From assembly GCA_045540515.1 (NCBI GenBank), contig JAZQHJ010000173.1, positions 6,347-70,346 on the forward strand: a stretch of 64,000 nucleotides of DNA, written 5' to 3'. Each line of letters starts with the position of its first letter. The first letter of the stretch is position 1. The translations under genes and the position numbers were made by a program. Source of the DNA: Eubacteriales bacterium. GTDB taxonomy: Bacteria > Bacillota > Clostridia > Oscillospirales > CAG-272. Below the pieces are notes generated by a model. That model ran no database searches, had not been told where the DNA came from, and saw only the letters and a list, made by a program, of their open reading frames with translations. Below are positions 1 to 64,000 of this stretch, piece after piece.

Positions 1-577
1 AGTTTGTAGCTAAATACATAACCACGCTTGTTCCTGTATTTTTCATAAACACACAGAAGAAGCACATAATTGTGCAAAGCGTTACATATACAAGAAGCTC
101 GAAAAGAATTGAAATTAGCAAATATCCAAGCTCGGATGCCGAGAAGGCAACATAAGAATACTCAAAAAGGATAAGTGAAATTCCAAAGGTTAAAAGTGCA
201 TATGAGAGCATAATGGAGCACATTACCACAATGCTAGTTATAAGCAGAGATAAAAAGATTGACACTCTGCTATGTCCTGCAATAATTTTGTTTCTTATTG
301 TGCCGTAGCTAAAATCCTTTGAAAGAGCAATTATAATTAGAACAGGAAGAATTAAGCCAAGGTCACCACCTGGTAAAAAGGCTTGGAAAAGCATACTTTT
401 TGCAGTTGGCATAGCTCCCATCATTGTAAGGAGCTCCTCATCAGCCCCCATAAATGCGAAAATTCCCTTGTAAAGAAGAGGACTTATAATTGCAAATGCT
501 CCTGCAATAATACAGGAAATCATAAAAAGCTTATCCTTGAAAACTCGGAGTAAATCTGATTTTAAAAGCCTAGTCAT
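1..577 (-). CDS. ABC-2 type transporter permease (partial; C-terminus lies beyond window start)
   Basis: Absent from the ORF track because it runs off the window. My minus-strand translation from ATG 577 reads MTRLLKSDLLRVFKDKLFMISCIIAGAFAIISPLLYKG... and stays hydrophobic. The ATG overlaps the stop of the upstream ATPase gene (ATGACTAG), indicating translational coupling. Confidence 0.6.
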   Translation of the reverse strand, partial: MTRLLKSDLLRVFKDKLFMISCIIAGAFAIISPLLYKGIFAFMGADEELLTMMGAMPTAKSMLFQAFLPGGDLGLILPVLIIIALSKDFSYGTIRNKIIAGHSRVSIFLSLLITSIVVMCSIMLSYALLTFGISLILFEYSYVAFSASELGYLLISILFELLVYVTLCTIMCFFCVFMKNTGTSVVMYLATN

Positions 578-1493
578 TTTGTCCACCCCCTATTGTTCTT
601 AAATAGTAGTCCTCAATGCTTGACTTTGTGGTATTGATTGCAGTAATATTAACTCCTGCATTAACAAGCCTTGGAACAATATAGTTAAGGTCAACATCGC
701 CATAAACCTTAGCGCCATTTACAACTGGCTCAATGTCGTCCGCCTCAAAGCATTCAGCAAGAGCCATAACAAGAGCACCACGATTGTCGCTTTCAAAAAG
801 AGTAAAGTGCCTACATTCGCTTTGTAATTGCTCCGAGGTAATTTCCTTTATAATTCTGCCCTTTGATATAATGCCGTAATTAGTTGCAACAAGAGAAAGC
901 TCTGTAAGAATATGGGATGAAATAATAAAGGTAATGCCCCTTTCCTTGTTGAGCTTTAAAATGAGCTCACGAATTTCGACAATTCCCGCAGGGTCAAGTC
1001 CGTTCATAGGCTCATCAAGAATAAGCAATTCAACGTCGCCAATAAGAGCCATAGCAATGCCAAGCCTTTGACGCATACCGAGGGAGAAATTACCCGCCTT
1101 CTTTGTGTCATTATATAGATATGAAAGACCAACAAGGTCAAGTGCCCTTGCAATTTTGCTCTCATCATTTATTCCAAGAATACTGCATTGCATTTTTAAG
1201 TTCTCGTAGGCACTCATATTAAGATAGATTGACGGAGCCTCAACAATTGCTCCGATTTTGGACCTTGCCTTTAAAATGTCGGGGGACGTGTGCGAAATTC
1301 CAAAAAGCTCAAAGCTACCCTCGTCTTGAAAAATAAGGCCAGTGATAACTCTTATAATGGTTGTTTTTCCACTTCCGTTTTCACCAACAAAGCCGTATAT
1401 ATCGCCCCTTGCAACATTCATAGATACGCCATTTAATGCCTTGTGTGCCTTGAATTTTTTGCAAAGACCGTTGGTTTTTACAATGTATTCCAT
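570..1493 (-). CDS. ABC transporter ATP-binding protein (ABC-2/bacitracin-lantibiotic exporter type)
   Basis: Walker A GENGSGKTT, signature FSLGMRQR and Walker B LLILDEP are present, followed by a C-terminal accessory domain. Confidence 0.9.
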   Translation of the reverse strand: MEYIVKTNGLCKKFKAHKALNGVSMNVARGDIYGFVGENGSGKTTIIRVITGLIFQDEGSFELFGISHTSPDILKARSKIGAIVEAPSIYLNMSAYENLKMQCSILGINDESKIARALDLVGLSYLYNDTKKAGNFSLGMRQRLGIAMALIGDVELLILDEPMNGLDPAGIVEIRELILKLNKERGITFIISSHILTELSLVATNYGIISKGRIIKEITSEQLQSECRHFTLFESDNRGALVMALAECFEADDIEPVVNGAKVYGDVDLNYIVPRLVNAGVNITAINTTKSSIEDYYLRTIGGGQND

Positions 1494-1638
1494 AAGTAAC
1501 TCCCTTTCTTTTATTATTATAAAAATATAATAGCATACAAAAAAAGAAAAAACAACATATATATTATGAAATTTTCTTGAAATAAAGGAAAAGATATGCT
1601 ATACTTTTATCTAGATAATTTTAACCTTGGAGATAAAA

Positions 1639-2232
1639 ATGAAAAGCAAAACACAATTTATAGAGCAGGATGAGGTTTTGGAAAGTGAGCTTTATCTTAG
1701 CGAAACATATGTTTGCAAGACACAAAAAAGACTATATGTATCAAAGCACACCAAGCGAAGAAAATCCGAAAAGATTGTAAACCTAAATACAGTACAAAGC
1801 GTTAGCATTGAGGAGGGCAGAGAGAAAAGAAGCTCTGGAACTCTTATAACGGGCTTACTCTTTGCAGCAACATCTGCATTCTTTGCATTTAAGGAAAGCT
1901 TAAAGCCTGTATTTTTGTCACTCTTGTTTATAGGAATAGCTCTTACCATTATAGGTATTATTCTTAAATTGCCAAGATATTATTCAAAGCTAATCATATC
2001 TAGCTATGGTCATCCTATTGAGCTCAGCTTTGAAAAGGTTACAGGCTCACAGGAGGAGCAATTAAAGAAAATGGTTTATTCCACCCTTATTTATACCACT
2101 AAGAGGGAAGAATCCGAGCCTACTTATGATGCCTCATATGAGGAAAATTTTACACAAATTCCAGTAATTGAGCCAGTAGCACAGCCACAGGAGCAAGAGC
2201 AGGAGCAAACCACAGAGGGAGCAATAATATGA
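1639..2232 (+). CDS. hypothetical membrane protein with acidic/Q-rich C-terminal tail
   Basis: ATG at 1639 follows the RBS GGAGA (the track's TTG at 1627 is less likely). Two hydrophobic helices are visible (LITGLLFAATSAFFAF and VFLSLLFIGIALTIIGIIL). The tail reads PQEQEQEQ. Confidence 0.5.
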   Translation: MKSKTQFIEQDEVLESELYLSETYVCKTQKRLYVSKHTKRRKSEKIVNLNTVQSVSIEEGREKRSSGTLITGLLFAATSAFFAFKESLKPVFLSLLFIGIALTIIGIILKLPRYYSKLIISSYGHPIELSFEKVTGSQEEQLKKMVYSTLIYTTKREESEPTYDASYEENFTQIPVIEPVAQPQEQEQEQTTEGAII

Positions 2233-2238
2233 TAAAGA

Positions 2239-2262
2239 AGGGGCGATGATATCGCTCCTTTT
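2239..2262 (+). terminator. rho-independent terminator
   Basis: A 9-bp stem AGGGGCGAT/ATCGCTCCT (one G-U pair) with a 3-nt loop is followed by a T-run. Confidence 0.6.
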
Positions 2263-2266
2263 ATTG

Positions 2267-2295
2267 TTGACAAGGGCAAGAATTTTTGGTATAAT
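2267..2295 (+). promoter_or_regulatory. SigA-type promoter, TTGACA-N17-TATAAT
   Basis: TTGACA at 2267-2272, an exact 17-nt spacer and TATAAT at 2290-2295. The promoter lies 35 nt upstream of the ATG of paralog 1. Confidence 0.75.
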
Positions 2296-2329
2296 TATTA
2301 TAGCAAAACATTTTAAGGAGATTTTAAAC

Positions 2330-2935
2330 ATGGCATCTATCGACAAGAATGCACTTATCACCGCTGCTCAACAGGCGTATGACGAGTGCGAAAAGTTCAT
2401 CGTAGGAACAGCAGAGGTTCTTGCAAGAAATGCGGATACAAAGGACGCAGAATTACTTCCAAAAGTTTTAATGGAAACATTTGACATCATTCTTCAAGCT
2501 TGCTTGCTCAATTCAGCAGTTAGCGATGGTCAGCTAGAGGAAGAGGAAATTGAGTTTATCAGAAAGGTTACAAAGCACGCAGATCTTCTTGAAAGCGAGG
2601 TATATGGCTTCCAAATCAAGGGCAAAAGGTTCACTTGGGAGGACTACGCAAGGCTTACAACCGAGGAGCAACAGCAAGTAGGTCTTGAAATCACAGCAGT
2701 TCTTAAAGAGGCTGTTACAGCATTCGTTAAGCTATTTGCTACTGTTGACAAGGTGCTTACAGAGGTTGACTTCCTTGAGCTTCTTCTTGAAAGAGCAATA
2801 TTCATTTTCCTTGCCCTTGCAGGAGTTGACGGCGATGACTATGAGTCAGAAATCGTTAAGGCAGAGACCGCTTGGGCTGGCGCAACATTCAAGGTTCTTC
2901 TTATGGACACTTGGAGAGAGGTTACAGGCGAATAA
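2330..2935 (+). CDS. TerB-like two-motif helical protein, tandem paralog 1 of 4
   Basis: ATG at 2330 follows AAGGAG. Motifs are LLNSAVSDGQLEEEEIEFI and LALAGVDGDDYESEIVKAE (DG-x5-E twice, as in TerB/DjlA-N type domains). The protein ends WREVTGE. The family assignment is motif-based only. Confidence 0.45.
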   Translation: MASIDKNALITAAQQAYDECEKFIVGTAEVLARNADTKDAELLPKVLMETFDIILQACLLNSAVSDGQLEEEEIEFIRKVTKHADLLESEVYGFQIKGKRFTWEDYARLTTEEQQQVGLEITAVLKEAVTAFVKLFATVDKVLTEVDFLELLLERAIFIFLALAGVDGDDYESEIVKAETAWAGATFKVLLMDTWREVTGE

Positions 2936-2950
2936 TTTTTGCTTACATAA

Positions 2951-2976
2951 AGGAGTCGGCATTGCCGACTCTTTTT
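2951..2976 (+). terminator. rho-independent terminator
   Basis: Stem GGAGTCGGC/GCCGACTCT with loop ATT, followed by TTTTT. Confidence 0.75.
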
Positions 2977-2979
2977 ATA

Positions 2980-3008
2980 TTGACATATTTTTTATTATTT
3001 GATATAAT
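2980..3008 (+). promoter_or_regulatory. SigA-type promoter, TTGACA-N17-TATAAT
   Basis: TTGACA at 2980-2985 and TATAAT at 3003-3008. The downstream leader (TATAATTATGGTATAAAATCATTTTAAGGAGAT) closely resembles the leader of paralog 1. Confidence 0.75.
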
Positions 3009-3042
3009 TATGGTATAAAATCATTTTAAGGAGATACTAAAA

Positions 3043-3645
3043 ATGGCATACTCAAAGGAACAGCTAATTCAAATAGCCAAGGTAAAATATGAGGAGTGTG
3101 AGCAGCTTATAACAATGGTTGCAGATGCACTAAAAAAGAACGTGGATGCTGATTTTGAATCAACCACAGCAATGATTTGCTTTGATATTATTATGCAATC
3201 CTGCTTGCTTAATGGTGCGGTTCATGACGGTCAGCTAGAAAGAACAGAAATAGAGCTTATCAAGAGCATTACAAAATATGCAGACTTACTACCATTTGTA
3301 AATGCAGAAATGGTTAAGGAGGACCCACAGTGGCCAAGCATCGGTTGGAATGATATTGCAACCCTTGAATCAGAGGCACAGCAATCAATTGCACTCATTT
3401 CAGCAGCAGTTGTTGTTGACTATGCAGATATGTTTGTAAAGATTTTTGCAACAGTTGATAAGATTTTGACGGACACTGACCTGCTTGGACTTATCAACGA
3501 AAGAGTATATGCGCTATTTGTTGCACTTGCAGCCGTTGACGGAGACGACATAAAGACCGATATTGCAAAAAAGGAAACGGTGCGTTCTGTAATTATTTAT
3601 AATACACTTGTTGCTGATAAGTGGAAGGAAATCACAGGCGAATAA
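3043..3645 (+). CDS. TerB-like two-motif helical protein, tandem paralog 2 of 4
   Basis: Motifs LLNGAVHDGQLERTEIELI and LAAVDGDDIKTDIAKKE. The protein ends WKEITGE. By eye it is roughly 40 percent identical to paralog 1. Confidence 0.45.
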   Translation: MAYSKEQLIQIAKVKYEECEQLITMVADALKKNVDADFESTTAMICFDIIMQSCLLNGAVHDGQLERTEIELIKSITKYADLLPFVNAEMVKEDPQWPSIGWNDIATLESEAQQSIALISAAVVVDYADMFVKIFATVDKILTDTDLLGLINERVYALFVALAAVDGDDIKTDIAKKETVRSVIIYNTLVADKWKEITGE

Positions 3646-3678
3646 TGCTTTAAAAAGCGAGTTAAAAGGAGCTTGATT

Positions 3679-4284
3679 ATGTCAATATATTCAAGGGAAA
3701 CTCTTGAAAGGGTAGCAAACGAAAGATACGCAGAGTGCGAGGCAATAATTATTGAAATGTCAGACATTGTAAAAACAGTAAGACCTGACTTTTCAACCGA
3801 TATTGCTCTTGGTCAATACGACCTTATTTTACAAGCATGCTTGCTTAATGCTGCCGTAAGCGATGGAGAATTTTTACCAGAGGAAAAGAGCTTTATAATT
3901 GAAATTGCCAAGCACGCAGATATTGTACCACTTTTGAACAATGCATTAAAATCGCAAAGAAAAGAGCCTATTGACTGGAATACAATTGATGACCTTGATA
4001 AGGACTCTATGAAAAATCTTGCAATGGTGGCAGGAGTTGTTGTTAAGAGCTACGCAAGGGAGTTTGTTGAAATCTTTGCAGTGGTTGACAAGGTTGTTGA
4101 GGAAAAGAGCTATTTTGATTTAATTTACAAGGCAACGGGACTCATTTTAGTTTGTGTAATGGGCATAGACGGCGATGATTTAAAGGGAGAAAATGCACTT
4201 TCTGAGGCAACGGCGGGACTAAAAATGTTTAATACCCTCGTAAAAAACAGGTGGGAAGAAATTTTAAATGAAAAGAAAAAATAA
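3679..4284 (+). CDS. TerB-like two-motif helical protein, tandem paralog 3 of 4
   Basis: ATG at 3679 follows AAAGGAG. Motifs LLNAAVSDGEFLPEEKSFI and VMGIDGDDLKGENALSE. It has no promoter of its own, so it is probably co-transcribed with paralog 2. Confidence 0.45.
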   Translation: MSIYSRETLERVANERYAECEAIIIEMSDIVKTVRPDFSTDIALGQYDLILQACLLNAAVSDGEFLPEEKSFIIEIAKHADIVPLLNNALKSQRKEPIDWNTIDDLDKDSMKNLAMVAGVVVKSYAREFVEIFAVVDKVVEEKSYFDLIYKATGLILVCVMGIDGDDLKGENALSEATAGLKMFNTLVKNRWEEILNEKKK

Positions 4285-4285
4285 A

Positions 4286-4309
4286 AGAACGGCTTAACCG
4301 TTCTTTTTT
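4286..4309 (+). terminator. rho-independent terminator
   Basis: Stem AGAACGG/CCGTTCT with loop CTTAA, followed by TTTTTT. Confidence 0.7.
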
Positions 4310-4320
4310 ACTCAAATTCG

Positions 4321-4350
4321 TTGACAAGCAAAGGGAGCTGGTGCTATACT
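4321..4350 (+). promoter_or_regulatory. SigA-type promoter with TGnTATACT extended -10
   Basis: TTGACA at 4321-4326 and TGCTATACT at 4342-4350, with an 18-nt spacer. Confidence 0.6.
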
Positions 4351-4387
4351 GAATTTGTTAGTATATTTTAATATAAAGGAGAAAATT

Positions 4388-4993
4388 ATGGAATATTCTG
4401 CAATGGACCATTTGACAAATACAGGCAAGGCATATTATGAGTTAAAGGCTCTTGTAATGGATATGGTAAAGGAAATAGGGGACAAAAATCCAAGCTTTAC
4501 TTATCCTGTTGCAATGGGAGAGCTGGACATTGTTTTGCAGACAGTGCTATTTTATTCTGCGATTGAGGATGACAAAATCGTTAAGGCTGAAAAGCTCATT
4601 ATAAAGGAGCTAACAAGCTATGAGGACCTTTTAAGCATAATCAATCAGGAGCAGCTCGACCTTGACCCGAATTGGCAGGAGCTTGATTGGACTATGGTTG
4701 CATCAATGACCAAGGATGAGCAAAAGGAAATTGCATCACTTGCACTTGAAATTGCATCAAGCTATGCAAAGGAGCTTGTAACAGCTCTTGCTAGGGCAGA
4801 TGAGGAAAACAAAAGGGTTAATTATCTTGAAAAAATAAACAAGGCAGTAATTGAAATTATAATAGCCTTTTGTGGAATAGACGGTGACAATGTTGAAAGC
4901 ATAAATGCGGGAAGCGAGTCATACGTTGGACTTGTAATTTATAATGAGCTTGTGAATAAAAGGTGGCTTGAAATTACAGGTGAGGAACAATAA
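4388..4993 (+). CDS. TerB-like two-motif helical protein, tandem paralog 4 of 4
   Basis: ATG at 4388 follows AAGGAGA. Motifs FYSAIEDDKIVKAEKLII (DG degraded to DD) and FCGIDGDNVESINAGSE. The protein ends WLEITGEEQ. Confidence 0.4.
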   Translation: MEYSAMDHLTNTGKAYYELKALVMDMVKEIGDKNPSFTYPVAMGELDIVLQTVLFYSAIEDDKIVKAEKLIIKELTSYEDLLSIINQEQLDLDPNWQELDWTMVASMTKDEQKEIASLALEIASSYAKELVTALARADEENKRVNYLEKINKAVIEIIIAFCGIDGDNVESINAGSESYVGLVIYNELVNKRWLEITGEEQ

Positions 4994-5007
4994 GGGGAAC
5001 AGCGAAA

Positions 5008-5174
5008 ATGGAAGAAAAGCACTACCAAGTGTCTAAAATTGAGGGTGAATATGCCTATATTACCAACCTCGAAACAGGGGAAGAGGTATTTATCGCAATG
5101 GCTCTTTTGCCCGAGGGCATAGACATTGGCACTAAGCTGAAATTTGAAATGTTTTCGTATGAAATAGAGGAATA
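5008..5174 (+). CDS. small DUF3006-like protein (55 aa)
   Basis: Absent from the ORF track because it is under 60 aa. My translation is MEEKHYQVSKIEGEYAYITNLETGEEVFIAMALLPEGIDIGTKLKFEMFSYEIEE. The IEG...A......F...LLPEG..G pattern matches my memory of DUF3006. Its stop lies 3 nt before the next gene. Confidence 0.4.
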
Positions 5175-5177
5175 AAA

Positions 5178-6041
5178 ATGAAGAAAATAGCAGTATTTAT
5201 GCTCTTTGGACAGTCCAACGCAACAGGACACGCAATGCCAATGGAGGAAAAGGACATAATCAAGGAGCCACTTAAAAACGTTTTTGGACTTAACAGAGAG
5301 CCAAACCAAAGCTTTGATACCGAAAAGCTAAAATTCACGGGATATACAAGCTACGGAATGAACCTTGCAGAAAATCAGGACAACACCTATTCGGTTGCAA
5401 ACTGTCTTGCAAAAAGATGGCAGAGTGATATTGATAACGGTGCAGAGCTACCCGACCTTTATATAATTCATATTTCAATTGGCGCACAGGGAATTTATGG
5501 AATGTGGAATCCCGACAGACCGAAAAAGCTAATCCCGGGCAGACTTGGAGATTGCGATATTTCAATGTATCCGCTTGCAATTCACGTTTTAACTCTGTTT
5601 AAGAAATTTATGGACGAAAACGAAATGGAGCCTGACTACGTCGGTGTTCATTGGAGAGGTGGAGAGCAAGAATTTTGGCAGGGAATACCTCAGCTACAAG
5701 ATAGACTAAAACCACTTTACGTAAGACTTATTAACGGCATAAGAGGCGCTGTTTGCGCAGAGGCGCCGTTCGTATTTCACCGTATGCCATTTGTGCAGGT
5801 TACAAAAAATGCCGACCCAACAGGAAAGTGCTTTGACTCAATGAACTACATAAATGGAGTATTTGAGGAGCTTTCAAACGAAATTCCAAGCGTTAGCGTT
5901 TTTGACGTTAGAAGATGCCCGTTCTATGATGAAAATGCATGGGACTTTGGTATTTTCTGTGGGGATTTAATCCACTATCTTGGCAAAACGAACGACTGGG
6001 TTGCACAGGATATTTTAGAGGAATACAAGAGCAGAAAATAA
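5178..6041 (+). CDS. sialate O-acetylesterase-like carbohydrate esterase (SASA/DUF303 family)
   Basis: The N-terminal GQSNATGHA block matches the GQSNMxG motif of this esterase family. Confidence 0.6.
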   Translation: MKKIAVFMLFGQSNATGHAMPMEEKDIIKEPLKNVFGLNREPNQSFDTEKLKFTGYTSYGMNLAENQDNTYSVANCLAKRWQSDIDNGAELPDLYIIHISIGAQGIYGMWNPDRPKKLIPGRLGDCDISMYPLAIHVLTLFKKFMDENEMEPDYVGVHWRGGEQEFWQGIPQLQDRLKPLYVRLINGIRGAVCAEAPFVFHRMPFVQVTKNADPTGKCFDSMNYINGVFEELSNEIPSVSVFDVRRCPFYDENAWDFGIFCGDLIHYLGKTNDWVAQDILEEYKSRK

Positions 6042-6045
6042 GAAA

Positions 6046-6070
6046 AGCGGGCACTACGTGTCCGCTTTTT
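6046..6070 (+). terminator. rho-independent terminator
   Basis: Stem AGCGGGCAC/GTGTCCGCT with loop TAC, followed by TTTTT. Confidence 0.7.
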
Positions 6071-6170
6071 ATGTTTTTAATCTGTGCCGACGTTTCGGTT
6101 TACGGCATGATTAAGTGCTTTACAGATTATTCTGCGCTTTCAACGGTTTTGCTTGAGCTTTCGCACTTAT

Positions 6171-6205
6171 AAAAAGAAAAAGCCGACCACGTGGTCGGCT
6201 TTTTG
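6171..6205. terminator. bidirectional terminator (perfect 20-nt palindrome)
   Basis: AGCCGACCACGTGGTCGGCT at 6181-6200 is flanked by an A-run upstream and a T-run downstream. It sits directly 3' of the minus-strand gene ending at 6206. Confidence 0.75.
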
Positions 6206-7357
6206 TTATTCAATGATTTGGTTTACAAAGTTTTTAATCTTGTTGTGTGTGCAATCGTGCTGTGGGTTGAGCATTTGCTGACCATAAACAATTGCAATAT
6301 TTTTTTCTGGGTCAACCGAGCAAAGGAAGCCTGCTGCGCCGTCCCAACCAAATTCGCCAATGGAGCAAAGGTTTCCACCTCTACCAACGCCGATTTTAGT
6401 TCTTACGCCAAAGCCATAGCCATATTCTGCATTACTCATCCAGCTACTAAAATCCTCATACATTTGAGAGCCAACAGGAAGCGTATTCGTACGCATAAGA
6501 TTTACACTTGCCTTAGAAAGAATTCTTGCGCCATTTAAGCCAAGGCCATAATTTGCAAGAGCTGTTGCAAATTTAACGTAGTCATCAACCGTAGTAACAA
6601 CGCCAGCTCCACCAGAATCGTATTCTTCGCCAAATATGTAATCGTTCTTCTTTTCAACTCTTTCTGGTAGGTTAGTAGAGTAGTTAAAGCGATATTGAGC
6701 ACACATATTGTCAAGCTGGTCCTTTGTTGCGTGATAGGTTGAGCTAGTCATTCCGAGAGGGTCAAAGATAACTCTTTTTACATAGTCTGCAAAGCGTTCC
6801 CCTGTTGCGACCTCAACAAGACGGGCAAGCACGTCGTGGCAAAGGCTGTACTGCCACCTTGTATTAGGCTCAAAGTCAAGACCACGGGAGGCAATAGCCC
6901 TTACAATTTCTGCCGTTGGAGCCTTTGGATTTTTAGCAACAGCCTCCTTAATTTCAGGCATGGAGCAATCATAGTTGAGCCCTGCCGTCATATTAAACAG
7001 GTCGTGTATTCTTATTTCACGAGTGGCATCCTTATATTCAACCGTGCCGTCTGGCTTGATTGATTTGATTTTGACATTTCTAAATTCTCCAAGATACCAC
7101 CAAAGTGGGTGAGTCATTAAGAACTTTCCTTCCTCAAATGCGTGAAGTGCAGCTGCACAGCAAATAGGCTTTGAGGCAGAATATATATAGTAGTGCTCAG
7201 TTCCCTTCATTTTAATGCCGTTTTCCTTGTCGGAATAGCCTGTTTGGTAAGAAAAAACCTCTTTTCCCTTATGCCAAACACGTAGGTCAAGTCCTGGCAC
7301 CTTTTCTCTTACTAAAATTGTTTCAAGATATTTTTCAAGTGAAGCAAAGGTGTACAT
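6206..7357 (-). CDS. serine hydrolase, beta-lactamase (class C/esterase EstB-like) family
   Basis: SxxK motif in YSASKPICC. Length and overall layout are typical of the family. Confidence 0.75.
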   Translation of the reverse strand: MYTFASLEKYLETILVREKVPGLDLRVWHKGKEVFSYQTGYSDKENGIKMKGTEHYYIYSASKPICCAAALHAFEEGKFLMTHPLWWYLGEFRNVKIKSIKPDGTVEYKDATREIRIHDLFNMTAGLNYDCSMPEIKEAVAKNPKAPTAEIVRAIASRGLDFEPNTRWQYSLCHDVLARLVEVATGERFADYVKRVIFDPLGMTSSTYHATKDQLDNMCAQYRFNYSTNLPERVEKKNDYIFGEEYDSGGAGVVTTVDDYVKFATALANYGLGLNGARILSKASVNLMRTNTLPVGSQMYEDFSSWMSNAEYGYGFGVRTKIGVGRGGNLCSIGEFGWDGAAGFLCSVDPEKNIAIVYGQQMLNPQHDCTHNKIKNFVNQIIE

Positions 7358-7492
7358 TGTAAAAGCTCCTTATCGGTTTTTGTATTTTAGACAAATAAAG
7401 TATAGCATATGAAAAAATTAAAATCAACCTTTTGTTGACTATTTTGGACAAGTATGATAAAATAACACTATCTTGGAACAATAGAGGACAAT

Positions 7493-8326
7493 ATGGATTT
7501 TATAGAAAACAAATCATTTGATGAGGAAAGAGCATTATACGGCTCACAAAATTTACAAATAGTAAATTGCTCCTTTGACGGAGAGGCTGACGGAGAAAGT
7601 GCCTTAAAGGAAAGCTCAAACATTCTTGTGCAAAATTGTTATTTCAATTTAAGATACCCATTTTGGCACATTGATTTTTTGTCCGTTGTTGATAGTGAGC
7701 TTACAGAAAATGCAAGAGCTCCATTTTGGTACACAAATGAGCTTGAAATTGATAATTGTGTCATAAAATCGCCAAAATCCCTAAGGGAGTGTACGAAAAT
7801 AAGAATAAGCGACTCACAAATCAGCTCTGATGAGCTGTGTTGGAGCTGTGAAAGCATTAAGGTTAAGAATAGCACCATAAGCGGTGAATATTTTATGCTA
7901 AGGTCAAGGGATATAGAATTTTACGAAAATACCTTTTTCGGTAAGTATTCCTTCCAGTACATAGAGAATGCAACAATTGAAAATTGCAAGCTGAATACTA
8001 AGGACGCACTTTGGCACGCAAAAAACGTAATCGTGCGAAATTCCGTCATCAAGGGCGAGTATCTTGGCTGGTATAGTGAGAATTTAACATTTGATAATTG
8101 CGTAATTATCGGCACTCAGCCGCTTTGCTACTGCAAGGGGCTTACACTTATAAATTGTGAAATGCGTGAGGCGGACCTTGCATTTGAAAAGAGTGAGGTT
8201 GAGGCAAGCCTAACTTGTCCGATTATAAGCATAAAAAATCCAAAAAGTGGACATATCAGAGTTCCACTTTATGATGAGCTTATAATGACGGAGCAATCAA
8301 GTGTTGTAATTGATACAGAGGTTTAA
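7493..8326 (+). CDS. DUF3737-like beta-helix repeat protein
   Basis: The N-terminus reads FDEERALYGSQNLQIVNCSFDGEADGESALKES, and repeated N/C-rich beta-helix-like units follow. The family name is from memory. Confidence 0.45.
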   Translation: MDFIENKSFDEERALYGSQNLQIVNCSFDGEADGESALKESSNILVQNCYFNLRYPFWHIDFLSVVDSELTENARAPFWYTNELEIDNCVIKSPKSLRECTKIRISDSQISSDELCWSCESIKVKNSTISGEYFMLRSRDIEFYENTFFGKYSFQYIENATIENCKLNTKDALWHAKNVIVRNSVIKGEYLGWYSENLTFDNCVIIGTQPLCYCKGLTLINCEMREADLAFEKSEVEASLTCPIISIKNPKSGHIRVPLYDELIMTEQSSVVIDTEV

Positions 8327-8330
8327 GTCA

Positions 8331-8363
8331 AAAGAGAGTTTTAAAACTCTCTTTTCTTTTTTT
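8331..8363 (+). terminator. rho-independent terminator
   Basis: Stem AGAGAGTT/AACTCTCT with loop TTAA, followed by a long T-run. Confidence 0.7.
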
Positions 8364-8371
8364 GTAGCATA

Positions 8372-8400
8372 TTGACAAATTATATTAAAAATAGTACAAT
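8372..8400 (+). promoter_or_regulatory. SigA-type promoter TTGACA-N17-TACAAT for the 8440-16307 operon
   Basis: TTGACA at 8372-8377, a 17-nt spacer and TACAAT at 8395-8400. Confidence 0.6.
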
Positions 8401-8439
8401 TATATATAATATTATATTTTAACCTACAAGGAGAGAAAG

Positions 8440-11400
8440 ATGAAAAGAGTTTTAGAGTGGCTAAAATCAAAGACGTGGATATATGTCTATGGCGCACTTG
8501 CGTGTATTTGCATACTTTTTGTAAATATTGCACAGGGGCTTGGCTTGAACACGTATATCACGTGGACAATTGTGTCACTTGCAGTGCTTTTAATAACCGT
8601 GGTCTCGGCTATACTTACTGCAAAAAGGCAGAAAAAGCTAGCTATTAAGGAGAAAAGAACAAGAGCACAAAACAAAAAGGACGAAAAATCCAAGAAGGAG
8701 GATAACGATAGCATTGCAGAAAAAATGCTTGAGGGCTTAAAAAATCAGCTTTCAAAATCCTTTGCAAGTCCTTTCTATATTTTGCTTGGTGGCTTTGCAA
8801 TTTCACTTTGCTTCTACCTTGGACCTATTATCTTTTTAAGTAAGGATTATGCTGACGTTGATAGCTTTTCCAAGGCACTTGCAACGCTACATCATACAAT
8901 AAAGCTATTTGTAGTTGACTCTGACTTTTCCATGATTATATCAAACGAGATAGTAATTGAGTCAAGCGGACTTAAAACTCTATTTACAATAGTTGGCGGA
9001 TTTTATTTTATTGCTGCGCCAACCTTCACCCTTACAACCCTTTTGTCTTTTGTAAAGGACTTATTCTCGATGATAAAAATCAGACTCCTTTTCAAAAGAC
9101 CTGTTTACATATTTTCCGAGCTTAACGATATGTCAATTGCAATCGCTAAGGACATTGTTAAAAAGGATATTAAGGGCAAAAAGCTACTTATTTTCACAGA
9201 CGTATATAACACTGAGGACGAGGCAAAGAGAGAGCTTGTTGTAACAGCGCAAAGGCTTGGTGCAATTTGTCTTAGCAGAGATATTCTTGAGCTTAAAACA
9301 AGGTGGTTTAAGTTCAACAAGATTAAGAAATATTACTGCATCGGTACCGACCAGGACGAAAATATGAAGCAGGCGCTAAAAATAATTGACTCCTACGGCT
9401 ACCAGTATTCAAAGCTTAGCGAAAGAAAAGAGGATGCTCTTGTAAATAGCCTAATTTGTGAAATAGAGGGCGTATCAAGGGGCGAATACGATAAGGACCG
9501 TATAGGCGCATGTCAACAGGAGCTTGAAATCCTTTATCGCTTTAAGGAAAAGGAAACTCTTGGTCAAAAGAAGGCGTACCAAAGGAAGGAAATGGCTACT
9601 CTTACTCCAACACAAAGGGAGCTAAAGGACAAGAAAAGAGAGCTTTCCTTTAAGACAATAAGAATTCTTTTGAACGCACAAAGAGTAAAAAGCCTAGACG
9701 CAAGTGAAATGGCAAGACAAAACGAGGCAGAGCTTAATGGTATAATAGCTCAAAGGGAGCAAGACCTTAAAGCACTTGAAAACGAGCACGAGGAAACATT
9801 AAAGAACCTTAAGCTTGAAAGAATGTATGAGCTTGATAGCAGCAGGGCTCAAGAAATAACTAATAAAATTGAACAAGAAATCATAAGCTATGAGAGCAAA
9901 AAGGAAAAAATTGCAAATGATGCCGAGCAAAAAGGTGCACTTGCAGAGCAAAAGCACAAGATTGAAGCGGTTCTTGATGAGCTAATATTTGAGCTTGAAA
10001 GAAATAATGAGCTAAAAGAAAGAATTGCGCCACTTGACAAGAAAAACCAAGAGCTTGACGAGCTTTTAAGAAAAGCAAATAACGAGCCAGAGCCAAGCAA
10101 GGAAAATACAAGCTTCGAGCCAAGGGAGCTCACCGAGCAGGAAAAAGCGGAACAGCAAAAGGAGACGGAGCTCAAAGAAAGGGCTAGTCGTGGCAAGGAC
10201 GCCCTTCTTGAATATGTATATAGCGAGGATAATCTCAAAGCAGAGGAGCTTGATGAGGCTAAGGCACTTCTTAATAAGACAAGGAGTGAAAATAAGGCTC
10301 TTATTAAGAGATACAACAAGGGTAAATCTGCAATAAGGAAAAAGCAAAGAGACCTTGATGTTGCAAAGCAAAGACAAGCAGAGCTTGAAAATGAAAAAAC
10401 CGACAAGGGTAAGCAGGCATTACTTGCAAAATACAAGCAACAGGACGTTGAATACGAGCTTGAACAGGTAAAGAATGAGCTTGAAATTGTAAATAGTGAG
10501 CTTAAAAAGCAAATAAACGAGCTAACAAGCAACGCACAGGGCGAAAGAGCCGAGCAAATTAAGAAAATTCTTTCAAGTCAGGCAAGTGAGGAAAAGCTCT
10601 TTGAAAGAAGCGAAAGGAAAACAAACGGACTTGCTTGTGGCAAGAAGGAGCTTAATGACAGACCAGAGATTTACGTATATGCAGCAAATGCAGAGAGTGA
10701 AACACTTCTTGATAATGTAAGCAAGGAGCTTTTACACGTACGTAGAATCAATGAAAACAGAAACCTTGTTTTTGAAACAATGAATAGCAATTCAATATTT
10801 GACGATGTTGATAATGCAACAGGAAGCGATATAAATGGCGATAAGCAAATGAATGTTGCAATAATCGGTCTTGGTGGCTATGGTATGGAGCTTTTAAAAA
10901 CTCTATCCTGGCTAGGACAGGCAAAGGGCTATTACCTAAATGCATTTGTCTTTGACGGAGAAAATGGTACTGAAAAGCTAAAAGCCGTTGCTCCTGATAT
11001 GATAAAATACAACTATCTTGACATTTACAAGGAAGGCAACGAAAAGAAAAACGAGGTAGGAGAGGGAGACTTCATAACGGGCCTTGAGGACACCGAGGCA
11101 AGCGAAAGAACACGTGCCGATATTCCAAAGGACCCAGTGGAAACAAGCTATTCAATTACCTTCTACAACAATGTAGATGTAAAAACCACAAAATTCCTTG
11201 AAATGATTGAAAAAATAGATGCAAGACGTCCGCTAACAAGCATATATGTAACACTAGGTAATGATAGCCTAAACGTTCAAACAGCAATGAATATAAGACG
11301 TACGCTTGCAAGAATTACAAGCAATCAAAAAGCGCCAAAAATTTATGCCGTTGTATTTAATACAATAAAAACAGACGTGCTTCAAAAGGGTGCGGGTAAT

Positions 11401-11862
11401 GACTACAATATTACCTACATAGGAAACATTGAAAAGGCATTCTCACAGCAAACAATTGAGCAACAGGAAATTGAAAGAACTGGCTTTATTTACCACAGTC
11501 GTTGGTCGGATGTATCAAATCCATACGAGGCAAGACAGGAGCAGGGAAAATATGAAAAGACAGAGTATTTCAGAAGGTCCTCAATGGCACAGGCATTGTT
11601 CTACAAGCTTACATATGATAAGGTTTGGTATGACAACATTGAGGAGCTATCCAAATATGAGCACAATCGTTGGAGTGCTTTTATGAGGGCTGACGGCTTT
11701 GTTGCTTGTGATGATTCTAGCAAAAAGGACACTGCTGTTAAGAAAACGCACCATAACCTTGTGCCATTTAATGAGCTAAGTGATAGCGATAAGGATAAGG
11801 ACTTCGCTTTCTATACAGCTGATAAACGAGCAAGAGTTAAGGACAACAAAACAGGGAGATAA
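8440..11862 (+). CDS. multi-pass membrane protein with degenerate and intact Rossmann (KTN/TrkA-N-like) domains, ~400-aa coiled-coil insert and C-terminal RyR-like domain
   Basis: Four N-terminal hydrophobic helices. A K/E-rich heptad-like segment spans about aa 320-740. GxGxxG in VAIIGLGGYG is followed by an FVFD acidic residue. The C-terminus YEHNRWSAFMRADGF...KKTHHNLVPFNELSDSDKDKD matches the RyR-domain pattern (HE.W...GW...hP.LvPy.eL...K..D). Confidence 0.55.
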   Translation: MKRVLEWLKSKTWIYVYGALACICILFVNIAQGLGLNTYITWTIVSLAVLLITVVSAILTAKRQKKLAIKEKRTRAQNKKDEKSKKEDNDSIAEKMLEGLKNQLSKSFASPFYILLGGFAISLCFYLGPIIFLSKDYADVDSFSKALATLHHTIKLFVVDSDFSMIISNEIVIESSGLKTLFTIVGGFYFIAAPTFTLTTLLSFVKDLFSMIKIRLLFKRPVYIFSELNDMSIAIAKDIVKKDIKGKKLLIFTDVYNTEDEAKRELVVTAQRLGAICLSRDILELKTRWFKFNKIKKYYCIGTDQDENMKQALKIIDSYGYQYSKLSERKEDALVNSLICEIEGVSRGEYDKDRIGACQQELEILYRFKEKETLGQKKAYQRKEMATLTPTQRELKDKKRELSFKTIRILLNAQRVKSLDASEMARQNEAELNGIIAQREQDLKALENEHEETLKNLKLERMYELDSSRAQEITNKIEQEIISYESKKEKIANDAEQKGALAEQKHKIEAVLDELIFELERNNELKERIAPLDKKNQELDELLRKANNEPEPSKENTSFEPRELTEQEKAEQQKETELKERASRGKDALLEYVYSEDNLKAEELDEAKALLNKTRSENKALIKRYNKGKSAIRKKQRDLDVAKQRQAELENEKTDKGKQALLAKYKQQDVEYELEQVKNELEIVNSELKKQINELTSNAQGERAEQIKKILSSQASEEKLFERSERKTNGLACGKKELNDRPEIYVYAANAESETLLDNVSKELLHVRRINENRNLVFETMNSNSIFDDVDNATGSDINGDKQMNVAIIGLGGYGMELLKTLSWLGQAKGYYLNAFVFDGENGTEKLKAVAPDMIKYNYLDIYKEGNEKKNEVGEGDFITGLEDTEASERTRADIPKDPVETSYSITFYNNVDVKTTKFLEMIEKIDARRPLTSIYVTLGNDSLNVQTAMNIRRTLARITSNQKAPKIYAVVFNTIKTDVLQKGAGNDYNITYIGNIEKAFSQQTIEQQEIERTGFIYHSRWSDVSNPYEARQEQGKYEKTEYFRRSSMAQALFYKLTYDKVWYDNIEELSKYEHNRWSAFMRADGFVACDDSSKKDTAVKKTHHNLVPFNELSDSDKDKDFAFYTADKRARVKDNKTGR

Positions 11863-11864
11863 CA

Positions 11865-13946
11865 ATGAAAAAAATATGCATAATTTCGCTTAATGAGTGG
11901 TGGGTTTTTGAAAATAAGAACGCAACCATACTGCCAGTGGAAGCAATAAAGGGAGCATTAAAGGCAGAGCTTGGAATTACAAGCTATGAATATAGTAGCT
12001 TTACGGAGCTTGTGATTGAAATTGAGGAAAATCAGCTTTCACAGGTAAAAGGCGTCGTGGAAAAATGCTTAAAGGACAGCTATGCCTGTGATACCGATAA
12101 GGTAGTAAAAATATATTTACATAAGGAAGCTCCAAAATCGAGCTTTGAGGATAATACAACAACTAGCAAGGAAGGTAATTCAGATATGAGTACAGATTTA
12201 GAAAAAGCATTAAGTAGCACCTTTGGAACAGGTGCAAAGACAAGCACACCAAAGGAGGCACCAGCTCCACAGCCAGAGGAGGAAAAGGTTGACCCTGTAA
12301 AGGCAGTTCTTGAAGAAATTGATAATTTAGTTGGCGCAAGAGAGTTCAAGGCGCTTTGCCACGAGCTTGCAAGCGTAGCACCACAAATTCGTAAGAGCAA
12401 TATGCTTGATTCATTTATACACAATAGTTACGTTTTTGCAATCAATGACGGTGCAGGATGTACAACATTCTTGAACCTTTTTGCAAGGCTACTTTGTGCT
12501 CTTGAGCTAAGAAGCGAGGGCAGAGGCGGTGTAAATGTATTTGAGCTTGGCTATATGACTGCCGACACTGCAAAATTTTTCCAGGAATATGAGGAATACA
12601 AGGCAAAGCTAAAAAGCGGAAAGCCAGTTATTTGCATTGATATTAGCGATATGATGACAAAGGTAAACACCTCTGCATTTAAGCACTTTGTAACAGCTCT
12701 TGAAAAGGACGGACTTGCAACAAAGACTACATTTATATTCAAGGTTCCTTTTGTTAAAAAGGAGGTTCTTGACGAGGTTACATATGCTCTTAACGACGTT
12801 ATAAATGTAAAGGCTGTTTGCTTCCCACCGCTTAGCACAAAGGAAATTTGTGAATACGCCTCAAAGGAAACAGAACGCTACGGCTTTAAGTTTGATGATG
12901 AGGCTTGGCCAAGCTTTCAGGAAAGAATTTGCGAGGAAAAGGCTGACGGTAAATTCTACGACCTTAAAACAGTCAATAAGATTGTAAGAGAGCTTATTTA
13001 TAACAAGCATCTTGATAATGCAATAAATAACAAGGACGATGTAAAAATCAACGCATCTGACACAGAAAAGCTTTGCGTATATAAGCCACTTGACGACGCA
13101 AGCGTTGATGAGCTGTTTGATGCTCTTGTTTGTGGTGAGACCTTTAAAAAGAAGATTAATGAAATTGTATCACAGGTGCTCGTTGCAAGAAAGACCTCTG
13201 GCGCAAAGGCTCCTTGTATTCATATGCGCTTTGTTGGTAACCCAGGTACTGGAAAAACAACTCTTGCAAGAATTGTTGGTAAGGTATTAAAGGAAAAGGG
13301 AATTTTAAGAATAGGCGCATTCCACGAATGCTCGGGCCGTGACCTTGTTGGTAGATTTGTTGGTGAAACTGCACCAAAAACAGCAAGCATTTGTAGAGAT
13401 GCATACGGCTCTGTATTGTTTATTGATGAGGCGTACTCACTATACAGAGGAAGAAGCGACTCAAACGACTTTGGTAGAGAGGCAATTGATACCCTTATTG
13501 CAGAAATGGAAAACCACAGAGATGATCTTGTTGTAATTATGGCGGGCTACACTGATGAAATGAATACAATGATTGATGGAAACGCAGGTCTTGCATCACG
13601 TATTCCATATACAATTGAGTTCCCTAACTTCACAAGAGAGCAATTAAATACAATCTTTGTATCAATGCTTAAATCCACCGAGATTAAATATGAGAAGGAC
13701 GTTTTGAAGGCTGCAAAGGAATACTTTGATTCAATTCCAGATGCAACAATCAATTCAAAGAAGTTCAGCAATGGTAGATTTGTTCGTAACCTTTACGAAA
13801 GAACCTTTGCAAAGGCTTGTACAAGAACTCAAATCAATGGTGAGGACGTAATTGTAATAAAGAAAGAGGACTTTATTTCAGCACAGTCAGATGCAGAGTT
13901 CCTAATTACAGAAAAGAAGCAAAGCTCAGCAAGAATCGGCTTCTAA
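11865..13946 (+). CDS. tandem AAA+ ATPase of the SpoVK/CbbX clade (N-terminal module degenerate, C-terminal module intact)
   Basis: The intact module has Walker A GNPGTGKTT, Walker B VLFIDEAYSL and VVIMAGY. The upstream module has a decayed P-loop (NDGAGCTTF) and VICIDISD. The start codon lies 2 nt after the stop of the upstream gene. Confidence 0.8.
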   Translation: MKKICIISLNEWWVFENKNATILPVEAIKGALKAELGITSYEYSSFTELVIEIEENQLSQVKGVVEKCLKDSYACDTDKVVKIYLHKEAPKSSFEDNTTTSKEGNSDMSTDLEKALSSTFGTGAKTSTPKEAPAPQPEEEKVDPVKAVLEEIDNLVGAREFKALCHELASVAPQIRKSNMLDSFIHNSYVFAINDGAGCTTFLNLFARLLCALELRSEGRGGVNVFELGYMTADTAKFFQEYEEYKAKLKSGKPVICIDISDMMTKVNTSAFKHFVTALEKDGLATKTTFIFKVPFVKKEVLDEVTYALNDVINVKAVCFPPLSTKEICEYASKETERYGFKFDDEAWPSFQERICEEKADGKFYDLKTVNKIVRELIYNKHLDNAINNKDDVKINASDTEKLCVYKPLDDASVDELFDALVCGETFKKKINEIVSQVLVARKTSGAKAPCIHMRFVGNPGTGKTTLARIVGKVLKEKGILRIGAFHECSGRDLVGRFVGETAPKTASICRDAYGSVLFIDEAYSLYRGRSDSNDFGREAIDTLIAEMENHRDDLVVIMAGYTDEMNTMIDGNAGLASRIPYTIEFPNFTREQLNTIFVSMLKSTEIKYEKDVLKAAKEYFDSIPDATINSKKFSNGRFVRNLYERTFAKACTRTQINGEDVIVIKKEDFISAQSDAEFLITEKKQSSARIGF

Positions 13947-13982
13947 TTCCTTGCAAATCCTTTATCAACGAAAGGAATAAAA

Positions 13983-16307
13983 ATGTCAGCTTTAAATGTA
14001 ACTATTACGCTTTTCTGTCTGGTGGCATTTTTCTTAGAGGTAATCGGATTTTTCTTTTACTATATATTAAAAAAACGACCTGACAGAATAAGCTTTATAA
14101 AGAATTATAAAAAAGGTAAATGCGCAATAATTTATCTTATTGCAATTCCTATGTTTTGGATTGGAATTATGTACACCAAGACAAGCAAGGGGATTCCATT
14201 TACCCCTGTAAATGAGGTGTTTACGTCAATTCATAAGGTTATCAACCTTGTGGTTTTAAAGTACGAGGTTTCAGAAATTGAAGCGCTTATGAATGACTTT
14301 ACCCTTTATGCTGTTTGTGTATATGTTTGCTTTGGACTTGTTCTTATCAATGCAGGACTATTTATGGTGTCTTTTGTTGGTCAGTACCTTTGGTCAGTTA
14401 AGGGCAAGCTTCAAAGACGACTTTTATACAAGGAAAACCTTGTGATTTTTGGCTACAATAATGAGTGCGTTGAGATTTATAATAGCGATAAATCAAGAGC
14501 AAAAATCATTGTTGCCCCTCTTGAAAAGGAAAAGCAGGAGGAGCTATACATTGCAAATATTCATTATGCCGAGGCAAAGACCTACGAGTCGTTTGTTGAT
14601 CGCTTCCTTGCTATTGCAAAAAACGAAAAGAAAAGACATATTGCAATAATAAACACAGGCAGTGATGAGACAAATATCGCTGTTTGCAGAGCCTTTGTAA
14701 ATGCTCTTTCAGGATATGAGGGAGATAAGGAAAAGCTATTTTTACGTGTAAAGATTTACGTCTTTGGAGACCCAAAATATCAAACCCTTTATGATGATAT
14801 TGTATCTGACGGCTATGGCTGTATCAGCTATGTAAACAAGTACCAAAAAATTGCAATGGATTTTATAAACAGCTATCCGTTTGCACTCTTTATGGACGAA
14901 AAACAGCTTGACTACAAGACCTCGCTTGTAAAAAAGGATGTAAATATCAATGCTATAATGATTGGCTTTGGAAAAACAGCACAGCAAATTTTTGCAACCT
15001 CGGTTGCTAATAACCAGTTTTTAAGATATGCTCTTAAAGAGGAGAATGGTGAGCTAGTTGAGGATAAGGACAGGGAGCCAGAGCTAAAAAGAGTCAATTA
15101 TCATATCTTTGACAAAACCGAGGCAAAGAACAATAAAAATCTCAACCACAGCTATTATCGCTACAAGAACGAGTGCCTGCTTAACTGCCTTGCAAAGGAC
15201 AGTGATGAATTTGAGCACGGCTTAAACGAGAGGGCAAGGGAGTATTTGCCACTTCCAAAGGTTCCTGCAAGGGAGCACTTTAATAAGCTTGATATAAACG
15301 ATAGAGATTTTTATAACAATATTTATAAAATAATAACCGCAGGCAAAAACGATAAGAACTTTATTATAATTGCCTTCGGTAAGGACCTTGAGAATATTGA
15401 TATGGCTCAAAAGCTTATCGAAAAGCGCAGAGAATGGGGGCTTTCCGACCTGATTATTTTTGTAAGGTCAAGGGATTTCCACAAGTGCGACACTCTTGTA
15501 AATGACGAGAACTGCTACTTCTTTGGATATGAAAGCGAGGTAGTTTACGACATTGAAAGAATTCTTGAGGACGACATTTACAAAATGGCAAGGATGCGTA
15601 ACGAGATTTACGACATTGAATACTATATTTCAAACGAAAATCCAAGCCCAACACAGGATGAAATAAGTCAGGTTAAGGCTAGCGCTGAAATTAAATGGCA
15701 CAAAAAGCTTTCTCCTATGCTACGTGAAAGCAGTCTTTATGCCTGCCTTAGCATAAGGTCAAAGCTCAATCTTATAGGGCTTGACTATGTAAGATGCGAC
15801 CAAAAGCCAAATCAAAGGGCGCTTACCTATGATGAATATATAAGCGTATATTCACACGACGGCGACGTTCCAATCGTAAGAGGGGACCTTATGGCAGGGG
15901 ACAAGGCTGTTTGCAAATATGACCTTGATTTCAAGCCACACTCTATGCGTACATATCTTGGAATCCACGAGCATCAAAGGTGGAATTCGTTTATGGTAAG
16001 CAAGGGAATAATTCCTTCAACCCTTGACCAAATTTACAACGAAAGACTACCAAACGGCAAGTATTCAAATGGTAAGAGATACGATGCAAGACGTCACGGC
16101 AATCTAACAACCTTTGGTGGACTTGTAGGATTTAGACGCTTGCTTGCATACAGGGCAAGTGGCAAGGAATTTACAGATTATGAAAGCATTATGAGCACAC
16201 CACAGGCAGGTGAGGCTGAATATGATGTAATCAAGTACGACTATCAATTGCTTGATGACGCATACTGGCTACTTACCAAAAATGGCTTTAAAATAATCAA
16301 AAAATAA
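13983..16307 (+). CDS. multi-pass membrane protein with Rossmann-like domains and C-terminal RyR-like domain (short paralog of 8440-11862)
   Basis: N-terminal TM helices. Rossmann-like strands LVIFGYNNEC and AIMIGFGKTAQQI, then HIFD. The C-terminus reads HEHQRWNSFMVSKG...RRHGNLTTFGGL. The domain order matches the 1140-aa protein minus its coiled coil. Confidence 0.5.
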   Translation: MSALNVTITLFCLVAFFLEVIGFFFYYILKKRPDRISFIKNYKKGKCAIIYLIAIPMFWIGIMYTKTSKGIPFTPVNEVFTSIHKVINLVVLKYEVSEIEALMNDFTLYAVCVYVCFGLVLINAGLFMVSFVGQYLWSVKGKLQRRLLYKENLVIFGYNNECVEIYNSDKSRAKIIVAPLEKEKQEELYIANIHYAEAKTYESFVDRFLAIAKNEKKRHIAIINTGSDETNIAVCRAFVNALSGYEGDKEKLFLRVKIYVFGDPKYQTLYDDIVSDGYGCISYVNKYQKIAMDFINSYPFALFMDEKQLDYKTSLVKKDVNINAIMIGFGKTAQQIFATSVANNQFLRYALKEENGELVEDKDREPELKRVNYHIFDKTEAKNNKNLNHSYYRYKNECLLNCLAKDSDEFEHGLNERAREYLPLPKVPAREHFNKLDINDRDFYNNIYKIITAGKNDKNFIIIAFGKDLENIDMAQKLIEKRREWGLSDLIIFVRSRDFHKCDTLVNDENCYFFGYESEVVYDIERILEDDIYKMARMRNEIYDIEYYISNENPSPTQDEISQVKASAEIKWHKKLSPMLRESSLYACLSIRSKLNLIGLDYVRCDQKPNQRALTYDEYISVYSHDGDVPIVRGDLMAGDKAVCKYDLDFKPHSMRTYLGIHEHQRWNSFMVSKGIIPSTLDQIYNERLPNGKYSNGKRYDARRHGNLTTFGGLVGFRRLLAYRASGKEFTDYESIMSTPQAGEAEYDVIKYDYQLLDDAYWLLTKNGFKIIKK

Positions 16308-16317
16308 GCCTTAAAGG

Positions 16318-16347
16318 CAAAAGAGCGAGATTCCTCGCTCTTTTTTG
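16318..16347 (+). terminator. rho-independent terminator of the 8440-16307 operon
   Basis: Stem AGAGCGAG/CTCGCTCT with loop ATTC, followed by TTTTTT. Confidence 0.8.
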
Positions 16348-16371
16348 TATTTTTAAATAAAAAAGGACTCA

Positions 16372-17112
16372 TTATGAGTCCCTTTTCATATTGTCTAAAA
16401 TAATTTTAAGTGCAGTATCGGCTTGCTCCTTGGTCGCCTGTGGGGTGTCCTTTAATGGATAATCAATGCCGAGGCTCTCATACTTGCTAACGCCCATTGT
16501 GTGATAGGGCAAAACCTCGATTTTTTCAATGTTATCAAAATCTGAAAGGAATTTACCAAGCGTTGCCAAATGCTCCTTTTTATCGGTCAAATTTGGCACC
16601 AGCACGTAGCGAATACGCATTTTTTTGCCCTTGCTATTTAGGTGCTTTGCAAATTCAAGAACGCTTTTGTTTGATGCTCCGGTTAGCTTAATATGCTCAC
16701 TCTCGTTAATATGCTTTATGTCAAGCATTACAAGGTCGCACACATCAAGCAAGGCGTTTATTTCTGCCATTCTTTTGGCATTTTCCTTATCAAAAGCAAT
16801 TCCTGAGGTATCAATACAGGTGTGAATACCCTTTTCCTTGGCAAGTGAAAAAAGCTCCTTTACAAATTCAAGCTGTAAAAGTGGCTCTCCGCCCGTAACA
16901 GTAATACCACCCGTTTTATAAAAGGTGATATTTCTTGTCATTTTTTCAAGCACCGCACTTGCCGTATATTCCGTGCCACCCGACATACACCAGGTGTCTG
17001 GATTGTGACAGTATAGACAACGCAGAGCACAGCCCTGTAAGAATACTACAAAGCGAACGCCAGGACCGTCAACCGTGCCAAAGCTCTCAAATGAATGTAT
17101 TTTACCAAGCAT
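16372..17112 (-). CDS. pflA: pyruvate formate-lyase activating enzyme (radical SAM)
   Basis: CxxxCxxC cluster in GCALRCLYCHNPDTW. The gene lies immediately downstream of pflB. Confidence 0.9.
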   Translation of the reverse strand: MLGKIHSFESFGTVDGPGVRFVVFLQGCALRCLYCHNPDTWCMSGGTEYTASAVLEKMTRNITFYKTGGITVTGGEPLLQLEFVKELFSLAKEKGIHTCIDTSGIAFDKENAKRMAEINALLDVCDLVMLDIKHINESEHIKLTGASNKSVLEFAKHLNSKGKKMRIRYVLVPNLTDKKEHLATLGKFLSDFDNIEKIEVLPYHTMGVSKYESLGIDYPLKDTPQATKEQADTALKIILDNMKRDS

Positions 17113-17113
17113 A

Positions 17114-19342
17114 TTAGATACAGCAGTGGAAGGTTCTTGAAATAACCTCGTCCTGTTGCTCCTTGGTTAGCTTAATGAAGTTTACAGCATAGCCAGAAAC
17201 TCTGATAGTGAGCTGTGGGTATTTTTCAGGATGCTTTTGAGCATCAAGAAGTAGCTCTCTGTCAAATACGTTTACATTTAAGTGGAAGCCACCCTTTTGT
17301 GAATAGCCATCAAGCAGAGCAACGAGGTTGTCTGTTTGCTCCTCTGGAGTTTTTCCAAGAGCACTTGGAACAATTGTAAAGGTATTTGAAATGCCGTCCT
17401 GTGAATCCATAAATGGAATCTTTGCAACTGATGCCATTGATGCAACAGCACCATTTGTATCTCTGCCGTGCATAGGGTTAGCACCTGGTGCAAATGGCTC
17501 GCCCTGCTTTCTGCCGTCAGGAGTTGAGCCTGTATTCTTACCATATGCCACGTTTGAGGTAATTGTAAGGATTGAGGTTGTGTGAATACCGTCTCTGTAT
17601 GTGTGGTTCTGACGAAGGTAGTCAATGAAGGTGTGTAGAACCTCCTTTGCAATTGAGTCAACCCTGTCATCATCATTACCGTATTTAGGGAAGTCTCCCT
17701 CAGTAATATAGTCAGTAACTATGCCACGTTCGTTTCTTACAACCTTAACCTTTGCGTACTTAATTGCCGAAAGTGAGTCAGCAACAACGCTAAATCCTGC
17801 AATACCAGTTGCGAACCATCTCTTTACATTCTTGTCGTGAAGAGCCATTTGAAGTCTTTCGTAGCTGTACTTGTCGTGCATATAGTGAATGATATTAAGC
17901 GCATTTACATAAACCTGTGCAAGCCAGCGCATCATATCCTTATATTTTTCCATAACATCGTCATAGTCAAGGTAATCTCCCTCAACACCACGATATTCAG
18001 GACCAACCTGCTCACCTGTTATTTCATCAACGCCACCGTTGATAGCATAGAGTAGGCATTTTGCAAGATTTGCTCTTGCACCGAAGAACTGCATTTCCTT
18101 GCCGATTTTCATAGAGGAAACACAGCACGCAATACCATAGTCATCACCATGTAAGGGACGCATAAGGTCATCATTTTCGTACTGAACGGCATGGTGCTTA
18201 ATTGAAATTTCAGCACAGTATTTCTTGAATTCCTCTGGTAGGTTACAGGACCAAAGCACAGTAAGGTTTGGCTCTGGTGCAGCACCGATATTGTTAAGAG
18301 TATTTAGGAAACGGAAGGAGTTCTTTGTAACAAGAGGACGTCCGTCCGTGCTCATTCCACCAATTGATTCGGTTACCCATGTTGGGTCGCCTGCAAATAA
18401 AGCATTGTACTCAGGAGTTCTTGCAAAGCAAACAAGACGGAGCTTCATAACGAAGTGGTCAATAATTTCTTGAACCTCACTTTCTGTTATGATACCAGCC
18501 TTTAAATCTCTTTCTGCATAAATATCAAGGAAGGTAGAGGTTCTACCAAGTGACATTGCAGCACCATTTTGCTCCTTAACAGCAGCAAGATAGCCAAAGT
18601 AAACGGCTTGAACAGCCTCCTTAAAGGATGAAGCAGGCTTTGAAATATCACAGCCATAGGAAAGAGCCATTTTTTTGAGCATTTCAAGAGCTCTTATTTG
18701 CTCGGAAAGCTCCTCACGTTCACGAATAACGTCAGCGTACATTATGATACGGGTGCCTTCCTTTTTCTTTTGCTTGTCCTCGATTAGCTTATCAACGCCA
18801 TAGAGAGCAACTCTACGATAGTCACCTATAATTCTTCCACGGCCGTATGCGTCCGGAAGTCCTGTGATTATATGGCTTGAACGACATTTTCTCATCTCAG
18901 AGGTATAAACGTCAAAAACACCTGCATTGTGTGTTTTTCTGTGCTCAGTAAAGTATTCAACGACCTCAGGGTCAACCTCATAGCCGTTGTCCTTACAAGC
19001 CTTTGTAGCCATTCTTATACCACCATATGGTTGAAGAGCACGTTTAAGTGGCTTGTCAGTTTGCAAGCCTACAATTTGCTCCTTGTCCTTATCAATATAA
19101 GCGGCAGGGTGTGAGGTGATTGTTGAAATGATTTTGGTGTCCATATCAAGAACACCGCCCTTTTCAATCTCCTCCTTCTTTAATTGACTAACTCTTTCCC
19201 AAAGGTCAAGAGTGTTTTGAGTAGCACCGGTAAGGAAGCTACTATCACCATAATAAGGAGTATAGTTTCTTTGAATAAAGTCTCTTACGTTAATTTCTGT
19301 TTGCCAAGGGCCTTGTACAAAATTTTCCCATCCAATAGGCAT
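17114..19342 (-). CDS. pflB: formate C-acetyltransferase (pyruvate formate-lyase)
   Basis: Glycyl-radical motif RVSGYAVNF near the C-terminus, the catalytic Cys pair in GIACCVS, and a length of 742 aa. Confidence 0.95.
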
Positions 19343-19410
19343 AAAAAATCCTCCCTTAAAAAATTGCGATATCTAATATACTATTATATAAATTAGTATC
19401 TCTTGACAAT

Positions 19411-19439
19411 AATATAACATTATTTAATTTTAAAGTCAA
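19411..19439 (-). promoter_or_regulatory. candidate SigA promoter for pflBA (TTGACT-N17-TATATT on minus strand)
   Basis: The reverse complement reads TTGACT (19439-19434), a 17-nt spacer, then TATATT (19416-19411). It lies about 70 nt upstream of the pflB ATG. Confidence 0.5.
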
Positions 19440-19646
19440 GCAAAATTACGTCTTGTATGCTATTCTTTGTATAAATAGCTAAAAGCAAAATTTAAAATTC
19501 TAAAAACTAGTATAGTTTTTAGAATTTCATTCAAATTGAAAAAATATTCAGATTTTTGGGCAAAAAATAAAACGCACCCTGTAAAGAGTGCATTTTAGAT
19601 ATATCATTTTTGATATAACTGCTAACAAAATTTAGCATACCAAATT

Positions 19647-20576
19647 TTAGAAAAATGGAACAAGGAGTGACATTAAAGGAATGGTCAGCGCCGAAAGTGA
19701 GGTGCCAAGCAAAACAAGTGAGGACGCCGTTTTTTGTCCCTGTCCAAGCATTTCAGCAAAGTTTAGCACCACCGATGCAACAGGACAGGCAAGTATTATG
19801 TAAATTGACCCCTTCAAGGTTGCATCTATTGGAAGTGGGAGCAGAATTAAGAAGGTCACAAGTGGGAATAAAATTTGCTTGATTCCAATAATTAAGTAGT
19901 GCCAAGGATTTGAAAATACGTCCTTTATTGATGAGCAAGCAAGACGCATACCCATAATTAGCATACAAAGAGGGGTTGACATTTTTGCAAGCAGAGTAAT
20001 CATATCATTAAGTAGCGTTGGCAGAGTAATGTCAAATGCAAAGAATGGAATTGCAATCACAAGAGCTATTGTTGCAGGGTTTAAAAGTATCTTTTTTACG
20101 CTTACGTATTTTTTGTCCTGCGAGATAATAAATGAGGCAACGCTCCAACCAAGAATATTCATAGCAAGGGAGTACATTGCCGAAAAGGCGATAGCCTGTG
20201 GATGATTTGGGAACAAGGCCTCCAAAATCGGTACGCCCATAAATGCACCGTTTGCAAGGGTTGTGGCAATTGTGTAAATGCGATATTTTACGTCGGCTGA
20301 CCTTTTCTTAAAGGCAAAATAAAAGCCGAAGAGCCCAAGCAAAAGCAAGGTCAAAACGATTGCAAAGGCAAGGAGCATTTGATAGGTTAAATCCCACGAA
20401 AAATTATTTTTAGTAAGGGAATGGAAAACTAAGCATGGAGAGGAAACGTACATAAGCAATTTTGCAAAGGCAGAAATGCTATCGCCCTTAACAAGCTTGG
20501 TTTTGACAAGTAAAAAGCCTGGTAGGGCATAAAGGAGCATTATGGCGACAACGCCAAGTGCCGTAAAAAATAACAT
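19647..20576 (-). CDS. AEC (auxin efflux carrier) family membrane transporter
   Basis: About 10 hydrophobic segments. The start is set at MLFFTALGVV (ATG 20576), preceded by GGGAGGA. The track's upstream extension lacks an RBS. Confidence 0.6.
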   Translation of the reverse strand: MLFFTALGVVAIMLLYALPGFLLVKTKLVKGDSISAFAKLLMYVSSPCLVFHSLTKNNFSWDLTYQMLLAFAIVLTLLLLGLFGFYFAFKKRSADVKYRIYTIATTLANGAFMGVPILEALFPNHPQAIAFSAMYSLAMNILGWSVASFIISQDKKYVSVKKILLNPATIALVIAIPFFAFDITLPTLLNDMITLLAKMSTPLCMLIMGMRLACSSIKDVFSNPWHYLIIGIKQILFPLVTFLILLPLPIDATLKGSIYIILACPVASVVLNFAEMLGQGQKTASSLVLLGTSLSALTIPLMSLLVPFF

Positions 20577-20728
20577 ATTGTCCTCCCTAAATGATAATTC
20601 ACTATGCAAGTATATTATCACATTAAGTCAAAAAATTCAATAAAAAAATAAAAAAATCACCCCTTAATATTGCAATAAAAAAATCATTGTGCTACAATAA
20701 AACCATATTTTAGTATAAGAGGTGCAAA

Positions 20729-21712
20729 ATGATTAGAATAGGTATATTTGGCTATGGCAACCTTGGACGTGGAGTTGAATGTGCAATAAAGCAAAATGAT
20801 GATATGGAGCTTGTATGCGTTTTCACAAGACGTGACCCTGCCACAGTTAAGATTTTAACCGAGGGAGTGGCTGTTTTAAGGGCTGACGAGGCTTATAAAA
20901 TGGTTGATAAAATCGACGTTATGATACTTTGTGGTGGTAGTGCAACCGACCTACCAGAGCAAACACCATATCTTGCGGGATTGTTTAATGTAGTTGATAG
21001 CTTTGACACCCATGCAAGAATTCCAGAGCATTTTGCAAATGTTGATAAAAGAGCCAAGGAGAGTGGAAAAATCGGAATTATCTCAGTTGGCTGGGACCCA
21101 GGTATGTTTTCACTTAATCGCTTAATTGCAAAAGCAATTTTACCAAACGGTAAGGACTATACCTTCTGGGGTAAGGGCGTTAGCCAAGGACATAGCGATG
21201 CAATAAGAAGAGTTAAGGGCGTAAAGAACGGAAAGCAATACACAATTCCTGTAAAGGAGGCGCTTGATGCAGTAAGGGCTGGTACAAATCCAGAGCTTAC
21301 AACAAGACAAAAGCACAAAAGAGAGTGCTTTGTTGTGCCACAGGAGGGGGCAGACCTTGTGGCAATTGAAAAGGAAATTAAGGAAATGCCAAACTACTTT
21401 GCAGATTACGACACAACCGTGCATTTTATTACCGAGCAGGAGCTTTTGGAAAACCATAGCGGAATCCCACACGGTGGCTTTGTAATCCGTAGTGGAAAAA
21501 CAGGCTGGAATGAGGAAAATACACACATAATTGAGTACAGCCTAAAGCTTGACTCAAACCCAGAATTCACAGCGTCAGTAATTGTTGCATATGCAAGGGG
21601 CGCATATCGTCTAAGTAAGGAGGGACAAAGCGGTGCAAGAACTGTTTTTGATATTGCACCTGCATATATCTTGCCAATGAGCCCAGAGGAGCAAAGACGC
21701 ACAATGCTATAA
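20729..21712 (+). CDS. ddh: meso-diaminopimelate D-dehydrogenase
   Basis: N-terminal Rossmann segment IRIGIFGYGNLGRG, length of 327 aa and overall similarity to Ddh as I remember it. Confidence 0.8.
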   Translation: MIRIGIFGYGNLGRGVECAIKQNDDMELVCVFTRRDPATVKILTEGVAVLRADEAYKMVDKIDVMILCGGSATDLPEQTPYLAGLFNVVDSFDTHARIPEHFANVDKRAKESGKIGIISVGWDPGMFSLNRLIAKAILPNGKDYTFWGKGVSQGHSDAIRRVKGVKNGKQYTIPVKEALDAVRAGTNPELTTRQKHKRECFVVPQEGADLVAIEKEIKEMPNYFADYDTTVHFITEQELLENHSGIPHGGFVIRSGKTGWNEENTHIIEYSLKLDSNPEFTASVIVAYARGAYRLSKEGQSGARTVFDIAPAYILPMSPEEQRRTML

Positions 21713-21800
21713 ATCAAAGGGAGCAGATTTTCTGTTCCTTTTTTGATATTTCAATGCGATTGCAAATATGGTTATAAAGGAATACAGGGCTTTCTTTTTC

Positions 21801-21829
21801 TTGACATAATAATATATTTATGATATGAT
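21801..21829 (+). promoter_or_regulatory. SigA-type promoter TTGACA-N17-TATGAT
   Basis: TTGACA at 21801-21806 and TATGAT at 21824-21829, upstream of the M3 peptidase gene. Confidence 0.6.
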
Positions 21830-21862
21830 TTTCTTTGGAAATAACTAAAATGAGGTGATTTT

Positions 21863-23551
21863 ATGAGCTATGTAAAAATTAAGGATATGGAATATAAAAG
21901 AGTCTTGAAGGAGGACTCAATTGCACTTATAGAAAAATGTATTGCAAAAATTGAAAATGCAACAAGCGCACAGGATTTGCTTGATGCACGAAATGAGTAC
22001 AACAAGGACTCCGAGGTGCTAGGAACTATGGTTCGCCTAGCACACACAAGACTAAACCTAAATAGCCGTGATGAATTTTATGGGCAGGAGATGAACTATT
22101 ATAATAGCGCATTGCCAGAAATTCAAATGTATGACATTAAATTTTCAAAGGCATTCCTTGCATCCCCATATTTAGAGGAGGCAAAAAAGAGCCTTAATCC
22201 TCTCGTTGTTACAATGATGGAGCTTTCCTTAAAAACTACTGACGAACGAATTTTAGAGGAAATGCAACAGGAAAATATGCTAACAACCGAGTATGGAAAG
22301 TTCGTGTCCGAGCTTACCTATAATTTCAGAGGCGAGAGCCTTACTCTTGGTGCATTACGTAAATATATGCAGGACAAGGACAGAGAAACAAGAAAAGAGG
22401 CATACGAGGCACTGGGTAAAACCCTTAGCGAAAACGGTAGCTATATTGATGAGCTGTTTGATAAAATGGTTAAAAACCGTGACAAAATGGCAAAAAAGCT
22501 TGGCTATGAAAATTACGTTGAGCTAGGCTACAATATTATGCAAAGAACCTGCTACGATAAGGAAAAGGTTGCTGTATTCCGTGAAAACGTTCTTTCTGAC
22601 ATTGTTCCTGTTGTGACGGAATTAAAGAATGAAATTGCAAAAAAGCTTGGAATTGATGATTTTAAGCTCTATGATGATAACACCTATTCAGAAAACGACC
22701 CAGCACCAATCCTTGATGCACAGGGGATTTTGGAGGCAGGACGTGAAATGTATCACGAAATGAGCCCCGAAACTAGCGAGTTTATTGATATGATGTTTGA
22801 GTCAGATGCCTTTGACGTTTTGCCACGTCAGGGCAAGTGGACGGGTGGCTATATGACCTCGTTCCCACTTTACAAGCAACCATTTATCTTTGCAAACTTT
22901 AATGGCACAACTGCCGACGTTGACGTAATTACTCACGAGGCAGGACACGCATTTGCCTACTATGTTGGTGCAGACGATATGACTCCGGAGCTTCAGCTAG
23001 GAGGAATGGAAACTGCCGAAACTCACTCAATGAGTATGGAATTTTTTGCATGGAAGTATATGGACAAATTCTTTGGAGAAGGAGCTAGGGCGTACAAGTA
23101 TAAGCATTTATTCAGTGCTCTTGCATTTATTCCTTATGGAACAATAGTTGACTACTTCCAGCAAAGGGTTTATGAAAATCCAGAAATGACACCTGCGCAA
23201 AGGAATGAGCTATGGTGTGAGCTTGAAGCAAAATTCCGTCCTTGGATGAACGCAGACGGCATTGAATACCTAGAAAAGGGCACAAGGTGGCAATATCAAA
23301 ACCACATATTCCAAAGTCCATTTTACTATATTGATTACTGCCTTGCGCAAACAATCGCATTTGAGTTTTTAAAGCTCAGCCTTGAAGATTACGAGGGGGC
23401 ATTAAAGACCTATATTGCACACGCATCAAGAACAGGCAACTACGGAATTACCGACCTTGTAAAAATGGCAGGACTCAAATCACCATTTGACAAGGGAGCA
23501 CTTAGCGAGGTTGCATCCTTCTGCCGTGACCTTCTTAACAAGCTAGCATAA
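21863..23551 (+). CDS. M3 family oligoendopeptidase (PepF-like)
   Basis: Zinc motif HEAGHAF and a length of 562 aa. Confidence 0.8.
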   Translation: MSYVKIKDMEYKRVLKEDSIALIEKCIAKIENATSAQDLLDARNEYNKDSEVLGTMVRLAHTRLNLNSRDEFYGQEMNYYNSALPEIQMYDIKFSKAFLASPYLEEAKKSLNPLVVTMMELSLKTTDERILEEMQQENMLTTEYGKFVSELTYNFRGESLTLGALRKYMQDKDRETRKEAYEALGKTLSENGSYIDELFDKMVKNRDKMAKKLGYENYVELGYNIMQRTCYDKEKVAVFRENVLSDIVPVVTELKNEIAKKLGIDDFKLYDDNTYSENDPAPILDAQGILEAGREMYHEMSPETSEFIDMMFESDAFDVLPRQGKWTGGYMTSFPLYKQPFIFANFNGTTADVDVITHEAGHAFAYYVGADDMTPELQLGGMETAETHSMSMEFFAWKYMDKFFGEGARAYKYKHLFSALAFIPYGTIVDYFQQRVYENPEMTPAQRNELWCELEAKFRPWMNADGIEYLEKGTRWQYQNHIFQSPFYYIDYCLAQTIAFEFLKLSLEDYEGALKTYIAHASRTGNYGITDLVKMAGLKSPFDKGALSEVASFCRDLLNKLA

Positions 23552-23667
23552 AGACTAAATATAAAAAAGCAGTAGGACCAAAGCCTTACTGCTTTTTGTT
23601 TAAGACAAAGCCCTTTATCCCTTTTGTGAATAAAATACTGCTTTCATTTTAAATCTGCATAAATAAA

Positions 23668-23700
23668 ACAAAAAACCAACCCAGTCGGGTTGGTTTTCTT
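23668..23700 (-). terminator. rho-independent terminator of mscL
   Basis: Minus strand: stem AACCAACCC/GGGTTGGTT followed by TTTTTTGTTTT. Confidence 0.7.
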
Positions 23701-23706
23701 TTACTT

Positions 23707-24339
23707 TTATTTGCTTTCGATAGCAACAAGAATCTTTTTGAGTAAATCCTCAGCTGTTGGATTTGCCTCTCTTTCAGCCCTTGCAGCCTCCTCAGCTGCC
23801 TTTGCCTCTTCCTCTGCCTTCTTTGCTTGAATATCACGATATGTAGCAACATCAGCCTTGTCTCTTGGGTTAAGTCCCTGAGCCTTCATTTCAGCCTTTT
23901 GCTCCTTTGTGAGCTTTCCAGCCTTAGCCTTTTCGCCATTTTCCTTTAAGTTGTTAATTGTTCTAACAATAATAAAGAGAACAAGTGCGATTAGAAGGAA
24001 GTTGATGATTGCGTTAATGAGTGAGCCCCAGTCAATGTAGATTGAGTTTGCAAGGTCAATCTCTGTTGTGTAAACTGCGTTACCAAGAGAATCAACCACT
24101 GCGTTTCCGTCTGCATCAAGAGCAGGTAGGTAAGCAACCTTTAAGAAGGTAAAGAGCTCTGTAAGAGCATCCTTGCCAAGAATGAGGGCAAGAACCCAGT
24201 TAATGATTGGCTTTAAAACGAAATTGCTAAGTCCGTTTACAATTGCAGTAAACGCACCACCAACAATAACGCCGACAGCCATGTCAAGAACGTTGCCACG
24301 AGTGATAAATTTTTTGAATTCTGCAAAAAACTTTTTCAT
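23707..24339 (-). CDS. mscL: large-conductance mechanosensitive channel, long form with extended loop and K/E/A-rich C-terminal tail
   Basis: The N-terminus FAEFKKFITRGNVLDMAVGVIVGGAF is the MscL signature. At 210 aa it is longer than the canonical size of about 140 aa. Confidence 0.85.
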   Translation of the reverse strand: MKKFFAEFKKFITRGNVLDMAVGVIVGGAFTAIVNGLSNFVLKPIINWVLALILGKDALTELFTFLKVAYLPALDADGNAVVDSLGNAVYTTEIDLANSIYIDWGSLINAIINFLLIALVLFIIVRTINNLKENGEKAKAGKLTKEQKAEMKAQGLNPRDKADVATYRDIQAKKAEEEAKAAEEAARAEREANPTAEDLLKKILVAIESK

Positions 24340-24451
24340 TTTTGTCTCTCCTTGTTTTTGAATTTCCTTGATAAATACATTATATATTTATAAATTGGCT
24401 TTGTCAAGTATTAAGGACTATCAAAAGATAGCCCTTAGTTATTTTATTTAA

Positions 24452-24703
24452 TTAGTCCTTAAATACGCCTGTGAATTTTAGGATTGAGAAAACTATACCT
24501 GCTGTGCAGTAGAGACCAACAATAGTAGAAATAATCCACATAAGCACGTTGACAAGTTCAATGCCTAAAAGACCAAGAAGTGTAGAAGCGATGCTTAATA
24601 CAACACCAACAAGAACATAAATTACAAGCTGAATTACGAAAGGCTTAACAACCTTTTTCTCAAGCTTGAATGCGTTTGGCCAAAACTTCTTTAGAAAATC
24701 CAT
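24452..24703 (-). CDS. small two-helix membrane protein
   Basis: An 83-aa ORF with two long hydrophobic segments. No family was recognised. Confidence 0.4.
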   Translation of the reverse strand: MDFLKKFWPNAFKLEKKVVKPFVIQLVIYVLVGVVLSIASTLLGLLGIELVNVLMWIISTIVGLYCTAGIVFSILKFTGVFKD

Positions 24704-24839
24704 AATAGTTCTCCTTTCAAATATGTAAGAAGTTGAGCTTCCTCAACAAAACATATTGTAGCAAAAAATATGCAGTTTTTCAAGACTATATTACAAAAAA
24801 ATCAAATTTTAATAAAATATTTATAAAACATTCTTATAG

Positions 24840-24868
24840 TTGACTATTTTTTATATAAAGTGTATAAT
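24840..24868 (+). promoter_or_regulatory. SigA-type promoter TTGACT-N17-TATAAT
   Basis: TTGACT at 24840-24845 and TATAAT at 24863-24868. It would give a leader of about 115 nt before ATG 24989. Confidence 0.6.
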
Positions 24869-24988
24869 ATAAGAAAATCCTCTTAAATAAGGATAAAAAA
24901 CTACGAAAATTAAGGAATTTTGCTAGTGAACAACCACCGTAAGGGCGGAAAACCAAAGCAAAATCGCAATAAAAAGGGCAAGATAGTA

Positions 24989-26887
24989 ATGCTATATCAG
25001 ATTAAAAACGGAGCTGTTGAGCTCGGTGGAAAAACAATTTTAAGCCATATTGACTTTGAAATAAGGGACACGGAAAAAATTGCAGTTGTAGGTCGAAATG
25101 GCTGTGGAAAAACCACACTTTTAAGGCTTATAAACGGCGAATATGACCTAATCAAGGCTGAAAATACAATTTTTGCAAAAAACGGAAGGATAACTATTGG
25201 CTATCTTAGTCAAGGTGCATTTGATGACTATTCAATTACGGTTGATGAGGAAATGCAAAAATCCTTTGCTCATATTTTTGAAATGAGGGCAAAAATAGAC
25301 ACTCTTATTGCTAAAATTGAAGAAACGGGCGACGTTTGTGACATTGAACGTCTAACCCTTTTGCAAGAGGAATTTGAAAAAATCGGTGGCTATTACTACG
25401 AAAAGGACTACAATTTGCTTTTCTTCAAATTTGGATTTAAAAGGGAGGACAAGCAAAGACCCCTTTCGGAGTTTTCGGGTGGACAGCTTACAAAGCTTGC
25501 CTTTGTGAAGCTACTTTTACAAAAGCCCGATGTTTTGCTCCTCGATGAGCCAACAAACCACCTAGATATAGAAACAACCGAGTGGCTTGAGGGCTATTTA
25601 AGGGACTATCGTGGTGCAATTGTGCTAGTTTCGCACGACAGACGCTTTATTGATAGGATTTCTGACGTTGTATATGAGATTGAATATGGAAAAACCAAAA
25701 GATATGTTGGTAATTACACAAGCTTTGTAAAGCAAAAGGATGCCGATTATGACAGGCAAATGAAGGAATACAAGGCACAGCAGGCAGAGCTTGCAAGGCT
25801 GAATGCCTTAATTGAACGATTCAGAGATACGCCAACAAAGGTGGCAATGACGGACTCAAAGCTAAAGGCAATTGAGCATATGGAGATAATTGAGGAGCCA
25901 AGACGCTTTGACACGGCAAGCTTTAAGGCAGAATACACCCCAAAACGAGCCACAGGTAAGGACGTTTTAATGGTAAACAACCTAAAAATCGGTTATAGTG
26001 AGCCCCTTTGCACAGTGGATTTTAAGCTTTACAAAAACCAAAGAATAGGCATAATCGGACCAAACGGAATAGGAAAGTCCACTCTTGTAAAAACCCTAGT
26101 TGGCGAGCTTGCTCCCCTTGGTGGTAGCTTTATGCTTGGCTACAATGTTGACGTGGGCTACTATGACCAAAAAATGATGGTTATGGATAGCAAAAAGACG
26201 GTTCTTGATGAGCTTTGGGACGAATTTCCAAGCCTTACACAAACACAGGTAAGAAATGCACTTGGAGCCTTTATGTTTACAAAGGACGACGTTTTTAAAA
26301 CGGTTGATATGCTTTCAGGTGGTGAAAGGGTGCGTCTTGCGCTTTGCAAGATATTCCAAAAAAAGCCGAATTTTTTAATTCTTGATGAGCCGACAAACCA
26401 TATGGATATGATAGGAAAGCAGAGCCTTGAAAAAATGCTTTCTGCATTTGAGGGAAGTATTCTTTTTGTGTCACACGACAGATATTTTGTGAACGAAATT
26501 GCAACCTCACTCCTTGTTTTTGAAAGGGATAAGGCAACTCATTTTGACCTTACATATGATGAATATGTAGCTAAAAAAGCCGAGGGAGTGGCTGAAAACG
26601 AGCAAAAGCCACAAAGGGAAGAGCCAAAAAAAGAGCAAACAAAGGCTGAAAGGAGCTACATTCAGGGCAAGGAAAGGGCAAGAGCAACAAAAAGACTTGA
26701 AAAAATAAACGCAAGGCTTTTAGAGCTTGATGAGCAAATTGCCACAAAAAGGGCAGAGCTTTCCCACCCCGATACCGCTACAAATTACGTTCGACTTTGT
26801 GAGCTAAACGAGGAAATAGAGGTGCTTGAAAATGAGATGCTTGCTCTTATGGAGGAGGCAGAGGAGCTAGAAGGGCTTCTTGCCTAA
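24989..26887 (+). CDS. ABC-F family ATPase (two ABC domains, C-terminal coiled coil)
   Basis: Walker A GRNGCGKTT and GPNGIGKST, signatures LSGGQ and LSGGE, and no TM domain. The alternative in-frame TTG start at 24920 would add a basic 23-aa extension. Confidence 0.85.
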   Translation: MLYQIKNGAVELGGKTILSHIDFEIRDTEKIAVVGRNGCGKTTLLRLINGEYDLIKAENTIFAKNGRITIGYLSQGAFDDYSITVDEEMQKSFAHIFEMRAKIDTLIAKIEETGDVCDIERLTLLQEEFEKIGGYYYEKDYNLLFFKFGFKREDKQRPLSEFSGGQLTKLAFVKLLLQKPDVLLLDEPTNHLDIETTEWLEGYLRDYRGAIVLVSHDRRFIDRISDVVYEIEYGKTKRYVGNYTSFVKQKDADYDRQMKEYKAQQAELARLNALIERFRDTPTKVAMTDSKLKAIEHMEIIEEPRRFDTASFKAEYTPKRATGKDVLMVNNLKIGYSEPLCTVDFKLYKNQRIGIIGPNGIGKSTLVKTLVGELAPLGGSFMLGYNVDVGYYDQKMMVMDSKKTVLDELWDEFPSLTQTQVRNALGAFMFTKDDVFKTVDMLSGGERVRLALCKIFQKKPNFLILDEPTNHMDMIGKQSLEKMLSAFEGSILFVSHDRYFVNEIATSLLVFERDKATHFDLTYDEYVAKKAEGVAENEQKPQREEPKKEQTKAERSYIQGKERARATKRLEKINARLLELDEQIATKRAELSHPDTATNYVRLCELNEEIEVLENEMLALMEEAEELEGLLA

Positions 26888-26932
26888 TTAAAGCTGGTTC
26901 AAACACATTATATTTGTGATAATTTTAAAAGA

Positions 26933-26956
26933 AAGCAGACTTTGTCTGCTTTTTTG
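26933..26956 (+). terminator. rho-independent terminator
   Basis: Stem AAGCAGAC/GTCTGCTT with loop TTT, followed by a T-run. Confidence 0.75.
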
Positions 26957-26957
26957 T

Positions 26958-26986
26958 TTGACTTTGCTATTTTCGTATGCTATACT
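26958..26986 (+). promoter_or_regulatory. SigA-type promoter TTGACT-N17-TATACT for the GH95-GH31-GH92 block
   Basis: TTGACT at 26958-26963 and TATACT at 26981-26986. Confidence 0.6.
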
Positions 26987-27038
26987 GAAACTGTAATAAT
27001 TTAGCAAATATGATGCCATACAGGAATGAGGTACAAAA

Positions 27039-29351
27039 ATGGAAAAAAAGCTAATCAATTTATATCCAGCAAAGAGCTGGAACGAGGCAACCCCACTGGG
27101 TAACGGACAAATAGGCGCAAGCGTTTATGGCTGTCGCTATGATGAAAGAGTGCTTATAAATCACGAAATGCTCTTTAACTATGCAAAGGGCGCACCTTTT
27201 CCAAACGTGTCCCATGCCCTACCAATCGTAAGAGCCTTAATGGATGAGGGTAAATACGATGAGGCGGAGACCTACTACACAAACGAAATAAAAAAGCACG
27301 GCTTTAAGTCAGAAAAGGGAAAATACTACCCCGCCCTTGACATTCATATGATTTTTGAAGAGGAGGGCGACTTTGAAAATTACAAAAGAGAGCTCGACCT
27401 CGAAAGGGGCGTTTGCACGGTTTTCTACAAGGAAAATGGCGCACAGGCTATGCGTACATTTTTTGTTTCCTCTGTTGATAATTTAGTGGTGTGCAGAATA
27501 AAAAAGGAAGCACCCTTTGACCTTAAAATGACTCTTGAACGTCACGACCTTGCCGATTGCTTTGGTGGGTATTACAAGGACGAGATTACCTCATTTTCAA
27601 GGGATAATTACCTCTATACAAATCTTGAAACAGAGGGCAAGCTCCACTATTCAGGGCTTATTAAAATAATCTCAACCGACGGCGAGATAAAAAAGGGTGA
27701 CGACGTTCAAAAAAGACTTGATATGAGTGGTAATGTCGCACTCAAAAACTATCTTAAAATCGAAAACGCAACCGAAATTTGCTTTGCCTTGAGCTTTGAT
27801 TACATTGCCAAGAAATTTGAGCAAATGAGGGAGGAGCTTGATAGGATAAATTATAGCTATGATGAGCTTTTGGCACGACACGTGGCTAAGTTTAGTGAGC
27901 TTTTTAATCGCACAAGGCTTGAAATTTCACAGGGCGAGAATGTAAGCACCGAGGAGCTTATGCTAGGAGGCTATGCAGGAAGCATAGATACAAGACTGGT
28001 TGAAAAAATGGCGGACTTTGGCAGATATCTTTTAATCTCCTCATCCGTTGATTGTCAGTGCCCTGCCAACCTACAAGGGCTTTGGAATGGTGAATATTCT
28101 CCTGCGTGGTGCTCAACCTACTTTAATAACGAAAATATTCAAATGGCATACTGGCAAGCCTGCGGTGGTGGGCTTAGCGAGGCACTTTTGCCACTTTTTA
28201 ACCTCTATGAAAAATATATGGACGACTACCGCGAGAACGCAACAAATCTCTTTGGCTGTCGTGGTATTTTGCTACCTCTTTTTATGGATAACTCAAATGG
28301 TAAAAAGGACAATTTACAGCCACACGTGCTTTATTGGACGGGTAGCTCTGCGTGGATAAGTGCGATATATTATGACTACTATCTCTATACAAGGGACGAG
28401 GAATTTTTAAGACGAAGAGCATATCCATTTATGAAGGAGAGCATGCAATTTTATGAGGACTTTTTGGTAACCGACGAAAGCGGAATGCTAAAATCCTATC
28501 CCTCAGACTCACCAGAAAACAGACCAAATGGTACATTTAACGGCGCAGGGGAGCTTAGCGTGTGCATAAATCCAACAATGGATTTTGCACTTATTAAGGA
28601 GCTACTTACAAATCTTATTGCATCAGCAAGAGGATTAAATATTGATGCTGATAAGGTACAGGTATGGGAGGATATGCTTGCAAAAATCCCACCATATGAA
28701 ATAAACGAGGACGGTGCAATTAAGGAATGGCTACACCCAGACTTTAAGGACAATTATCATCACCGTCATCAATCCCATATTTACCCTCTTTTTCCAGGTA
28801 TGGAAATTGATAGCGACAGTGGAGAGCTATTTGAGGCAACAAAAATTGCAGTTGACAAAAGGCTTGTTATCGGCTTAAAGGCACAGACAGGCTGGTCACT
28901 TGCTCATATGGCAAACATATACGCAAGGCTAAACGACGGACAGAGCTCCTTGCACTGTCTTGATTTACTTCTTCGCTTTTGCACAGGTCCAAACCTTTAT
29001 ACCTATCACAACGACTGGCGAAATATGGGAGTAACGCTTAAATTCATTCACGGAGATAAGCCACCATTTCAAATTGATGCAAATATGGGCTTTGTCTCTG
29101 CGGTTTATGAAATGCTCATTTATTCAACTCCTGAAAAAATCACGCTGTTACCCGCCCTACCACAAAAATGGGGAAGCGGAAGCATTAAGGGAATTTGCAC
29201 TCGTGCAGGTGTAACAGCTGACATTAGCTGGAACAAAGAGGGCGTAAGCGCAACGCTTGTTGCAAATATTGATACTACCTTTAAGGTAAGAGTGAAAAAT
29301 GGTAAATATAAGCAGGTAACACTCAAAAAGGGAGAAAAATATGTCATTTAA
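27039..29351 (+). CDS. glycoside hydrolase family 95 (alpha-L-fucosidase-like)
   Basis: N-terminal W.EA.PLGNGQIGA and central NLQGLWN blocks are typical of GH95. Confidence 0.8.
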   Translation: MEKKLINLYPAKSWNEATPLGNGQIGASVYGCRYDERVLINHEMLFNYAKGAPFPNVSHALPIVRALMDEGKYDEAETYYTNEIKKHGFKSEKGKYYPALDIHMIFEEEGDFENYKRELDLERGVCTVFYKENGAQAMRTFFVSSVDNLVVCRIKKEAPFDLKMTLERHDLADCFGGYYKDEITSFSRDNYLYTNLETEGKLHYSGLIKIISTDGEIKKGDDVQKRLDMSGNVALKNYLKIENATEICFALSFDYIAKKFEQMREELDRINYSYDELLARHVAKFSELFNRTRLEISQGENVSTEELMLGGYAGSIDTRLVEKMADFGRYLLISSSVDCQCPANLQGLWNGEYSPAWCSTYFNNENIQMAYWQACGGGLSEALLPLFNLYEKYMDDYRENATNLFGCRGILLPLFMDNSNGKKDNLQPHVLYWTGSSAWISAIYYDYYLYTRDEEFLRRRAYPFMKESMQFYEDFLVTDESGMLKSYPSDSPENRPNGTFNGAGELSVCINPTMDFALIKELLTNLIASARGLNIDADKVQVWEDMLAKIPPYEINEDGAIKEWLHPDFKDNYHHRHQSHIYPLFPGMEIDSDSGELFEATKIAVDKRLVIGLKAQTGWSLAHMANIYARLNDGQSSLHCLDLLLRFCTGPNLYTYHNDWRNMGVTLKFIHGDKPPFQIDANMGFVSAVYEMLIYSTPEKITLLPALPQKWGSGSIKGICTRAGVTADISWNKEGVSATLVANIDTTFKVRVKNGKYKQVTLKKGEKYVI

Positions 29352-31326
29352 AATAGAAAACGGAGCACTCATTTACACCTATAATTCTGAGCTTGTAAAA
29401 ATTGAGCCATGGGGCAAGAATGCTTTAAGAGTTAGAGCAACACCCGATGCAAAATTAAGCCAAAAAAACAGAGCATTGCTTGAACAGGAGCCAACAACGG
29501 CAAAAATTGTAATAAATGAAAATGGTGCAAGCATACAAAACGGAAATGCTATTGCAGAAATAAACAAAGACGGAAAAATCACAATAAAAAACAGCAACAA
29601 AGAGGTCTTGCTTGATGAAAGATTAAGATTACAGCCTCTTAAAACCCCTGCAAGATTTTTCAAGCCAAGGCTATGCGGTAGCTACGAGCTAACTATGTCC
29701 TTTGATGCTGACCCAAATGAAAAAATATTTGGAATGGGACAGTATCAGCATCCATTTTTAAACTTAAAGGGCTGTACCCTTGAGCTTTCACACAGAAATT
29801 CACAGGCAAGCGTACCGTTTTACATTTCAAGCAAGGGCTATGGCTTTCTTTGGAATTTACCTGCAATTGGTGAGGTTAGCTTTTCAAAAAATTTAACGAA
29901 ATGGTATGCAAGTGCATCAAGTGAGCTTGATTATCTTGTAATTGTGGATAGCAGTCCTGCAAAAATCGAAAGCACATATATGGAGTGCGTTGGTCGTGCT
30001 CCTATGATGCCTGAGCTTGCAATGGGCTTTTGGCAATCAAAGCTTCGCTATCGTAGTCAAGAGGAGCTTCTTAATGTTGCAAGAAAATATAAGGAGCTAA
30101 AAATTCCTCTTTCCGTAATTGTTTGTGATTTCTTTCACTGGCCTCATCAGGGCGATTTTCGCTTTGATTATGATTATTTTCCAAGCCCAGAGCAAATGAC
30201 GAGGGAGTTAAAGGAAATGGGCACGGAGCTTATGGTATCAATTTGGCCAACAATTGAATTTGAAAGCGAAAGCTACAAGGAAATGCTAGAAAGAGGAATG
30301 CTCATTCGTAACGATAGAGGACCCTCAAATCATACAGAATGCTTCCGCCCAAGCGTGTACTACGATACAACCAACCCGGAGGCAAGAAAATATGTATGGG
30401 ATAAGGTAAAGAAAAATTATTACGATAAGGGAATTAAGCTGTTTTGGCTTGATGAGGCAGAGCCTGAGTACCTTATGTACGATTACGATAACCACCGCTA
30501 TTATGAGGGACTATGCTCGGAGGTGGGAAATATTTATCCTGTTGATTATGTAAAGGGCTTTTATGAGGGACTTAAAGAGGTTAATGAAAGGGATATTATA
30601 AGCCTTGTTCGCTGTGCATGGGCAGGTAGTGCAAAATATGGCGCACTTGTTTGGTCTGGCGATATTATGCCAACCTTTGAGGCATTAAGAGACCAAATTC
30701 AAGCAGGACTTAATATGGCAATTGCGGGTATTCCTTGGTGGACAACCGATATAGGAGGATTTGACTCGGGAGACCCTGCACAGGATGATTATAAGGAGCT
30801 TGTTGTGCGTTGGTTTGAGTATGCAACCTTCTGTCCTGTTTTAAGATTACACGGCTATCGTATGCCATACATTCCTGCAAAGGAGGGCGCAACGGGCGGA
30901 GGACTTTGCTACACAGGTGGCGACAATGAAATTTGGAGCTACGGAGAAAACGCATTTGAGATAATGAGGGAGCATATTTTCCTTCGTGAAAGAATGAAGC
31001 CATACATTAAGGAGCAAATGGAAATTGCGCATAAGGAGGGGCACCCACCTATGCGACCACTCTTTTATGATTTTGATGCCGATAGCAGAGCATGGGAGAT
31101 TGAGGACGAGTTTATGTTTGGTAAATCGCTACTCGTTTGTCCTATTTATGAGCTTGGCAAAAGAGAAAGAGAGGTATATTTACCATTGGGTGCTGAGTGG
31201 ACCGATGCTTACACGGGTGCAAAATATACTGGTGGTACAACCATAATAGCAAATGCACCAATTGAAAGAATACCTATTTTTATTAAGGAAGGCACAGGCT
31301 TTGATGCCGAGATATTTAAAAAATGA
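29341..31326 (+). CDS. glycoside hydrolase family 31 (alpha-xylosidase/alpha-glucosidase-like)
   Basis: FWLDEAEPE and VWSGDI...WWTTDIGGF blocks. The gene overlaps the upstream gene by 11 nt. Confidence 0.75.
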   Translation: MSFKIENGALIYTYNSELVKIEPWGKNALRVRATPDAKLSQKNRALLEQEPTTAKIVINENGASIQNGNAIAEINKDGKITIKNSNKEVLLDERLRLQPLKTPARFFKPRLCGSYELTMSFDADPNEKIFGMGQYQHPFLNLKGCTLELSHRNSQASVPFYISSKGYGFLWNLPAIGEVSFSKNLTKWYASASSELDYLVIVDSSPAKIESTYMECVGRAPMMPELAMGFWQSKLRYRSQEELLNVARKYKELKIPLSVIVCDFFHWPHQGDFRFDYDYFPSPEQMTRELKEMGTELMVSIWPTIEFESESYKEMLERGMLIRNDRGPSNHTECFRPSVYYDTTNPEARKYVWDKVKKNYYDKGIKLFWLDEAEPEYLMYDYDNHRYYEGLCSEVGNIYPVDYVKGFYEGLKEVNERDIISLVRCAWAGSAKYGALVWSGDIMPTFEALRDQIQAGLNMAIAGIPWWTTDIGGFDSGDPAQDDYKELVVRWFEYATFCPVLRLHGYRMPYIPAKEGATGGGLCYTGGDNEIWSYGENAFEIMREHIFLRERMKPYIKEQMEIAHKEGHPPMRPLFYDFDADSRAWEIEDEFMFGKSLLVCPIYELGKREREVYLPLGAEWTDAYTGAKYTGGTTIIANAPIERIPIFIKEGTGFDAEIFKK

Positions 31327-33233
31327 ACTATTTATCGTATGTAAATACAAAAATGGGCACGGAGTCCACACCTAGATTTTCAAGGGGAAATACTCTGCCA
31401 CTTACGGCACTTCCCTTTTCAATGGTGTCCTTTTGCCCTCAGACAGAAATTTTAAGTGAACGACCACAATGGTTCTTTGACCCAAGAAAGCCGTATCTTG
31501 ACGGAATTAGACTGACTCATCAGGCTAGCCCTTGGATTGGCGATTATGGAACTGTTTTAATAACACCGCAAAGCGATTTTATTGCAAATAGCTATAAAAA
31601 TGCAGGCTCATCCTACGATACTAATAAGGCAGAGCTTACTCCAAGCTATTTAAAGGCATATTTTAATCGTGCAAGGTGTGGCTTTGAGCTTACACCAACC
31701 GAAAGAGGCTGTGCAATAAGGCTCGGCTTTGACACGGAGCACAAGAAATGCATCTCTATCCTTGGAGTCCATGGAAATACCACCTTTAAGCTAAGAAAAA
31801 ATATGCTTTATGTCACAAATGACTATCATCAGCAGGGCGACATTAAGGACTTTAAATGCTACATTGTAATAAAGGTGCTAAACGGACTTGATAAAAATGC
31901 CTCGAAAGAGGTTGAAAACGGCTTTCACCTTGCCTTGAATGAGCAAAAAGTGGAGCTACGTGTCGGAATTTCGTACATAAGCCACGAAATGGCGCTTGAA
32001 ACGATAGGGCTTGAATGTGGTAAAAAATCCTTTGATACAATAAAGAAAAACGGCACAAAAATTTGGAATAGCTACCTTGGTAGGCTCACCCCCGAAATAA
32101 GGAGCAAGGAGCAAAAAGGAATATTTTATTCGTGCTTGTATAGGGCATTTTTATTCCCACGCAAGGCATATGAGATAAAAAGGAATGGAGCAAGGCTATA
32201 CTATGCACCATATCAGGGCATGGTAAAGGAGGGAGTGCGCTACACCGACCACGGTGCTTGGGACACTTACAGGACCACATTCCCATTATTTTCACTTGTT
32301 GCAAGAGAGGAATATGAGGAAATTTTAAGAGGAATGATAAGCGACTACAAGGATTGTGGCTATCTTCCACGATGGTCCTCATTTGGTGAGGTTGGCTGTA
32401 TGCCTAGCACACTTGTTGATGCAATCATTGCACAGGCAGTGGCATCTGACATAGGAGATAAGGAGCTACACTCAGACCTGCTTGAAGCAATGCTACACCA
32501 CGCAAATTGTGAAAGTAAGGATAAAAGATACGGGCGAAACGGAATAGAGGCATACCTCAAATTTGGATACGTCCCTGCCGATTTTGAAAAGGAAAGTGTA
32601 AATCTAACACTCGACTTTGCCTATGGCGACTGGTGTATTGCACAGGTGGCTAAGACTCTTGGAAAAAATGAAATAGCAAGCGAATACTTAAAGCGAGGTC
32701 AAAGCTACAAGGCTCTATTCGATAAGGAAACGGGTTATTTTAGACCAAAGGACTCACAGGGCAATTTTGTAAAGGACTTTGACCCAAGCATGTGGGGAGG
32801 GGGATATACCGAAAGTGGAGCATATCAATGCCTATTTGGAGCACCTCATGCGCTTGATGAAATTGCAAATATGCTAGGTGGCAGGGAAGAGGCACTAAAA
32901 AGGCTTGATGAATTTTTAAGCACCGAGCCAACCAAATTCAGAGTTAAAAATTATGGTGGCGAAATACACGAAATGAGTGAAATGGCTCTTTCCGACCTTG
33001 GTCAGTGCGCAATTTCAAATCAACCGTCGTTCAGTATGCCATTCCTACCTGCATACCTTGGAAATAAGAAAAAAACAATTGACTTGGTTGAAAAAATCTG
33101 CAAGGACTATTTTACGATTGACTCCTACCCAGGCGATGAGGATACTGGTTCAATGTCCTCATGGTACATATTTGCCACGCTTGGCAAATTCCCAATTTGC
33201 CCTGGCAAAAGGGATTTTTTCAAATTCAAATAA
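31323..33233 (+). CDS. glycoside hydrolase family 92-like (alpha-mannosidase family), apparently short at the C-terminus
   Basis: N-terminal YVNTKMGT...GNTLPLTALPFSM, plus NQPSFSMPF and GDEDTGSMSSWY blocks. The ORF ends about 20 aa after the last block. It has an ATGA overlap with the upstream gene. Confidence 0.6.
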   Translation: MNYLSYVNTKMGTESTPRFSRGNTLPLTALPFSMVSFCPQTEILSERPQWFFDPRKPYLDGIRLTHQASPWIGDYGTVLITPQSDFIANSYKNAGSSYDTNKAELTPSYLKAYFNRARCGFELTPTERGCAIRLGFDTEHKKCISILGVHGNTTFKLRKNMLYVTNDYHQQGDIKDFKCYIVIKVLNGLDKNASKEVENGFHLALNEQKVELRVGISYISHEMALETIGLECGKKSFDTIKKNGTKIWNSYLGRLTPEIRSKEQKGIFYSCLYRAFLFPRKAYEIKRNGARLYYAPYQGMVKEGVRYTDHGAWDTYRTTFPLFSLVAREEYEEILRGMISDYKDCGYLPRWSSFGEVGCMPSTLVDAIIAQAVASDIGDKELHSDLLEAMLHHANCESKDKRYGRNGIEAYLKFGYVPADFEKESVNLTLDFAYGDWCIAQVAKTLGKNEIASEYLKRGQSYKALFDKETGYFRPKDSQGNFVKDFDPSMWGGGYTESGAYQCLFGAPHALDEIANMLGGREEALKRLDEFLSTEPTKFRVKNYGGEIHEMSEMALSDLGQCAISNQPSFSMPFLPAYLGNKKKTIDLVEKICKDYFTIDSYPGDEDTGSMSSWYIFATLGKFPICPGKRDFFKFK

Positions 33234-33237
33234 TACA

Positions 33238-33262
33238 AGGCACCATTTGGTGCCTTTTTTCT
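33238..33262 (+). terminator. rho-independent terminator
   Basis: Stem AGGCACC/GGTGCCT with loop ATTT, followed by TTTTTT. Confidence 0.8.
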
Positions 33263-33288
33263 TATTTAAATTTAAAATTATTTTTCTG

Positions 33289-33316
33289 TTGAACATTACT
33301 TAAAAGTGCATATACT
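33289..33316 (+). promoter_or_regulatory. SigA-type promoter TTGAAC-N16-TATACT
   Basis: TTGAAC at 33289-33294 and TATACT at 33311-33316, upstream of glmM. Confidence 0.5.
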
Positions 33317-33352
33317 ATTAAAGGTCAAAATCTTTATTAAAAAGGAGAAAAT

Positions 33353-34687
33353 ATGGCAAAATATTTTGGAACTGACGGATTTAGGGCTGAGGCAAACAAT
33401 GGGCTTTGTGCCTTACAGGCATATAAAATCGGAAGATTTCTTGGCTGGCATTATGGTCCTTGCTCCGTGCTTATAGGAAAGGACACAAGAAAAAGTGGCT
33501 ATATGCTTGAATATGCTCTTGCAAGTGGACTTTGTAGCAGTGGTGCAAATGCCTATCTGCTTCACGTTACCACAACACCAAGCGTTTCATATCTTGTTAA
33601 GGAGCAGGGCTTTGACCTCGGTATTATGATAACAGCATCACACAACCCCTACACGGATAACGGAATAAAAATTCTTGATAAAAATGGAGAAAAGCTAAGC
33701 GAGAATGTGCTTTTACAAATCGAGGAATACATTGACAGACAAATGGATGATTTACCACTTGCCACAGGGGACAAAATAGGAGTCGTGCACGATTATGCAA
33801 GGGGCAGAGAGAAATATATAAATCAGTTAGCTTCGTACGGAAAAGCACTAAACGGTTATAAAATAGGACTTGATATGGCAAATGGTGCAGGGTACGATAT
33901 TGCAAAAAGGGCTTTTTCGAGTCTTGGTGCTACAATATTTGAAATAGGAGGAGAGCCAAACGGACTTAATATAAACAAGGGCTGTGGCTCAACTCATATA
34001 GAGTCACTATGCTCCCTTGTAAGGGAAAAGAAGCTTGATTTTGGCTTTGCCTTTGACGGAGATGCTGACAGGTGCATTGCGGTTGATGAAAACGGAAATG
34101 CTGTTGACGGAGATAAGCTTATATACATTTTAGCAAAAGCATTAAAGGAGAAAAACGAGCTTAGCCAAAGCACTGTTGTGCTTACCGTGATGTCAAATAG
34201 TGGCATAATAAAATCCCTTAACGAAATAGGAATAAATACCATAATAACCCCTGTTGGAGATAAATATGTTAGCGAAAAAATGAACGAGCTCTCTCTTTCT
34301 CTTGGTGGAGAGCAATCGGGACATATAATTGTTAAAAAATACAGTAATACAGGCGACGGAATCTTAAGCGCAATCCTTATTGCAAGTGAAATAAAAAGAC
34401 AAAAATTAAAGCTCTCCGAGCTTTGTAAGGATGCTTATGCATATCCGCAAAAAACAAAAAGCGTAAGAGTGAAAAGCAAGGAAAAAATCCTTGAAAACAG
34501 ACACGTCAAGGAGGCTGTTTCAAAAATCGAGTCAGAAATTGACGGTATGGGCAGAGTGCTTTTACGTGCAAGCGGAACTGAAAACGTAATACGAATAATG
34601 GTCGAGTGCAAGAGCACTAAAAAATGTAATGAGTATATAGAGCACCTAGAAGGAATAGTTAGTGAGGTGGATAATGAAAAAAATTAA
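33353..34687 (+). CDS. glmM: phosphoglucosamine mutase
   Basis: Active-site block TASHNPYTDNGIK, the FDGDADR metal loop and a length of 444 aa. Confidence 0.9.
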   Translation: MAKYFGTDGFRAEANNGLCALQAYKIGRFLGWHYGPCSVLIGKDTRKSGYMLEYALASGLCSSGANAYLLHVTTTPSVSYLVKEQGFDLGIMITASHNPYTDNGIKILDKNGEKLSENVLLQIEEYIDRQMDDLPLATGDKIGVVHDYARGREKYINQLASYGKALNGYKIGLDMANGAGYDIAKRAFSSLGATIFEIGGEPNGLNINKGCGSTHIESLCSLVREKKLDFGFAFDGDADRCIAVDENGNAVDGDKLIYILAKALKEKNELSQSTVVLTVMSNSGIIKSLNEIGINTIITPVGDKYVSEKMNELSLSLGGEQSGHIIVKKYSNTGDGILSAILIASEIKRQKLKLSELCKDAYAYPQKTKSVRVKSKEKILENRHVKEAVSKIESEIDGMGRVLLRASGTENVIRIMVECKSTKKCNEYIEHLEGIVSEVDNEKN

Positions 34688-35333
34688 AATAAGCGACCTT
34701 TTTTCAGTTGATACACCATATATTAAGCCTCTTTTTGAGGAATGCACCTACCCATGGGAGCTACTTCCAAAAATCAACGCATACATTCTTACACTGCTAG
34801 AAAATCCACCAGATGAGCTAACACTGCTTGATAATGGAATTTTAGTAGGAAGGGATGTTGAAATAAGTAAGAGTGCAACAATAATTGCTCCTGCAATAAT
34901 TGGCAGTGGAACAAAAATACGTACAGGAGCATATTTAAGAGGTAATGTAATTACAGGAAGAAATTGTGTAATAGGAAATTCAAGCGAGGTGAAAAATTCA
35001 ATTCTTCTTGAAAACGCATCCCTACCCCACTACAATTATGCAGGAGATAGTATTATTGGAAATTATGCGCATATGGGTGCAGGTTCTATATTATCTAACT
35101 TGAAATTAGGTGGCAAATGTGTTATAATACATGCAGATGCTGATTATGAAACAAATTTAAGAAAGGTGGGGGCATTCCTTGGCGATTATGCCGATATTGG
35201 ATGCTCAAGCGTTTTGAACCCTGGAACGATAATTGGTAAGGGCTCTTGCGTCTATCCCTTAACCTCGGTAAGAGGTGTAATTCCAGAAAATTCAATAGCA
35301 AAATCAGCAAATAATATAGTTACAAAGAGGTAA
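34674..35333 (+). CDS. left-handed beta-helix (hexapeptide repeat) protein resembling the GlmU C-terminal acetyltransferase region
   Basis: Start at MKKIK (ATG 34674). Repeated [LIV]G-x4 hexapeptide units are visible (IIGSGTKIRTGAYLRGNVITGRNCVIGNSSEV...). No nucleotidyltransferase N-domain was recognised. Confidence 0.55.
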   Translation: MKKIKISDLFSVDTPYIKPLFEECTYPWELLPKINAYILTLLENPPDELTLLDNGILVGRDVEISKSATIIAPAIIGSGTKIRTGAYLRGNVITGRNCVIGNSSEVKNSILLENASLPHYNYAGDSIIGNYAHMGAGSILSNLKLGGKCVIIHADADYETNLRKVGAFLGDYADIGCSSVLNPGTIIGKGSCVYPLTSVRGVIPENSIAKSANNIVTKR

Positions 35334-35337
35334 GAAA

Positions 35338-36048
35338 ATGAATTTTATTAAGGTAAAGACCTATGAGGAGCTAAGTAGGCTCACAGGGGAGCAAATCGAG
35401 AAGCTTGTAAGAAGCAAGCCAAATTGCGTTTTAGGACTTGCAACAGGCTCATCACCACTTGGCACCTATGCCTACCTTGCAGATAAATGCAAAAATGACG
35501 GACTTGATTTTTCAAGCGTAACATCTGTAAACCTTGATGAATACGTAGGGCTTGACGGCACAAACGACCAAAGCTACCGTTATTTTATGAATGAAAATCT
35601 ATTTAATAAAATCAATATCAAAATTGAAAACACATATGTTCCAAATGGCTGTGCATCCGACCTTGTGAGGGAGGGAAATGAGTACGATGAGCTTATTTGT
35701 CGCCTTGGCGGAATTGATTTACAGCTTCTTGGAATCGGTCTTGACGGACATATTGGCTTTAATGAGCCTGATGAGTTTTTCACAGCAGAAACCCACCCTG
35801 TTTCTCTTGACGAATCAACAATTGAGGCAAATGCAAGATTCTTTGCAAGCAAGAGTGACGTACCAACTAAGGCAATAACAATGGGAATGAGGTCAATTAT
35901 GCAGGCAAAGAGCATTGTGCTTATTGCAAATGGTGCAAAGAAGTGGGATATTTTACAAAAATCACTCTTTGGCAAAATCACACCACTTGTTCCTGCATCA
36001 ATCTTACAGCTTCATCCAAGCCTAACCGTAATATACAGCGAAAGCTAA
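35338..36048 (+). CDS. nagB: glucosamine-6-phosphate deaminase
   Basis: GLATGSSPLGTY and LLGIGLDGHIGFNEP blocks. Confidence 0.9.
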   Translation: MNFIKVKTYEELSRLTGEQIEKLVRSKPNCVLGLATGSSPLGTYAYLADKCKNDGLDFSSVTSVNLDEYVGLDGTNDQSYRYFMNENLFNKINIKIENTYVPNGCASDLVREGNEYDELICRLGGIDLQLLGIGLDGHIGFNEPDEFFTAETHPVSLDESTIEANARFFASKSDVPTKAITMGMRSIMQAKSIVLIANGAKKWDILQKSLFGKITPLVPASILQLHPSLTVIYSES

Positions 36049-36052
36049 AAAA

Positions 36053-36076
36053 ATCCGACCCACGTGGTCGGATTTT
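36053..36076 (+). terminator. rho-independent terminator
   Basis: Stem ATCCGACC/GGTCGGAT with loop CACGT, followed by TTTT. Confidence 0.7.
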
Positions 36077-36094
36077 AAAATAAAGGACATTAAA

Positions 36095-36118
36095 AAGGAG
36101 CGAATTTTCGCTCCTTTT
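36095..36118 (-). terminator. rho-independent terminator of the RNA-repair operon
   Basis: Stem GGAGCGAA/TTCGCTCC flanked by A- and T-runs, directly 3' of the minus-strand gene ending at 36119. Confidence 0.7.
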
Positions 36119-37297
36119 CTAGTTTATAATCCAGCTAACATCGAACGCCTCGTATGGCATAGGTGGCTCTAAACGGCTTAGCATTCTTACAATAACCTCA
36201 TTTGGCACAACGGCACCTCTGCCCTTGTTGCGTTTTAAATTTTCGTTCCACTCGGCTTCTAGAAAAATTATCTTAACCCTTGCGCCATATTCCTCAAAAA
36301 GCGAGATTTTAGAGGCTCTTTGTAATGCGTCAATGCTTGTTGAATTCCAAACAAAGGGCTGTTTTTTTCTTAAATATTCTCTTGAAAGCTCGGTTGCTCT
36401 TGCAAGAACTCTGCCTTGATTTTTTGTTGGTAAAATGCCAAGCTCGATTCTGATGTCATCAAGCGAGACAACGGGCAGATGCGAAAAATTTTTTGAAATA
36501 AAGGTGTCCTTGCCCGTTCCAGGTAAGCCACAGAGCATAATAACATCACCAAAGGACGAATCATAAAGCTCGTCGTTTAAATAGCTTGTTTTACCTTGAA
36601 AATATGCTCTTTGTGAATATTTGTCCTTGAAATTGTATGGAGCATCAAGACAGCCAAGCTCCCTTGCCATTTCGACACAAAGTGCAACTCTTTCAAGATA
36701 ATCGTCCCTGCCTGAGCCTATGCGACCAAGCACGTCGGCTCGTTCAAGTAAGCAAAGCTTATTTATTGAAAACGAGGGCACAGTCTGAGCAATTGATGCA
36801 ATTTTTACAAGCTTTTCTGTGGCATTTTTGTCGCTAAAAGCAAATGGTGGGTAGGAGTGATACCTTATAAGGCTACAAATACATTCCCTCATTTCCTGCT
36901 TTTTGCTTGTGCCACAAAGCCCAAGCTCACGCCACAAAAGCTCCCTTGTCATGCTTGCTCCAACAATTGAATGTCTTGGAGATATGTAGTTGCCATTTTC
37001 ATCGAGCCTTGTGCATTTCGTCTTGCCTATATCGTGCAGAAGTGAGGCAAGAAAGAGAATGGCTTTGTCAAAATCGGAGGCAGACCTATATTCCTCTTGA
37101 CGCACAAGCGCCTCGCAAACAAGCCTTGTATGCTCAAAAGCATCACCCTCGGCGTGGTAAAGCGGGTATTGTGGTGTGCCCTTCATAGCATCAAAAATAG
37201 GACCTAGCGAGGTGGAGTAAAGCCCATTCCAATCAATATGCTCATTTTTTGGCACATAGCCAAGAATCAAGTCAAGCTTAATATCCGCCATAGGCAC
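36119..37297 (-). CDS. HD-domain phosphohydrolase fused to P-loop polynucleotide-kinase-like domain
   Basis: N-terminal HD motif LLHDIGK with an upstream His (YHAEGDAFEH). C-terminal Walker A in MLCGLPGTGKDTF. The gene overlaps the ligase gene by 20 nt. Confidence 0.7.
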   Translation of the reverse strand: MPMADIKLDLILGYVPKNEHIDWNGLYSTSLGPIFDAMKGTPQYPLYHAEGDAFEHTRLVCEALVRQEEYRSASDFDKAILFLASLLHDIGKTKCTRLDENGNYISPRHSIVGASMTRELLWRELGLCGTSKKQEMRECICSLIRYHSYPPFAFSDKNATEKLVKIASIAQTVPSFSINKLCLLERADVLGRIGSGRDDYLERVALCVEMARELGCLDAPYNFKDKYSQRAYFQGKTSYLNDELYDSSFGDVIMLCGLPGTGKDTFISKNFSHLPVVSLDDIRIELGILPTKNQGRVLARATELSREYLRKKQPFVWNSTSIDALQRASKISLFEEYGARVKIIFLEAEWNENLKRNKGRGAVVPNEVIVRMLSRLEPPMPYEAFDVSWIIN

Positions 37298-38072
37298 TAC
37301 CGTCCTTTAATAAATTTGGAACAATGGGCCTTGATTGCCAATGAGAGCCAGATTCCATAACTGCTTGAATGAAGCCCTTGCGAACATATTTAAGTCGGTC
37401 AACGGTGAGTCCGTTTTCCTCAACCTTAATATATAGCCCCTCCATAAGCCTTGAAGGGTCCGTCTCACGCACCTGTCTTTCAACATCAAGGTCAAGCCTT
37501 TTGGCAAGTGCTCTTAAATTATCAATATGATTTTCAGTAATGTAATTTGAATTGCCAATGAGGGATAAAATTTCCTCCTTGCTAGAAAAAACACCACTTG
37601 CCAAAACGGGAACACTTGATATGATTCCCATTTTATCAGTTAGCATTTTTCTTGACGGAGTGTCTAAAAACACCCCATTTTCCCTGTCGTAAATATCAAA
37701 TTCCATAAAGTAGCTTGGCAAGGCATCGTAGAAAATAGTGTGCTTTGCATACATCCATTCGCCATACATTATATATTTAACCCCAAGAGTGTCAAAAAGA
37801 ATGTCCTGATTTGTGCTTGCCCATTGCTTTAATAGGTTATAGTGCCTTTCTCTGTATCCACCGTCAAGATAGTGTCCTCTGCTTTGCAAAAGTAAGTTGC
37901 CATTTTCATCAAAGGAGATTGCAGAGTTAGCACCGTCAATCTTTTCCTCTATAACAATATTTTTTCCAAGAATTTCGCTAAATGGCGCTTGTGAAAGGTC
38001 CTCATCACCAGGACCAAGACGTGAGCCCCTTAAATGCCTTGTTCTTGGATATTTTACTATATTAAAATCCAT
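37278..38072 (-). CDS. ATP-dependent RNA ligase family protein (PF09414-like)
   Basis: The nucleotidyltransferase motif I (KxDG) appears in EEKIDGAN, preceded by YPRTRHL. ATG at 38072 follows GGGAGAA; the track's TTG at 38084 is less likely. Confidence 0.7.
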   Translation of the reverse strand: MDFNIVKYPRTRHLRGSRLGPGDEDLSQAPFSEILGKNIVIEEKIDGANSAISFDENGNLLLQSRGHYLDGGYRERHYNLLKQWASTNQDILFDTLGVKYIMYGEWMYAKHTIFYDALPSYFMEFDIYDRENGVFLDTPSRKMLTDKMGIISSVPVLASGVFSSKEEILSLIGNSNYITENHIDNLRALAKRLDLDVERQVRETDPSRLMEGLYIKVEENGLTVDRLKYVRKGFIQAVMESGSHWQSRPIVPNLLKDGSAYGGY

Positions 38073-38087
38073 AATTTCTCCCAAAAA

Positions 38088-38780
38088 TTAGTTATCAATT
38101 TTTGCAATCATAAATAAATGTCCCGAAACGCCGTCAAAGGACAGCCTTGTTACGCCACAGGCATTAAAGTATTTTGTAAGCCTTTCCTTTGTGAGCAGGT
38201 GAATATGCTCGGGATTGTCATCCTCCTTGGAGGGAACGGTTACAACGATGAATTTTTTTGCAAGACTAACAGCGTTCTTAATAGCCCCCTCAACATCGGG
38301 AATATGCTCCAAGACCTCAAGCATAGTGACCACGTCAAAGCTTTTTTTAGGCAGGGACGTGTCGCAAATTGACTCGTTTACAACTGTTAGGTTGTTTGCT
38401 CCGCCGTTTGCGATATCATTAAGCAGAGTAACCCTTTTGTCAAGAATTTCAAGGCTTGTAACCCTAATATGGGGCATTTGCTCCATAAAGGGTAGAAGAA
38501 ACACCCCTCTGCCACTGCCAACATCTAACAGATTTTCAAAATAGATGCTTTTTAAAAAGCCAAGCACCTTAACAACCCTTGGTAGTGTTCTGTCACTTTT
38601 CTTAAAATAGTATAGCTTGATTTTGTGCTCGGAGGCAAAGTCAAAAAGAGCATTGCACTCGTCCTCGGTAAGGTCATCAAGGCTTTTTTCTAAAACTTGT
38701 GTATCAAATGGTAGCCCAAGCCTTTTAATCTGTCCTCTGATTACAGCAAGAGCATATTTGGAATAAAATCTTTCATTCAT
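38088..38780 (-). CDS. class I SAM-dependent methyltransferase
   Basis: Motif I LLDVGSGRGVF and post-I/II blocks (VTSLEILD, FDVVTMLEVLEHI). It is the first gene of the three-gene minus-strand operon. Confidence 0.75.
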   Translation of the reverse strand: MNERFYSKYALAVIRGQIKRLGLPFDTQVLEKSLDDLTEDECNALFDFASEHKIKLYYFKKSDRTLPRVVKVLGFLKSIYFENLLDVGSGRGVFLLPFMEQMPHIRVTSLEILDKRVTLLNDIANGGANNLTVVNESICDTSLPKKSFDVVTMLEVLEHIPDVEGAIKNAVSLAKKFIVVTVPSKEDDNPEHIHLLTKERLTKYFNACGVTRLSFDGVSGHLFMIAKIDN

Positions 38781-38809
38781 AATGGGCTCCCTTCATAAAA
38801 TTTGTTAAA

Positions 38810-39907
38810 TTATTTTTGTGCTTCTGCAAATTCCTTATCCGCAAGGGCACAGAATCGTGTAATCAGCTCTGTCTCCTTAGGGTCATAAGGGCGATGGCTT
38901 GGTCTATACAGGTCGTGGAACCATTTTGTAAAATCAATATCGGCATGCTTGTCGTCATTATACCATTGCCAGTGCCCCTCATATGGTTCATAGGTTTGAT
39001 ATTTTCCTGCAACAAAGCCCCAGTTATAGCATCCAATATTTTCAAGATAGAAAAGAGGGAAGTTATCAAAAACAGTATTATCAGTGCACCTTGCAAGCCA
39101 CTCGGTATTTATAATAGGTCTGCCAAGGCTTTTTAGATATTTTATAACCTGAATATGCTCCTCGTATCTTCCGTAGCAATGGTATGTAATAATGTCGGAG
39201 CATTCGAGTGCAAATTGGTCTATTTCATTATCAAAGCGCTTGCTATCTCCACACCACCATGCGCCAACTGTAAGAGGCTGGGACGGATTTATTTCCCTTA
39301 CCTCGTTGAACATTCTTTGAAGAATTGGCATGGTAAGACCTCTGCGATTGCTGTTTCCTGGCTCATTGAATAAATCCCACATAAGAATCCTTGCATCATC
39401 CTTGTAAAGGCTTACAATCTCACGCACCATTTCAAAATATTTTTCACGGCTCTTTTCGTTATCAAAATAATAATGAGGCGCAGGACCATAGTGTCTGCCG
39501 TGCTGTGAGTGCTTTCTACCACCGTGATAGCCAATATCATAGTGTTGCTCACCAATATCGGGCATTTTCCAAAGCTCTGTTTTTGGAGGCATACAGTCAT
39601 TTGCTAAAACAATCATACAGGATATGCCACAGCTGTGGCAAAGAGAAATATACCTTTCAAAATTCTTTAAAAATACGTCGTGCTCCTTTTCCCACACAAC
39701 ATATTCAAGAATTAAGCGAACAGAGTTGTAGCCAAGCTCCCTCATCAATTTAAGCTCGGACTCTGTTTCCTTTAAATACTCATCAAAATGTAGGCTCTGC
39801 CACTGGTCAACCCTGTTTGCACAGGATGCACTCATATAGTTACATCCTCTTATCCAAGGTCGCTTGCTGTACCATTCCCATGCCTTTTCATTACTCCATT
39901 TTTTCAT
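38810..39907 (-). CDS. clan GH-A glycoside hydrolase (GH5-like)
   Basis: DLFNEPGN is the acid/base NEP motif and INTEW is a candidate nucleophile. No signal peptide is present. Confidence 0.55.
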   Translation of the reverse strand: MKKWSNEKAWEWYSKRPWIRGCNYMSASCANRVDQWQSLHFDEYLKETESELKLMRELGYNSVRLILEYVVWEKEHDVFLKNFERYISLCHSCGISCMIVLANDCMPPKTELWKMPDIGEQHYDIGYHGGRKHSQHGRHYGPAPHYYFDNEKSREKYFEMVREIVSLYKDDARILMWDLFNEPGNSNRRGLTMPILQRMFNEVREINPSQPLTVGAWWCGDSKRFDNEIDQFALECSDIITYHCYGRYEEHIQVIKYLKSLGRPIINTEWLARCTDNTVFDNFPLFYLENIGCYNWGFVAGKYQTYEPYEGHWQWYNDDKHADIDFTKWFHDLYRPSHRPYDPKETELITRFCALADKEFAEAQK

Positions 39908-40072
39908 AAAACACCTCTAAAAATAGCCTCACAAGACTATTATATCTCACAAAAAATATTTTTTCAATAGAGTACACCTTGATATTCTGTCAATCTATAC
40001 AAATTTATGTTTTTAAATATGTCAATTTTGTACAAAATGCTTTTTAATTGTGTCTAAATTTTGACATATATA

Positions 40073-40100
40073 TTGAAATTACGACAAAACGTGCTATAAT
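40073..40100 (+). promoter_or_regulatory. candidate SigA promoter with extended -10 (TTGAAA-N13-TGCTATAAT) for the island
   Basis: TTGAAA at 40073-40078 and TGCTATAAT at 40092-40100, 42 nt upstream of the first island gene. Confidence 0.5.
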
Positions 40101-40141
40101 AATATTATATAAATTATACAAAATCATCAAGGAGGGTAGCT

Positions 40142-41008
40142 TTGGGCTGGAAGGACGACAGAAAAAAATATTTTGTTCTTAATGAGCAGGTATTGCAGTA
40201 TGCAAAAAAGGCTACCGCTGCTACAAGCACAAACGAGCTTGCAAAAATATGTCAAAGAATGTATATTGCGGATTATATAAACCTTGAAGGCATAGATTTG
40301 TATCTTGCAAAGCATGCGCTGACGGCAGTTTACAGAGTTTTGAAGCAATATCCTGCTTTAAGGGGCGAAATTCATTATTTTGGTACGTTAAGGGGCTTTG
40401 CTGAGAAGAAGGATGCACTTTATGAGTTTTTATATAAGGATGTACCGTTAGATTTAAAGCAAGGTGTAAAGAGAGAAAGTGACAAGCTGGTAAGTGATAT
40501 AAAATACACTCTTGACAATGCAGGTCTTGCCGTTGCCTTTTTAATACCGGCAGATAAATATAGGTTTTCAGGAATTATAATTGATGAAAACGATTTTGAC
40601 CACAAAAGCATTCTTTTGAATTTGGAGGAGGCGGTAAGACAGGGCTTTAATCCTGTTGGATGCTCAACCGTAAAGTCCGTCGTTGACCACGAGCTAGGAC
40701 ATTTACTCGATTATTGGTTAAACGTAAGTAATGATGCGGATTTCAAATCAAACTTTGATAAGGCAGGTCCATTTTACATAGAAAAGCACCTTTCGCAGTA
40801 CCCTGTATGCAGTGGAAGAACAAACTACGCAGAGGCACTTGCTGAGGGATTTGCAGAGGCACAAAACAATAGCAGCCCACGAAAAATTGCATGCTATGTA
40901 AAAAGAAAAATAGACGAAGCCTATGCTCAAAAAATAATTGAGCTAGACAACAAGGACAAGCATCAAAAAAGCTTTGCAGACAAAATCAAAAACTTACTTA
41001 AATTATAA
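40142..41008 (+). CDS. putative zincin-like metallopeptidase (HExxH)
   Basis: TTG start follows AAGGAGGG. HELGHLLD is followed about 50 aa later by EALAEGFAE, a candidate third ligand or helix. No signal peptide or TM segment is present. Confidence 0.45.
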   Translation: MGWKDDRKKYFVLNEQVLQYAKKATAATSTNELAKICQRMYIADYINLEGIDLYLAKHALTAVYRVLKQYPALRGEIHYFGTLRGFAEKKDALYEFLYKDVPLDLKQGVKRESDKLVSDIKYTLDNAGLAVAFLIPADKYRFSGIIIDENDFDHKSILLNLEEAVRQGFNPVGCSTVKSVVDHELGHLLDYWLNVSNDADFKSNFDKAGPFYIEKHLSQYPVCSGRTNYAEALAEGFAEAQNNSSPRKIACYVKRKIDEAYAQKIIELDNKDKHQKSFADKIKNLLKL

Positions 41009-41022
41009 AAAGGAGATACAAA

Positions 41023-42207
41023 ATGAAACAGGAATACACGTTAAGAGAGCTACTTGAGCTAGGAGCTGCTGAATCATATTATAGTGCAACTGTTGAAAGA
41101 TTCTCGCTAGCAAGATATTTCATGAATTTTATGAGAAATTATATTGATAGCAGAGAGGAAAACAAAACCAAGGCAAGTATAAATATGAATTTGGACACGC
41201 TTTGTGTAAAAATTGAAAGGAACGACCTTGGTGAAAATCAATACATCTTTTCTTTAAAAAACAAGCCAGTTGATGAGAATAACCCATTTGACAATTTTGC
41301 TTACGTAGGAAACAAGCTACTACAAGCAGTTGCTGAAAAGGGGCTTACATATTCAAAGCACGTTCCCTCAAAAAAGGATAAAATACAAGCAGTAGCAATC
41401 ATTTTATTTGAAATATTGTTCGCTTGCCATCCATACAAGGGAAATACATATTTTACAAGCGCTGTGGAAAGCCCAGAGAAGGAGCTAGAATTCTTTACAA
41501 ATAGCAAGCTTTTCATATTTGATGACGCAGTAGGAAAGAAAATTAGAATTAACGGCTACCACGATGTTCCATTTGCTCTTTGGGAAATGCTTTCCGAGGG
41601 ACAAAAGAGCTTCCTTAAAAAGGGCATTAGTGGAGCAGTTAAAAAGGAGGATTTTGCTTCCTTTTATGATGAATGGTATGTAAAATTCAAGTACAAGAGG
41701 ATAAATTATTTAACTCAATGCGGTCAAGAGATTTTCGGACTTGAATTTGAAAAGGATGATTTCGTTTTATTTGCAACTGATATTTTCTATGGAAAAAATG
41801 AGATAATTTGCTATTCCGCTGACCAAAGCAATTACAGAACCTGTGCAAAATGTACCTTTGCAGAGCAAAAGGTTAAGGCTGTTTCATATAAGGCAAGGGT
41901 AACACTTACTAACGCTGGCCTTGGAAGAAAAGCAACAGAGAGCACAGAAAAGGAAATTTCCATAAAGGTTGGTATGGAGATAACTGGACGAGACCTTGAT
42001 AAGAAAAATGGTGGGGACGAGGTTGTATTTACTGTAATTCCGAGCAAGAAAATAAATACAATAGGACTCCATTATACAGGTGACCAGGTTGTTACAGCCG
42101 TTTATCCAAACAAGGACGTTTATATGCATGAAAATGATGCGAAATTCGTAATTGCCCCTGGTACAGCTATTTATCTTGCAGGCAATTTGAAAATAGAAAT
42201 CTTATAA
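41023..42207 (+). CDS. pseudokinase-like protein (kinase C-lobe-like region without Gly-loop/Lys) with C-terminal beta-rich domain shared with the adjacent kinase
   Basis: KIQAVAIILFEILFACHPYKG aligns with DRYSLAIMLFMLLTNGHPLEG of the next gene. INMNLDTLCV occupies the catalytic-loop position. There is no GxGxxG or VAxK. The C-terminal segment resembles the kinase's C-terminal segment. Confidence 0.45.
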   Translation: MKQEYTLRELLELGAAESYYSATVERFSLARYFMNFMRNYIDSREENKTKASINMNLDTLCVKIERNDLGENQYIFSLKNKPVDENNPFDNFAYVGNKLLQAVAEKGLTYSKHVPSKKDKIQAVAIILFEILFACHPYKGNTYFTSAVESPEKELEFFTNSKLFIFDDAVGKKIRINGYHDVPFALWEMLSEGQKSFLKKGISGAVKKEDFASFYDEWYVKFKYKRINYLTQCGQEIFGLEFEKDDFVLFATDIFYGKNEIICYSADQSNYRTCAKCTFAEQKVKAVSYKARVTLTNAGLGRKATESTEKEISIKVGMEITGRDLDKKNGGDEVVFTVIPSKKINTIGLHYTGDQVVTAVYPNKDVYMHENDAKFVIAPGTAIYLAGNLKIEIL

Positions 42208-42226
42208 AGTATTAGGAGAATAAAAA

Positions 42227-43648
42227 ATGCCAAAGAAAATAATAGTAACCTCAACGGTTAATCAAACATACGAGGTCGTTTTTGACCCAACAAATCCAAC
42301 AGGATATAAAACACTTGGAAGTGGAGGACAGGGAACTGTTTATGTTGCAAAAAGGCAAAGTGACGGAAAGCAATTTGCATTAAAGCTATTTCACAAAAAA
42401 ACCCCACCAAAATTTAACGAAAATATTAAAGAATTGGTTCAAACACCATGTCCACACCCAGCTTTTGTATGGCCACTAGAATTTATTGCCTCAGCCCCAA
42501 ATGGTGGAATTGGCTACATAATGGAAATTTACGATAGCGCCTTTCGCAAATTTGACGACTTTGTAGTTCACGGCACAGCCAAGGTGAAGTCAAGAAGGGT
42601 TCAGTTAAATGCATTAATTGAGCTATACAGTGCTTTTGCAAAGCTACACGCAATTGGTCGTTGCTTTCAGGATATAAATAACGGAGCAATCGTAATTGAC
42701 CCTGAAAAGGGAAGAGTTCGCATTTGCGATTGCGAAAACGTAATTCCAAACGGAGAAAAAATGCCTGTTATGTACGATGACAATGGAAGAGAACAGTATA
42801 TGAAGGGCGTTTCAAGATTTATTGCACCAGAAATAGAGCTAGGTGTAAAAAATCCAGATGTTTATACCGATAGATATTCACTTGCAATTATGTTATTTAT
42901 GCTTCTTACAAATGGACATCCACTCGAAGGATCAAAAAGATTTAAATACAACAAAGAGCAAATTGTAACAGCTGACGTTGAGCATGATATATTTGGAAGA
43001 AATCCAATATTTATATTTAGCTCAGCCAATAAAACAAACCCACCAGATCCAGAAGCTGACAGAGGTCCAATAGCAGCGTGGCCAATGATTCCTGAAACAG
43101 TTAAGGTGTTGTTTGAAAAGACCTTTTCTGCCGGCGCTCCTATAAACGGCTCAACAAGCAATTTGAATAACAGAGAGCAAAGGCCAACAGAAGACCAGTG
43201 GAAAAAGGAGCTTGAGAAATGGGCAGATATGCTAGTTCCTTGCTCTGGCTGTAAAAAATCCTTTGTTGCAAAAATCAATGCAAAGGAGAAAAGGGCGGAT
43301 ACTGTTTGCCCAATATGCAAGAAGGATAACAAGTATAATTTCCCACTTATGGGAGTTTTCAATGGGGGAATTCAAACAAGAATAGTATTGCTTTCACCAA
43401 ATAAGAAGGTGCCATCAGAAACTATTTTTGCTGATAGCTCCCTTGAACCAGTTATGCATATTATTCCATCTAAAAAGGAGCCAGGAACCTATGGAGCTGT
43501 AAATCTATCAAATAATGAATGGATGTGCACAGTAGGCCAACAAGGTACAAGGGTTTCTCCTGGCAAGGTAATAAAGCTAATAGATGGTATGACAATCGAA
43601 ATAGATTATGAAACAAAATGTAAGATTTTAGTCCCTAAAAAGGGTTAA
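42227..43648 (+). CDS. Ser/Thr protein kinase (atypical catalytic loop) with Zn-ribbon and C-terminal beta-rich domain
   Basis: Gly-loop LGSGGQGTVY, Lys in FALKLF, catalytic Asp in CFQDINNGAIVID, DFG-equivalent ICDCEN, APE in FIAPEI, and a CxxC...CxxC ribbon (CSGCKKSF...CPICKKDN). Confidence 0.8.
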   Translation: MPKKIIVTSTVNQTYEVVFDPTNPTGYKTLGSGGQGTVYVAKRQSDGKQFALKLFHKKTPPKFNENIKELVQTPCPHPAFVWPLEFIASAPNGGIGYIMEIYDSAFRKFDDFVVHGTAKVKSRRVQLNALIELYSAFAKLHAIGRCFQDINNGAIVIDPEKGRVRICDCENVIPNGEKMPVMYDDNGREQYMKGVSRFIAPEIELGVKNPDVYTDRYSLAIMLFMLLTNGHPLEGSKRFKYNKEQIVTADVEHDIFGRNPIFIFSSANKTNPPDPEADRGPIAAWPMIPETVKVLFEKTFSAGAPINGSTSNLNNREQRPTEDQWKKELEKWADMLVPCSGCKKSFVAKINAKEKRADTVCPICKKDNKYNFPLMGVFNGGIQTRIVLLSPNKKVPSETIFADSSLEPVMHIIPSKKEPGTYGAVNLSNNEWMCTVGQQGTRVSPGKVIKLIDGMTIEIDYETKCKILVPKKG

Positions 43649-43688
43649 AATAAAAAATTAAAATTCATTATAATGGAGGAAAAAGAAA

Positions 43689-44468
43689 ATGGATGAAAAC
43701 ATGGAATTATTCGGAGAAGAGGGCTTTGACGACATTGGCGAAATTCCAGTAGGAGCGCAAAAGGAAATTCTTGTAGTGCCAATTATCGACGCATCAGGAA
43801 GTATGAGTGACTATGGCAACATTACAAAGGTTAATGAGGCAATGGCAACTGTACCAGCACAGCTCAAGCAAATTGAACAAAAAGAGCATGTTAAGGTTGT
43901 ACTAGCACCACTTGCGTTCAGCAACGAGGCAAAATGGCTCGGCTTACAAGGTGGCTCACCTGTTTACGTGGATCAATTCGTATGGAGAGACCTTTCTGCA
44001 TCTGGCGGAACAAACCTTGGAGATGCTTACACAAAGCTATGGGAAAAGCTCACAACAAAGGAGCAAGGCGGTTGGATGGACGGCAGAAAGGGCTTAAAGC
44101 CAATTCTACTTCTCATTTCTGACGGAGCTCCAAATCCAGGCTGGGAAAGACCTTTTGAAAAATTAAAGGAAAGAGGCTGGTTCAGCACATCAATCAGATA
44201 TGCAATCAAGGTTGAAAGTGCAAGAGAGGACGTTCTTTTGGCATTTACAGAAAACAAAGAGGCTATCTATGATATTTCAACCCTAAGAGACAAGCTTTCT
44301 TCTTTAATTGTAAAAATTATTATGAAGGTAACCGAGGCTGTAAGTAAGGGTGGCGGAGTTAAGGCAAACATCGGTGGTTCAAATCAAAGCATGGACCAAC
44401 AAGCAAACAAAGAGATAATTGCTGGCGCTAACGAAGAAATTAAGGCAGACGACCCAACCCTATTCTAA
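43689..44468 (+). CDS. TerY-like von Willebrand factor A domain protein (intact MIDAS)
   Basis: MIDAS DxSxS in PIIDASGSMS, Thr in SGGTNLG and Asp in LLLISDGAPN. Confidence 0.8.
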   Translation: MDENMELFGEEGFDDIGEIPVGAQKEILVVPIIDASGSMSDYGNITKVNEAMATVPAQLKQIEQKEHVKVVLAPLAFSNEAKWLGLQGGSPVYVDQFVWRDLSASGGTNLGDAYTKLWEKLTTKEQGGWMDGRKGLKPILLLISDGAPNPGWERPFEKLKERGWFSTSIRYAIKVESAREDVLLAFTENKEAIYDISTLRDKLSSLIVKIIMKVTEAVSKGGGVKANIGGSNQSMDQQANKEIIAGANEEIKADDPTLF

Positions 44469-44490
44469 TTAAAATAACGCAAATCAGACC

Positions 44491-44516
44491 TGTCCGCCGT
44501 CGTAGGACGGTGGACA
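44491..44516 (+). other. strong intra-operon RNA hairpin (11-bp stem, GTAG loop), no T-run
   Basis: TGTCCGCCGTC gtag GACGGTGGACA (one G-U pair), located 23 nt after the vWA stop codon. Confidence 0.5.
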
Positions 44517-44635
44517 AGCTCTGGTTACAAAAAACAAATGACCTTAAAAGTCCAAGCACGGCTTGGCAAAAAAGAAATAAATTTGAAAACAGCTTGGCAT
44601 ATGCCAATAACATAAAATTAGGAAAAGGAGCTAAA

Positions 44636-45358
44636 ATGGCAAAATTACAAGAATCCTCAAAACAAAAACAAATGGAACTGCTAGTAGTTCCAATTATAAA
44701 TGTATCAAAGAGTATGAAGGGCGAAAAAATTTCTTCAGTCAATGAGGCTATGAGCAACTTTGCTTCCCAGCTTCTTGCGATTGAAGAAAACGAGATAAAT
44801 GTGTTGATTGCTCCACTTGTTTTTTCAAGCAAGGCACAATGGATAAAATTAAATGATAATAACCCAGTAAGACCAGCAGATTTTATCTGGGAGGACATAA
44901 GCGCAGATGATGAAGAGGCAAATCTTGGTAGCGCTTACGAATTACTATATGAAAAGCTTCAAACAAAGGAAAACGGCGGTTGGATGCAATATAAAGATAA
45001 GGGGCTATGTCCAATTATTTTGCTTATTTCTGATAATTCTGTTAGCCATAGTGCAAATTGGCAGAAGTCATATGAACACATAAGCGGGCTTTTTTGGTTT
45101 CAATGGGCATTAAGGTTTGTAATAAAGATTGAATCAAATGACGCTCTTGAAAGCTTTGTTAAATGTAGAGAAAATATTTACGATGTTCATCATTTAAGGC
45201 ATGATGTTGGATGCTTTGTTCATCCAATTGTGTGTAGCTATGATAGGTATTGCGACGACGAACCACATTATGAAAATGAGCCCGTTACTCCTCAAAGCAA
45301 CGAGGATGACACAAAGCCAATAGAGCCAATAGATTTCGAAGACCTTTTTCTAGAATAA
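44636..45358 (+). CDS. vWA domain protein with degenerate MIDAS
   Basis: ATG at 44636 follows AAAGGAG. The MIDAS positions read NVSKS (D to N), DDEEANLG (T to A) and LLISDNS (DG to DN). The C-terminus is acidic. Confidence 0.65.
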   Translation: MAKLQESSKQKQMELLVVPIINVSKSMKGEKISSVNEAMSNFASQLLAIEENEINVLIAPLVFSSKAQWIKLNDNNPVRPADFIWEDISADDEEANLGSAYELLYEKLQTKENGGWMQYKDKGLCPIILLISDNSVSHSANWQKSYEHISGLFWFQWALRFVIKIESNDALESFVKCRENIYDVHHLRHDVGCFVHPIVCSYDRYCDDEPHYENEPVTPQSNEDDTKPIEPIDFEDLFLE

Positions 45359-45403
45359 TTTTTAGTAGCATTAAATTAAATACATATACAGCAAGGAGAC
45401 AAA

Positions 45404-46108
45404 ATGGCAAAAAAATACCCATTTGATGAGCTAGAAGAAGGAGTTCCAATTCCACAGTGCTTCGTAGCTCCAATTATTGACACATCTGGAAGCATGTATA
45501 ACATTTTACCTCTAATAAACGAAGCTATAAGTGAGCTTTTACCAATATTAAAGGAAATAGAATTAGACGAGTGCATTGATATAAGCTTTATGCCAATAGG
45601 CTTTGCAAATCAAGCAAGGTGGTTAAGAGCACCAAATGATGATGGCTGTGAATGGGATAAGGAAAAGCTAGTAGCAAGCGGAGGAAGCAATTTAGAGAGT
45701 GCATTTAATTTGCTTTACGATAAGCTAAAAAGTGAAAAAGAAGGCGGATGGTTAAGGAGAGAAGCAACACGACCGGTTCTTGTTCTTATAACAGACGGAT
45801 ATCCAGAGCAAGGCTGGGAGAGGGCGTTAGAGGAGCTAAACAAGGTAAATGCCTTCAAGAACGCTATAAGATATGCAATTGAGCTAAACGATGTAGATGA
45901 AAGGGTTCTTTTAAAATTTGCAGACGAGGATGCAGTTATTCGTGTTTGGAAGAACACAGATATTAAGGAGCTTTTTATGGAATTGATTGTTTTGGCAATA
46001 CAAGAAGCAAGGTGTACTGATAGCCTTTTATTGAATGACGGCATATCCAAGGAAAAAATCATTAGAAGAATAAATGAAGCAATCTTCTATAAAGAGGAAG
46101 AGCTTTAA
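45404..46108 (+). CDS. TerY-like vWA domain protein (intact MIDAS)
   Basis: PIIDTSGSMYN, SGGSNLESAF and VLITDGYPEQGWE. Confidence 0.8.
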   Translation: MAKKYPFDELEEGVPIPQCFVAPIIDTSGSMYNILPLINEAISELLPILKEIELDECIDISFMPIGFANQARWLRAPNDDGCEWDKEKLVASGGSNLESAFNLLYDKLKSEKEGGWLRREATRPVLVLITDGYPEQGWERALEELNKVNAFKNAIRYAIELNDVDERVLLKFADEDAVIRVWKNTDIKELFMELIVLAIQEARCTDSLLLNDGISKEKIIRRINEAIFYKEEEL

Positions 46109-46140
46109 ACAGAAAGAAAATATATAAGGAGAAAATAAAT

Positions 46141-47244
46141 ATGGAAAAGGGATTTTTTATATCAAGAAGAGGTGGCTCTCACGCAAGCTCAGGAACACCA
46201 ATGCAGGATTATTCATCAGCGGTAAGATGCGATGATTATAGCATTGCAATAGTTTGTGATGGACACGGATCAGCCAAGCATTTCAGAAGTCATATCGGCT
46301 CACGTCTTGCAACCGAGGTAATACAGGAAAATCTAATAGATTTTGTAAATGCGTATCCAAATTATGAAAGCGCGAGTAAGGATTTTGGCAAAAAGGCTGA
46401 AAGATTAAAGCTAAATATTTTAAATACATGGATTTCCAAAATTGATGAGGATATAGACAAAACTCCTTTTACCGAGGAAGAGCTTAAAAAGGGTGTAGGC
46501 AACAAGGGTGTTGATTATTTAAGCTACTATACCAAGGTTACACCATATGGAACAACTGCTCTTGCGGTGCTTTTGACCAAGGATTATTATGTAGCGCTTA
46601 TGCTAGGTGATGGACTTATTGCAAAAATGGCTCCTTATACTGAAGCGACCGAGGAAACCTTTGAGGGAAAGCGTGAAATTAAAAGAGGCGACCCGATTGA
46701 CTCTATGTGCAACGAGGATGCGGCATATAAAATGCACGTAAAGTGCGTTCCTGTATCAGAGGACGAAAAGGGACTTGCATTTGCAATTTCCTCTGACGGA
46801 TATTGTGAAGCAGGCGTTTTTCCAACCTGGAAAATGCTAAATTGGCCAAAGAAATACATAGTAAGATATGCAGTTAGAGGTATTGACGAGGCAATAGAAG
46901 CAATTACACCTCAATTTGACGAGATTTCAGCAAAAAGCGAAGCAGAGGACGACATTTCAATGGCGATTGCTTGCAATGAACCAGAGTTATATATAGAATG
47001 GGCAAAGGCGGAGAGAGAAAAGGCTCTTAAAGCAAAGGCAGAGGCAGAGAGAAAAGCCGAGGAAGAGAAAAAGGCAGAGGCTGAAAAGGAAGCAACGGCG
47101 AAAGCAGAGACAGAAGCAAAGGAAGAAGAAAAGGCTCAAAGCACAGAGCAAGAAAGCGCCCAAGCACCTGATGAAAAGCCAGAGCAGGAAAATAAAGAAA
47201 CCGAGCAGACCCCTGAAAAGGAAGAGGATGCTCCAAAGGAATAA
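46141..47244 (+). CDS. PP2C-family Ser/Thr phosphatase with E/K/A-rich low-complexity tail
   Basis: MQDY...AIVCDGHGSAKH, LMLGDGLI and AISSDGYCE blocks. The last ~90 aa are KAEAERKAEEEKKAEAEKE... Confidence 0.75.
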   Translation: MEKGFFISRRGGSHASSGTPMQDYSSAVRCDDYSIAIVCDGHGSAKHFRSHIGSRLATEVIQENLIDFVNAYPNYESASKDFGKKAERLKLNILNTWISKIDEDIDKTPFTEEELKKGVGNKGVDYLSYYTKVTPYGTTALAVLLTKDYYVALMLGDGLIAKMAPYTEATEETFEGKREIKRGDPIDSMCNEDAAYKMHVKCVPVSEDEKGLAFAISSDGYCEAGVFPTWKMLNWPKKYIVRYAVRGIDEAIEAITPQFDEISAKSEAEDDISMAIACNEPELYIEWAKAEREKALKAKAEAERKAEEEKKAEAEKEATAKAETEAKEEEKAQSTEQESAQAPDEKPEQENKETEQTPEKEEDAPKE

Positions 47245-47279
47245 TAATGGAGAAATAAGCCAAGAGCTTAATTAGAAAT

Positions 47280-47801
47280 ATGGAGCATTTATTCATTTTA
47301 GTTGACACCTCGGGAAGCGTTGTGCTTGAAGGGATTCAAAAGATTGGACAAATTAACGATTTTTTAAGAGATGTGATAATTGCAACAATAGACCATCTTA
47401 AATCAATTCATGTTATTTTGTATTCTGATTTGCCAAGGGTTTATTTTAGAAAATCCGACGGAAGGGGATTCGGAGAAATCAAGGACTATGAATTTACAGG
47501 ACGCTCTAATCTTGGAAAGGCATATGCATTAACTAAAAAAATAATGGATGAGCAATCAGTTGATTGCTCAAATTCCATTATTGCCATAATATCGGACGGA
47601 GAGGCAACCGATAATTACAAAAAGGAGCTTATGCTCCTTGACCCAGACCAGAAATCAAAGAGGATTGCAGTGGGCTTGGGTGCAGAGCAAGATACACTTG
47701 AAGACCATATAAACGAAACAGGTGTAATTATATCCGATATAACAAGCGATAATGCAAAACGAGAGTTTATAGGCAACACAATCAATACAATTACTATATA
47801 A
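47280..47801 (+). CDS. short vWA domain protein (intact MIDAS)
   Basis: FILVDTSGSV, GRSNLGKAY and AIISDGEATDN. The protein is 173 aa. Confidence 0.7.
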   Translation: MEHLFILVDTSGSVVLEGIQKIGQINDFLRDVIIATIDHLKSIHVILYSDLPRVYFRKSDGRGFGEIKDYEFTGRSNLGKAYALTKKIMDEQSVDCSNSIIAIISDGEATDNYKKELMLLDPDQKSKRIAVGLGAEQDTLEDHINETGVIISDITSDNAKREFIGNTINTITI

Positions 47802-47813
47802 AAGAGGATAAAA

Positions 47814-50800
47814 ATGAACATATCAGCAAAAGATCTGGCAAAATTTTTACAGAATTCCGTTTCCTTTGATTTTTCAAAGGAAACAATTTTGTCGTACAAT
47901 AAAATACGCAGAAGATATGATGATTTTTATGCCTTGGAGAATAAAAGAGCATTTATTGCCTTGCTTAATGATATAATCGGTGATGACAATCAGTTGGTTG
48001 ATATTTTTGCTGACCTTCAAGCAGCCGATAGAGGATTCAGATTTTTTGCAAACGAGGAAAATAGGCAGTCAAGAAGCGTATTAAACGCAATCGGCTATTT
48101 TTTAAGCGACAGACGATTTGATTATCACAAAAACGATATTGCAAAGGTATATTTTGCAATAAACACATGGCTCTGCTTCTACGGTGCAAATGAGGTTTCA
48201 CTTCACTGGACCGTTTGTCCTCTATGCACAAAAAAGATTGTATTTGGACAATGCAGTAATTTAAGCTGTAAGAAGAAGGAAGAGGAATTTATTCCTATAA
48301 TGCTTGAGCTTCAAGCAATTTTAAAGGCAGAAAACGAAGGCAAGGAAATGCCTTTGCCAAAATATTTTAAAACGATTGAGCCAAATGCCGAGTTTGGCTT
48401 TTACAAAACAAGCATTGAGCAAAAAAGGAACGAAAGAAAGGCGCAACAGGAGCAACAGGAGCAGAAGGACAAAAAGAAAGCAATTGAGCTTGCAGAAAAG
48501 GAGCTTGTAAAGATTTCTGAAAAGGCAAGGCTCGAATCCGAAAAGGAAGTTCCTGATTTTGATTCAATTTTTAAGGAGCTTACAACAAATCCTATAATCC
48601 TTGAAGCACTAAAATACAAGGACAAGAGCTTTGAGAAAAAGCTCAATGCCTTAAAGGAGCAAATTCAAGGCTATAAGGACAGCGTTTATTCAAAAAAGGA
48701 GCAAGAAAGACAAAAGGCAATAGCTATAAATGACTTTAAAGCTTTTTCTCTCCTAAAAGCAAAGCTGGATGCAGAGCTTGCAAACAAGGGAATTGAGCTC
48801 CCTCTTGAAGAGGTTAGAGAGCTTTTGGCAAAGGCAGATGAGGCATTTAATAAGGTTGACACTGCAAATACAAGATACCCAAGCCTGTATTCAAAGTCCG
48901 AGAAGGAAGTCATTAAGGACTACAAGGAAAGCACCAAGCCAAAAACCGAAAAGAGAATCGAGGAAAGAGTCGAGGAGGAACGCCTTGACGACGCCAAGGA
49001 CAAGCTTGTAATAGCTATTGGTGAAATTGAAAAGGAATACGAAAGATGCAAGAATCTCAAGGACGGCGCAAGTGAGCTTTGGGAAAAATTTATAAACGAG
49101 ATTGAGAAAAACGAGGAATATATTGACTGTCGTGAGGTTCCAGCGTGGGATGCTGTTTATTTGGAAATAACAGGACCAATAAAGCAGAAGCTTTCAAATT
49201 TGCTTACAGAGGAAACCGAACAAAAGAAAAAGCACTTTATGTCAGCAGTTGTTCCTTTAAAGGATAAGGTAAGCAAGGCAAAGCCAGCGGACAAGTCTGC
49301 AAATGCTTTATCTAACGAGCTTAAAGCAATAAAAGCTAACAAATACTATTCGAGCATAAAGCAAAGTGCTGAATACAAGAAGGAAATTGCTTGGCTTGAA
49401 AACAAAATAAACGACCTACAAGCAAAGGAAAGGGCATATTTCAAGAGAAGAAAGACAGCCGTTTCAGCAACATCTATAACTATTTTGAGCCTTGCTATAA
49501 TTTTGTACTCACTGCTTGCGTACATTATTCCAATTTCAAGGGTTCAAATCAAATCAACAAAAGCCTCGACTAATAATTATTCAGTTGAAAGCTTAAAGGA
49601 CAACGAAACTGAATTTTTGATAATAGACGAGTATTTACCACATTTCTTTTTACAAAAAAGTAAAAGGGTTTCAAGCATTTCAAGCGAAGCCTTTAAGAAT
49701 AATGAATATCTTAAAAAATGCACACTTCCTGCTTCAATTGAAAGAATAGGAGAGGGAGCATTTGATGGATGCACAAGCCTTGGTCTAGTAGTGCTACAAT
49801 CCAATGAGCCACCAAAAATTGAGAGTAGCTCGTTTGATAATTGTAACACAATTTTTGTCGTGCCAGAGGAAAGCTACTCTGCGTATATGCAAAGCGAGGA
49901 CTGGGCAAGACACAGAACAAAAATTTTCCCAAATTACAACAACCAAGACGGCTTTGGCACTGTTATGTTCGATTCAAATGGTGGAAGCAGTGTTGAAACA
50001 ATGAAAACAATTCAGCTAAATGCACAGGTAAGCACACTTCCAACCCCAACCAAGGAGGGCTACGCCTTTGCAGGCTGGTATTACATTGATGCAGAGGGCA
50101 AGCAAGCCGTAATGAGCAATGATGATGCAGTGTTTTCAACAAGCACAAAGCTTGTTGCCAAGTGGAAGCAGGGCGTATATTCAGTAAGCTTTGAGCAAAA
50201 CGATGGCACAGGAAAAGCAACAAGCGCTGACTATACATATGGTGAAAGATGGGAGTCATTCCCACAGCCTACAAGGGATGGATATACCTTTGAGGGCTGG
50301 TATATAAATGACAAGAAGCTATTAGAGACATCACTTGTTAGCATTACAGGAAATGCAACTGCAATAGCAAAATGGACTGCAAACGAATACAGTGTTAGCT
50401 TTGATTATGCAGGCGGAGAGTCTTCAACAGAGCAGACAACGGTAATTTTTGATGGAAAATACGGAGAGCTTCCACAATCAACAAAAGTGGGCTATACCTT
50501 TGGTGGTTGGAGCTATGAAAATGAAAGCATTAGTTCAAGCACAGTAGTTAAAGCACCAAAAAATCATACGCTTGTTGCAAAATGGATTCCAAACACCTAC
50601 ACAATCCGTTATGAGGCTATGGGTGGAATAATAAGCGAAGAGACTATAATCTGCGAGTACGATAAGCCAGTGACACTCAGCGCTCCGCAAAGAGCTGGTT
50701 ATACCTTTGTTAACTGGGAGTGCGACGGAGTAACCTATCTTGCAGGAGACGAGGTTCTCAATCTTGCAAGCACAAGTGCTGAGTTTGTTTTTGAGGCTAA

Positions 50801-53800
50801 TTGGAAAGCAAACACCTATAAAATTAAATACGATTCAGACGGAGGAAATGTAAACAAGCAGGAGCAGGATTGCATATATGATGTAGATGTCGTGCTTGAA
50901 ACACCGACAAGAAATGGCTATAAGTTCCTTTACTGGTCATATGGCTCTTACAAGCTGTATGGTGGAGAGGTTGCAAGCAATCTTTCATCCACACAAGGGG
51001 ATGAAATACAGTTAAAGGCAATATGGAGAGCAATTACATATACAATTGAATATGATGCAAATGGTGGAGAGCAGGTAAACAATAGCGTTCTATGTACATA
51101 TGATGTTCCTACAATACTAGAAACTCCAACAAGAGATGGCTACACCTTCAAGCATTGGACACACCAAGGGACAATTTATGAGGCTGGACAAAGCATTGTA
51201 AATCTTACAAGCGACGATGAAGGAAAAATCAAGCTTGTTGCCGTTTGGGTCGCTAAGGAAAATGTTATCACCTTTAATCCAAATGGTGGTACAGGAGAAA
51301 TGACCGACGTTAATATACTTTCCGATGGTAGTGTACAATTACCACTTAATGCATATGCAAAAAATGGCTATACCTTTATAGGTTGGAGCACACAGAAAAA
51401 TGGTAGCGTTGAATATAAAGACGGAGATACCTTTGAGGCAGGAACAGAGTCAAGCTATACTCTTTATGCCGTTTGGGAGGCAAATGAAAACAAGCTAATT
51501 CTTTATGCAAATAACGGTACACAGGAGAGCATTGAGCTAACTGTTAAAACAGCACAGACAATAACAATACCTAAAAACACCTTCACACGTGCAGGATATA
51601 CCTTTACAGGCTGGGAGCTGGCAGATGGAACAGGTGCATCCTACAAGGATGAGGCAGAGATAGTAATGCCTGCAAGTGAGGAATCATACCTTGTTGCAAT
51701 ATGGACGGCAAATGATAACACCATTATTTTTGATGCCAATGGAGGAAGTGGAGAAGCAGTTGAACAGCATATCAAGACTGATGAAAATAAGCCACTTATT
51801 GCTTGTAGCTATACAAGAAAGGGTTATAAATTTATAGGCTGGTCAAGGACTAAGGACGGAGGAGTAAACTATTTAGATGGCGCAGGCTATCAAATGGATG
51901 CAAGCGCAACAACAACTCTTTATGCGGTTTGGGAAATCGTAAATTACGATATTACCTATGAGCTAAGCGGAGCAGAAAATTCAAGCTCAAATCCAACAAG
52001 CTATAACATAAGCTCAGGCACAATTGTACTTGAAGCTCCAAGCAAGGCTGGTTATACCTTTGATGGATGGTTCCTTGATGAATTAGCAACTCAACCAATT
52101 ACTCAAATTGATTCAACAAGGCTTGAAGCAATTACTCTTTATGCTAAATTCACAGTAAATACAAATAAGCTTCACTTTAATCCTATGGGAGCAAGTGGAG
52201 AAATGGCAACTCTTGATGTTCAAACGGGCAAGATAGTTACCTTGCCAAGCTGTACATTTACAAAGCCGGGTTACTATTTTGTAGGTTGGAGCACAGAAAA
52301 TGGCGGAGACGTGTCGTATTTTGCTTCCTCATCGTACGAAATGGGAACAGAGGCTGAATATACTCTTTATGCCGTTTGGGATAAGGCTGTATATACCATA
52401 AGCTATGAAACAAACGGTGGAACAAATTCAACCTTAAATCCATCCGAGTACCACATAGAAAGTGCAGAAATTATTTTGAAATCACCTACAAAGGCAGGCT
52501 ATACCTTTGGAGGCTGGTATTCAGAATCAACAATGACAACTGATAAGGTGGAAAAAATATCAGCAGGAAGCACGGGCAATATAACCCTATATGCAAGGTG
52601 GATTGCAAATACAAATACACTCCACTTTAACGCAAACGGCGGAACGGGAGCAATGAATGACGTTAAGCTTCAAACTGGCGAGGAAATGAAAGCATTGCCA
52701 AGCGCTACCTTTGAAAAGGTCGGCTACAACTTTGCAGGTTGGGCACTAACACCTAATGGAAGCTCAATTTATGCAAACGGAGCAAGCTTTGAAATGGGCA
52801 CCGATGCTGAAATGACACTCTATGCAGTATGGACAGACTTTTCATATACTATCTCATATAATTTGGACGGAGGAATAAACAATCAACAAAACCCAAGTGG
52901 CTATGGTGTGGAAACCAACACAATAACACTTGCATCTCCAACCAAGGCAGGCTACACCTTTATGGGATGGTATTCTGAGGATTCCCTTGAAAACAAGATA
53001 ACACAAATTCCAAAGGGAAGCACAGGAAATATTGTGCTTTATGCAAGCTGGGAAGCAAACGAAAATACAATAATATTCAATCCAAATGGCGCAACTGGCT
53101 CAATGAGTAGCATTAAGCTGAAAACAGGCGAGTCGATAAAGCTACCAAGAAATACCTTTAAGAAGGAGGGCCATACCTTTAAGGGCTGGGCAACCACTGC
53201 AAATGGAGCAGTTGCTTATGCTGATGGCTCTGCTTATGTAATGGGTACTGGCTCAACCTATACGCTATATGCAGTATGGCAGGCGAATTCATATGTTGTA
53301 ACATATGCAGACCATTCAAAGACAGTTATCTATGGTCAGTCATACGGAACGCTTTCAAAGCCAAGCACAGAGCCAACAGGATATAAGTTCTCACATTGGA
53401 CATACAATGGAGCAACAATAAGTGCTGGAACAACTGTAACAACTGCGTCAAGCCATACCCTAACACCAGTATGGGTAGCACGTACATATACAGTTTATTA
53501 CGGACCATATTCAAAGACAGTAACATACGATCAGCCATATGGAGAATTTAACACAGTATCAAAGACAGGATATACATTCAATAATTGGAGCTATAATGGA
53601 GCAACAATAACCTCAAATACAATTGTTAAAACGGCATCAGACCATACCTTAAAGGACAACTGGGTAGTAAACTATTACACGATTTCAATTTCTGAAAGCG
53701 GAGCATGGGCAACAGTTGAGGTTAATGGAGTTACATATTCCTCTGAAACTACAATTTCAGCTCCATACAATGCAAGCATAAAGGTTACATTTGGTGCAAA

Positions 53801-54608
53801 TAGCAATTATCAAAATCCTACATGCTCGTACAATGGAACTGCAATATCAAGTGGCTATACAACAACTATGCCAGCAGGCAACGTAAGCATAAGTGCAAGC
53901 GCAACAGAAATTCCATCAGGTGGTAGTTGCTTTGCAAGAGGAACACTGATTGCACTAGGAAATGGCAGAGTGGTTAAGGTCGAGGACCTAAATGTTGGAG
54001 ATGAAATCTTATCATTTGACCACGCAACAGGAAAATTTGTAGCTCAAAGGGTTGGATTTATCTTTAAGGCATTTGAAAGTGTTGAAATAAACGAGCTATT
54101 CTTTGAAAATGGTAGCTCAATTACCTTAACTAACTATGGCGGACACGGTATGTATGATGCTACTCTTGGAGAATATGTACTAATAACACCAGAAAACGTA
54201 AATCAATTTATCGGGCACGAGTTTGCAGTAATGAATGGTGAAAAAATAGGTACAACAAGGCTTGAAGCATATGATTACAGAATTGCATATGTTGAGCGAT
54301 ATGACGTTGTAACCCACAACACCCTTAACTGCATAGCGAATGGATTTATTACATGCTCTGACGTGCTTGTAAGCATTTGCAATGTATTTGAATTTACAAG
54401 CAATTTTACGTATGACCTTGAAAAAATGGAAAACGATATTAACACCTACGGCTTATACACCTATGAGGAGTGGAGTGAATATCTAACCGAGGAGGAATTT
54501 AATTCCTTTGGAGGTGCATACTTCAAGGTAGCTGTTGGCAAGGGCTTAATTACAAGGGATGAAATATTACAGCTCCTTTGGTTCTTGCACAGCTGGAACA
54601 ACATTTAA
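47814..54608 (+). CDS. 2264-aa single-pass membrane protein: cytoplasmic Zn-ribbon + coiled coil, TM helix, BspA-type LRR, 17 Listeria/Bacteroides (Flg_new-type) repeats, beta-rich spacer, C-terminal Hint domain
   Basis: CPLCTKK...CSNLSC ribbon (48215-48269). K/E-rich coiled coil at about aa 170-540. TM helix AVSATSITILSLAIILYSLLAYIIPI (49458-49535). LRR IERIGEGAFDGCTSL. GY(T/K)FxGW occurs 17 times. CFARGTLIALGNG...THNTLNCIANGFITCS is the Hint domain. Confidence 0.8.
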   Translation: MNISAKDLAKFLQNSVSFDFSKETILSYNKIRRRYDDFYALENKRAFIALLNDIIGDDNQLVDIFADLQAADRGFRFFANEENRQSRSVLNAIGYFLSDRRFDYHKNDIAKVYFAINTWLCFYGANEVSLHWTVCPLCTKKIVFGQCSNLSCKKKEEEFIPIMLELQAILKAENEGKEMPLPKYFKTIEPNAEFGFYKTSIEQKRNERKAQQEQQEQKDKKKAIELAEKELVKISEKARLESEKEVPDFDSIFKELTTNPIILEALKYKDKSFEKKLNALKEQIQGYKDSVYSKKEQERQKAIAINDFKAFSLLKAKLDAELANKGIELPLEEVRELLAKADEAFNKVDTANTRYPSLYSKSEKEVIKDYKESTKPKTEKRIEERVEEERLDDAKDKLVIAIGEIEKEYERCKNLKDGASELWEKFINEIEKNEEYIDCREVPAWDAVYLEITGPIKQKLSNLLTEETEQKKKHFMSAVVPLKDKVSKAKPADKSANALSNELKAIKANKYYSSIKQSAEYKKEIAWLENKINDLQAKERAYFKRRKTAVSATSITILSLAIILYSLLAYIIPISRVQIKSTKASTNNYSVESLKDNETEFLIIDEYLPHFFLQKSKRVSSISSEAFKNNEYLKKCTLPASIERIGEGAFDGCTSLGLVVLQSNEPPKIESSSFDNCNTIFVVPEESYSAYMQSEDWARHRTKIFPNYNNQDGFGTVMFDSNGGSSVETMKTIQLNAQVSTLPTPTKEGYAFAGWYYIDAEGKQAVMSNDDAVFSTSTKLVAKWKQGVYSVSFEQNDGTGKATSADYTYGERWESFPQPTRDGYTFEGWYINDKKLLETSLVSITGNATAIAKWTANEYSVSFDYAGGESSTEQTTVIFDGKYGELPQSTKVGYTFGGWSYENESISSSTVVKAPKNHTLVAKWIPNTYTIRYEAMGGIISEETIICEYDKPVTLSAPQRAGYTFVNWECDGVTYLAGDEVLNLASTSAEFVFEANWKANTYKIKYDSDGGNVNKQEQDCIYDVDVVLETPTRNGYKFLYWSYGSYKLYGGEVASNLSSTQGDEIQLKAIWRAITYTIEYDANGGEQVNNSVLCTYDVPTILETPTRDGYTFKHWTHQGTIYEAGQSIVNLTSDDEGKIKLVAVWVAKENVITFNPNGGTGEMTDVNILSDGSVQLPLNAYAKNGYTFIGWSTQKNGSVEYKDGDTFEAGTESSYTLYAVWEANENKLILYANNGTQESIELTVKTAQTITIPKNTFTRAGYTFTGWELADGTGASYKDEAEIVMPASEESYLVAIWTANDNTIIFDANGGSGEAVEQHIKTDENKPLIACSYTRKGYKFIGWSRTKDGGVNYLDGAGYQMDASATTTLYAVWEIVNYDITYELSGAENSSSNPTSYNISSGTIVLEAPSKAGYTFDGWFLDELATQPITQIDSTRLEAITLYAKFTVNTNKLHFNPMGASGEMATLDVQTGKIVTLPSCTFTKPGYYFVGWSTENGGDVSYFASSSYEMGTEAEYTLYAVWDKAVYTISYETNGGTNSTLNPSEYHIESAEIILKSPTKAGYTFGGWYSESTMTTDKVEKISAGSTGNITLYARWIANTNTLHFNANGGTGAMNDVKLQTGEEMKALPSATFEKVGYNFAGWALTPNGSSIYANGASFEMGTDAEMTLYAVWTDFSYTISYNLDGGINNQQNPSGYGVETNTITLASPTKAGYTFMGWYSEDSLENKITQIPKGSTGNIVLYASWEANENTIIFNPNGATGSMSSIKLKTGESIKLPRNTFKKEGHTFKGWATTANGAVAYADGSAYVMGTGSTYTLYAVWQANSYVVTYADHSKTVIYGQSYGTLSKPSTEPTGYKFSHWTYNGATISAGTTVTTASSHTLTPVWVARTYTVYYGPYSKTVTYDQPYGEFNTVSKTGYTFNNWSYNGATITSNTIVKTASDHTLKDNWVVNYYTISISESGAWATVEVNGVTYSSETTISAPYNASIKVTFGANSNYQNPTCSYNGTAISSGYTTTMPAGNVSISASATEIPSGGSCFARGTLIALGNGRVVKVEDLNVGDEILSFDHATGKFVAQRVGFIFKAFESVEINELFFENGSSITLTNYGGHGMYDATLGEYVLITPENVNQFIGHEFAVMNGEKIGTTRLEAYDYRIAYVERYDVVTHNTLNCIANGFITCSDVLVSICNVFEFTSNFTYDLEKMENDINTYGLYTYEEWSEYLTEEEFNSFGGAYFKVAVGKGLITRDEILQLLWFLHSWNNI
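49956..53666 (+). repeat. in-frame tandem protein-repeat array (17 units of ~63-75 aa, four subtypes)
   Basis: The repeats fall into four subtypes, which I label A-D. Reading along the gene, the order is D x6 (aa 715-1146), A x3 (1150-1375), alternating B-A x3 (1376-1822) and C x2 (1826-1951). Each unit carries a GY(T/K/N/Y)F.(G/N/H/Y)W core. Confidence 0.8.
53928..54356 (+). other. Hint (Hedgehog/intein-like, BIL-type) domain
   Basis: It starts at Cys2039 (CFARGTLI, the intein block A pattern) and contains VVTHNTLNCIANGF (block F-like). It ends ITCS instead of the canonical terminal HN. An 83-aa tail follows. Confidence 0.7.
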
Positions 54609-54615
54609 AAGAAAG

Positions 54616-54645
54616 GTAAGTGGCAGAATAAGCTCTGCCACTTAC
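54616..54645 (+). other. perfect 12-bp stem hairpin between the giant gene and the ATPase gene (possible attenuator/stabiliser)
   Basis: GTAAGTGGCAGA ataagc TCTGCCACTTAC, followed by TAAAATT, which is only a weak T-tract. Confidence 0.5.
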
Positions 54646-54667
54646 TAAAATTGCAAGAGGGGAAAAT

Positions 54668-57600
54668 ATGCTAATAAATGAATTTATTAAGGCAGGAGAG
54701 GTATGGGATGCGTATAAGCAATCATATCGTTCTCAAAAAGAAAGCTACAAAAAAAGCTACGAGACTCAAAAAGCGCAAAAGATAAACGAGCAAGGTACAC
54801 TTTATAAAAAGATTAATGACCTTAAATTAAAAATCAATCAAAATGAAGAAAGCCTTCGTGCGCTTGTTTCAGAAACCTTTGAAAGCGTTGCATTTGAAAG
54901 GATAAAAAGGTCAGTGAGCGCTTTTGGCATCACCTCAAGCAAAAGGGACAGAAGCATTGATATTGAAAACGTCAAGAGTGAGTTAAAAAGGGCACTGCTA
55001 GAAAAGAAGGCTTGCGAGGCAAGAGTCCCAAAAATTCAAGATGAAATAAACGAGCTTGACAAGGCATATCAAGAAAAAGATGCTAAGCTTGATAATGACT
55101 ATCAAAGCAAAAAGCAAGAAACAGAGAAAAAGGTTATTGCAAAATATGATGCCGAGACAAAAAGATGCGTTCGTAAATATAGCTCTAAAACAACAGTTCC
55201 AGAGCCACCAAGCCTACCACCTAAAAAGGTTATTCTTGGAACTCAAAGAGCGGTGGTTTCAACGCTTAACGATGTTTTACCAGGTCCAATATATATGCCA
55301 TATGAGGTGGATGTAAAGGACAATGGAAGCTTTGCAATAAACGTAAGCCAAAATGCACTAAATAGTAGAATCACAGAAAGCATAATGGTAGGAATGCTTC
55401 TTAAATACATAGATTCATTTCCTGCAAAAAAGCTTCATATAGGTGTATTTAGTCCAACACTTGCATCCTTTAACCATTTGAATGCTCTTTACAACGCAAT
55501 GAAGAGTGAGGGCTGTACAGTGCTTCCAGAGGGCATTAGCTCGGCAAATAGAATAGATGAGCTGTTTAATGCAATTGATGTAAAGGCAAAGGGAATAAGG
55601 GATGATAAAATTTTACGCTCGGGACTTAGCAACATTTTTGACTTATATGATGCAGGTCAGACAACCGAGACCTTTACTGTCGTTGTTTTACATAATGCTC
55701 TATCAAGCCTAAATGATGAGGAAATAAACAAGCTTTCCAGCTTCATAAAGGGCTATCACAGATGTGGAGTTAGATTTATAATAGTAGAGGATTTTTCATC
55801 TATAAATACAAGAAGCTCAATAAATTATGCAAGAGCACTTGATGAAATAAAGCAGAGCTGTACAAGAATTGATATAAATGAAAAAGGAATAGCAAGGGTT
55901 GATGGTATAGAAACCTCTATGATGTCCTTAATGCCTGATTTTGATGAAATTAAGGTTTATAACTACTGTATTGATTATCTTAAAAAGGAGAAAAAATCAG
56001 CATACGTCACCTACGAAAGCATTGGCTTTGGCAAGGAGACACCTGACGCTGATGAATATACAAGAATACTAATACCAGTTGCAACAACTGGCTCTGGGGC
56101 TTGGCATATGAAGTTTGCTTGCGAAATCAACGAATCAAAGCTGGCTCCGATTGCAAATCTTATACTTGGAGAGTCTGGCTCGGGAAAATCCTGCTTGATT
56201 GAATCAATGATATATAATGCTTCAATGAAATATTCTCCTGATGATTTAATTTTCCATTTTCTTGATTTTAAACAGAATTCAACAGCGGGCTTATATCTTA
56301 ATGAAACATACAAAATTCCCCATATAAAGGTGCTAACGGCAGATAGCAAGCCAGAAGAGGCAAGCTTTATTCTTGATAATATATTAGAAGAAAACATAAA
56401 AAGAATAAAGACATTTTCCGATCTTGGAGAAAAGTACAAAACAGCAATAAAAAATATAGCACAATATAATAAGTTTATTGTAACTAACGGCGTACAGATT
56501 TCAAAAATGCCACGACTTATTATAATAGTGGACGAGTGCCAATATCTTTTTGCATCTGACGCACTTGTAGATAAGCTGACTTCAATAGTAAGACTAGGAA
56601 GAAGCCAAGGTATTCACATAGTTCTAGCGACACAAACACTAAACTCAACCATGAGAAGCTGGGTATCTAAATTTGTTAATGGATTATATGTTTATTCATC
56701 TCCACAAGAGGATATAGAGGCAATTTTGGATAAGCAATATCATAAGCGTGTTAACACCGAGGCTCCTGTGGGATCGTTTCAATGCTTTGCTTCGGATAAT
56801 GGAGGAAGCTTGTGTACAAAGATAACCCCTGCCTTCTATGGAGATCCACCAGAGCCTATAAGCTATTCAAACGCAATAAGAAGCAAATGGAGTAGCTATC
56901 CATGCGACACTGTTGTAATAGGCGAAAAGAGAGATCTTTATATAAATAACGAGGATTATCAAAAAATCCTTGGCAAGCTTGATAATTATAAAATTGCCTT
57001 TGGAGAAAATTATCAAAACAGAGAGCCATTTTATTTTGAGTTGAAGCAAAAAATAGGACAAGGTGTTGATAAAATAGGTTCAGTTGTCCTTATTGGAGAC
57101 AATGATGTTATTGCATCAAGTCTTTGTACGTCTGTTTTGTTAAGTGCAAAAAGAAACAAAACAAAGGTATATGCAATAGATATGTCAAGGTCACAAACAC
57201 TTGCAACAATAAAAAGCAAATGCTTTGATTCTGATTCATCAATCTTTGTAGGAAAGGGCGCTGATTATAACTCTACCATTGCAAAGGTTTATATGGAATA
57301 TGAAGCAAGATGCGCTGAGTTCAACAATGACCCGTCTGCAAAATTTGAGCCCATTATTTTAATGATAAATTCTGCTGACCGTATAAATGATTATAATAAC
57401 AATACATTGTATGAAATTAAGGCCGAGCAAAAGGAGAAAAAATCCAGCGCTGATTCAAATAATCCGTGCATAGGCATTCCTGGATATGCTCCGCTTGATG
57501 ATTATATAAGTGATGAGGAAAGCGATACAAATAATGAGTATTCTGCAAAGATAAAGGTAAGGGACGCTCTTTACGAAATTCTTAAAAAAGGTGCAGATTA

Positions 57601-57871
57601 TGGAATAGTTGTGTGCCTGTGGGCAAACGACAATGAAGAAATTAAAGCAAAGCAAACGGGCTTTATCAAGCTAGCGTTTAACGCAATCCCTTCAAACATC
57701 TCATCATATTTTGATAATTCGTTCTATGAAAGAATGACTGATGGTATGAGTCAGACCATGGCATTTGTTAACCATTACGATGCTACTGTGGGAAGATTGA
57801 ACAAGCGTATCAGGGTATATCAATATGATTTGGATGACGAGGATTTAATTAAATTTATTAGAACATTATAA
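54668..57871 (+). CDS. FtsK/SpoIIIE-family ATPase, three P-loop-like modules (only the middle one intact), N-terminal coiled coil, no TM or FHA domain
   Basis: Walker A GESGSGKS (aa 501-508), Walker B IIIVDECQ (aa ~618-625) and LGRSQGIHIVLATQ. The flanking modules are degenerate (FTVVVLHN...GVRFIIVED and SVVLIGDND...PIILMINSADR). Confidence 0.8.
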   Translation: MLINEFIKAGEVWDAYKQSYRSQKESYKKSYETQKAQKINEQGTLYKKINDLKLKINQNEESLRALVSETFESVAFERIKRSVSAFGITSSKRDRSIDIENVKSELKRALLEKKACEARVPKIQDEINELDKAYQEKDAKLDNDYQSKKQETEKKVIAKYDAETKRCVRKYSSKTTVPEPPSLPPKKVILGTQRAVVSTLNDVLPGPIYMPYEVDVKDNGSFAINVSQNALNSRITESIMVGMLLKYIDSFPAKKLHIGVFSPTLASFNHLNALYNAMKSEGCTVLPEGISSANRIDELFNAIDVKAKGIRDDKILRSGLSNIFDLYDAGQTTETFTVVVLHNALSSLNDEEINKLSSFIKGYHRCGVRFIIVEDFSSINTRSSINYARALDEIKQSCTRIDINEKGIARVDGIETSMMSLMPDFDEIKVYNYCIDYLKKEKKSAYVTYESIGFGKETPDADEYTRILIPVATTGSGAWHMKFACEINESKLAPIANLILGESGSGKSCLIESMIYNASMKYSPDDLIFHFLDFKQNSTAGLYLNETYKIPHIKVLTADSKPEEASFILDNILEENIKRIKTFSDLGEKYKTAIKNIAQYNKFIVTNGVQISKMPRLIIIVDECQYLFASDALVDKLTSIVRLGRSQGIHIVLATQTLNSTMRSWVSKFVNGLYVYSSPQEDIEAILDKQYHKRVNTEAPVGSFQCFASDNGGSLCTKITPAFYGDPPEPISYSNAIRSKWSSYPCDTVVIGEKRDLYINNEDYQKILGKLDNYKIAFGENYQNREPFYFELKQKIGQGVDKIGSVVLIGDNDVIASSLCTSVLLSAKRNKTKVYAIDMSRSQTLATIKSKCFDSDSSIFVGKGADYNSTIAKVYMEYEARCAEFNNDPSAKFEPIILMINSADRINDYNNNTLYEIKAEQKEKKSSADSNNPCIGIPGYAPLDDYISDEESDTNNEYSAKIKVRDALYEILKKGADYGIVVCLWANDNEEIKAKQTGFIKLAFNAIPSNISSYFDNSFYERMTDGMSQTMAFVNHYDATVGRLNKRIRVYQYDLDDEDLIKFIRTL

Positions 57872-57883
57872 AGGAGAACTTTT

Positions 57884-58171
57884 ATGAAGCTTCCAGAAAG
57901 AATAGAAGAAATAAATATGGATCCCGAAGCTGTAAGGGAGCAAATCAAAAAAATATCTGGAGAATTTGAAAAAATAGGCGAAATTAGCGAAAGAACGAAA
58001 AACAATCTAGTTGCGCTTGAGGGTAACTTTAAAAGTGGAAACTATATAAGAGCAGCAGAGGCAATAGGATCTGTAAGAGCTAAAATGACAAAAGCAGAGG
58101 TGGAATTTGATGAGCTTATTCGCTCTTGCGACTCCCTTGTAAAGAAAGTTGAAGAAATAACAAAAAGATAA
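57884..58171 (+). CDS. WXG100-like small helical protein (FKSGN variant), paralog of 58454-58741
   Basis: 95 aa and predicted all-helical. The central turn LEGNFKSGNYIRAAEAIGS sits where WXG100 proteins carry W-x-G. The gene lies immediately downstream of the FtsK-like ATPase. Confidence 0.5.
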   Translation: MKLPERIEEINMDPEAVREQIKKISGEFEKIGEISERTKNNLVALEGNFKSGNYIRAAEAIGSVRAKMTKAEVEFDELIRSCDSLVKKVEEITKR

Positions 58172-58182
58172 GGAGGCTAATT

Positions 58183-58440
58183 ATGGCACAGGGACAAATC
58201 ATAGAAACAAAGGGCATATTGCTTCAAGTTATAAAGGATTTAACAAAATATAAGGATGAAGTTGATAAAATAATGAAATCAATTCTTCAAAAGACCAATG
58301 AGCTAAATAACGATTGGAAGGATGCTCAATACACCAAGTTTCAGGCTTATATTGAGGATATTAAAAAAGGGATCGATAATGATTTGAAAGAGCTTGATGA
58401 ATGTGTTGCAGTATTAAAGAAAAGAGCGGAGCTCTATTAA
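58183..58440 (+). CDS. WXG100-like small helical protein (WKD variant)
   Basis: 85 aa. The central NNDWKDAQYTKFQAYIEDI resembles the W-x-G-x-A-x-x-F core with Gly replaced by Asp. Confidence 0.5.
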   Translation: MAQGQIIETKGILLQVIKDLTKYKDEVDKIMKSILQKTNELNNDWKDAQYTKFQAYIEDIKKGIDNDLKELDECVAVLKKRAELY

Positions 58441-58453
58441 TTAAGGACTAAAA

Positions 58454-58741
58454 ATGGGAAATATGGATGCATATGTAGATACCAACGCATTGAGAGATGG
58501 TGGTTCAAGTCTTGTGCAAAAAGCAGAAGGAATGCTTGAAATAACAAATCAACTCAAAAATAATCTTAACGCAATTTCTAATTATTTTAAAAGTGGAAAT
58601 CAAGAGCGTGCAGCAGAGGCAGTTGGAAATTCAGCCGTCGTTGTAAAAGACGTAGCTGATAAGCTGGAAATGCTTAACAAAAAGATGAATGAGCTTGCAT
58701 GCTGTATTGACGAATACGAGGAATGCACCTATGGCAAGTAA
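58454..58741 (+). CDS. WXG100-like small helical protein (FKSGN variant)
   Basis: 95 aa. The central ISNYFKSGNQERAAEAVGNS is paralogous to 57884-58171. The tail reads CCIDEYEECTYGK. Confidence 0.5.
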   Translation: MGNMDAYVDTNALRDGGSSLVQKAEGMLEITNQLKNNLNAISNYFKSGNQERAAEAVGNSAVVVKDVADKLEMLNKKMNELACCIDEYEECTYGK

Positions 58742-58759
58742 TAATAAGAGGTGAATCTT

Positions 58760-59320
58760 ATGGATATACAAAACCAAAATTTTATAAGCTTTATAAACCT
58801 AGCAGAGCAGAAATTTGAGGCAAAGTATAAGGAATATATTGAAAAGAAAAGAAACGACGAAGCAGAGGCAAACCGTAAGCTAGGCGAAATATCCAATTTG
58901 CTAAATCAGCTATCAAATCACAAAAGCATGATAAAAAATCCTATCCTTGCCCAAAGATTTCTTGATATTTTGAATAGAATTAGCCAAACAAATATCAGCG
59001 GAACCCCAAGCTATGCAAAGCTTGTATATTATTTAAATCGCTTAAATGATATTAAGCATGATGAATTTGCTTTAAAGAACAATCCTAGCTATTGCAATAC
59101 TGTTTTGACAAAAATAGCACAGCAATATATACTCATATACAGAAAGCTTGAAAGCGACAAAAAATCAATTGAAGTGCAATTTAAGGCTGAGTCTGATAGG
59201 CTTTTTAATGAATACAAGAATGCTATGCAAGAAAACGCCTATGCTGTTGTTAAAAGAGCAAGACAATATGCAGGAGTCGAGGCAGATGCATTAATAAAGC
59301 AAATTGAAGATAGCATATGA
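58760..59320 (+). CDS. hypothetical helical protein (186 aa)
   Basis: ATG at 58760 follows AGAGGTG. The protein is K/E/N-rich and helical, with no recognised family. Confidence 0.4.
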   Translation: MDIQNQNFISFINLAEQKFEAKYKEYIEKKRNDEAEANRKLGEISNLLNQLSNHKSMIKNPILAQRFLDILNRISQTNISGTPSYAKLVYYLNRLNDIKHDEFALKNNPSYCNTVLTKIAQQYILIYRKLESDKKSIEVQFKAESDRLFNEYKNAMQENAYAVVKRARQYAGVEADALIKQIEDSI

Positions 59321-59328
59321 GGTGAAAA

Positions 59329-59601
59329 ATGGCTAAAAATAAAGTAAAAAGCACGGTTCAAAACGCGAGCCGACGTGTTGATTATGATGCCAACACACAG
59401 GTCGCACTTGCAAGCTATTTTGGCGCACCAAGCATGGTGGATGAAGCAACTGTAAAGGAATTTGAAAAGGATTTTAATGCTGATAACAAATATACAAGGG
59501 GAACACATTTCAAGGAATTTATTTCAAGAAATCGCAGACCAATTACAATATCTGCAATAGTGGTTGCCGTAGTGTCTGTTCTTCTTGTGATTATATTCTA
59601 G
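59329..59601 (+). CDS. tail-anchored small membrane protein
   Basis: 90 aa with a single C-terminal TM segment ITISAIVVAVVSVLLVIIF. RBS is GAGGTG. Confidence 0.45.
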   Translation: MAKNKVKSTVQNASRRVDYDANTQVALASYFGAPSMVDEATVKEFEKDFNADNKYTRGTHFKEFISRNRRPITISAIVVAVVSVLLVIIF

Positions 59602-59602
59602 T

Positions 59603-59971
59603 ATGTGGAACAGGAACAAAATGGAACAAATAAACCCAAAAAGTCAAGGCAAGAGAACGGCAATGATAACGCTTATATGCGTTGTGCTAATGCTTATAAT
59701 GTCAGCCCTTGCATATATTCTTGGCATAAAGGCACAGGAGCTTATTCGCTTCGGGAAAAGCCCCACAGCCTTTGCAATAGCAACAGTGGTTGTAGCAATT
59801 TTGGCATTTATTTTAGTGGCACTGGCACTTTTCTTTGGCATAAAAATGCTAAGAATGTTAAATGGCAGAGAAATGGGCTATTATATAATTATCAGCATAT
59901 ATTTGATTTTTATTGCATTTATGCTATTGCTTTCAATAAGTGGCATAATGATTGCAATTCCGCTAATATAA
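59603..59971 (+). CDS. small polytopic membrane protein (3-4 TM)
   Basis: Hydrophobic segments MITLICVVLMLIMSALAYILGI, AFAIATVVVAILAFILVALALFFGI and YYIIISIYLIFIAFMLLLSISGIMIAIPLI. The true start may be ATG 59621. Confidence 0.45.
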   Translation: MWNRNKMEQINPKSQGKRTAMITLICVVLMLIMSALAYILGIKAQELIRFGKSPTAFAIATVVVAILAFILVALALFFGIKMLRMLNGREMGYYIIISIYLIFIAFMLLLSISGIMIAIPLI

Positions 59972-59979
59972 AAGCAAAA

Positions 59980-60012
59980 GGAACAGACGGTAGGTCTGTT
60001 CCTTTTTATATT
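59980..60012. terminator. bidirectional terminator closing the island
   Basis: Stem GGAACAGAC/GTCTGTTCC with loop GGTAG, an A-run upstream and TTTTTATATTTT downstream. It is shared with the convergent minus-strand gene. Confidence 0.75.
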
Positions 60013-60459
60013 TTATCGCTTGTATAAGCTGTGACCGTTATAGCTACAGGAAATTTTGTCCTCTCTTACAGTTACAGTCATAGTGTTCCAATCTGGTGCG
60101 TTTTTGTCCTTAACAATGTATTCAAGGTTTAAATGATATTCTATATATTCATCATCCTCATATACCCTGTCAATTGTATAGTAGCCATATGAAACATAAT
60201 AGCTCTGCTTGTCTGGTACACCGTCCTTGTAGCTACTAGCTGTATATCTTATTACAAAGGTTTTTGTTGCGTCGTTGATTTTTTCATCGTAAAGCTCAAG
60301 CCCCCAAGAGGAGTGAGAATACATTGAACCTCCACCGAAAGTATAATATCCATTTATGTCGCTATCTCTCCAAGCGTCTGAATTTTTACAGGAGACGCAA
60401 AGAAAAGCACAAGGGATAAGGGTGATAAGAATTAAAAATGTTGAAATTAGTCTTTTCAT
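60013..60459 (-). CDS. putative secreted/lipoprotein of unknown function
   Basis: Start at MKRLISTFLILITLIPCAFLCVSCKN (ATG 60459 after GGAGA), giving a signal peptide with Cys candidates. The mature part is Y/D-rich. Confidence 0.5.
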   Translation of the reverse strand: MKRLISTFLILITLIPCAFLCVSCKNSDAWRDSDINGYYTFGGGSMYSHSSWGLELYDEKINDATKTFVIRYTASSYKDGVPDKQSYYVSYGYYTIDRVYEDDEYIEYHLNLEYIVKDKNAPDWNTMTVTVREDKISCSYNGHSLYKR

Positions 60460-60475
60460 TTTGCTTTCTCCGAGC

Positions 60476-62005
60476 TTAAAGTGTCTTTGATGCAAGGTCC
60501 TCAAGCGCAAGACCTGCCTTGTATGCCTTCATAAAGCTAGCAAACTTAGCCTTTTCCTTGCTTGAGGCAATGGTTGTTTCCTTCTTTGCACCACTAAATA
60601 GCTTGTCAAGGAAGCTACCCAAGGAAGCCTCATTTTCTGTGCAGAAAAGAGCAAGTAGAGCAATTCCCCAAGCACCGCCCTCACCTGCATTTTTCATAAC
60701 AGTAATGGGCGCACCAAGTGCAGCACTCATTGCGTTTGCACCGATGAAAGGAGTTTTAAAGAAGCCACCATGACCACAAATTTCGTCAATTTGAACGTTT
60801 TCCTTTTCAAGCACCTCCATACCAACACTCATAGCACCAAGCGCAGAGTATAGCTGCATTTGCATAAAGTTTGCAAGAGTTAGCTTGCCAGCTGGATTTC
60901 TTGCAATAAGAGGAATACCTCTTTGAATATCAACAATTGGCTCACCGGATAAGAAGTTGTAGCCTACAAGACCACCAACCTCATCATCACTGCTTGCACT
61001 AACCTCATATAGCATATCAAAAAGCTTACCCTTATTCATTGATAGCCCTGCAAGTGTAAGTAGCTCATCAAACAAGGATGCCCATGCGTTAATTTCAGAT
61101 GTAAAGTTGTTTGCGTGTACCATTGCAACAGTATCACCACAAGGTGTTGCAACAACGTCAATTGAGGTGTTAACTGTGGAAAGTGGCTTTTCAAGAACTA
61201 CCATAGCAAAGGCAGAGGTTCCTGCTGAAACATTACCTGTTCTTGGCTTGATTGCATTTGTAGCCACCATGCCAGTGCCTGCATCACCCTCAGGAGGACA
61301 AAGCTTAGCGCCAGCCTTAAGCTTACCACTTACGTCAAGAAGTCTAGCACCCTCTTCTGTAAGAGCACCCGCATCCTCACCTGCTAGAAGTGGTGTAGGT
61401 AGCAAGGACTCAAATGGTGTATCTATGCCGTGAGTCTTTAAAAGCTTATTGAATTTTGCAAGTCTTTCCTTGTCGTAGTCGTCTGCTATGGTTGGGAACA
61501 TTCCTGCTGCATCACCAATTCCAAGCACCCTTTTGCCTGTTAACAAATAATGCACATAGCCTGCAAGGGTTGTAAGGAATGTAATGCTTGGAACGTGCTC
61601 CTCATTATCCAAAACAGCCTGATAGTAGTGTGAGGTTGACCAACGCTGTGGCATATTAAAGTCAAGCTCCCTTGTTAAAATTTCGGCAGCCTTGGCAGTT
61701 GTAGTGTTTCTCCACGTTCTAAATGGAACAAGAAGGTTGTCGTCCTTGTCAAAGGCAAGATAGCCGTGCATCATAGCAGAAATTCCAATGCCGTCAAGCT
61801 CAGTAATTTCGCCATAGCTTTTAACAAGAGATGCGTATGAATCCTGTAAGCCAGAGATAACGGCATCAAGAGAATATGTCCAATAGCCGTTTTCAAGCTG
61901 ATTTTCCCATTCGTGTGAGCCCTGTGCAAGCACAGCACCGCTTTCGTTTATAAGAACAGATTTGATTCTAGTTGAGCCAAGCTCAATTCCAAGTATTTTT
62001 TTCAT
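60476..62005 (-). CDS. FGGY-family carbohydrate kinase
   Basis: The N-terminus ILGIELGSTRIKSVLI is the actin-fold phosphate-1 motif. The protein is 509 aa. Substrate was not assignable. Confidence 0.7.
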   Translation of the reverse strand: MKKILGIELGSTRIKSVLINESGAVLAQGSHEWENQLENGYWTYSLDAVISGLQDSYASLVKSYGEITELDGIGISAMMHGYLAFDKDDNLLVPFRTWRNTTTAKAAEILTRELDFNMPQRWSTSHYYQAVLDNEEHVPSITFLTTLAGYVHYLLTGKRVLGIGDAAGMFPTIADDYDKERLAKFNKLLKTHGIDTPFESLLPTPLLAGEDAGALTEEGARLLDVSGKLKAGAKLCPPEGDAGTGMVATNAIKPRTGNVSAGTSAFAMVVLEKPLSTVNTSIDVVATPCGDTVAMVHANNFTSEINAWASLFDELLTLAGLSMNKGKLFDMLYEVSASSDDEVGGLVGYNFLSGEPIVDIQRGIPLIARNPAGKLTLANFMQMQLYSALGAMSVGMEVLEKENVQIDEICGHGGFFKTPFIGANAMSAALGAPITVMKNAGEGGAWGIALLALFCTENEASLGSFLDKLFSGAKKETTIASSKEKAKFASFMKAYKAGLALEDLASKTL

Positions 62006-62136
62006 AAAAATGCTCCTTTAAGTATATTACAAGGTAATTGTATCATATTTATTAGAATAAAACAAGCAAAAATATTGACAAGATTAAAACAAATATGTTA
62101 AAATCTAACTGTATTAAATTTAAAAGGAGAAATATT

Positions 62137-62550
62137 ATGAACGTACAATCAGTTATCAATTATTGCTCAGGTCTTTCATACCGTCAGCTTGAAAACTTCG
62201 CAGGTGAAAACTATCTTGAGGTTTACAACTATATGAAGGCAAACTATGACGGAGAAAAGGTAAACACACTTCTTATCGGCTCAATCTTTACATGCGTTGC
62301 AGCTGACGGAAAGTTTAATGATGCAGAATGGCAATTCATTTCAAGCTTCATTGGTGGTTACAGCTATGATGAAGCATATGCAGTTGCAGGTGAGTTTTAT
62401 AATGATGAGGCTCAGGACATCGTTGCTCAGCTTGCTAGCCTATTCCCAAGCCACATAAGAGATGCTTTCATCAGCCTTTGTCTTGCAGTTCTTTGTGTTG
62501 ACGGCAGAGTTGCAGATTACGAAAGATACTTCCTTAACAAGATTTTATAA
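62137..62550 (+). CDS. TerB-like domain protein (137 aa)
   Basis: ATG at 62137 follows AAAGGAGA. It carries paired motifs VAADGKFNDAEWQFI and LCVDGRVADYERYFL (DG-x5-E twice). Confidence 0.6.
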   Translation: MNVQSVINYCSGLSYRQLENFAGENYLEVYNYMKANYDGEKVNTLLIGSIFTCVAADGKFNDAEWQFISSFIGGYSYDEAYAVAGEFYNDEAQDIVAQLASLFPSHIRDAFISLCLAVLCVDGRVADYERYFLNKIL

Positions 62551-62557
62551 TAAAAAC

Positions 62558-62581
62558 GGACACCTTATTGGTGTCCTTTTT
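62558..62581 (+). terminator. rho-independent terminator
   Basis: Stem GGACACC/GGTGTCC with loop TTATT, followed by TTTTT. Confidence 0.8.
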
Positions 62582-62594
62582 ACAAGGTGAGAAA

Positions 62595-64000
62595 ATGTTT
62601 AAAAATTCAAGTTGGATAATTCATCCCGAAAACAAGCTATATGAGCCTGCTTGCTTTTTAAGGACCTTTGATGTAAATAGCGATATAAAAAGAGCAACAC
62701 TGCATATAACAAGTCTTGGATGCTACTATGCAGAGCTCAATGGCAAAAGAGTAGGTGACTTTATTCTTGCCCCAGGCTTTACCTCACGAAAAAGAGTACA
62801 GTACCAAAGCTACGATATTACGAGTATGCTAAGGGCAGAAAATCAAATAAAGGTGCTCGTGTCCGACGGCTGGTATAAGGGAAAAATCAATTTTGGCACT
62901 GACGAGGGCGGTCCTGAAAAGAAAAAGGCGCTGATTGCTACTATTATAATTCAATATAAAAACGGTGCCGAGCAAAGAATAGTAACAGATAGTAGCTGGG
63001 TGGCAAAAAAGGACACTCTTCGCTTTGCAGAGCTTTACGACGGGGAAAGCGTTGATATGACCTACTCTGATAGCTCCCCCTGTAAAGCACAGATATTAGA
63101 GCACGATAAGGGACTTATAGTAAAGCAACAGGGTGTATATGTAAAGGAGCAGGAAAGAATAGCTCCAAAAAGAATATTCAAGGCACCAAACGGCGATACA
63201 ATTATCGACTTTGGTCAAAATCTTACCGGCTATTTTGAAATTGACCTTTTTGCAAAAAAGGGCGATATAGTTGCACTTAGCGTTTGTGAGGAGCTTGACA
63301 AATACGGTAATTTTTATAACGAAAATTACAGGGATGCCCTTGCTCGCTTTGACTATATATGCAAGGACGGTTATAACAAATATAAGCCAAGACTTGCATT
63401 TTGGGGATTTAGATACATAAGGGTAGAGGAGTTCCCAGCTGAGCTTAAAAAAGAGAGCATAACTGCAATTGTGGTGCACTCCGACATTCAAAGAACGGGC
63501 TACCTACATAGCTCAAATAAGGACTTAAATCAGCTATTTAGCAATATAATTTGGGGACAAAGGGGCAATTTCCTTGATGTGCCAACCGATTGCCCACAAA
63601 GGGACGAAAGACAGGGCTGGACGGGTGATGCAACCGTATTTTGTAAAACCGCAGCCTACAACTTTGACGTTGAAAAATTCTTTTTAAAATGGCTCACCGA
63701 TTTACGTCTTGACCAAGGCAAGCGAGGAAATATTCCAAACATAATTCCTCAAACCATATGCTGGGACTGGTCAACCACGGAAAATACGGGTGCCGTATGG
63801 GGAGACTCTGCTACAATAATTCCATATCAAATGTATAAAACCTATGGAAATATTGATTTCTTAAAAAATCAATACTCCTCAATGCTAAAATACCTAAAAT
63901 ACATAGAAAATAGCACAAGCACCAAGGACCTTTGGACGGGCTGTGACCAATTTGGTGACTGGCTTGGGCTTGATGCTCCACAGGGTAGCTATCGTGGCTC
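62595..64000 (+). CDS. alpha-L-rhamnosidase, GH78 (partial; continues beyond window end)
   Basis: Absent from the ORF track because there is no stop in the window. My translation reads MFKNSSWIIHPENKLYEPACFLRTFDV...YAELNGKRVGDFILAPGFTS, and later DCPQRDERQGWTGDA. Confidence 0.75.
   Translation, partial: MFKNSSWIIHPENKLYEPACFLRTFDVNSDIKRATLHITSLGCYYAELNGKRVGDFILAPGFTSRKRVQYQSYDITSMLRAENQIKVLVSDGWYKGKINFGTDEGGPEKKKALIATIIIQYKNGAEQRIVTDSSWVAKKDTLRFAELYDGESVDMTYSDSSPCKAQILEHDKGLIVKQQGVYVKEQERIAPKRIFKAPNGDTIIDFGQNLTGYFEIDLFAKKGDIVALSVCEELDKYGNFYNENYRDALARFDYICKDGYNKYKPRLAFWGFRYIRVEEFPAELKKESITAIVVHSDIQRTGYLHSSNKDLNQLFSNIIWGQRGNFLDVPTDCPQRDERQGWTGDATVFCKTAAYNFDVEKFFLKWLTDLRLDQGKRGNIPNIIPQTICWDWSTTENTGAVWGDSATIIPYQMYKTYGNIDFLKNQYSSMLKYLKYIENSTSTKDLWTGCDQFGDWLGLDAPQGSYRG

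Follow-up and report, generated by a model that had tools for sequence, protein, structure and literature searches.

The characterized members of the SpoVK/CbbX/EccA clade of AAA+ proteins are narrow-substrate chaperones, among which SpoVK is dedicated to MurG at the forespore membrane (PMC11513918). For RyR domains, a 2026 preprint reports binding or cleavage of 2'cADPR and 3'cADPR by phage proteins that carry them and defines the ligand residues, which are H75, W78, H100 and D117 in RyDEP, a phage RyR protein that both binds and cleaves cADPR (PMC13232231). The first-pass annotation of the DNA studied here had considered bacterial RyR domains to be without assigned function, a statement that the phage work supersedes. 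In a 64,000-nucleotide stretch of DNA from a Eubacteriales bacterium (the window), a protein of this AAA+ clade (P2) is encoded between two membrane proteins (P1 and P3) that each combine RCK lobes with an RyR-type repeat (Table 1). The three genes form an operon, as previously proposed for this position: the intergenic gaps are 2 nt (P1-P2) and 36 nt (P2-P3), each gene has its own RBS, and the set is bounded by a promoter and a terminator. A search for a riboswitch or other regulatory clue to a ligand or ion found none.

Table 1. Features of the P1-P2-P3 operon, in window coordinates.
Feature	Position	Strand	Description
Terminator-like hairpin	8330..8355	+	Of the upstream DUF3737 gene; 11-pair stem, then T-run; operon 5' boundary
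Sigma-70-type promoter	8372..8400	+	TTGACA-17 nt-TACAAT; 11/12 positions match; best promoter-like site of the region
P1 RBS	8428-8433	+	AAGGAG; Shine-Dalgarno-like, before start codon
P1, 1140 aa	8440..11862	+	Membrane protein, two RCK lobes and RyR repeat; paralog of P3
P1 transmembrane block (aa 13-206)	8476..9057	+	Hydropathy, family conservation, alignment to P3 TM block
P1 first RCK-like lobe (aa 220-325)	9097..9414	+	Aligns with P3 RCK1; without GxGxxG; DQDEN signature
P1 E/K/L-rich insert (~415 aa)	9415..10659	+	Lineage-specific, between RCK lobes; predicted coiled coil
P1 second RCK lobe (aa 741-1000)	10660..11439	+	GLGGYG 810-815, FVFD 836-839, GNDSLN 940-945
P1 RyR-type repeat (aa 1001-1125)	11440..11814	+	H1075, W1078, H1104, D1121; sub-threshold in Pfam, family profiles
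P2 RBS	11853	+	GGGAG; Shine-Dalgarno-like, before start codon
P2, 693 aa	11865..13946	+	SpoVK/CbbX/EccA-clade AAA+ protein
P2 N-terminal domain (~90 aa) and low-complexity linker (aa 1-125)	11865..12239	+	No known family matched
P2 degenerate AAA-like module (aa 146-405)	12300..13079	+	NDGAGCTT at Walker A position, IDISD at Walker B position
P2 intact AAA+ module and lid (aa 418-670)	13116..13874	+	GNPGTGKT, LFIDEAY, MAGYT, GNAGLASR, NGRFVRN
P3 RBS	13972	+	AAGGA; Shine-Dalgarno-like, before start codon
P3, 774 aa	13983..16307	+	Core membrane protein, predicted two RCK lobes and RyR-like tail
P3 transmembrane block (aa 1-147)	13983..14423	+	AF2 models, hydropathy, invariant columns
P3 first RCK lobe (aa 150-300)	14430..14882	+	Degenerate, without GxGxxG; SDETN 227-231
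P3 second RCK lobe (aa 320-515)	14940..15527	+	GFGKTA 328-333, HIFD 374-377, DLENID 468-473
P3 C-terminal helical module (aa 517-774)	15531..16304	+	Contains divergent RyR-like repeat
Intrinsic-terminator-like hairpin	16319..16344	+	11-bp stem, then T-run; 3' of P3, operon end

Profile-profile alignment of the P1 and P3 families (hhalign) covers the TM block to RCK2 over 374 columns (98.4%, E 8.9e-15), indicating that the two proteins are paralogs. The AlphaFold model of P3 (pLDDT 88.9, pTM 0.83) contains two Rossmann-type lobes, and all 14 of its Foldseek matches with E <= 0.001 are RCK gating-ring proteins, namely TrkA (4j9v/4g65), the GsuK channel (4gx0/4gx1/4gx5/4gx2) and CASTOR (6o7a); MthK lies just above E 0.001, and Slo1 and KtrA also follow. 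Because the model is best matched by tandem-RCK rings, the two Rossmann domains constitute an RCK pair. A D-E-x-N-type signature is found in both lobes, and RCK2 of both proteins has a conserved GxGxxG/A followed by an acidic residue. Pfam TrkA_N matches neither P1 nor P3, a point against the RCK-based complex proposed below. The architecture that the first-pass annotation had assigned to both proteins (TM helices, two Rossmann lobes and an RyR-like tail) agrees with the profile alignment and the P3 model, and its reading of the lobes as KTN/RCK domains agrees with the structural matches to TrkA, GsuK, CASTOR and MthK. All of the motifs that it quoted are present in P1 and P3, and TVGYG or another K+ selectivity motif is, as it noted, missing from both.

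As delineated from AF2 models and hydropathy, the P3 TM block opens with TM1 (aa 2-29) and a K/R-rich amphipathic helix (32-44). TM2 (48-69) precedes a weakly hydrophobic helix (75-90), behind which lie the loop LKYE and TM3 (107-147), a long helix that passes straight into RCK1 in the AF2 model. Residues N123, S130 and W137 are invariant and share one helical face of TM3, and F127 and Q134 are nearly invariant. About four TM helices had been proposed earlier; three are strongly hydrophobic in P3, but the fourth is only the weakly hydrophobic helix, giving three TM segments plus a re-entrant helix in a block of unrecognized family. It has no Pfam match, and Foldseek finds no similar pore or transporter family (best E-value 3.1). 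The block of the window's P1 starts with one extra N-terminal TM segment relative to P3, continues with two further TM segments, between which lies a long K/R/E-rich loop (aa 61-110), and with a conserved weakly hydrophobic helix (HHTIKLFVVDSDF), and ends with a final TM helix that is less hydrophobic. The absence of relatives of the TM block and of a K+ selectivity motif counts against a pore. P1 differs further in the insert between its RCK lobes (E 17%, K 13%, L 12%), which is missing in 685-aa orthologs. The P3 family retains more than 100 invariant columns at 40-50% identity.

The assignment of RyR repeats to P1 and P3 stands on family-level profiles. The window's P1 reaches only 18.5 bits (E 0.0024) against Pfam RyR, below the gathering threshold of 27.4 bits, and 9 of 19 P1 family members do match it. 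The P1 family profile matches solved RyR domains (6uhi, E 5.7e-10; 4n05, 3nrt and 6uag, ~1.5e-4), and its RyR region aligns with a Pfam-positive RyR family at 95.8% in hhalign; the P1 C-terminus is a true but divergent RyR repeat. The P3 C-terminus in turn is homologous to that of P1 (hhalign 96%, E 4.1e-9); direct comparison with the RyR family is weak and in the same register (E 9e-4), and a Foldseek match to an RyR3 repeat has E 0.08. The RyR pattern previously read in both C-termini is upheld by family profiles but not by Pfam, where P1 is sub-threshold and P3 absent. All four RyDEP ligand residues have counterparts in P1 (H1075, W1078, H1104 and D1121), the first two within an EHNRW motif (aa 1074-1078), and they are spaced (+3, +29, +17) much as in RyDEP and the B. 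thetaiotaomicron protein (+3, +25, +17). P3 retains three of the four, H664, W667 and H705, all invariant and located in EHQRW (663-667) and RRHGN (703-707); EHxRW occurs in 125 of 125 P3 family representatives. The P3 repeat has no match to Pfam RyR or in a sequence search of solved structures (PDB), and its A722 falls where RyDEP has the catalytic Asp; both observations count against an RyR pocket in P3.

P2 matches PF00004 (1.7e-18) and AAA_lid_6 (4.9e-8) in Pfam and TIGR02881 (4e-71), TIGR02880 (9e-61) and TIGR03922 (2.5e-52) in NCBIfam, all of the latter under their equivalog cut-offs. With the GY, NxGLxSR and sensor-2 Arg signatures of the clade (PMC11513918), these matches place P2 among the SpoVK/CbbX/EccA proteins by sequence. 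The tandem AAA+ arrangement described earlier is accurate for the intact C-terminal module, but the N-terminal one is a degenerate copy in which the Walker A lysine and the Asp-Glu pair of Walker B (IDEA to IDIS) are gone. TIGR02881 matches P2 in two stretches, and the two halves align in register only weakly (hhalign E 1.3e-3, probability 18%). The N-terminal domain and linker are absent in a 581-aa ortholog. At sites away from P3, relatives of P2 are also found together with YbjN-like genes.

P3 is present in at least 217 species-level genomes (790 cluster representatives) and usually stands alone: of 80 sampled species, 56 have no partner gene within reach of it. The distribution of P1 and the AAA+ protein is narrower. 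Linkage of the genes is nonetheless recurrent. The trio occurs in at least eight genomes (L002, L004, L007, L090, L091, L092, and L009 and L038, where two YbjN-like genes accompany it), the AAA+ gene adjoins P3 in other orders or orientations at L014, L043, L065 and L076, and at 13 of 80 P3-anchored loci P1 is found no more than 10 kb from P3, mostly directly upstream. The trio is therefore not the basic unit, given that P3 is mostly alone, but it is stably kept within lineages that have P1.

We tentatively favor a reading in which P1 and P3 form an adenine-nucleotide-sensing, channel-like membrane complex serviced by P2 as a dedicated chaperone. The nucleotide-sensing membrane complex suggested by the first-pass annotation is still the best reading. 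P3 and its accessory paralog P1 would be subunits of this complex, with a cytoplasmic tandem-RCK ring like those of GsuK, BK, CASTOR and TrkA and an RyR-type adenine-nucleotide pocket on each chain. Binding of an adenine nucleotide, possibly of the ATP/ADP/NAD type at the RCK2 GxGxxG...D site or of the ADP-ribose type at the H-x-x-W...H(...D) pocket, would shift the ring conformation; through TM3, the ring would then control passage of ions or small solutes through a pore formed by oligomerized TM blocks. P2 may assemble or reset the complex or free ligand from it, much as CbbX acts on Rubisco and SpoVK on MurG. We infer the oligomeric pore, the transported species, the ligand and the client of P2, and the pore itself is conjecture. 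Since most sampled species lack a partner gene within reach of P3, the AAA+ protein cannot be indispensable for P3, barring a copy at another site in those genomes, and because its relatives also accompany YbjN-like genes, P1 and P3 may not be its sole or main client.

P1 and P3 might instead be membrane-anchored nucleotide-binding enzymes or receptors, with the TM block only as anchor or signal input and NAD/ADPR-type metabolites bound or turned over by the Rossmann lobes and the RyR pocket. The TM block resembles no pore, RyDEP is an RyR fold acting as an enzyme whose His/Asp dyad is kept in P1, and a family-specific insert, NKNLNHSYYRYK, invariant at aa 384-395 within P3 RCK2, could be catalytic. 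NAD-dependent 2-hydroxyacid dehydrogenases do appear among the weaker Foldseek matches of P3, but their substrate domain and catalytic motif are both absent. Every significant structural match is an RCK gating ring, in several cases that of a full-length channel, TM3 continues into RCK1 in the manner of the inner helix of RCK-gated channels, and P3 lacks the RyDEP acid residue; we consider this alternative unlikely. Quite unlikely, too, is an anti-phage or abortive-infection module, in which, upon infection, an immune signal derived from ADP-ribose (2'cADPR or 3'cADPR, for example) would bind in the RyR pockets, open the membrane module and collapse the membrane potential, with the AAA+ protein as sensor or regulator. 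In its favor, RyR-domain proteins of phages act on Thoeris cADPR signals by binding or cleavage (PMC13232231), and P1 has the full set of four ligand residues as well as a rapidly varying coiled-coil insert. At 7 of 80 loci, P3 adjoins a ~770-aa protein with an RyR domain, a DprA/SLOG-like tail and an N-terminal region that looks HD-like when the family consensus is judged by eye, an architecture typical of nucleotide-signal processing. However, no TIR, CD-NTase or cyclase signal producer was found in any neighborhood examined, and P1 and P3 fit no PADLOC model; the weak matches of P2 to the defense ATPases IetA and TRIP13 reflect generic AAA+ similarity. The operon thus matches no described defense system, as the first-pass annotation had also concluded. 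Its setting is housekeeping rather than a defense island, with stable synteny both in the window (beta-lactamase-like, DUF3737, pflA/pflB) and around P3 elsewhere (dcw cluster, murI, rpsU). Identity of P3 across its species is as expected of a vertically inherited gene, and 2.9 million viral contigs yielded one match to P3 and none to P1.

Least probable, in our view, is an envelope or spore morphogenesis module, in which a SpoVK-like P2 would activate a membrane-proximal client in sporulation or cell-wall synthesis and P1 and P3 would be the platform or the client. SpoVK is the best NCBIfam match of P2, but at 239 bits against an equivalog cut-off of 423 bits, with CbbX and EccA scoring almost equally; P2 also carries an additional N-domain and a degenerate copy of the AAA module, whereas SpoVK, the chaperone of MurG, has a single short N-terminal domain (PMC11513918). 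P3 lies beside murI or a mraZ-rsmH-PBP-murE cluster in several species, a P1-AAA pair adjoins spoIVA at L006, and an AAA-YbjN-YbjN set adjoins spoIIID at L087, yet each adjacency to a sporulation gene is an isolated case in ~90 loci, and neither P1 nor P3 resembles a cell-wall enzyme.

Overall, P1 and P3 belong to an uncharacterized family that is common in uncultured gut Clostridia. P3 is the core gene, and P1 and the AAA+ protein are accessories. In the favored reading, P3 is ancestral and vertically inherited in a group of these bacteria, and some lineages, that of the window among them, have added P1 and P2 to it.

The three genes at the center of this analysis, designated P1, P2, and P3 in 5′ to 3′ order, form an operon, as the first-pass annotation had proposed; the open reading frames, the gaps between them, a promoter-like site, and a terminator-like hairpin were all located, and a Shine-Dalgarno-like sequence precedes the start codon in all three genes. 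P1 is a membrane protein with two RCK-like lobes of the Rossmann type (RCK1 and RCK2) and an RyR repeat, P3 is its shorter paralog, and P2 is an AAA+ protein encoded between them. The operon is flanked by ordinary chromosomal genes (a β-lactamase-family hydrolase, DUF3737, pflA/pflB, a transporter, DAP dehydrogenase, and glycoside hydrolases), and the G+C content is unchanged across it. No riboswitch was found when Rfam was run on the window and on nine loci in which a long leader precedes P3, so this search gives no hint of a ligand or ion.

Coordinates of the operon, of P1 and P3 features, and of tandem YbjN-like genes in other genomes (L-numbered loci)
Feature	Location	Strand	Remarks
Terminator hairpin of upstream DUF3737 gene	8330-8355		
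Promoter-like site, TTGACA-17-TACAAT	8372-8400		Best in region; just 3′ of DUF3737 terminator hairpin
P1	8440-11862	+	ORF, 1140 aa
P2	11865-13946	+	ORF, 693 aa; 2-nt gap after P1
P3	13983-16307	+	ORF, 774 aa; 36-nt gap after P2
Strong hairpin and T-run	16319-16344		Downstream of P3
P1 RCK2 nucleotide loop	aa 810-815		GLGGYG; FVFD, acidic residue 839
P3 RCK2 nucleotide loop	aa 328-333		GFGKTA; HIFD, acidic residue 377
P3 TM1	aa 2-29		From models
P3 K/R-rich amphipathic helix	aa 32-44		From models
P3 TM2	aa 48-69		From models
P3 weakly hydrophobic helix	aa 75-90		Followed by loop LKYE (LKYD in most family members)
P3 TM3, long	aa 107-147		Continuous with RCK1
Tandem YbjN-like genes	L009:6106-7072		
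Tandem YbjN-like genes	L038:7421-8382		
Tandem YbjN-like genes	L043:14403-15361		
Tandem YbjN-like genes	L087:5696-6651		

Several other features of these surroundings deserve mention. Upstream of the operon, four paralogous ORFs of ≈200-230 aa lie in tandem at 2246-4993, with mutual identities of 28-44% and no Pfam match; ORF runs that are alike in size and position, also without Pfam hits, occupy the same place in the loci L002, L003, and L091. Directly 3′ of P3, close relatives carry one or two small extra genes (≈180-220 aa, no Pfam match; L002:12331-12876, L090:13561-14749, and L092:13676-14332) that are absent from the window, where the terminator directly follows P3. Farther away, the interval 47814-57871 holds two genes: one for a 2264-aa protein that carries BspA-type LRRs and 15 Listeria-Bacteroides (Flg_new) repeats and matches a Hint module weakly, and after it one for a 1067-aa FtsK/SpoIIIE-family ATPase.

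The common architecture that had been read from the P1 and P3 sequences is borne out by their family profiles (hhalign 98.4%, E 8.9e-15), whose 374 aligned columns span the TM block and the Rossmann lobes up to and including the second; in pairwise BLAST the link is barely visible. To place this shared core, we compared an AlphaFold2 model of P3 (35 homologs as input; pLDDT 88.9, pTM 0.83) with the PDB using Foldseek. RCK gating-ring proteins account for all 14 matches with E ≤ 0.001, namely TrkA (4j9v, 4g65), the full-length GsuK channel (4gx0/1/2/5), and CASTOR (6o7a); MthK (E 1.0e-3), then Slo1 and KtrA, come after these. Two Rossmann-type lobes per chain match TrkA, GsuK, CASTOR, and MthK (E 1e-4 to 1e-3, probability 1.00). 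The assignment to the RCK proteins is structural, since Pfam TrkA_N (PF02254) matches neither P1 nor P3 even at E ≤ 1, nor any of the 35 and 19 family members. NAD-dehydrogenase matches to the P3 model were weak and of a generic Rossmann kind, and we rejected the identification of P3 as a dehydrogenase.

In both proteins, the GxGxxG/A motif and the acidic residue at the end of β2 are intact in RCK2 only and RCK1 is degenerate; G328, G330, and D377 are invariant in the P3 family. A D-E-x-N-type signature occurs in both lobes (SDETN and DLENID in P3, DQDEN and GNDSLN in P1). The RCK2 lobe of P3 also contains an insert, NKNLNHSYYRYK (aa 384-395, window 15132-15167), in which 6 of the 12 aligned positions are invariant (K385, L387, N388, H389, Y391, and R393) and which lies in the one part of the model that has low confidence (pLDDT < 50 at 385-388). 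P1 lacks an equivalent of this insert, and we know of none in other RCK domains. P1 carries a different insertion, an E/K/L-rich, coiled-coil-like segment of ≈415 aa between the RCK lobes (aa 326-740, window 9415-10659). Its length varies greatly among close orthologs, which measure 685, 813, 843, 914, and 1140 aa, and it is missing from the 74%-related genome L002.

Two of the best structural counterparts each share part of this organization. TrkA, of the TrkH/TrkA K+ uptake system, is the single best match to P3 (4j9v, E 1e-4, ≈455 aligned columns) and likewise pairs, in each chain, an RCK lobe whose GxGxxG...D nucleotide site is intact with a degenerate one. TrkA, however, is soluble and partners a membrane protein encoded separately; the lobes of P1 and P3 are fused to their own TM block, and sequence similarity is too low for a Pfam TrkA_N score. 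The Geobacter sulfurreducens channel GsuK, with two RCK domains per subunit, resembles P3 in joining a membrane block to two RCK lobes in one chain, with the last TM helix continuous with RCK1, and its chains are among the best hits of the P3 model, with E values of 1.1e-4 to 1e-3, a probability of 1.00, and alignments of up to 697 columns. Unlike GsuK-type channels, P1 and P3 have no detected TrkA_C/RCK C-lobe; the extra helical and RyR-like C-terminal module and the invariant RCK2 insert are further differences.

The membrane block is harder to place. By the positive-inside rule, the N terminus of P3 would be outside and segment 70-105 on the outer face, so that the order of elements would be outer helix, re-entrant helix, loop, inner helix, and RCK, as in pore-loop channels. 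TM3 of P3 presents a polar stripe in which N123, S130, and W137 are invariant and F127 and Q134 nearly so; the loop after the weakly hydrophobic helix reads VVDSDF in P1. In contrast to GsuK, MthK, BK/Slo1, and CASTOR/POLLUX, P1 and P3 contain neither TVGYG nor another recognizable selectivity filter, and they have no Ion_trans_2 match. A Foldseek search with a TM-only model returned no significant neighbor (best E 3.1; weak CNGC, TMEM175, and K2P hits all at E > 3), and a Pfam search with eight TM segments at E ≤ 10 gave nothing relevant. The block therefore lacks a detectable likeness to known pore domains in sequence or fold, and a pore is something that we infer only.

The C-terminal module (aa 1001-1140 in P1, aa 517-774 in P3) connects P1, and more tentatively P3, to the RyR repeat. 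The window P1 matches Pfam RyR (PF02026) at E 0.0024 with 18.5 bits, below the gathering threshold of 27.4, and 9 of the 19 members of its family match at E < 0.01 (best 6.9e-6); one of them, P0136, has a precomputed PF02026 annotation. The P1 family profile finds solved RyR repeats (6uhi, 5.7e-10; Bacteroides thetaiotaomicron 4n05/3nrt/6uag, 1.5-2.2e-4), and the region aligns with a Pfam-positive RyR family (hhalign 95.8%, E 7.4e-9). None of the 35 P3 family members matches Pfam RyR, and the P3 profile found no RyR chain among PDB sequences. The C-terminal module of P3 nevertheless aligns strongly with the P1 RyR region (hhalign 96%, E 4.1e-9), matches the Pfam-positive RyR family weakly and in the same register (22.8%, E 9e-4), and retrieves an RyR3 repeat with Foldseek at E 0.08.

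A May 2026 preprint reports that phage RyR-domain proteins (RyDEP) bind or hydrolyse 2′cADPR and 3′cADPR and that the same pocket in human RyR3 binds adenine ligands (PMC13232231). In RyDEP, H75 and D117 contact the terminal ribose and form a catalytic dyad, W78 stacks on the adenine, and H100 contacts the phosphates (PMC13232231). When mapped through alignment to the B. thetaiotaomicron protein, whose H/W/H/D spacing (+3, +25, +17) is that of RyDEP, these residues correspond to H1075, W1078, H1104, and D1121 of P1 (+3, +29, +17), all invariant or nearly so in the family. P3 retains invariant H664, W667, and H705 and has an alanine at the position of the aspartate; across the wider P3 family, each of the 125 full-length representatives contains EHxRW. 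Because these pocket residues are conserved, P1 and P3 are plausible candidate binders of an adenine or ADPR-type ligand. RyDEP-like chemistry could be conceived for P1 only, given the alanine in P3. The known bacterial and phage RyR-domain (R12-type) proteins, such as 3nrt/4n05 and RyDEP, either are small, soluble dimers with a single domain or serve phages in immune evasion, whereas a large membrane protein carries the repeat described here as its C-terminal module; the P3 copy differs further in its loop insertions and in being too divergent for Pfam.

P2 was first read as a tandem AAA+ ATPase, a description that holds for one module and not for the other. Residues 418-670 form a complete AAA+ module (PF00004, 1.7e-18) with AAA_lid_6 (PF17866, 4.9e-8). 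Residues 146-405 align with it in register, with weak support (E 1.3e-3, probability 18%), and have lost the catalytic residues, with NDGAGCTT at the Walker A position and IDISD at the Walker B position; the tandem is thus one dead and one live copy. The intact module matches SpoVK (TIGR02881, 4e-71), CbbX (TIGR02880, 9e-61), and EccA (TIGR03922, 2.5e-52) strongly, with scores below all three equivalog cut-offs (239 against 423 bits, 206 against 459, and 178 against 467, respectively). On score and architecture, we rejected the possibility that P2 is the organism's SpoVK ortholog. The SpoVK-EccA-like clade has been defined by Walker A/B motifs, a GY in sensor 1, an Asn before the first Arg finger (NxGLxSR), a sensor-2 Arg, and AAA_lid_6 (PMC11513918). 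P2 belongs to this higher-order clade, with GNPGTGKT, LFIDEAY, MAGYT (GY, sensor 1), GNAGLASR, and NGRFVRN (sensor-2 Arg) in addition to the lid.

Beyond these shared signatures, P2 differs from SpoVK, CbbX, and EccA in its degenerate AAA-like module and in a novel N-terminal domain of ≈90 aa, which is without known relatives and which a 581-aa ortholog lacks. Characterized members of the clade are narrow-substrate chaperones or activases, acting on Rubisco (CbbX), MurG (SpoVK), and type VII secretion substrates (EccA) (PMC11513918). By analogy, the variable N-terminal region of P2 probably selects the client. Instead of Rubisco, MurG, or a type VII secretion system, P2 has membrane RCK-RyR proteins as its gene partners and, at other loci, YbjN-like proteins. 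The protein ends in ARIGF (aa 690-693, window 13932-13943), and a terminal Gly-Phe is present in at least 80% of 21 family members; this tail recalls docking elements such as the ClpX IGF loop and the proteasomal HbYX motif.

To gain insights into how the three genes travel together, we examined their homologs in other genomes. P3 homologs form at least 671 clusters at 90% identity (790 representatives at 50% identity) and occur in at least 217 species-level genomes; almost all of these belong to uncultured Clostridia of the gut or rumen, with labels such as Clostridia, Christensenellaceae, Coproplasma, Scatosoma, and similar, or Eubacteriales MAGs. In the word-index search, whose sensitivity is limited, P1 (20 clusters) and the N-terminal half of P2 (27 clusters) were much rarer. 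Around P3 in 80 anchored loci, no partner lay within reach in 56, 30 of which extend at least 5 kb on both sides. The others had P1 only (8 loci), a protein with an HD-like region and an RyR domain only (5), AAA+ with YbjN-like genes (4), P1 with AAA+ and two YbjN-like genes (2), P1 with the HD-like/RyR protein (2), a YbjN-like gene only (2), or P1 with AAA+ as in the window (1). Among six P1-anchored loci, four contain the trio of P1, AAA+, and P3 (L004, L090, L091, and L092), one has P1 and AAA+ at a contig end (L006), and one has P1 alone (L005). The trio therefore recurs as a unit in other genomes, and L090, L091, and L092 preserve the β-lactamase...pflA/pflB synteny of the window at P1 identities of just 38-55%. 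The AAA+ gene also adjoins P3 in other orders and orientations (L014, L043, L065, and L076) and pairs with YbjN-like (type III chaperone-like) genes where P3 is not nearby (L087 and L088). Overall, P3 is the core gene and P1 an accessory paralog, and the AAA+ gene, with or without YbjN adaptors, is linked recurrently but not obligatorily.

The recurrent neighbors have features of their own. In many genomes, P2-type AAA+ genes are accompanied by two tandem YbjN-like genes (type III secretion chaperone-like, ≈155 aa each), whether P3 is nearby or not; no YbjN-like gene occurs in the window. The HD-like/RyR protein (L017:7595-9925; also in L068, L072, L073, L086, L018, L084, and L005) has ≈770 aa, is the immediate neighbor of P3 in 7 of 80 species, and is likewise absent from the window; in L005, a homolog is ≈6 kb from the P1 homolog. 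Its N-terminal HD-type motif set was read by eye from the family consensus, without HMM support, its RyR domain is bona fide (Pfam 2.2e-6; family profile against RyR2 R12 ≈1e-10), and its C-terminal region resembles DprA/SLOG proteins, with weak matches to DprA and ShosA. One P3 homolog, P0106 (1147 aa), has a C-terminal iron-containing alcohol dehydrogenase, either as a real fusion or as a gene-calling artefact. The MAG RGIG4006 encodes two P3-family genes (L014 and L083), one of which adjoins AAA+ and YbjN genes, so P3 is not always single-copy.

The RyDEP result, together with neighbors that combine an HD-like region, an RyR domain, and a SLOG-like tail, makes a defence role attractive, which the first-pass annotation had listed among the possibilities. 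This reading of the operon as a defence effector is weakened, however, by its housekeeping synteny, its vertical conservation, and the absence of a signal-generating enzyme from the neighborhoods examined. PADLOC-DB 2.0 has no match to P1 or P3 and only generic AAA+ similarity to P2 (IetA, 1e-9, and TRIP13), PADLOC assigned none of P1, P2, P3, or the HD-like/RyR and YbjN-like neighbors to a defence system, and the genes around the operon are non-defence genes rather than a defence island. Phage association is lacking as well: the P3 model found nothing significant among BFVD viral structures. Viral contig scans gave one distant P3 match and none for P1, and a phage or mobile origin was rejected.

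The best-supported reading is instead a channel-like complex in the membrane, under the control of an RCK ring and an RyR-type adenine-nucleotide pocket and served by a dedicated AAA+ chaperone, which we advance tentatively, at somewhat under an even chance. Less likely readings are a sporulation or envelope role for the module and the alternative that P1 and P3 are enzymes rather than channels. A more specific form of the channel-like reading, which we consider unlikely, would make P3 and P1 prokaryotic channels with a new type of pore, opened by an ADP-ribose-type or adenine-nucleotide ligand in the RyR (R12-type) pocket together with the RCK ring, and would have the SpoVK/CbbX-clade AAA+ protein reset the ligand-locked complex as Rubisco activase does. 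If this is true, RyR-pocket gating would be a bacterial counterpart of the nucleotide modulation of animal ryanodine receptors through the R12 domain.

Each module has precedents in RCK rings, RyR repeats, and SpoVK-clade AAA+ proteins; what is new is the joining of RCK and RyR modules on an unrecognized membrane block and their linkage to a dedicated AAA+ protein. The P1/P3 family has no Pfam or NCBIfam model, we found no paper on a membrane protein of the RCK-RyR kind or on an AAA-YbjN module, and the literature on prokaryotic RyR-domain proteins yielded no bacterial RyR repeat on a channel. To our knowledge, a channel-attached RyR repeat has previously been described only in animal ryanodine receptors, and the ligand pocket of the repeat was tied to cADPR-type signals only in 2026. 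Through the linked AAA+ protein, a membrane protein would join Rubisco, MurG, and type VII secretion substrates, the clients for which the clade is known so far. If ion conduction under nucleotide control is true, the family would offer a small, tractable model for the coupling of an RyR ligand to a membrane gate and a hint at the ancestry of that coupling. For the poorly known gut Clostridia, in which this uncharacterized family spans ≈800 sequence clusters and at least 217 species, the analysis would supply a domain-level description for thousands of gut-metagenome "hypothetical proteins."

Follow-up and report, generated by a model that had tools for sequence, protein, structure and literature searches.

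Why would a bacterium encode, directly beside a protein kinase, a second protein that resembles only part of a kinase, and what might the two proteins do together? This question is raised by a pair of adjacent genes in a 64,000-nucleotide stretch of a Eubacteriales genome (assembly GCA_045540515.1, contig JAZQHJ010000173.1), referred to here as the window (Table 1). TerY-P triads are widespread, with examples in E. coli (YegI/PphC/YegL), Ter and CoCoNuT loci, certain defence islands and T7SSc; to our knowledge, their mechanism is not understood. In the triad, a single operon encodes a Ser/Thr kinase with a C-terminal zinc ribbon together with a vWA protein and a PP2C phosphatase (PMC10542128). 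We place the window's pair in this setting, which an earlier interpretation (the sequence-only reading) had overlooked as the primary context. With a probability of roughly 0.6, the locus as a whole is explained by a TerY-P-type phospho-switch with an N-lobe-less adaptor, so that the kinase and its non-catalytic, kinase-derived neighbor would be parts of an extended Ser/Thr switch of this type.

Table 1. Features of the cassette, with positions counted from the first nucleotide of the window
Feature	Position	Strand	Basis or extent
288-aa zincin-like protein, HExGH...E invariant; first gene of the cassette	40142..41008	+	Orthologue alignment
394-aa protein (paralogue, catalytically dead)	41023-42207	+	Three parts below
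Kinase C-lobe remnant (alphaD/E to alphaI plus family-specific extension)	41023..41688	+	Residues 1-222
Re-wired zinc site C233, C263, C274, C277 and inserted beta-sheet	41689..41868	+	Residues 223-282
FHA-like beta-sandwich of the 394-aa protein	41869..42207	+	Residues 283-394 plus stop; Foldseek
473-aa protein (kinase)	42227-43648	+	Three parts below
Kinase domain, YegI/TerY-P Hanks-type, plus family-specific post-kinase extension	42227..43231	+	Residues 1-335
CxxC-N18-CxxC zinc ribbon of the 473-aa protein	43232..43330	+	Residues 336-368
Beta-sandwich of the 473-aa protein, about 10 strands	43340..43648	+	Residues 372-473 plus stop; AF2 secondary structure
Three tandem TerY-like vWA paralogues, 259, 282 and 234 aa	43689..46108	+	Pfam VWA
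PP2C-family phosphatase with Glu/Lys-rich tail	46141..47244	+	Pfam PP2C_2, E 3.7e-24
Small vWA protein, 173 aa	47280..47801	+	Pfam VWA_2 and VWA
2264-aa single-pass membrane protein (giant LRR/Flg_new)	47814..54608	+	
1067-aa FtsK/EssC-like ATPase without TM segment	54668..57871	+	Pfam FtsK_SpoIIIE, E 2.8e-15
Three small helical WXG100-like proteins, 95, 85 and 95 aa	57884..58741	+	Pfam WXG100, TIGR03930

The 473-aa protein belongs to the YegI family of Hanks kinases and ends in a zinc ribbon followed by an FHA-like beta-sandwich. With 52.2 bits, where 31.7 are required, it passes the Pfam gathering score for Pkinase (E 7.7e-14), and its AF2 model (pLDDT 93.7) has a bilobal kinase fold that Foldseek matches to CDK2, CaMK and CASK at about E 1e-12; no TM segment was found. 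The sequence-only reading had described it as a kinase with all core catalytic residues, and this description holds: both open reading frames have the boundaries it reported, and every motif it quoted was located (GSGGQGTV at residue 31, FALK at 50 with Lys53, QDINNGAI at 148 with Asp149, CDCEN at 167 with Asp168, and APE at 200). The residues G31/33/36, K53, D149, D168, E202 and D215 are all present and are kept in 97-100% of 128 relatives (G33 in 125, K53 in 126, D149 in 128, D168 in 127, E202 in 125 and D215 in 128). The zinc ribbon spans C339 to C364 and follows the kinase domain as proposed, but its spacer has 18 residues, not 19; its Cys residues are kept in 113-121 of the 128 family kinases, and weak Pfam zinc-ribbon matches recur. 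Further downstream, the kinase family shares the C-terminal motif G-x-x-N-x-[ST]-x-x-x-W, with N426, S/T428 and W432 conserved. Both the kinase and the 394-aa ORF have an AGGAG Shine-Dalgarno sequence about 9 nt 5' of the ATG.

The catalytic loop of the kinase is atypical. The catalytic-loop Lys (+2) and the metal-binding Asn (+5) of HRDLKxxN are absent, their places being taken by Asn151 and Ala154. This loop had been noted as non-canonical in the active copy; it characterises all of the YegI/TerY-P kinase family, with the consensus YQDINxGN / ICDNDN, and only the change of Asn+5 to Ala is clade-specific. Among the 128 kinases, position +2 is N in 88 and S in 38, and position +5 is N in 96, S in 12, A in 11 and G in 8. 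The alphaC acidic residue has no fixed column (K, E, D or N at family position 65), with E65 and E69 in the window kinase. Judged from its sequence, the kinase is probably active, with some uncertainty because Asn151 replaces Lys, Ala154 replaces the metal-binding Asn and the alphaC acid is unfixed. E. coli YegI is active as a kinase despite having no motif-VI Asn (Ser at +5; bioRxiv 10.1101/819920). In hhalign, YegI aligns with the kinase family at E 1.9e-17; the alignment covers residues 7-332 and takes in both the Cys motif and the post-kinase extension. The two share this extension and the DxNxxx catalytic loop, whereas YegI has TM helices at the place where the 473-aa kinase has its FHA-like domain.

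The 394-aa protein is derived from a YegI-family kinase by duplication and loss of the entire N-lobe; the C-lobe, the family extension, the FHA-like domain and a four-Cys metal site have been kept and form a single folded unit. Its ORF starts 14 nt past the upstream stop codon, and therefore there is no space for an N-lobe. A search for GxGxxG found none, in agreement with the earlier remark that the Gly-loop is missing, and Asn40 occupies the position of the catalytic Asp. BLASTP relates the pair over residues 123-205 and 218-303, respectively, at E 3e-6; BLASTP alone gives no support for the C-terminal beta-rich segment (E 0.44). When 16 members of the 394 family were compared with 35 kinases, hhalign returned a probability of 99.5 and an E of 5.7e-23 for residues 4-394 versus 106-468, a span that takes in the beta-rich segment of both proteins and pairs the zinc-site region with the kinase zinc ribbon. 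The C-lobe paralogy and the shared C-terminal domain noticed earlier are thereby confirmed, but the likeness is not restricted to the part from alphaF on; it starts at alphaD/alphaE, where remnants of the catalytic loop and of the DFG region are still recognisable, and continues to the C-terminus. The family's 'FLNPDNI' was considered as a relic of HRDLKPxN and rejected, hhalign placing it at the beta7-beta8 turn, 'FFIDPxxG'.

Structure prediction agrees with a truncated, C-lobe-only pseudokinase-like paralogue, as first suggested. The AF2 model (pLDDT 87.2, pTM 0.86) has no N-lobe and shows an all-helical core in its C-lobe part; the Foldseek matches of this part to PknB, B-RAF and other kinase C-lobes in the PDB are partial and extend over about 200 columns. 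No TM helix was found. Across the 16 family members, the four zinc-site Cys are invariant or nearly so, and core residues are invariant. The family is rare and has no existing family name. An exhaustive HMMER search recovered about 35 clusters at E<1e-10, all of whose members begin at the same point; a word-indexed search gave only one relative and, rerun with the 16-sequence profile, only three family members and one weak kinase match. A scan of GTDB species genomes with the 394 sub-family and then with the kinase sub-family yielded no confirmed relative. The 394-aa protein matched no Pfam family, NCBIfam gave nothing specific, and the family profile matched no kinase, FHA or EssB sequence in the PDB.

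At the level of fold, the C-terminal domains of both proteins are predicted to be FHA-like. With the full 394-aa model as query, the FHA domains of APLF and MDC1 appear at Foldseek ranks 1-4, 9, 11, 13, 22 and 28, with probability 0.97-1.0, TM normalised to target of 0.56-0.63 and E from 5e-3 to 0.1, which are moderate values obtained with one model. The assignment was carried over to the kinase by homology, its C-terminal domain being homologous to that of the 394-aa protein in hhalign. An FHA-like or other peptide-binding module had been proposed for this segment; the FHA-like fold stands, but the canonical phosphothreonine-binding residues are missing. A beta-sandwich of about 100 residues is shared with APLF and MDC1, whereas the signature Gly-Arg, Ser-x-x-His and Asn-Gly are not conserved in the kinase-family or the 394-family alignments. 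Pfam FHA matched neither the 394-aa protein nor, even at E 10, any of the 35 kinases, and the C-terminal motif of the kinase family is lost in the 394 family. The 'beta-strand-rich domain' of TerY-P kinases can thus be recognised as FHA-like, without the usual phosphothreonine-binding residues.

The surrounding genes form a TerY-P-type triad, with four vWA genes and one PP2C gene accompanying the kinase. Adjacent TerY-like vWA, PP2C and Ser/Thr kinase genes, and a YegI-type kinase with a C-terminal zinc ribbon, are shared with TerY-P and with E. coli YegL-PphC-YegI; YegL itself matches the 259-aa vWA protein at E 6e-7. The kinase-vWA-PP2C order is kept in 13 of 13 related loci examined. Compared with TerY-P, the window has the tandem vWA gene in three copies (a single orthologue in loci L006 and L010) and adds the N-lobe-less paralogue, the giant LRR/Flg_new membrane protein, the zincin-like protein and a further, small vWA protein. 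The cassette runs from the zincin-like gene through the paralogue, kinase, vWA, PP2C and small vWA genes to the giant one, and its genes are orthologous across loci. In L006, L010 and L011 the corresponding position is taken by a zincin-like orthologue of 35-50% identity, and H183, E184, G186, H187, E231 and E235 are invariant; the window protein has no Pfam match, and the L010 orthologue has a weak match to ATLF. The giant protein combines a conserved cytoplasmic N-domain, a coiled coil, a TM segment (548-579), LRR_5, 15 Flg_new repeats and a Hint-like module, and its N-terminal residues, about 285 of them, are conserved in L001, L004, L006 and L010.

The kinase and its partner are always adjacent and diversify together. 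Both in the window and in L001-L007, L010 and L011, the gene directly upstream of the kinase is 394-like, and in some lineages the 394-like module is fused to a second, degenerate full-length kinase domain. The small vWA gene and the giant-protein N-domain are found in all six 394-family loci compared and in none of seven plain triads. In a neighbour-joining tree, the partnered kinases form one clade. A second, independent case is the distant locus L014, where a different N-lobe-less paralogue lies upstream of a TerY-P kinase. Asn+5 is missing in seven of seven partnered kinases, but a strict rule that its loss marks the presence of a partner was rejected, since four partnerless kinases also lack it. 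Because the six kinases with 394-family partners form a single clade and L014 supplies the seventh, Asn loss and a partner co-occur independently at most twice.

Is the cassette also part of a secretion system? The secretion-system context suggested by the sequence-only reading is borne out, since an EccC/EssC-like ATPase and WXG100-like genes lie downstream; among the loci compared, however, these genes occur only in the window and its closest relative. The 1067-aa ATPase has one recognisable ATPase domain, matching TIGR03924 EccCa at E 2.5e-22 (79 bits, where the cut-off is 509) and the EssC model at E 8e-17, both below curated cut-offs, and no hydrophobic or TM segment was found in it. One WXG100-like gene (58183-58440) passes the Pfam WXG100 cut-off (28.2 bits against 27.3), its two neighbours are weak, and the TIGR03930 match has an E of 1.5e-5. 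YukD-like and EspG-like components gave no Pfam match in 57884-59971. Since the ATPase lacks a TM segment and falls far below the EssC/EccC cut-offs, the secretion link is loose. In the window lineage, the ATPase and three WXG100-like proteins resemble T7SSc (TscA-G) of Bacillota, which comprises an EssC-type ATPase without N-terminal FHA, WXG100, the kinase TscD, the vWA protein TscE and the PPM phosphatase TscF (Garrett et al. 2024, PMC11217815). The same kinds of protein are encoded together here, but TscD is membrane-anchored whereas the 473-aa kinase is soluble and has a zinc ribbon and an FHA-like domain, the window ATPase differs in lacking a TM segment and in its single recognisable ATPase domain, and no N-lobe-less paralogue is described for T7SSc. 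TerY-P had already been linked to FtsK and WxG genes (PMC4978471).

How might such a switch work? The 473-aa kinase would be active and opposed by the PP2C phosphatase, and the paralogue, having no N-lobe, would be unable to bind ATP. The latter is probably a docking or regulatory subunit, and it might act in either of two ways. It could form a pair with the kinase by way of its C-lobe; alternatively, it could provide other components with a duplicate of the docking platform in which the FHA-like ligand loop has diverged. Of these components, the giant protein, by its cytoplasmic N-domain, and the small vWA protein would be the likeliest. This adaptor role and these partners are the most likely ones, their basis being gene order and co-occurrence. 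The module would then tie the phosphorylation of vWA or secretion components to events at the giant surface protein, and in the window lineage this coupling may reach the EssC-like ATPase with its WXG100-like substrates.

Other explanations of the 394-aa protein deserve comparison with this switch. The missing half of a kinase domain and the lack of a Pfam family might suggest a decaying fragment or an annotation artefact; the chance of this is practically nil, and the idea is refuted because the family is conserved, with some 35 divergent clusters keeping start, length and invariant residues, besides a confident AF2 model, a good Shine-Dalgarno sequence and conserved synteny. A structural pseudokinase subunit of a type VII machine, equivalent to EssB/YukC, is very unlikely, although the downstream ATPase and WXG100-like genes, and the joining of a kinase remnant to an FHA-like domain in one chain, recall T7SSb, in which the EssB pseudokinase contacts EssC FHA domains that lack phosphothreonine-binding residues (PMC11217815). 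Dead kinase folds tied to such FHA-type domains in a secretion context are common to both; in EssB, however, the pseudokinase fold is bilobal and complete, and it is accompanied by a TM helix and an extracellular domain. The 394-aa protein, having neither TM helix nor N-lobe, matches no YukC/EssB model in Pfam or NCBIfam, EssB lies outside its top 50 Foldseek matches, its family profile finds no PDB sequence, and 394-like genes also occur at L001 and L010, where FtsK and WXG genes are absent, as secretion genes are from most related loci. The EssB comparison, offered earlier as context, thus does not hold as a claim of membership.

The 394-aa protein could instead be mainly a substrate or competitive inhibitor of the kinase, offering the active site either its C-lobe or the hairpin loop at residues 300-307 (LGRKATES), with the phosphorylated form read by an FHA-like domain. 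The joint diversification of the adjoining genes, the retention of alpha-helices F to I and the conservation of this basic-Thr/Ser loop in the window's sub-family would fit, but the loop is not kept across the wider family and the FHA-like domains lack the residues that would read phosphothreonine; we think this unlikely. It is quite unlikely, too, that the cassette is a TerY-P-type anti-phage or conflict system in which the pair acts as sensor or switch and does not regulate secretion. TerY-P-like modules are reported as stand-alone defence systems and in CoCoNuT and Ter conflict loci (PMC10542128, PMC4978471), L014 has the classical Ter-linked genes for C-C lyase, PRTase and TRSP, and the kinase matches PADLOC kinase models such as PD-T4-6 and mad6. 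These matches, however, are generic to kinases; the vWA, PP2C and 394-aa proteins match no PADLOC model, housekeeping genes flank the cassette, in which neither a nuclease or other effector nor tellurite-resistance or nucleic-acid-processing genes were identified, and the window has no ter genes. Genes of the Ter-linked and nucleic-acid-processing kinds occur only at L014.

The TerY-P-type switch with an N-lobe-less adaptor also invites comparison with eukaryotes. The kinase non-catalytic C-lobe domain (KIND) of Spire, PTPN13 and very-KIND is derived from a kinase C-lobe, has no N-lobe and no catalysis, and serves protein-protein interaction; it is eukaryotic and of independent evolution. The 394-aa module is likewise C-lobe-derived and without an N-lobe, a likeness by analogy alone, since Pfam KIND finds no match in it; it differs in having a zinc site and an FHA-like domain and in adjoining its parent kinase. 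A bolder proposal, which we regard as a long shot, is that N-lobe-less paralogues make up a class of bacterial regulatory subunits not described before, a counterpart of KIND that evolved at least twice beside TerY-P kinases that have lost the metal-binding Asn, and that the dead unit of C-lobe, zinc site and FHA-like domain would be an obligate partner, switching the atypical kinase on or off and physically joining a giant surface receptor to the phospho-control of a minimal, type VII-like secretion ATPase. For TerY-P kinases, a dead copy that keeps only the C-lobe points to the C-lobe, zinc site and beta-sandwich as a docking platform, beyond catalysis, and the 394-aa paralogue offers a natural separation of function with which the platform's partners can be sought. 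The KIND principle, the reuse of a kinase C-lobe for protein interaction, would have a bacterial example in it.

The 394-aa lineage descends from a duplicated YegI/TerY-P-type Ser/Thr kinase, one copy of which lost its N-lobe. The motifs quoted for this gene pair in the sequence-only reading were all found where expected, the sole slip being a zinc-ribbon spacer claimed as 19 residues that is actually 18. BLASTP joined residues 123-205 of the 394-aa protein to residues 218-303 of the 473-aa kinase (E 3e-6) and gave just E 0.44 at the extreme C-terminus, so the likeness seen there by eye needed a stronger test. When 16 members of the 394 family were compared with 35 kinases using hhalign (probability 99.5, E 5.7e-23), residues 4-394 aligned with kinase residues 106-468, starting at alphaD/alphaE, passing through relics of the catalytic loop and DFG motif and through alphaF-alphaI (CHPYKG versus HPLEG), and ending with the C-terminal domain after the post-kinase extension and zinc region. 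This bears out the C-terminal domain proposed to be common to both proteins. The C-lobe alignment made by eye held, and the homology as a whole runs from alphaD/alphaE to the C-terminus.

The 394-aa protein has no family in Pfam, NCBIfam or PADLOC. A word-indexed search returned one relative; searching 1.84 billion representatives exhaustively with HMMER gave a family of 35 sequences at E<1e-10. All members share one common start point, and the Gly-loop and beta3 Lys, reported missing from the window protein, are absent from every one of them. Where the kinases have the catalytic Asp, the window protein has Asn40; the more distant sub-family still has Asp there, as a relic. Four cysteines (C233, C263, C274 and C277) are invariant or nearly so and indicate that the metal site has been re-wired, with a beta-sheet inserted into it. 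The AF2 model (pLDDT 87.2, pTM 0.86) shows a C-lobe without an N-lobe, as had been suspected, and a shared C-terminal domain that is FHA-like at fold level. Foldseek against the PDB matched it to the FHA domains of APLF and MDC1 (probability 0.97-1.0, TM normalised to target 0.56-0.63, ~115 columns, E 5e-3 to 0.1) and, partially over ~200 columns, to PknB, PknA, B-RAF and other kinases; the family profile found zero matches among PDB sequences. From the profile alignment, cysteines, model and structural matches, the 394-aa protein is therefore a kinase C-lobe plus a zinc site and an FHA-like sandwich, with the N-lobe gone. The original finding is real and its structural reading largely right.

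With Pfam Pkinase the 473-aa protein scores 52.2 bits (E 7.7e-14), above the threshold, and its AF2 model from a 35-sequence alignment (pLDDT 93.7, pTM 0.92) matches CDK2, CaMKII, CASK and further kinases at ~E 1e-12. Well over 100 relatives of 420-490 aa cover >90% of its length, so the combination of kinase, CxxC...CxxC and beta-rich domain characterises the family as a whole. Among 128 aligned members, the Gly-loop, Lys53, Asp149, Asp168, Glu202 (of APE), Asp215 and Arg319 are essentially invariant. The family catalytic loop reads Y-Q-D-[IL]-[NS]-x-G-N, with I-C-D-N-D-N as the DFG equivalent; thus the loop singled out as "non-canonical" is a family signature, ordinary for these kinases, and what is specific to the window clade is Ala154 at the metal-binding Asn (FQDINxGA) together with CDCEN. 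Escherichia coli YegI aligns with the family over residues 7-332 (E 1.9e-17), including its GDVNQNS loop, LIDSDS motif, HPYSG, RPTxxxW extension and Cys motif, and its neighbour YegL, a vWA protein, matches the 259-aa vWA protein of the window. YegI, with Ser at the Asn position, shows Ser/Thr kinase activity in vitro (10.1101/819920), which by analogy makes activity of the 473-aa kinase plausible. A 166-aa antisense ORF (42862-43362, minus strand) lies wholly within the kinase gene and is most likely spurious.

The FHA-like domain has no Pfam FHA match in either family, and the GR, SxxH and NG residues are not conserved. The kinase family carries a motif of its own, G-x-x-N-x-[ST]-x-x-x-W, in place of which the 394 family has G-L-K-Y-L-x-D-x-P, so judging from these motifs the two domains probably bind different ligands.

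Features of the window and of related loci (window positions unless a locus is named)
Feature	Coordinates	Description
Zincin-like 288-aa protein	40142-41008	no Pfam family; HExGH...E motif invariant in four orthologues
394-aa protein	41023-42207	same direction as 473-aa ORF; AGGAG ribosome-binding site upstream
473-aa kinase	42227-43648	same direction as 394-aa ORF; AGGAG ribosome-binding site upstream
Three vWA paralogues	43689-46108	
PP2C phosphatase	46141-47244	Glu/Lys/Ala-rich low-complexity tail, ~85 residues, roughly aa 285-367
2264-aa membrane protein	47814-54608	cytoplasmic N-domain, coiled coil, LRR_5, 15 Flg_new repeats, Hint-like module
FtsK/EssC-like ATPase	54668-57871	one recognisable P-loop domain, residues 497-660
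N-lobe-less paralogue of L014	L014:3586-4845	419 aa; upstream of TerY-P kinase
Fusion protein of L010	L010:10001-12424	807 aa; 394-like module N-terminal, degenerate kinase domain after
Fusion protein of L011	L011:9089-12412	1107 aa; 394-like module N-terminal, degenerate kinase domain after

Downstream of the kinase follow, in order, three vWA paralogues, the PP2C phosphatase, a small vWA protein, a 2264-aa single-pass membrane protein, an FtsK/EssC-like ATPase and three WXG100-like proteins. The vWA gene has three copies here versus one in the related loci L006 and L010; the middle copy (44510-45358, GTG start) has NVSKS where the MIDAS motif DxSxS is expected and may not bind metal. The PP2C orthologues in L001 and L011 are shorter and lack the low-complexity tail. 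The 547-aa cytoplasmic N-terminal region of the membrane protein combines a long coiled coil with a Cys-rich motif, CxxC...CxxxxC; near the C-terminus, the Hint-like module scores below the Pfam cut-off and is followed by ~150 more residues, an arrangement reminiscent of self-cleaving polymorphic-toxin or surface proteins. Its L001 homologue is much shorter, and only the first ~285 residues are conserved. The ATPase opens with a ~180-aa coiled-coil region and has no predicted TM segment, and its single P-loop domain without a TM is atypical of a T7SS ATPase. Upstream, the 288-aa protein is probably a metallopeptidase, judging from its motif. On the minus strand (36119-38780), genes for an HD plus AAA_33 protein (polynucleotide kinase-phosphatase-like), an RNA ligase and a SAM-methyltransferase together look like a Pnkp/Hen1-type RNA-repair cassette. 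In L006 the trio is syntenic and immediately precedes the kinase cassette.

The N-lobe-less copy is part of an extended TerY-P cassette, in which genes for the zincin-like protein (262-288 aa), the 394-like protein, kinase, vWA, PP2C, small vWA and a giant membrane protein whose N-domain is conserved travel together. In the window, L006, L010 and L011 alike, this cassette opens with the zincin-like gene. The 394-like gene, small vWA and giant-protein N-domain occur together in six of six loci, and none is found in the seven plain vWA-PP2C-kinase triads (L008, L014-L019); FtsK and WXG genes occur, among related loci, only in the window and L006. The copy is under strong purifying selection and always sits directly beside its parent kinase. 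It also occurs in fused form: L010 and L011 join the 394-like module to a full-length kinase domain that has lost the Gly-loop and catalytic Asp, with a separate intact kinase gene just downstream. L011 also encodes a third kinase paralogue (L011:13798-15132, 444 aa), another pseudokinase of this operon: it has the full kinase-ZnR-beta architecture, but its catalytic loop (YQDFRFEDI) and DFG region (FCYNES) are degenerate. A 119-aa TerY_C-like zinc-binding protein is encoded between the PP2C and small vWA genes in L001, L010 and L011 (e.g. L010:15824-16183) and is missing in the window, L004 and L006.

The locus L014, of the classical Ter type and carrying genes for a C-C bond lyase, PRTase and TRSP, has another N-lobe-less paralogue. 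It matches the kinases at E 2e-19 by hhalign and is distinct from the 394-aa type, with a low-complexity linker instead of the zinc ribbon and a retained G-N-x-T-x-x-x-W motif, which suggests that this arrangement either arose a second time or persists here in a less diverged state. The metal-binding Asn (window residue 154), present in 96 of 128 kinase-family members, is Ala or Gly in all seven kinases with an N-lobe-less partner. This link is only suggestive, because the six kinases with a 394-family partner form one clade in a neighbour-joining tree, with the L014 kinase elsewhere, and four partnerless kinases also lack the Asn.

The system belongs to known kinds, TerY-P and T7SSc-like. The window has the same kinase, vWA and PP2C set as the TerY-P triad, whose kinase has been described as zinc-ribbon fused (PMC10542128) and which has previously been linked to FtsK and WxG genes (PMC4978471); T7SSc is defined by an FHA-less EssC-type ATPase with WXG100, kinase, vWA protein and PPM phosphatase (PMC11217815). 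Neither the N-lobe-less partner family nor the FHA-like nature of the beta-rich domain appears to have been described in the literature searched. The suggested analogy with EssB is a functional parallel rather than membership, and EssB is missing from the top 50 Foldseek PDB matches to the 394-aa model. Conceptually, the 394-aa protein comes closest to the KIND domain of eukaryotes, in which a kinase C-lobe has been reused for interaction. We infer that the dead copy serves as a docking or regulatory subunit: it would either pair with the kinase via C-lobe contacts or give the small vWA protein and the N-domain of the giant protein a second platform for docking. The kinase and PP2C would form the phospho-switch.

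Follow-up and report, generated by a model that had tools for sequence, protein, structure and literature searches.

A TerY-P-type phospho-signalling operon of gut Clostridia with tandem vWA genes and an intact vWA paralog whose metal site is partly degenerate

The region analyzed here, part of a window of 64,000 nucleotides (the whole stretch of DNA that was analyzed), contains the vWA component of a TerY-P-type phospho-signalling operon in gut Clostridia, which combines TerY/YegL-like vWA proteins with a zinc-ribbon Ser/Thr kinase and a PP2C phosphatase. One of the vWA copies, vWA2, is an accessory paralog whose gene is intact and evolves under purifying selection. It retains the vWA fold, a large share of the family core, and the tail at its C-terminus, and it behaves like a cassette exchanged between lineages. 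We favor, with a probability of roughly 0.55, the overall reading that the vWA component of TerY-P has been amplified here and that vWA2 is a cassette-like, functional, metal-insensitive modulator of the kinase/PP2C switch.

Gene content and identity of the operon

The Pkinase, PP2C_2, and VWA matches all fall within a single same-strand row of genes, where four vWA open reading frames flank the PP2C gene. The row starts with an HExxH protein, a kinase-derived pseudokinase, and the Ser/Thr kinase with a zinc ribbon, continues through three TerY-like vWA genes, the PP2C gene, and a short, distant vWA gene, and then includes a giant surface protein, an EssC-like FtsK ATPase, and WXG100 proteins:

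40073..40100, + strand: best promoter-like site (TTGAAA-16-TATAAT with TG), 5' of the first gene of the row
40142..41008, + strand: p288, 288 aa, zincin-like (HELGH...AEGFAE), position conserved among relatives
41023..42207, + strand: p394, kinase-derived and pseudokinase-like, matching only the C-lobe of the neighboring kinase
42227..43648, + strand: Ser/Thr protein kinase, 473 aa (Pkinase E 7.7e-14)
43689..44468, + strand: vWA1, TerY/YegL-type, canonical MIDAS (D34, S36, S38, T108, D145)
44636..45358, + strand: vWA2, TerY-like, 240 aa, degenerate MIDAS (N22, S24, S26, A95, D133)
45404..46108, + strand: vWA3, TerY-like, 234 aa, MIDAS D26, S28, S30, S95, D131
46141..47244, + strand: PP2C-family phosphatase, 367 aa (PP2C_2 E 3.7e-24)
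47280..47801, + strand: vWA4, short and distant, 173 aa, MIDAS D9, S11, S13, S76, D106 (VWA_2 31.1 bits)
47814..54608, + strand: giant protein, 2264 aa, with a cytoplasmic coiled coil in the N-terminal ~548 aa and one TM helix (549-575)
54668..57871, + strand: EssC/EccC-like FtsK-family ATPase, 1067 aa (FtsK_SpoIIIE E 2.8e-15)
57884..58741, + strand: three small helical WXG100-like proteins of 95, 85, and 95 aa
58751..59971, + strand: three trailing genes common to the related locus L001, encoding p189, a 90 aa protein with a C-terminal TM helix, and a 122 aa protein with three TM helices

The operon likely begins at the promoter-like site; no convincing plus-strand terminator was found between the genes of the row, where intergenic gaps measure 12-167 nt. 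A preliminary description of the region had rightly identified a TerY/kinase/PP2C module that has additional vWA genes, one of them impaired in its metal site, and the motif strings it quoted were exact. Of the four vWA paralogs it had placed around the PP2C gene, all are real genes, but only vWA1 to vWA3 are close TerY-like paralogs (pairwise identity ~32-45%). vWA4 is distant, with 23% identity in the MAFFT alignment and an hhalign probability of 91.6% (E 8e-7) against the TerY-like profile, and it is always paired with the following giant protein, the pair being seen in L004, L005, L006, L010, L014, L016, and L019. The Pfam VWA model matched all four proteins, at 33.0 (vWA1), 20.9 (vWA2), 34.0 (vWA3), and 26.4 bits (vWA4), where the score of vWA2 is under the cut-off of 23.8 bits.

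In the kinase, K53, D149, and D168 are invariant in 42 homologs, among which C339, C342, C361, and C364 are also invariant or nearly so. At its C-terminus, the four-Cys zinc ribbon is accompanied by a beta-rich domain of ~100 aa (AF2 model pLDDT 94.2, with 10 strands at 374-468), an architecture described by Kaur et al. for kinases linked to PP2C and stand-alone vWA proteins (PMC7159879). The PP2C translation contains CDGHGS and SSDG motifs and a low-complexity KAEAE/EEK tail at its C-terminus. p394 had no Pkinase Pfam match; it aligns to kinase residues 218-303 (BLASTP E 3e-6), its C-terminal end weakly resembles that of the kinase, and kinase-like proteins occupy its slot in L004 and L006. 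p288, likewise with no Pfam match, shares 30% identity with the C-terminal domain of a coiled-coil protein of 478 aa that is encoded 3' of the WXG genes in L001 and has a weak match to anthrax lethal factor (ATLF).

Downstream, the giant protein carries LRR_5, at least 16 Listeria-Bacteroides (Flg_new) repeats, and, near its C-terminus, a weak Hint module, all after the TM helix. The EssC-like ATPase, whose PDB sequence matches include EccC5 and YukB, has a coiled-coil N-terminus, a single Walker A (501) and Walker B (618) pair in its central domain, and neither a TM helix nor a Pfam FHA match. Among the small helical proteins, the middle one scored above the WXG100 cut-off (28.2 against 27.3 bits) and the other two below it. 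A stretch of the trailing genes (59292-59937) matched L001 20056-20700 by blastn.

The row is thus a TerY-P triad joined to a WXG/FtsK module, an association already described in 2012, 2016, and 2024 (PMC11090510, PMC4978471), and the ATPase with its coiled coil and one active P-loop, followed by WXG100 genes, fits these descriptions. Family members were annotated as TerY or YegL by their sources (YegL by JGI for some vWA1 homologs), and the nearest plasmid matches included a VWA-AAA-CARF-PP2C-kinase operon on Klebsiella and related plasmids. The PADLOC models recognized neither the vWA proteins nor PP2C, and since even canonical relatives have no matching model, a role in defense is drawn from the literature.

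Metal site and integrity of vWA2

The MIDAS columns were placed by MAFFT, by the family HMM, and by profile alignment to the solved ITIH4 vWA domain. All three indicated that two of the five residues are altered in vWA2 (Asp to Asn and Thr to Ala), while both Ser residues and the last Asp are retained, and no intact MIDAS was found elsewhere in the protein. Hence, the title of the preliminary description, which had every MIDAS position substituted, overstates the degeneracy. The losses of the first Asp and the Thr that it listed were borne out, but its third, Gly-adjacent position corresponds to the Gly that follows the Asp (SDG to SDN), a residue that does not coordinate the metal. As the site is only partly degenerate, metal independence is a property that we infer rather than one demonstrated; three ligands are left, and Asn remains able to position a water molecule. 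An acidic insertion, DDEE, lies right before A95. In vWA3 and vWA4 the MIDAS reads DSSSD, with Ser replacing Thr. An acidic-aromatic tail ends both vWA1 (..ADDPTLF) and vWA2 (..DFEDLFLE) and is missing from vWA3.

Departures of this kind are widespread: by the family HMM, ~45% of the domains among the family's representatives deviate from DxSxS..T..D, and TerY-P modules with several vWA copies, one lacking the MIDAS Thr, were already described (PMC11090510). The feature in vWA2 is therefore common rather than exceptional. vWA domains without the MIDAS aspartates also occur in MoxR-vWA ternary conflict systems, where an alternative mode of peptide recognition was suggested (Kaur et al. 2020, PMC7159879).

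The vWA2 gene is intact. Its start at ATG 44636 is supported by the ribosome-binding site AGGAAAAGGAG and an identical 240-aa NCBI protein, and all other degenerate copies examined also had intact ORFs. The AF2 model (pLDDT 69, pTM 0.70) had its best Foldseek matches in C2a, CMG2, ITIH1, the integrin alpha-M I domain, and VWF A2. The A1, A2, and A3 domains of VWF are naturally MIDAS-less vWA domains. Compared with its 96%-identical ortholog in L001, vWA2 has eight synonymous and nine non-synonymous differences, giving a dN/dS of 0.26 (binomial p = 0.008) from 17 substitutions only; across degenerate copies the ratio was 0.26-0.34, similar to intact orthologs. Additionally, of the family-conserved columns, vWA2 retains 37 of 57 at a distance from the MIDAS and 11 of 18 close to it, which indicates no wholesale decay. 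Among the single-domain representatives, 52 of 81 canonical and 16 of 28 degenerate ones have an acidic-aromatic C-terminus. The ortholog, the selection on it, and the predicted vWA fold speak against a decaying pseudogene without orthologs.

Exchange of vWA2 and vWA copy number

Two segments mark the history of vWA2 relative to L001:

44529..44754, + strand: junction segment, comprising the vWA2 upstream region and first ~40 codons, homologous to the 5' end of the P0002 gene of L001
44709..45537, + strand: high-identity tract, mostly at least 95% to L001 by sliding identity, against ~60-65% in the rest of the locus

By blastn, 44529-44754 matched L001 9894-10119 at 87%, and 44665-46367 matched L001 10956-12691. 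As its 5' end is homologous to a different L001 paralog, vWA2 is a recombinant or fusion gene. Unequal crossing-over could just as well have produced such a 5' recombinant as a by-product.

The high-identity tract, which takes in the vWA2 domain, the spacer after it, and ~130 nt at the start of vWA3, points to a recent exchange by recombination. The dS to L001 was 0.064 for vWA2 and 0.9-2.0 for each neighboring gene, and the protein identity was 96% against 34-55% (vWA3 is 55% identical to its 248-aa ortholog). The reverse was observed between L004 and L019, where the intact copies are 95% identical and the adjacent degenerate copies 35%, and where DNA similarity is lost exactly over the degenerate gene body and returns at the tail-coding end. 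The history of vWA2 is thus uncoupled from that of its neighbors, like that of a cassette exchanged between lineages with the acidic-aromatic tail kept.

The number of upstream TerY-like vWA genes is three in the window and from one to four in relatives: one in L005, L006, L010, L014, and L016, two in L004 and L019, and four in L001/L002. All nine single-copy loci examined were canonical (DSSTD). Each multi-copy locus had at least one DSSTD copy together with degenerate ones (NSSAD, DSSAN, ESAAN, DAYSD) on separate long branches. Degeneracy therefore follows duplication of a gene amplified in tandem. Degenerate lineages are spread over several 50%-identity clusters and are also found fused to intact domains in one polypeptide, which indicates long-term retention. 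As to whether orthologous loci keep the degenerate copy, the L001 ortholog does so, but the copy is absent from most related loci, and the core system can hence do without it. At least one degenerate family member (P0081) is encoded at a locus without a kinase or PP2C.

These data bear on the possibility that vWA2, as a redundant copy from a tandem duplication, is under relaxed constraint and heading for loss, with the MIDAS changes as first damage and the copy number a meaningless outcome of unequal crossing-over. The variable copy number among close relatives would fit it, as would L014, which shares the chromosomal neighborhood of the window and lacks a vWA2 copy, the two-paralog chimera, the long branches, and the free drift of MIDAS residues in degenerate copies (ESAAN, ESAAS, DCGSG, DAYSD). 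However, the intact ORFs, the dN/dS values, the kept core and tail, and the long-term retention make it unlikely.

Proposed role and related systems

A second alternative, somewhat less probable again, is that vWA2 still binds metal via N22, S24, S26, and D133, perhaps aided by the DDEE loop, as a TerY sensor of altered affinity or selectivity. Three of the five ligands remain, Asn is an isostere of Asp, an insertion of four acidic residues immediately precedes A95, and NxSxS is found repeatedly in the family (NSSSD three times, NSSRD, NSSPD). However, in integrin I domains the high-affinity state involves direct contact between the MIDAS Thr and the metal, and degenerate paralogs in the same slot lose other and more ligands (ESAAN, DAYSD), which suggests that the slot as such needs no metal site. 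The earlier idea of vWA2 as mainly a decoy phospho-acceptor that rivals vWA1 for kinase and PP2C and buffers the switch draws on the operon shared with an apparently active kinase and PP2C, the common tail and core, and the hypothesized part of TerY in a phosphorylation-dependent kinase/phosphatase switch (PMC11090510), but it is the least probable, as there is neither a known nor a conserved phosphosite, the vWA2 tail lacks the Thr that in relatives often stands before it (..TDDLF), and a decoy is indistinguishable from an adaptor by sequence.

In the preferred reading, a metal-insensitive modulator, the two substitutions would cost vWA2 the canonical high-affinity hold on metal and ligand, while the conserved tail and core would still let it dock to shared partners. 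It may thereby act as an alternative to, or competitor of, canonical vWA1 inside the kinase/PP2C switch, and modulate or diversify what the switch responds to. The switch as a whole would most likely control the neighboring EssC-like/WXG100 and surface-protein modules in a conflict or defense role.

The closest known system is the TerY-P triad (Anantharaman, Iyer and Aravind 2012, as summarized in PMC11090510 and PMC4978471), found active against T7-like phages (Gao et al. 2020, as summarized in PMC7699616). In both, a single operon encodes a TerY/YegL-like vWA, PP2C, and a Ser/Thr kinase whose C-terminal part carries a zinc ribbon, and a minimal WXG100 and FtsK-like module is associated with it; the region is mosaic between relatives, and a conjugative coupling-protein gene adjoins two related loci. 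In contrast to the single vWA of TerY-P, the window has three tandem TerY-like copies and a fourth, distant one, as well as a pseudokinase paralog and the conserved pair of vWA4 and the giant Flg_new/LRR/Hint protein. The window showed no separate TerY_C protein and no linked genes for a nuclease, a helicase, or McrBC.

The extended Type III-A CoCoNuT (Bell et al. 2024, PMC11090510) similarly has a duplicated TerY-like VWA, one copy without the MIDAS Thr, WXG100 genes, and an EssC-like ATPase that has a long coiled coil at its N-terminus, lacks TM and FHA, and keeps only its central P-loop intact. However, its ATPase gene lies between two VWA genes rather than 3' of PP2C and vWA4, vWA2 has also lost the first Asp, and the copy number here reaches three to four; CnuB/McrB, CnuC/McrC, the CnuH helicase, HEPN, and CARF were not found in the window. 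E. coli clusters the same three families as YegI (kinase), PphC = YegK (PP2C), and YegL (vWA) (bioRxiv 10.1101/303594, 10.1101/819920), but, according to the abstracts, with a single vWA of uncharacterized role and no EssC/WXG or surface-protein module. MoxR-vWA systems (PMC7159879) and VWF A1/A2/A3 resemble vWA2 in keeping the fold with metal ligands lost. Their partners are instead a MoxR AAA+ ATPase or extracellular matrix ligands, with no kinase/PP2C pairing and no tandem canonical paralog.

Type VI secretion in Pseudomonas aeruginosa is controlled by Thr phosphorylation through PpkA (a kinase with a vWA), PppA (PP2C), and Fha1. There too, a kinase, PP2C, and vWA stand beside a secretion ATPase machine, an arrangement that may point to post-translational gating of an export or assembly step. 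That secretion system is a different one, however, with a periplasmic vWA fused to the kinase and a canonical FHA adaptor; no Pfam FHA match was found among the window proteins scanned, nor an FHA match in a PDB profile search with the kinase C-terminal domain.

Loss of MIDAS residues in one copy was already reported in related systems; the locus is a gut-Clostridia version of TerY-P with an amplified vWA, and its novelty is modest.

Gene row and module identity

The plus strand of the window carries a gene row that its gene content identifies as an operon of the TerY-P type (vWA, kinase, and PP2C) in which the vWA gene is amplified. Sequence comparison further identifies one of the vWA copies as intact, held under purifying selection, substituted at two of the five residues of its metal ion-dependent adhesion site (MIDAS), and moved by recombination. 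The row is uninterrupted on the same strand from 40142 to about 59971, with intergenic gaps of 12-167 nt. A single, strong promoter-like site was located at 40073-40100, and no convincing terminator was found inside the row on the plus strand.

Genes of the row and C-terminal tails of its vWA proteins, in window positions
40142-41008, plus strand: first gene, 288-aa HExxH protein without a Pfam match
41023-42207, plus strand: second gene, 394-aa protein (p394)
Third gene, plus strand: Ser/Thr kinase (Pkinase, E 7.7e-14)
43689-44468, plus strand: vWA1 (Pfam VWA)
44439-44468, plus strand: acidic-aromatic C-terminus of vWA1
44636-45358, plus strand: vWA2 (Pfam VWA below cut-off)
45329-45358, plus strand: acidic-aromatic C-terminus of vWA2
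45404-46108, plus strand: vWA3 (Pfam VWA)
46141-47244, plus strand: PP2C phosphatase (PP2C_2, E 3.7e-24)
47280-47801, plus strand: vWA4, after the PP2C gene (Pfam VWA)
47814-54608, plus strand: giant 2264-aa protein, after vWA4
After the giant protein, plus strand: 1067-aa FtsK/SpoIIIE-family ATPase
End of row, plus strand: three helical proteins of about 90 aa, then three further small genes

The four vWA genes that the preliminary description had placed around the PP2C gene are real, and its coordinates and quoted motifs proved exact. The PP2C gene shares the strand of the vWA genes flanking it and is separated from them by gaps of 32-35 nt. The kinase contains the catalytic Lys and Asp residues, and four cysteines past the kinase domain (339, 342, 361, and 364) were invariant or nearly so among 42 homologs. 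[quoted passage not shown] The beta-rich C-terminal domain had no match in a PDB profile search, and a Foldseek search with the whole model was saturated by kinase domains; an FHA or OB identity, suspected from the sequence, was supported by neither.

The features of the TerY-P triad were thus recognizable at the sequence level: a TerY/YegL-type vWA protein, a PP2C phosphatase, a Ser/Thr kinase with a C-terminal zinc ribbon, and, in vWA1, an intact MIDAS. A profile built from vWA1 to vWA3 and P0002, a vWA family protein of a related locus, matched 2534 representative proteins, and some homologs are named "tellurium resistance protein TerY" or "YegL" by their sources. The kinase architecture agrees with that described by Kaur et al. 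[quoted passage not shown] Similarly, the zinc ribbon is shared with the TerY-P kinase of Bell et al. (PMC11090510), and an OB fold replaces it in the TerY-P kinase variant of Gao et al. The closest plasmid matches included a Klebsiella VWA-AAA-CARF-PP2C-kinase operon, which belongs to the extended CoCoNuT arrangements reported by Bell et al. (PMC11090510).

The second half of the row includes an EssC-like/WXG100 module. The 1067-aa ATPase had one FtsK_SpoIIIE match, PDB matches to EccC5 and YukB, a coiled-coil N-terminus, no TM-like stretch, and just one Walker A/B pair, which lies in the central domain. The middle small protein (58183-58440) matched WXG100 with 28.2 bits against a cut-off of 27.3. 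Type VIIb systems likewise have small helical WXG100 proteins adjoining an EssC/EccC-related FtsK/SpoIIIE ATPase, but their EssC is membrane-anchored, with N-terminal FHA domains and TM helices, and is joined by the membrane partners EsaA, EssA, and EssB, whereas the ATPase of the window has a coiled coil and no TM segment. No EssB/EsaA-type membrane partner gene was recognized in the gene row. PMC4978471 and PMC11090510 trace the association of TerY-P with WxG/FtsK back to Anantharaman et al. 2012. Bell et al. (PMC11090510) described an EssC-like/WXG100 unit adjoining TerY-P with duplicated VWA genes, where an internal VWA copy "lacks the middle threonine". Accordingly, the extended CoCoNuT Type III-A shares with the window a duplicated TerY-like VWA gene with one Thr-less copy, an EssC-like ATPase without TM segments, and WXG100. 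The Type III-A core (CnuB/McrB GTPase, CnuC/McrC, and CnuH helicase/HEPN) was not found in the window: Pfam scans that covered flanking ORFs and, upstream, ten large ones gave no McrB, McrC, or HEPN. Among the families recognized there were glycoside hydrolases, PFL, an ABC-F protein, and an RNA-repair trio. PADLOC gave no vWA or PP2C match among the window proteins, nor in a canonical Bacteroides TerY-P relative, so its silence is uninformative on membership.

Three further proteins accompany the triad. Alignment of the 394-aa protein with the neighboring kinase covered only the C-lobe of the latter (E 3e-6), and the C-terminal ends of the two proteins were weakly similar; because the alignment is restricted to the C-lobe, p394 looks like a pseudokinase paralog. 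Its slot is occupied by longer kinase-like proteins in two related loci (1108 aa in L004 and 704 aa in L006). The N-terminus of the giant protein is a cytoplasmic coiled coil that contains CxxC pairs. A single TM helix (549-575) follows, and the protein also has LRR_5, 16 or more Flg_new repeats, and a weakly matching Hint module (2036-2107). A short vWA4 gene followed by a giant Flg_new-repeat membrane protein was found in eight loci including the window and was absent in the related locus L001, an adjacency that suggests a functional pair. The 288-aa HExxH protein may represent an effector-type metallopeptidase domain. It shares 30% identity with the C-terminal domain of a coiled-coil protein of 478 aa in L001 (17833-19269), which is encoded after the WXG100 genes and has a weak anthrax lethal factor-like match.

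MIDAS residues of the vWA proteins and selection on vWA2

The MIDAS columns were placed by MAFFT alignments of the paralogs, a family HMM, and a profile alignment to the ITIH4 vWA domain of known structure, which put DKSGS, GGT, and TDG at the expected positions.

Residues at the five MIDAS columns (canonical DxSxS...T...D)
vWA1: D34, S36, S38, T108, D145; intact
vWA2: N22, S24, S26, A95, D133; three of five kept, first Asp and Thr lost
vWA3: D26, S28, S30, S95, D131; Ser for Thr
vWA4: D9, S11, S13, S76, D106; Ser for Thr

The intact site expected of a TerY-P vWA protein is thus found in vWA1, is altered by Ser for Thr in vWA3 and vWA4, and is missing from vWA2 through N22 and A95. The preliminary description had announced in its title that every MIDAS position of vWA2 is substituted, which is wrong because three of the five ligands are kept. 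Its weaker wording was largely right as to the loss of the first Asp and the Thr; the Gly-adjacent change that it also counted, a Gly to Asn replacement after the last Asp, affects a position that is not a ligand.

The vWA1, vWA2, and vWA3 proteins are close paralogs (about 32-45% identical), and vWA4 is a shorter, distant relative of them (hhalign probability 91.6%). The vWA2 gene starts at the ATG at 44636 behind a good ribosome-binding site and exactly matches a 240-aa NCBI protein. Its Pfam VWA score was 20.9 bits against a cut-off of 23.8. The AF2 model of vWA2 (pLDDT 69, pTM 0.70) matched complement C2a, CMG2/ANTXR2, ITIH1, the integrin alpha-M I domain, and VWF A2 with a Foldseek probability of 1.00. 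A Rossmann-like alpha/beta vWA fold is therefore predicted for this protein, and its sequence lacks two of the five ligands (Asp, Ser, Ser, Thr, Asp) of a metal-competent MIDAS.

An ortholog of vWA2 was found in L001 and in a second related locus, L002. It is 285 aa long, is 96% identical over 227 residues, and has the same N/S/S/A/D residues. The comparison yielded eight synonymous and nine non-synonymous changes (dN/dS 0.26; binomial p = 0.008), the latter being fewer than the neutral expectation given the proportion of non-synonymous sites. Other pairs of degenerate paralogs had a dN/dS of about 0.3, similar to intact orthologs. Hence, vWA2 is not decaying and is under purifying selection. 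A concentration of its divergence at the MIDAS face was considered and rejected: 11 of the 18 family-conserved columns near the MIDAS were kept, compared with 37 of the 57 away from it. Because columns were kept both near and far, the divergence is general and no single face has collapsed. From sequence alone, the view that vWA2 is a drifting redundant duplicate appeared unlikely. A sensor with altered but retained metal binding was judged less likely again; vWA2 retains both MIDAS serines and the last Asp, carries a four-residue acidic insertion (DDEE) directly before A95, and lacks the other two ligands. The least probable role is that of a decoy for the kinase encoded in the same row.

Copy number, degeneracy, and exchange among related loci

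About a dozen informative related loci were recovered from metagenomes and MAGs of gut Clostridia. Pattern scans contributed three loci from genome contigs and three short loci from metagenome contigs, and a 39-sequence alignment was too diverse for deriving a pattern. The pattern-based scan of viral contigs returned nothing, so there was no sign of the module being phage-borne. A word-indexed homolog search with vWA2 returned only vWA2 itself and P0002, the true ortholog falling within the same 90% cluster.

The number of vWA genes before the PP2C gene varied among the loci: one in L005, L006, L010, L014, and L016, two in L004 and L019, three in the window, and four in L001 and L002. For example, L014 has the same operon with a single vWA gene before PP2C in a neighborhood equivalent to that of the window, comprising GH31, GH92, phosphoglucomutase, and a trio of HD/AAA_33, RNA ligase, and methyltransferase genes, at 70-74% DNA identity. 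In the window, this trio lies directly beside the operon on the minus strand (36119-38780), where genes for an HD and AAA_33 protein, an RNA ligase, and a SAM methyltransferase stand in a row that resembles a Pnkp/Hen1-type RNA-repair cassette. L014 retains all three genes, and L001 retains those for the HD/AAA_33 protein and the RNA ligase. Additionally, three plus-strand genes at 8440-16307 encode a 1140-aa protein without a Pfam match, a 693-aa ATPase with AAA and AAA_lid_6 domains, and a 774-aa protein without a Pfam match; this cluster could be another conflict or defence system. In L010 (4436-6151) and L016 (5970-7685), a gene for a TraG/VirD4-type coupling protein lies directly upstream of the same operon, a position that hints at transfer of the module by conjugative elements.

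The nine single-copy loci, of which two are more distant (Bacteroides and Oscillospiraceae), all had the canonical residues (DSSTD) at the five MIDAS columns. Every multi-copy locus included at least one canonical copy together with degenerate ones, such as NSSAD and DSSAN in L001, ESAAN in L004, and DAYSD in L019. The degenerate lineages were separate and long-branched in a neighbor-joining tree, from which MIDAS loss is reconstructed as having occurred repeatedly following duplication. Of about 170 domains in the 150 best-scoring family representatives, 91 were canonical and the rest deviated, and several family proteins were fusions of two vWA domains, one degenerate and the other intact. 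Given these deviating domains and mixed fusions, a degenerate copy beside an intact one is a recurrent feature of the family and not an oddity of the window. Degenerate copies do not always accompany a kinase and PP2C: the family protein P0081 (L022, 8001-8702, ESNAN) has neither beside it and adjoins a small FliG_C-like gene, so TerY-like vWA proteins with a degenerate site also occur outside TerY-P operons.

The comparison of the window with L001 set vWA2 apart from the rest of the operon. Every other operon gene was 34-55% identical with saturated dS (0.9-2.0), whereas vWA2 alone was 96% identical with a dS of 0.064. The near-identical tract (window 44709-45537, about 830 bp; L001 11000-11834) was mostly at or above 95% identity in an operon otherwise at about 60-65%, and it took in the spacer and the initial ~130 nt of vWA3. 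This pattern points to a recent exchange of one vWA gene by recombination. An assembly chimera as its source was discarded, as the same arrangement was present in three independent assemblies (L001, L002, and L003). The 5' end of vWA2 (44529-44754) matched the 5' end of a different L001 paralog, P0002, which makes the window gene itself a recombinant. Relative to L001, the alignments indicate that one paralog was lost through crossing-over between tandem copies or that one was gained in L001. The L001 ortholog also carries a 55-aa N-terminal extension (10798-10960) of roughly five acidic F-G repeats (such as EDIFGE and DDTFGE), which resemble the C-terminal tail motif of the family and are missing from window vWA2, whose N-terminus is that of another paralog.

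Similarly, L004 and L019 had intact copies 95% identical and flanking DNA 81-86% identical, and their degenerate copies shared 35%. In this slot (L004 9159-9845; L019 479-1171), DNA similarity ended at the gene start and returned at the end coding for the tail (..IMDETDDLF). Both comparisons show the degenerate slot with a history uncoupled from the remainder of the operon.

Putative role of the degenerate copy

The C-termini of TerY-like vWA proteins of this family usually combine an acidic stretch with an aromatic residue (..ADDPTLF, ..DDTDDLF, ..DFEDLFLE, ..DDWD). Among single-domain representatives, this tail was found in 52 of 81 canonical and 16 of 28 degenerate proteins. It was present in every degenerate copy of the loci studied, and vWA3 and vWA4 are without it. 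Peptide binding by a MIDAS typically runs through an acidic side chain of the peptide. The tail may act in docking or as a ligand of a MIDAS. According to PMC7159879, the peptides bound at such sites are typically extended or unstructured.

In the mechanism that we consider most likely, vWA2 would no longer engage metal and ligand in the canonical high-affinity manner, would still dock to shared partners via its conserved core and tail, and would thereby modulate or diversify the input of the phospho-switch. In turn, the switch would govern the EssC-like/WXG100 and surface-protein modules beside it, in the context of conflict or defence. A more elaborate scheme, improbable in our estimate, would treat degenerate vWA genes as exchangeable cassettes for specificity or regulation, each with a variable body and a conserved tail, swapped among strains by recombination at conserved flanks. 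Their tails would be ligands of neighboring intact MIDAS sites, and the paralogs, as a donor/acceptor set, would build or cap vWA assemblies joined head-to-tail that gate the kinase/PP2C switch and the EssC-like/WXG100 and surface modules. In such a set, vWA1 could provide both site and tail, vWA2 the tail only, and vWA3 and vWA4 the site only.

TerY-P modules are widespread and have been reported as anti-phage; for a tellurite-resistance or anti-phage phenotype the source is the literature, with activity against T7-like phages attributed to Gao et al. 2020 by PMC7699616. No mechanism is known for these modules, and the literature consulted demonstrates no role for the vWA protein. The interpretation offered in the preliminary description stands in part. 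The locus is a recognizable TerY-P and WXG/FtsK module, and both that association and vWA duplicates without the MIDAS Thr are already in the literature. The basic picture is unchanged, and vWA2 is a further case of the known MIDAS loss in TerY-like vWA duplicates. The features that go beyond the descriptions consulted are the three to four tandem copies, the apparent pseudokinase, the pairing of vWA4 with a giant surface protein, and the cassette-like exchange of the degenerate copy. With its one to four copies, the lineage separates the parts of the vWA protein naturally, the metal site being lost in vWA2 and the tail in vWA3 and vWA4, and the cassette-like exchange of the degenerate copy would be evidence for conflict-type selection on the vWA component.
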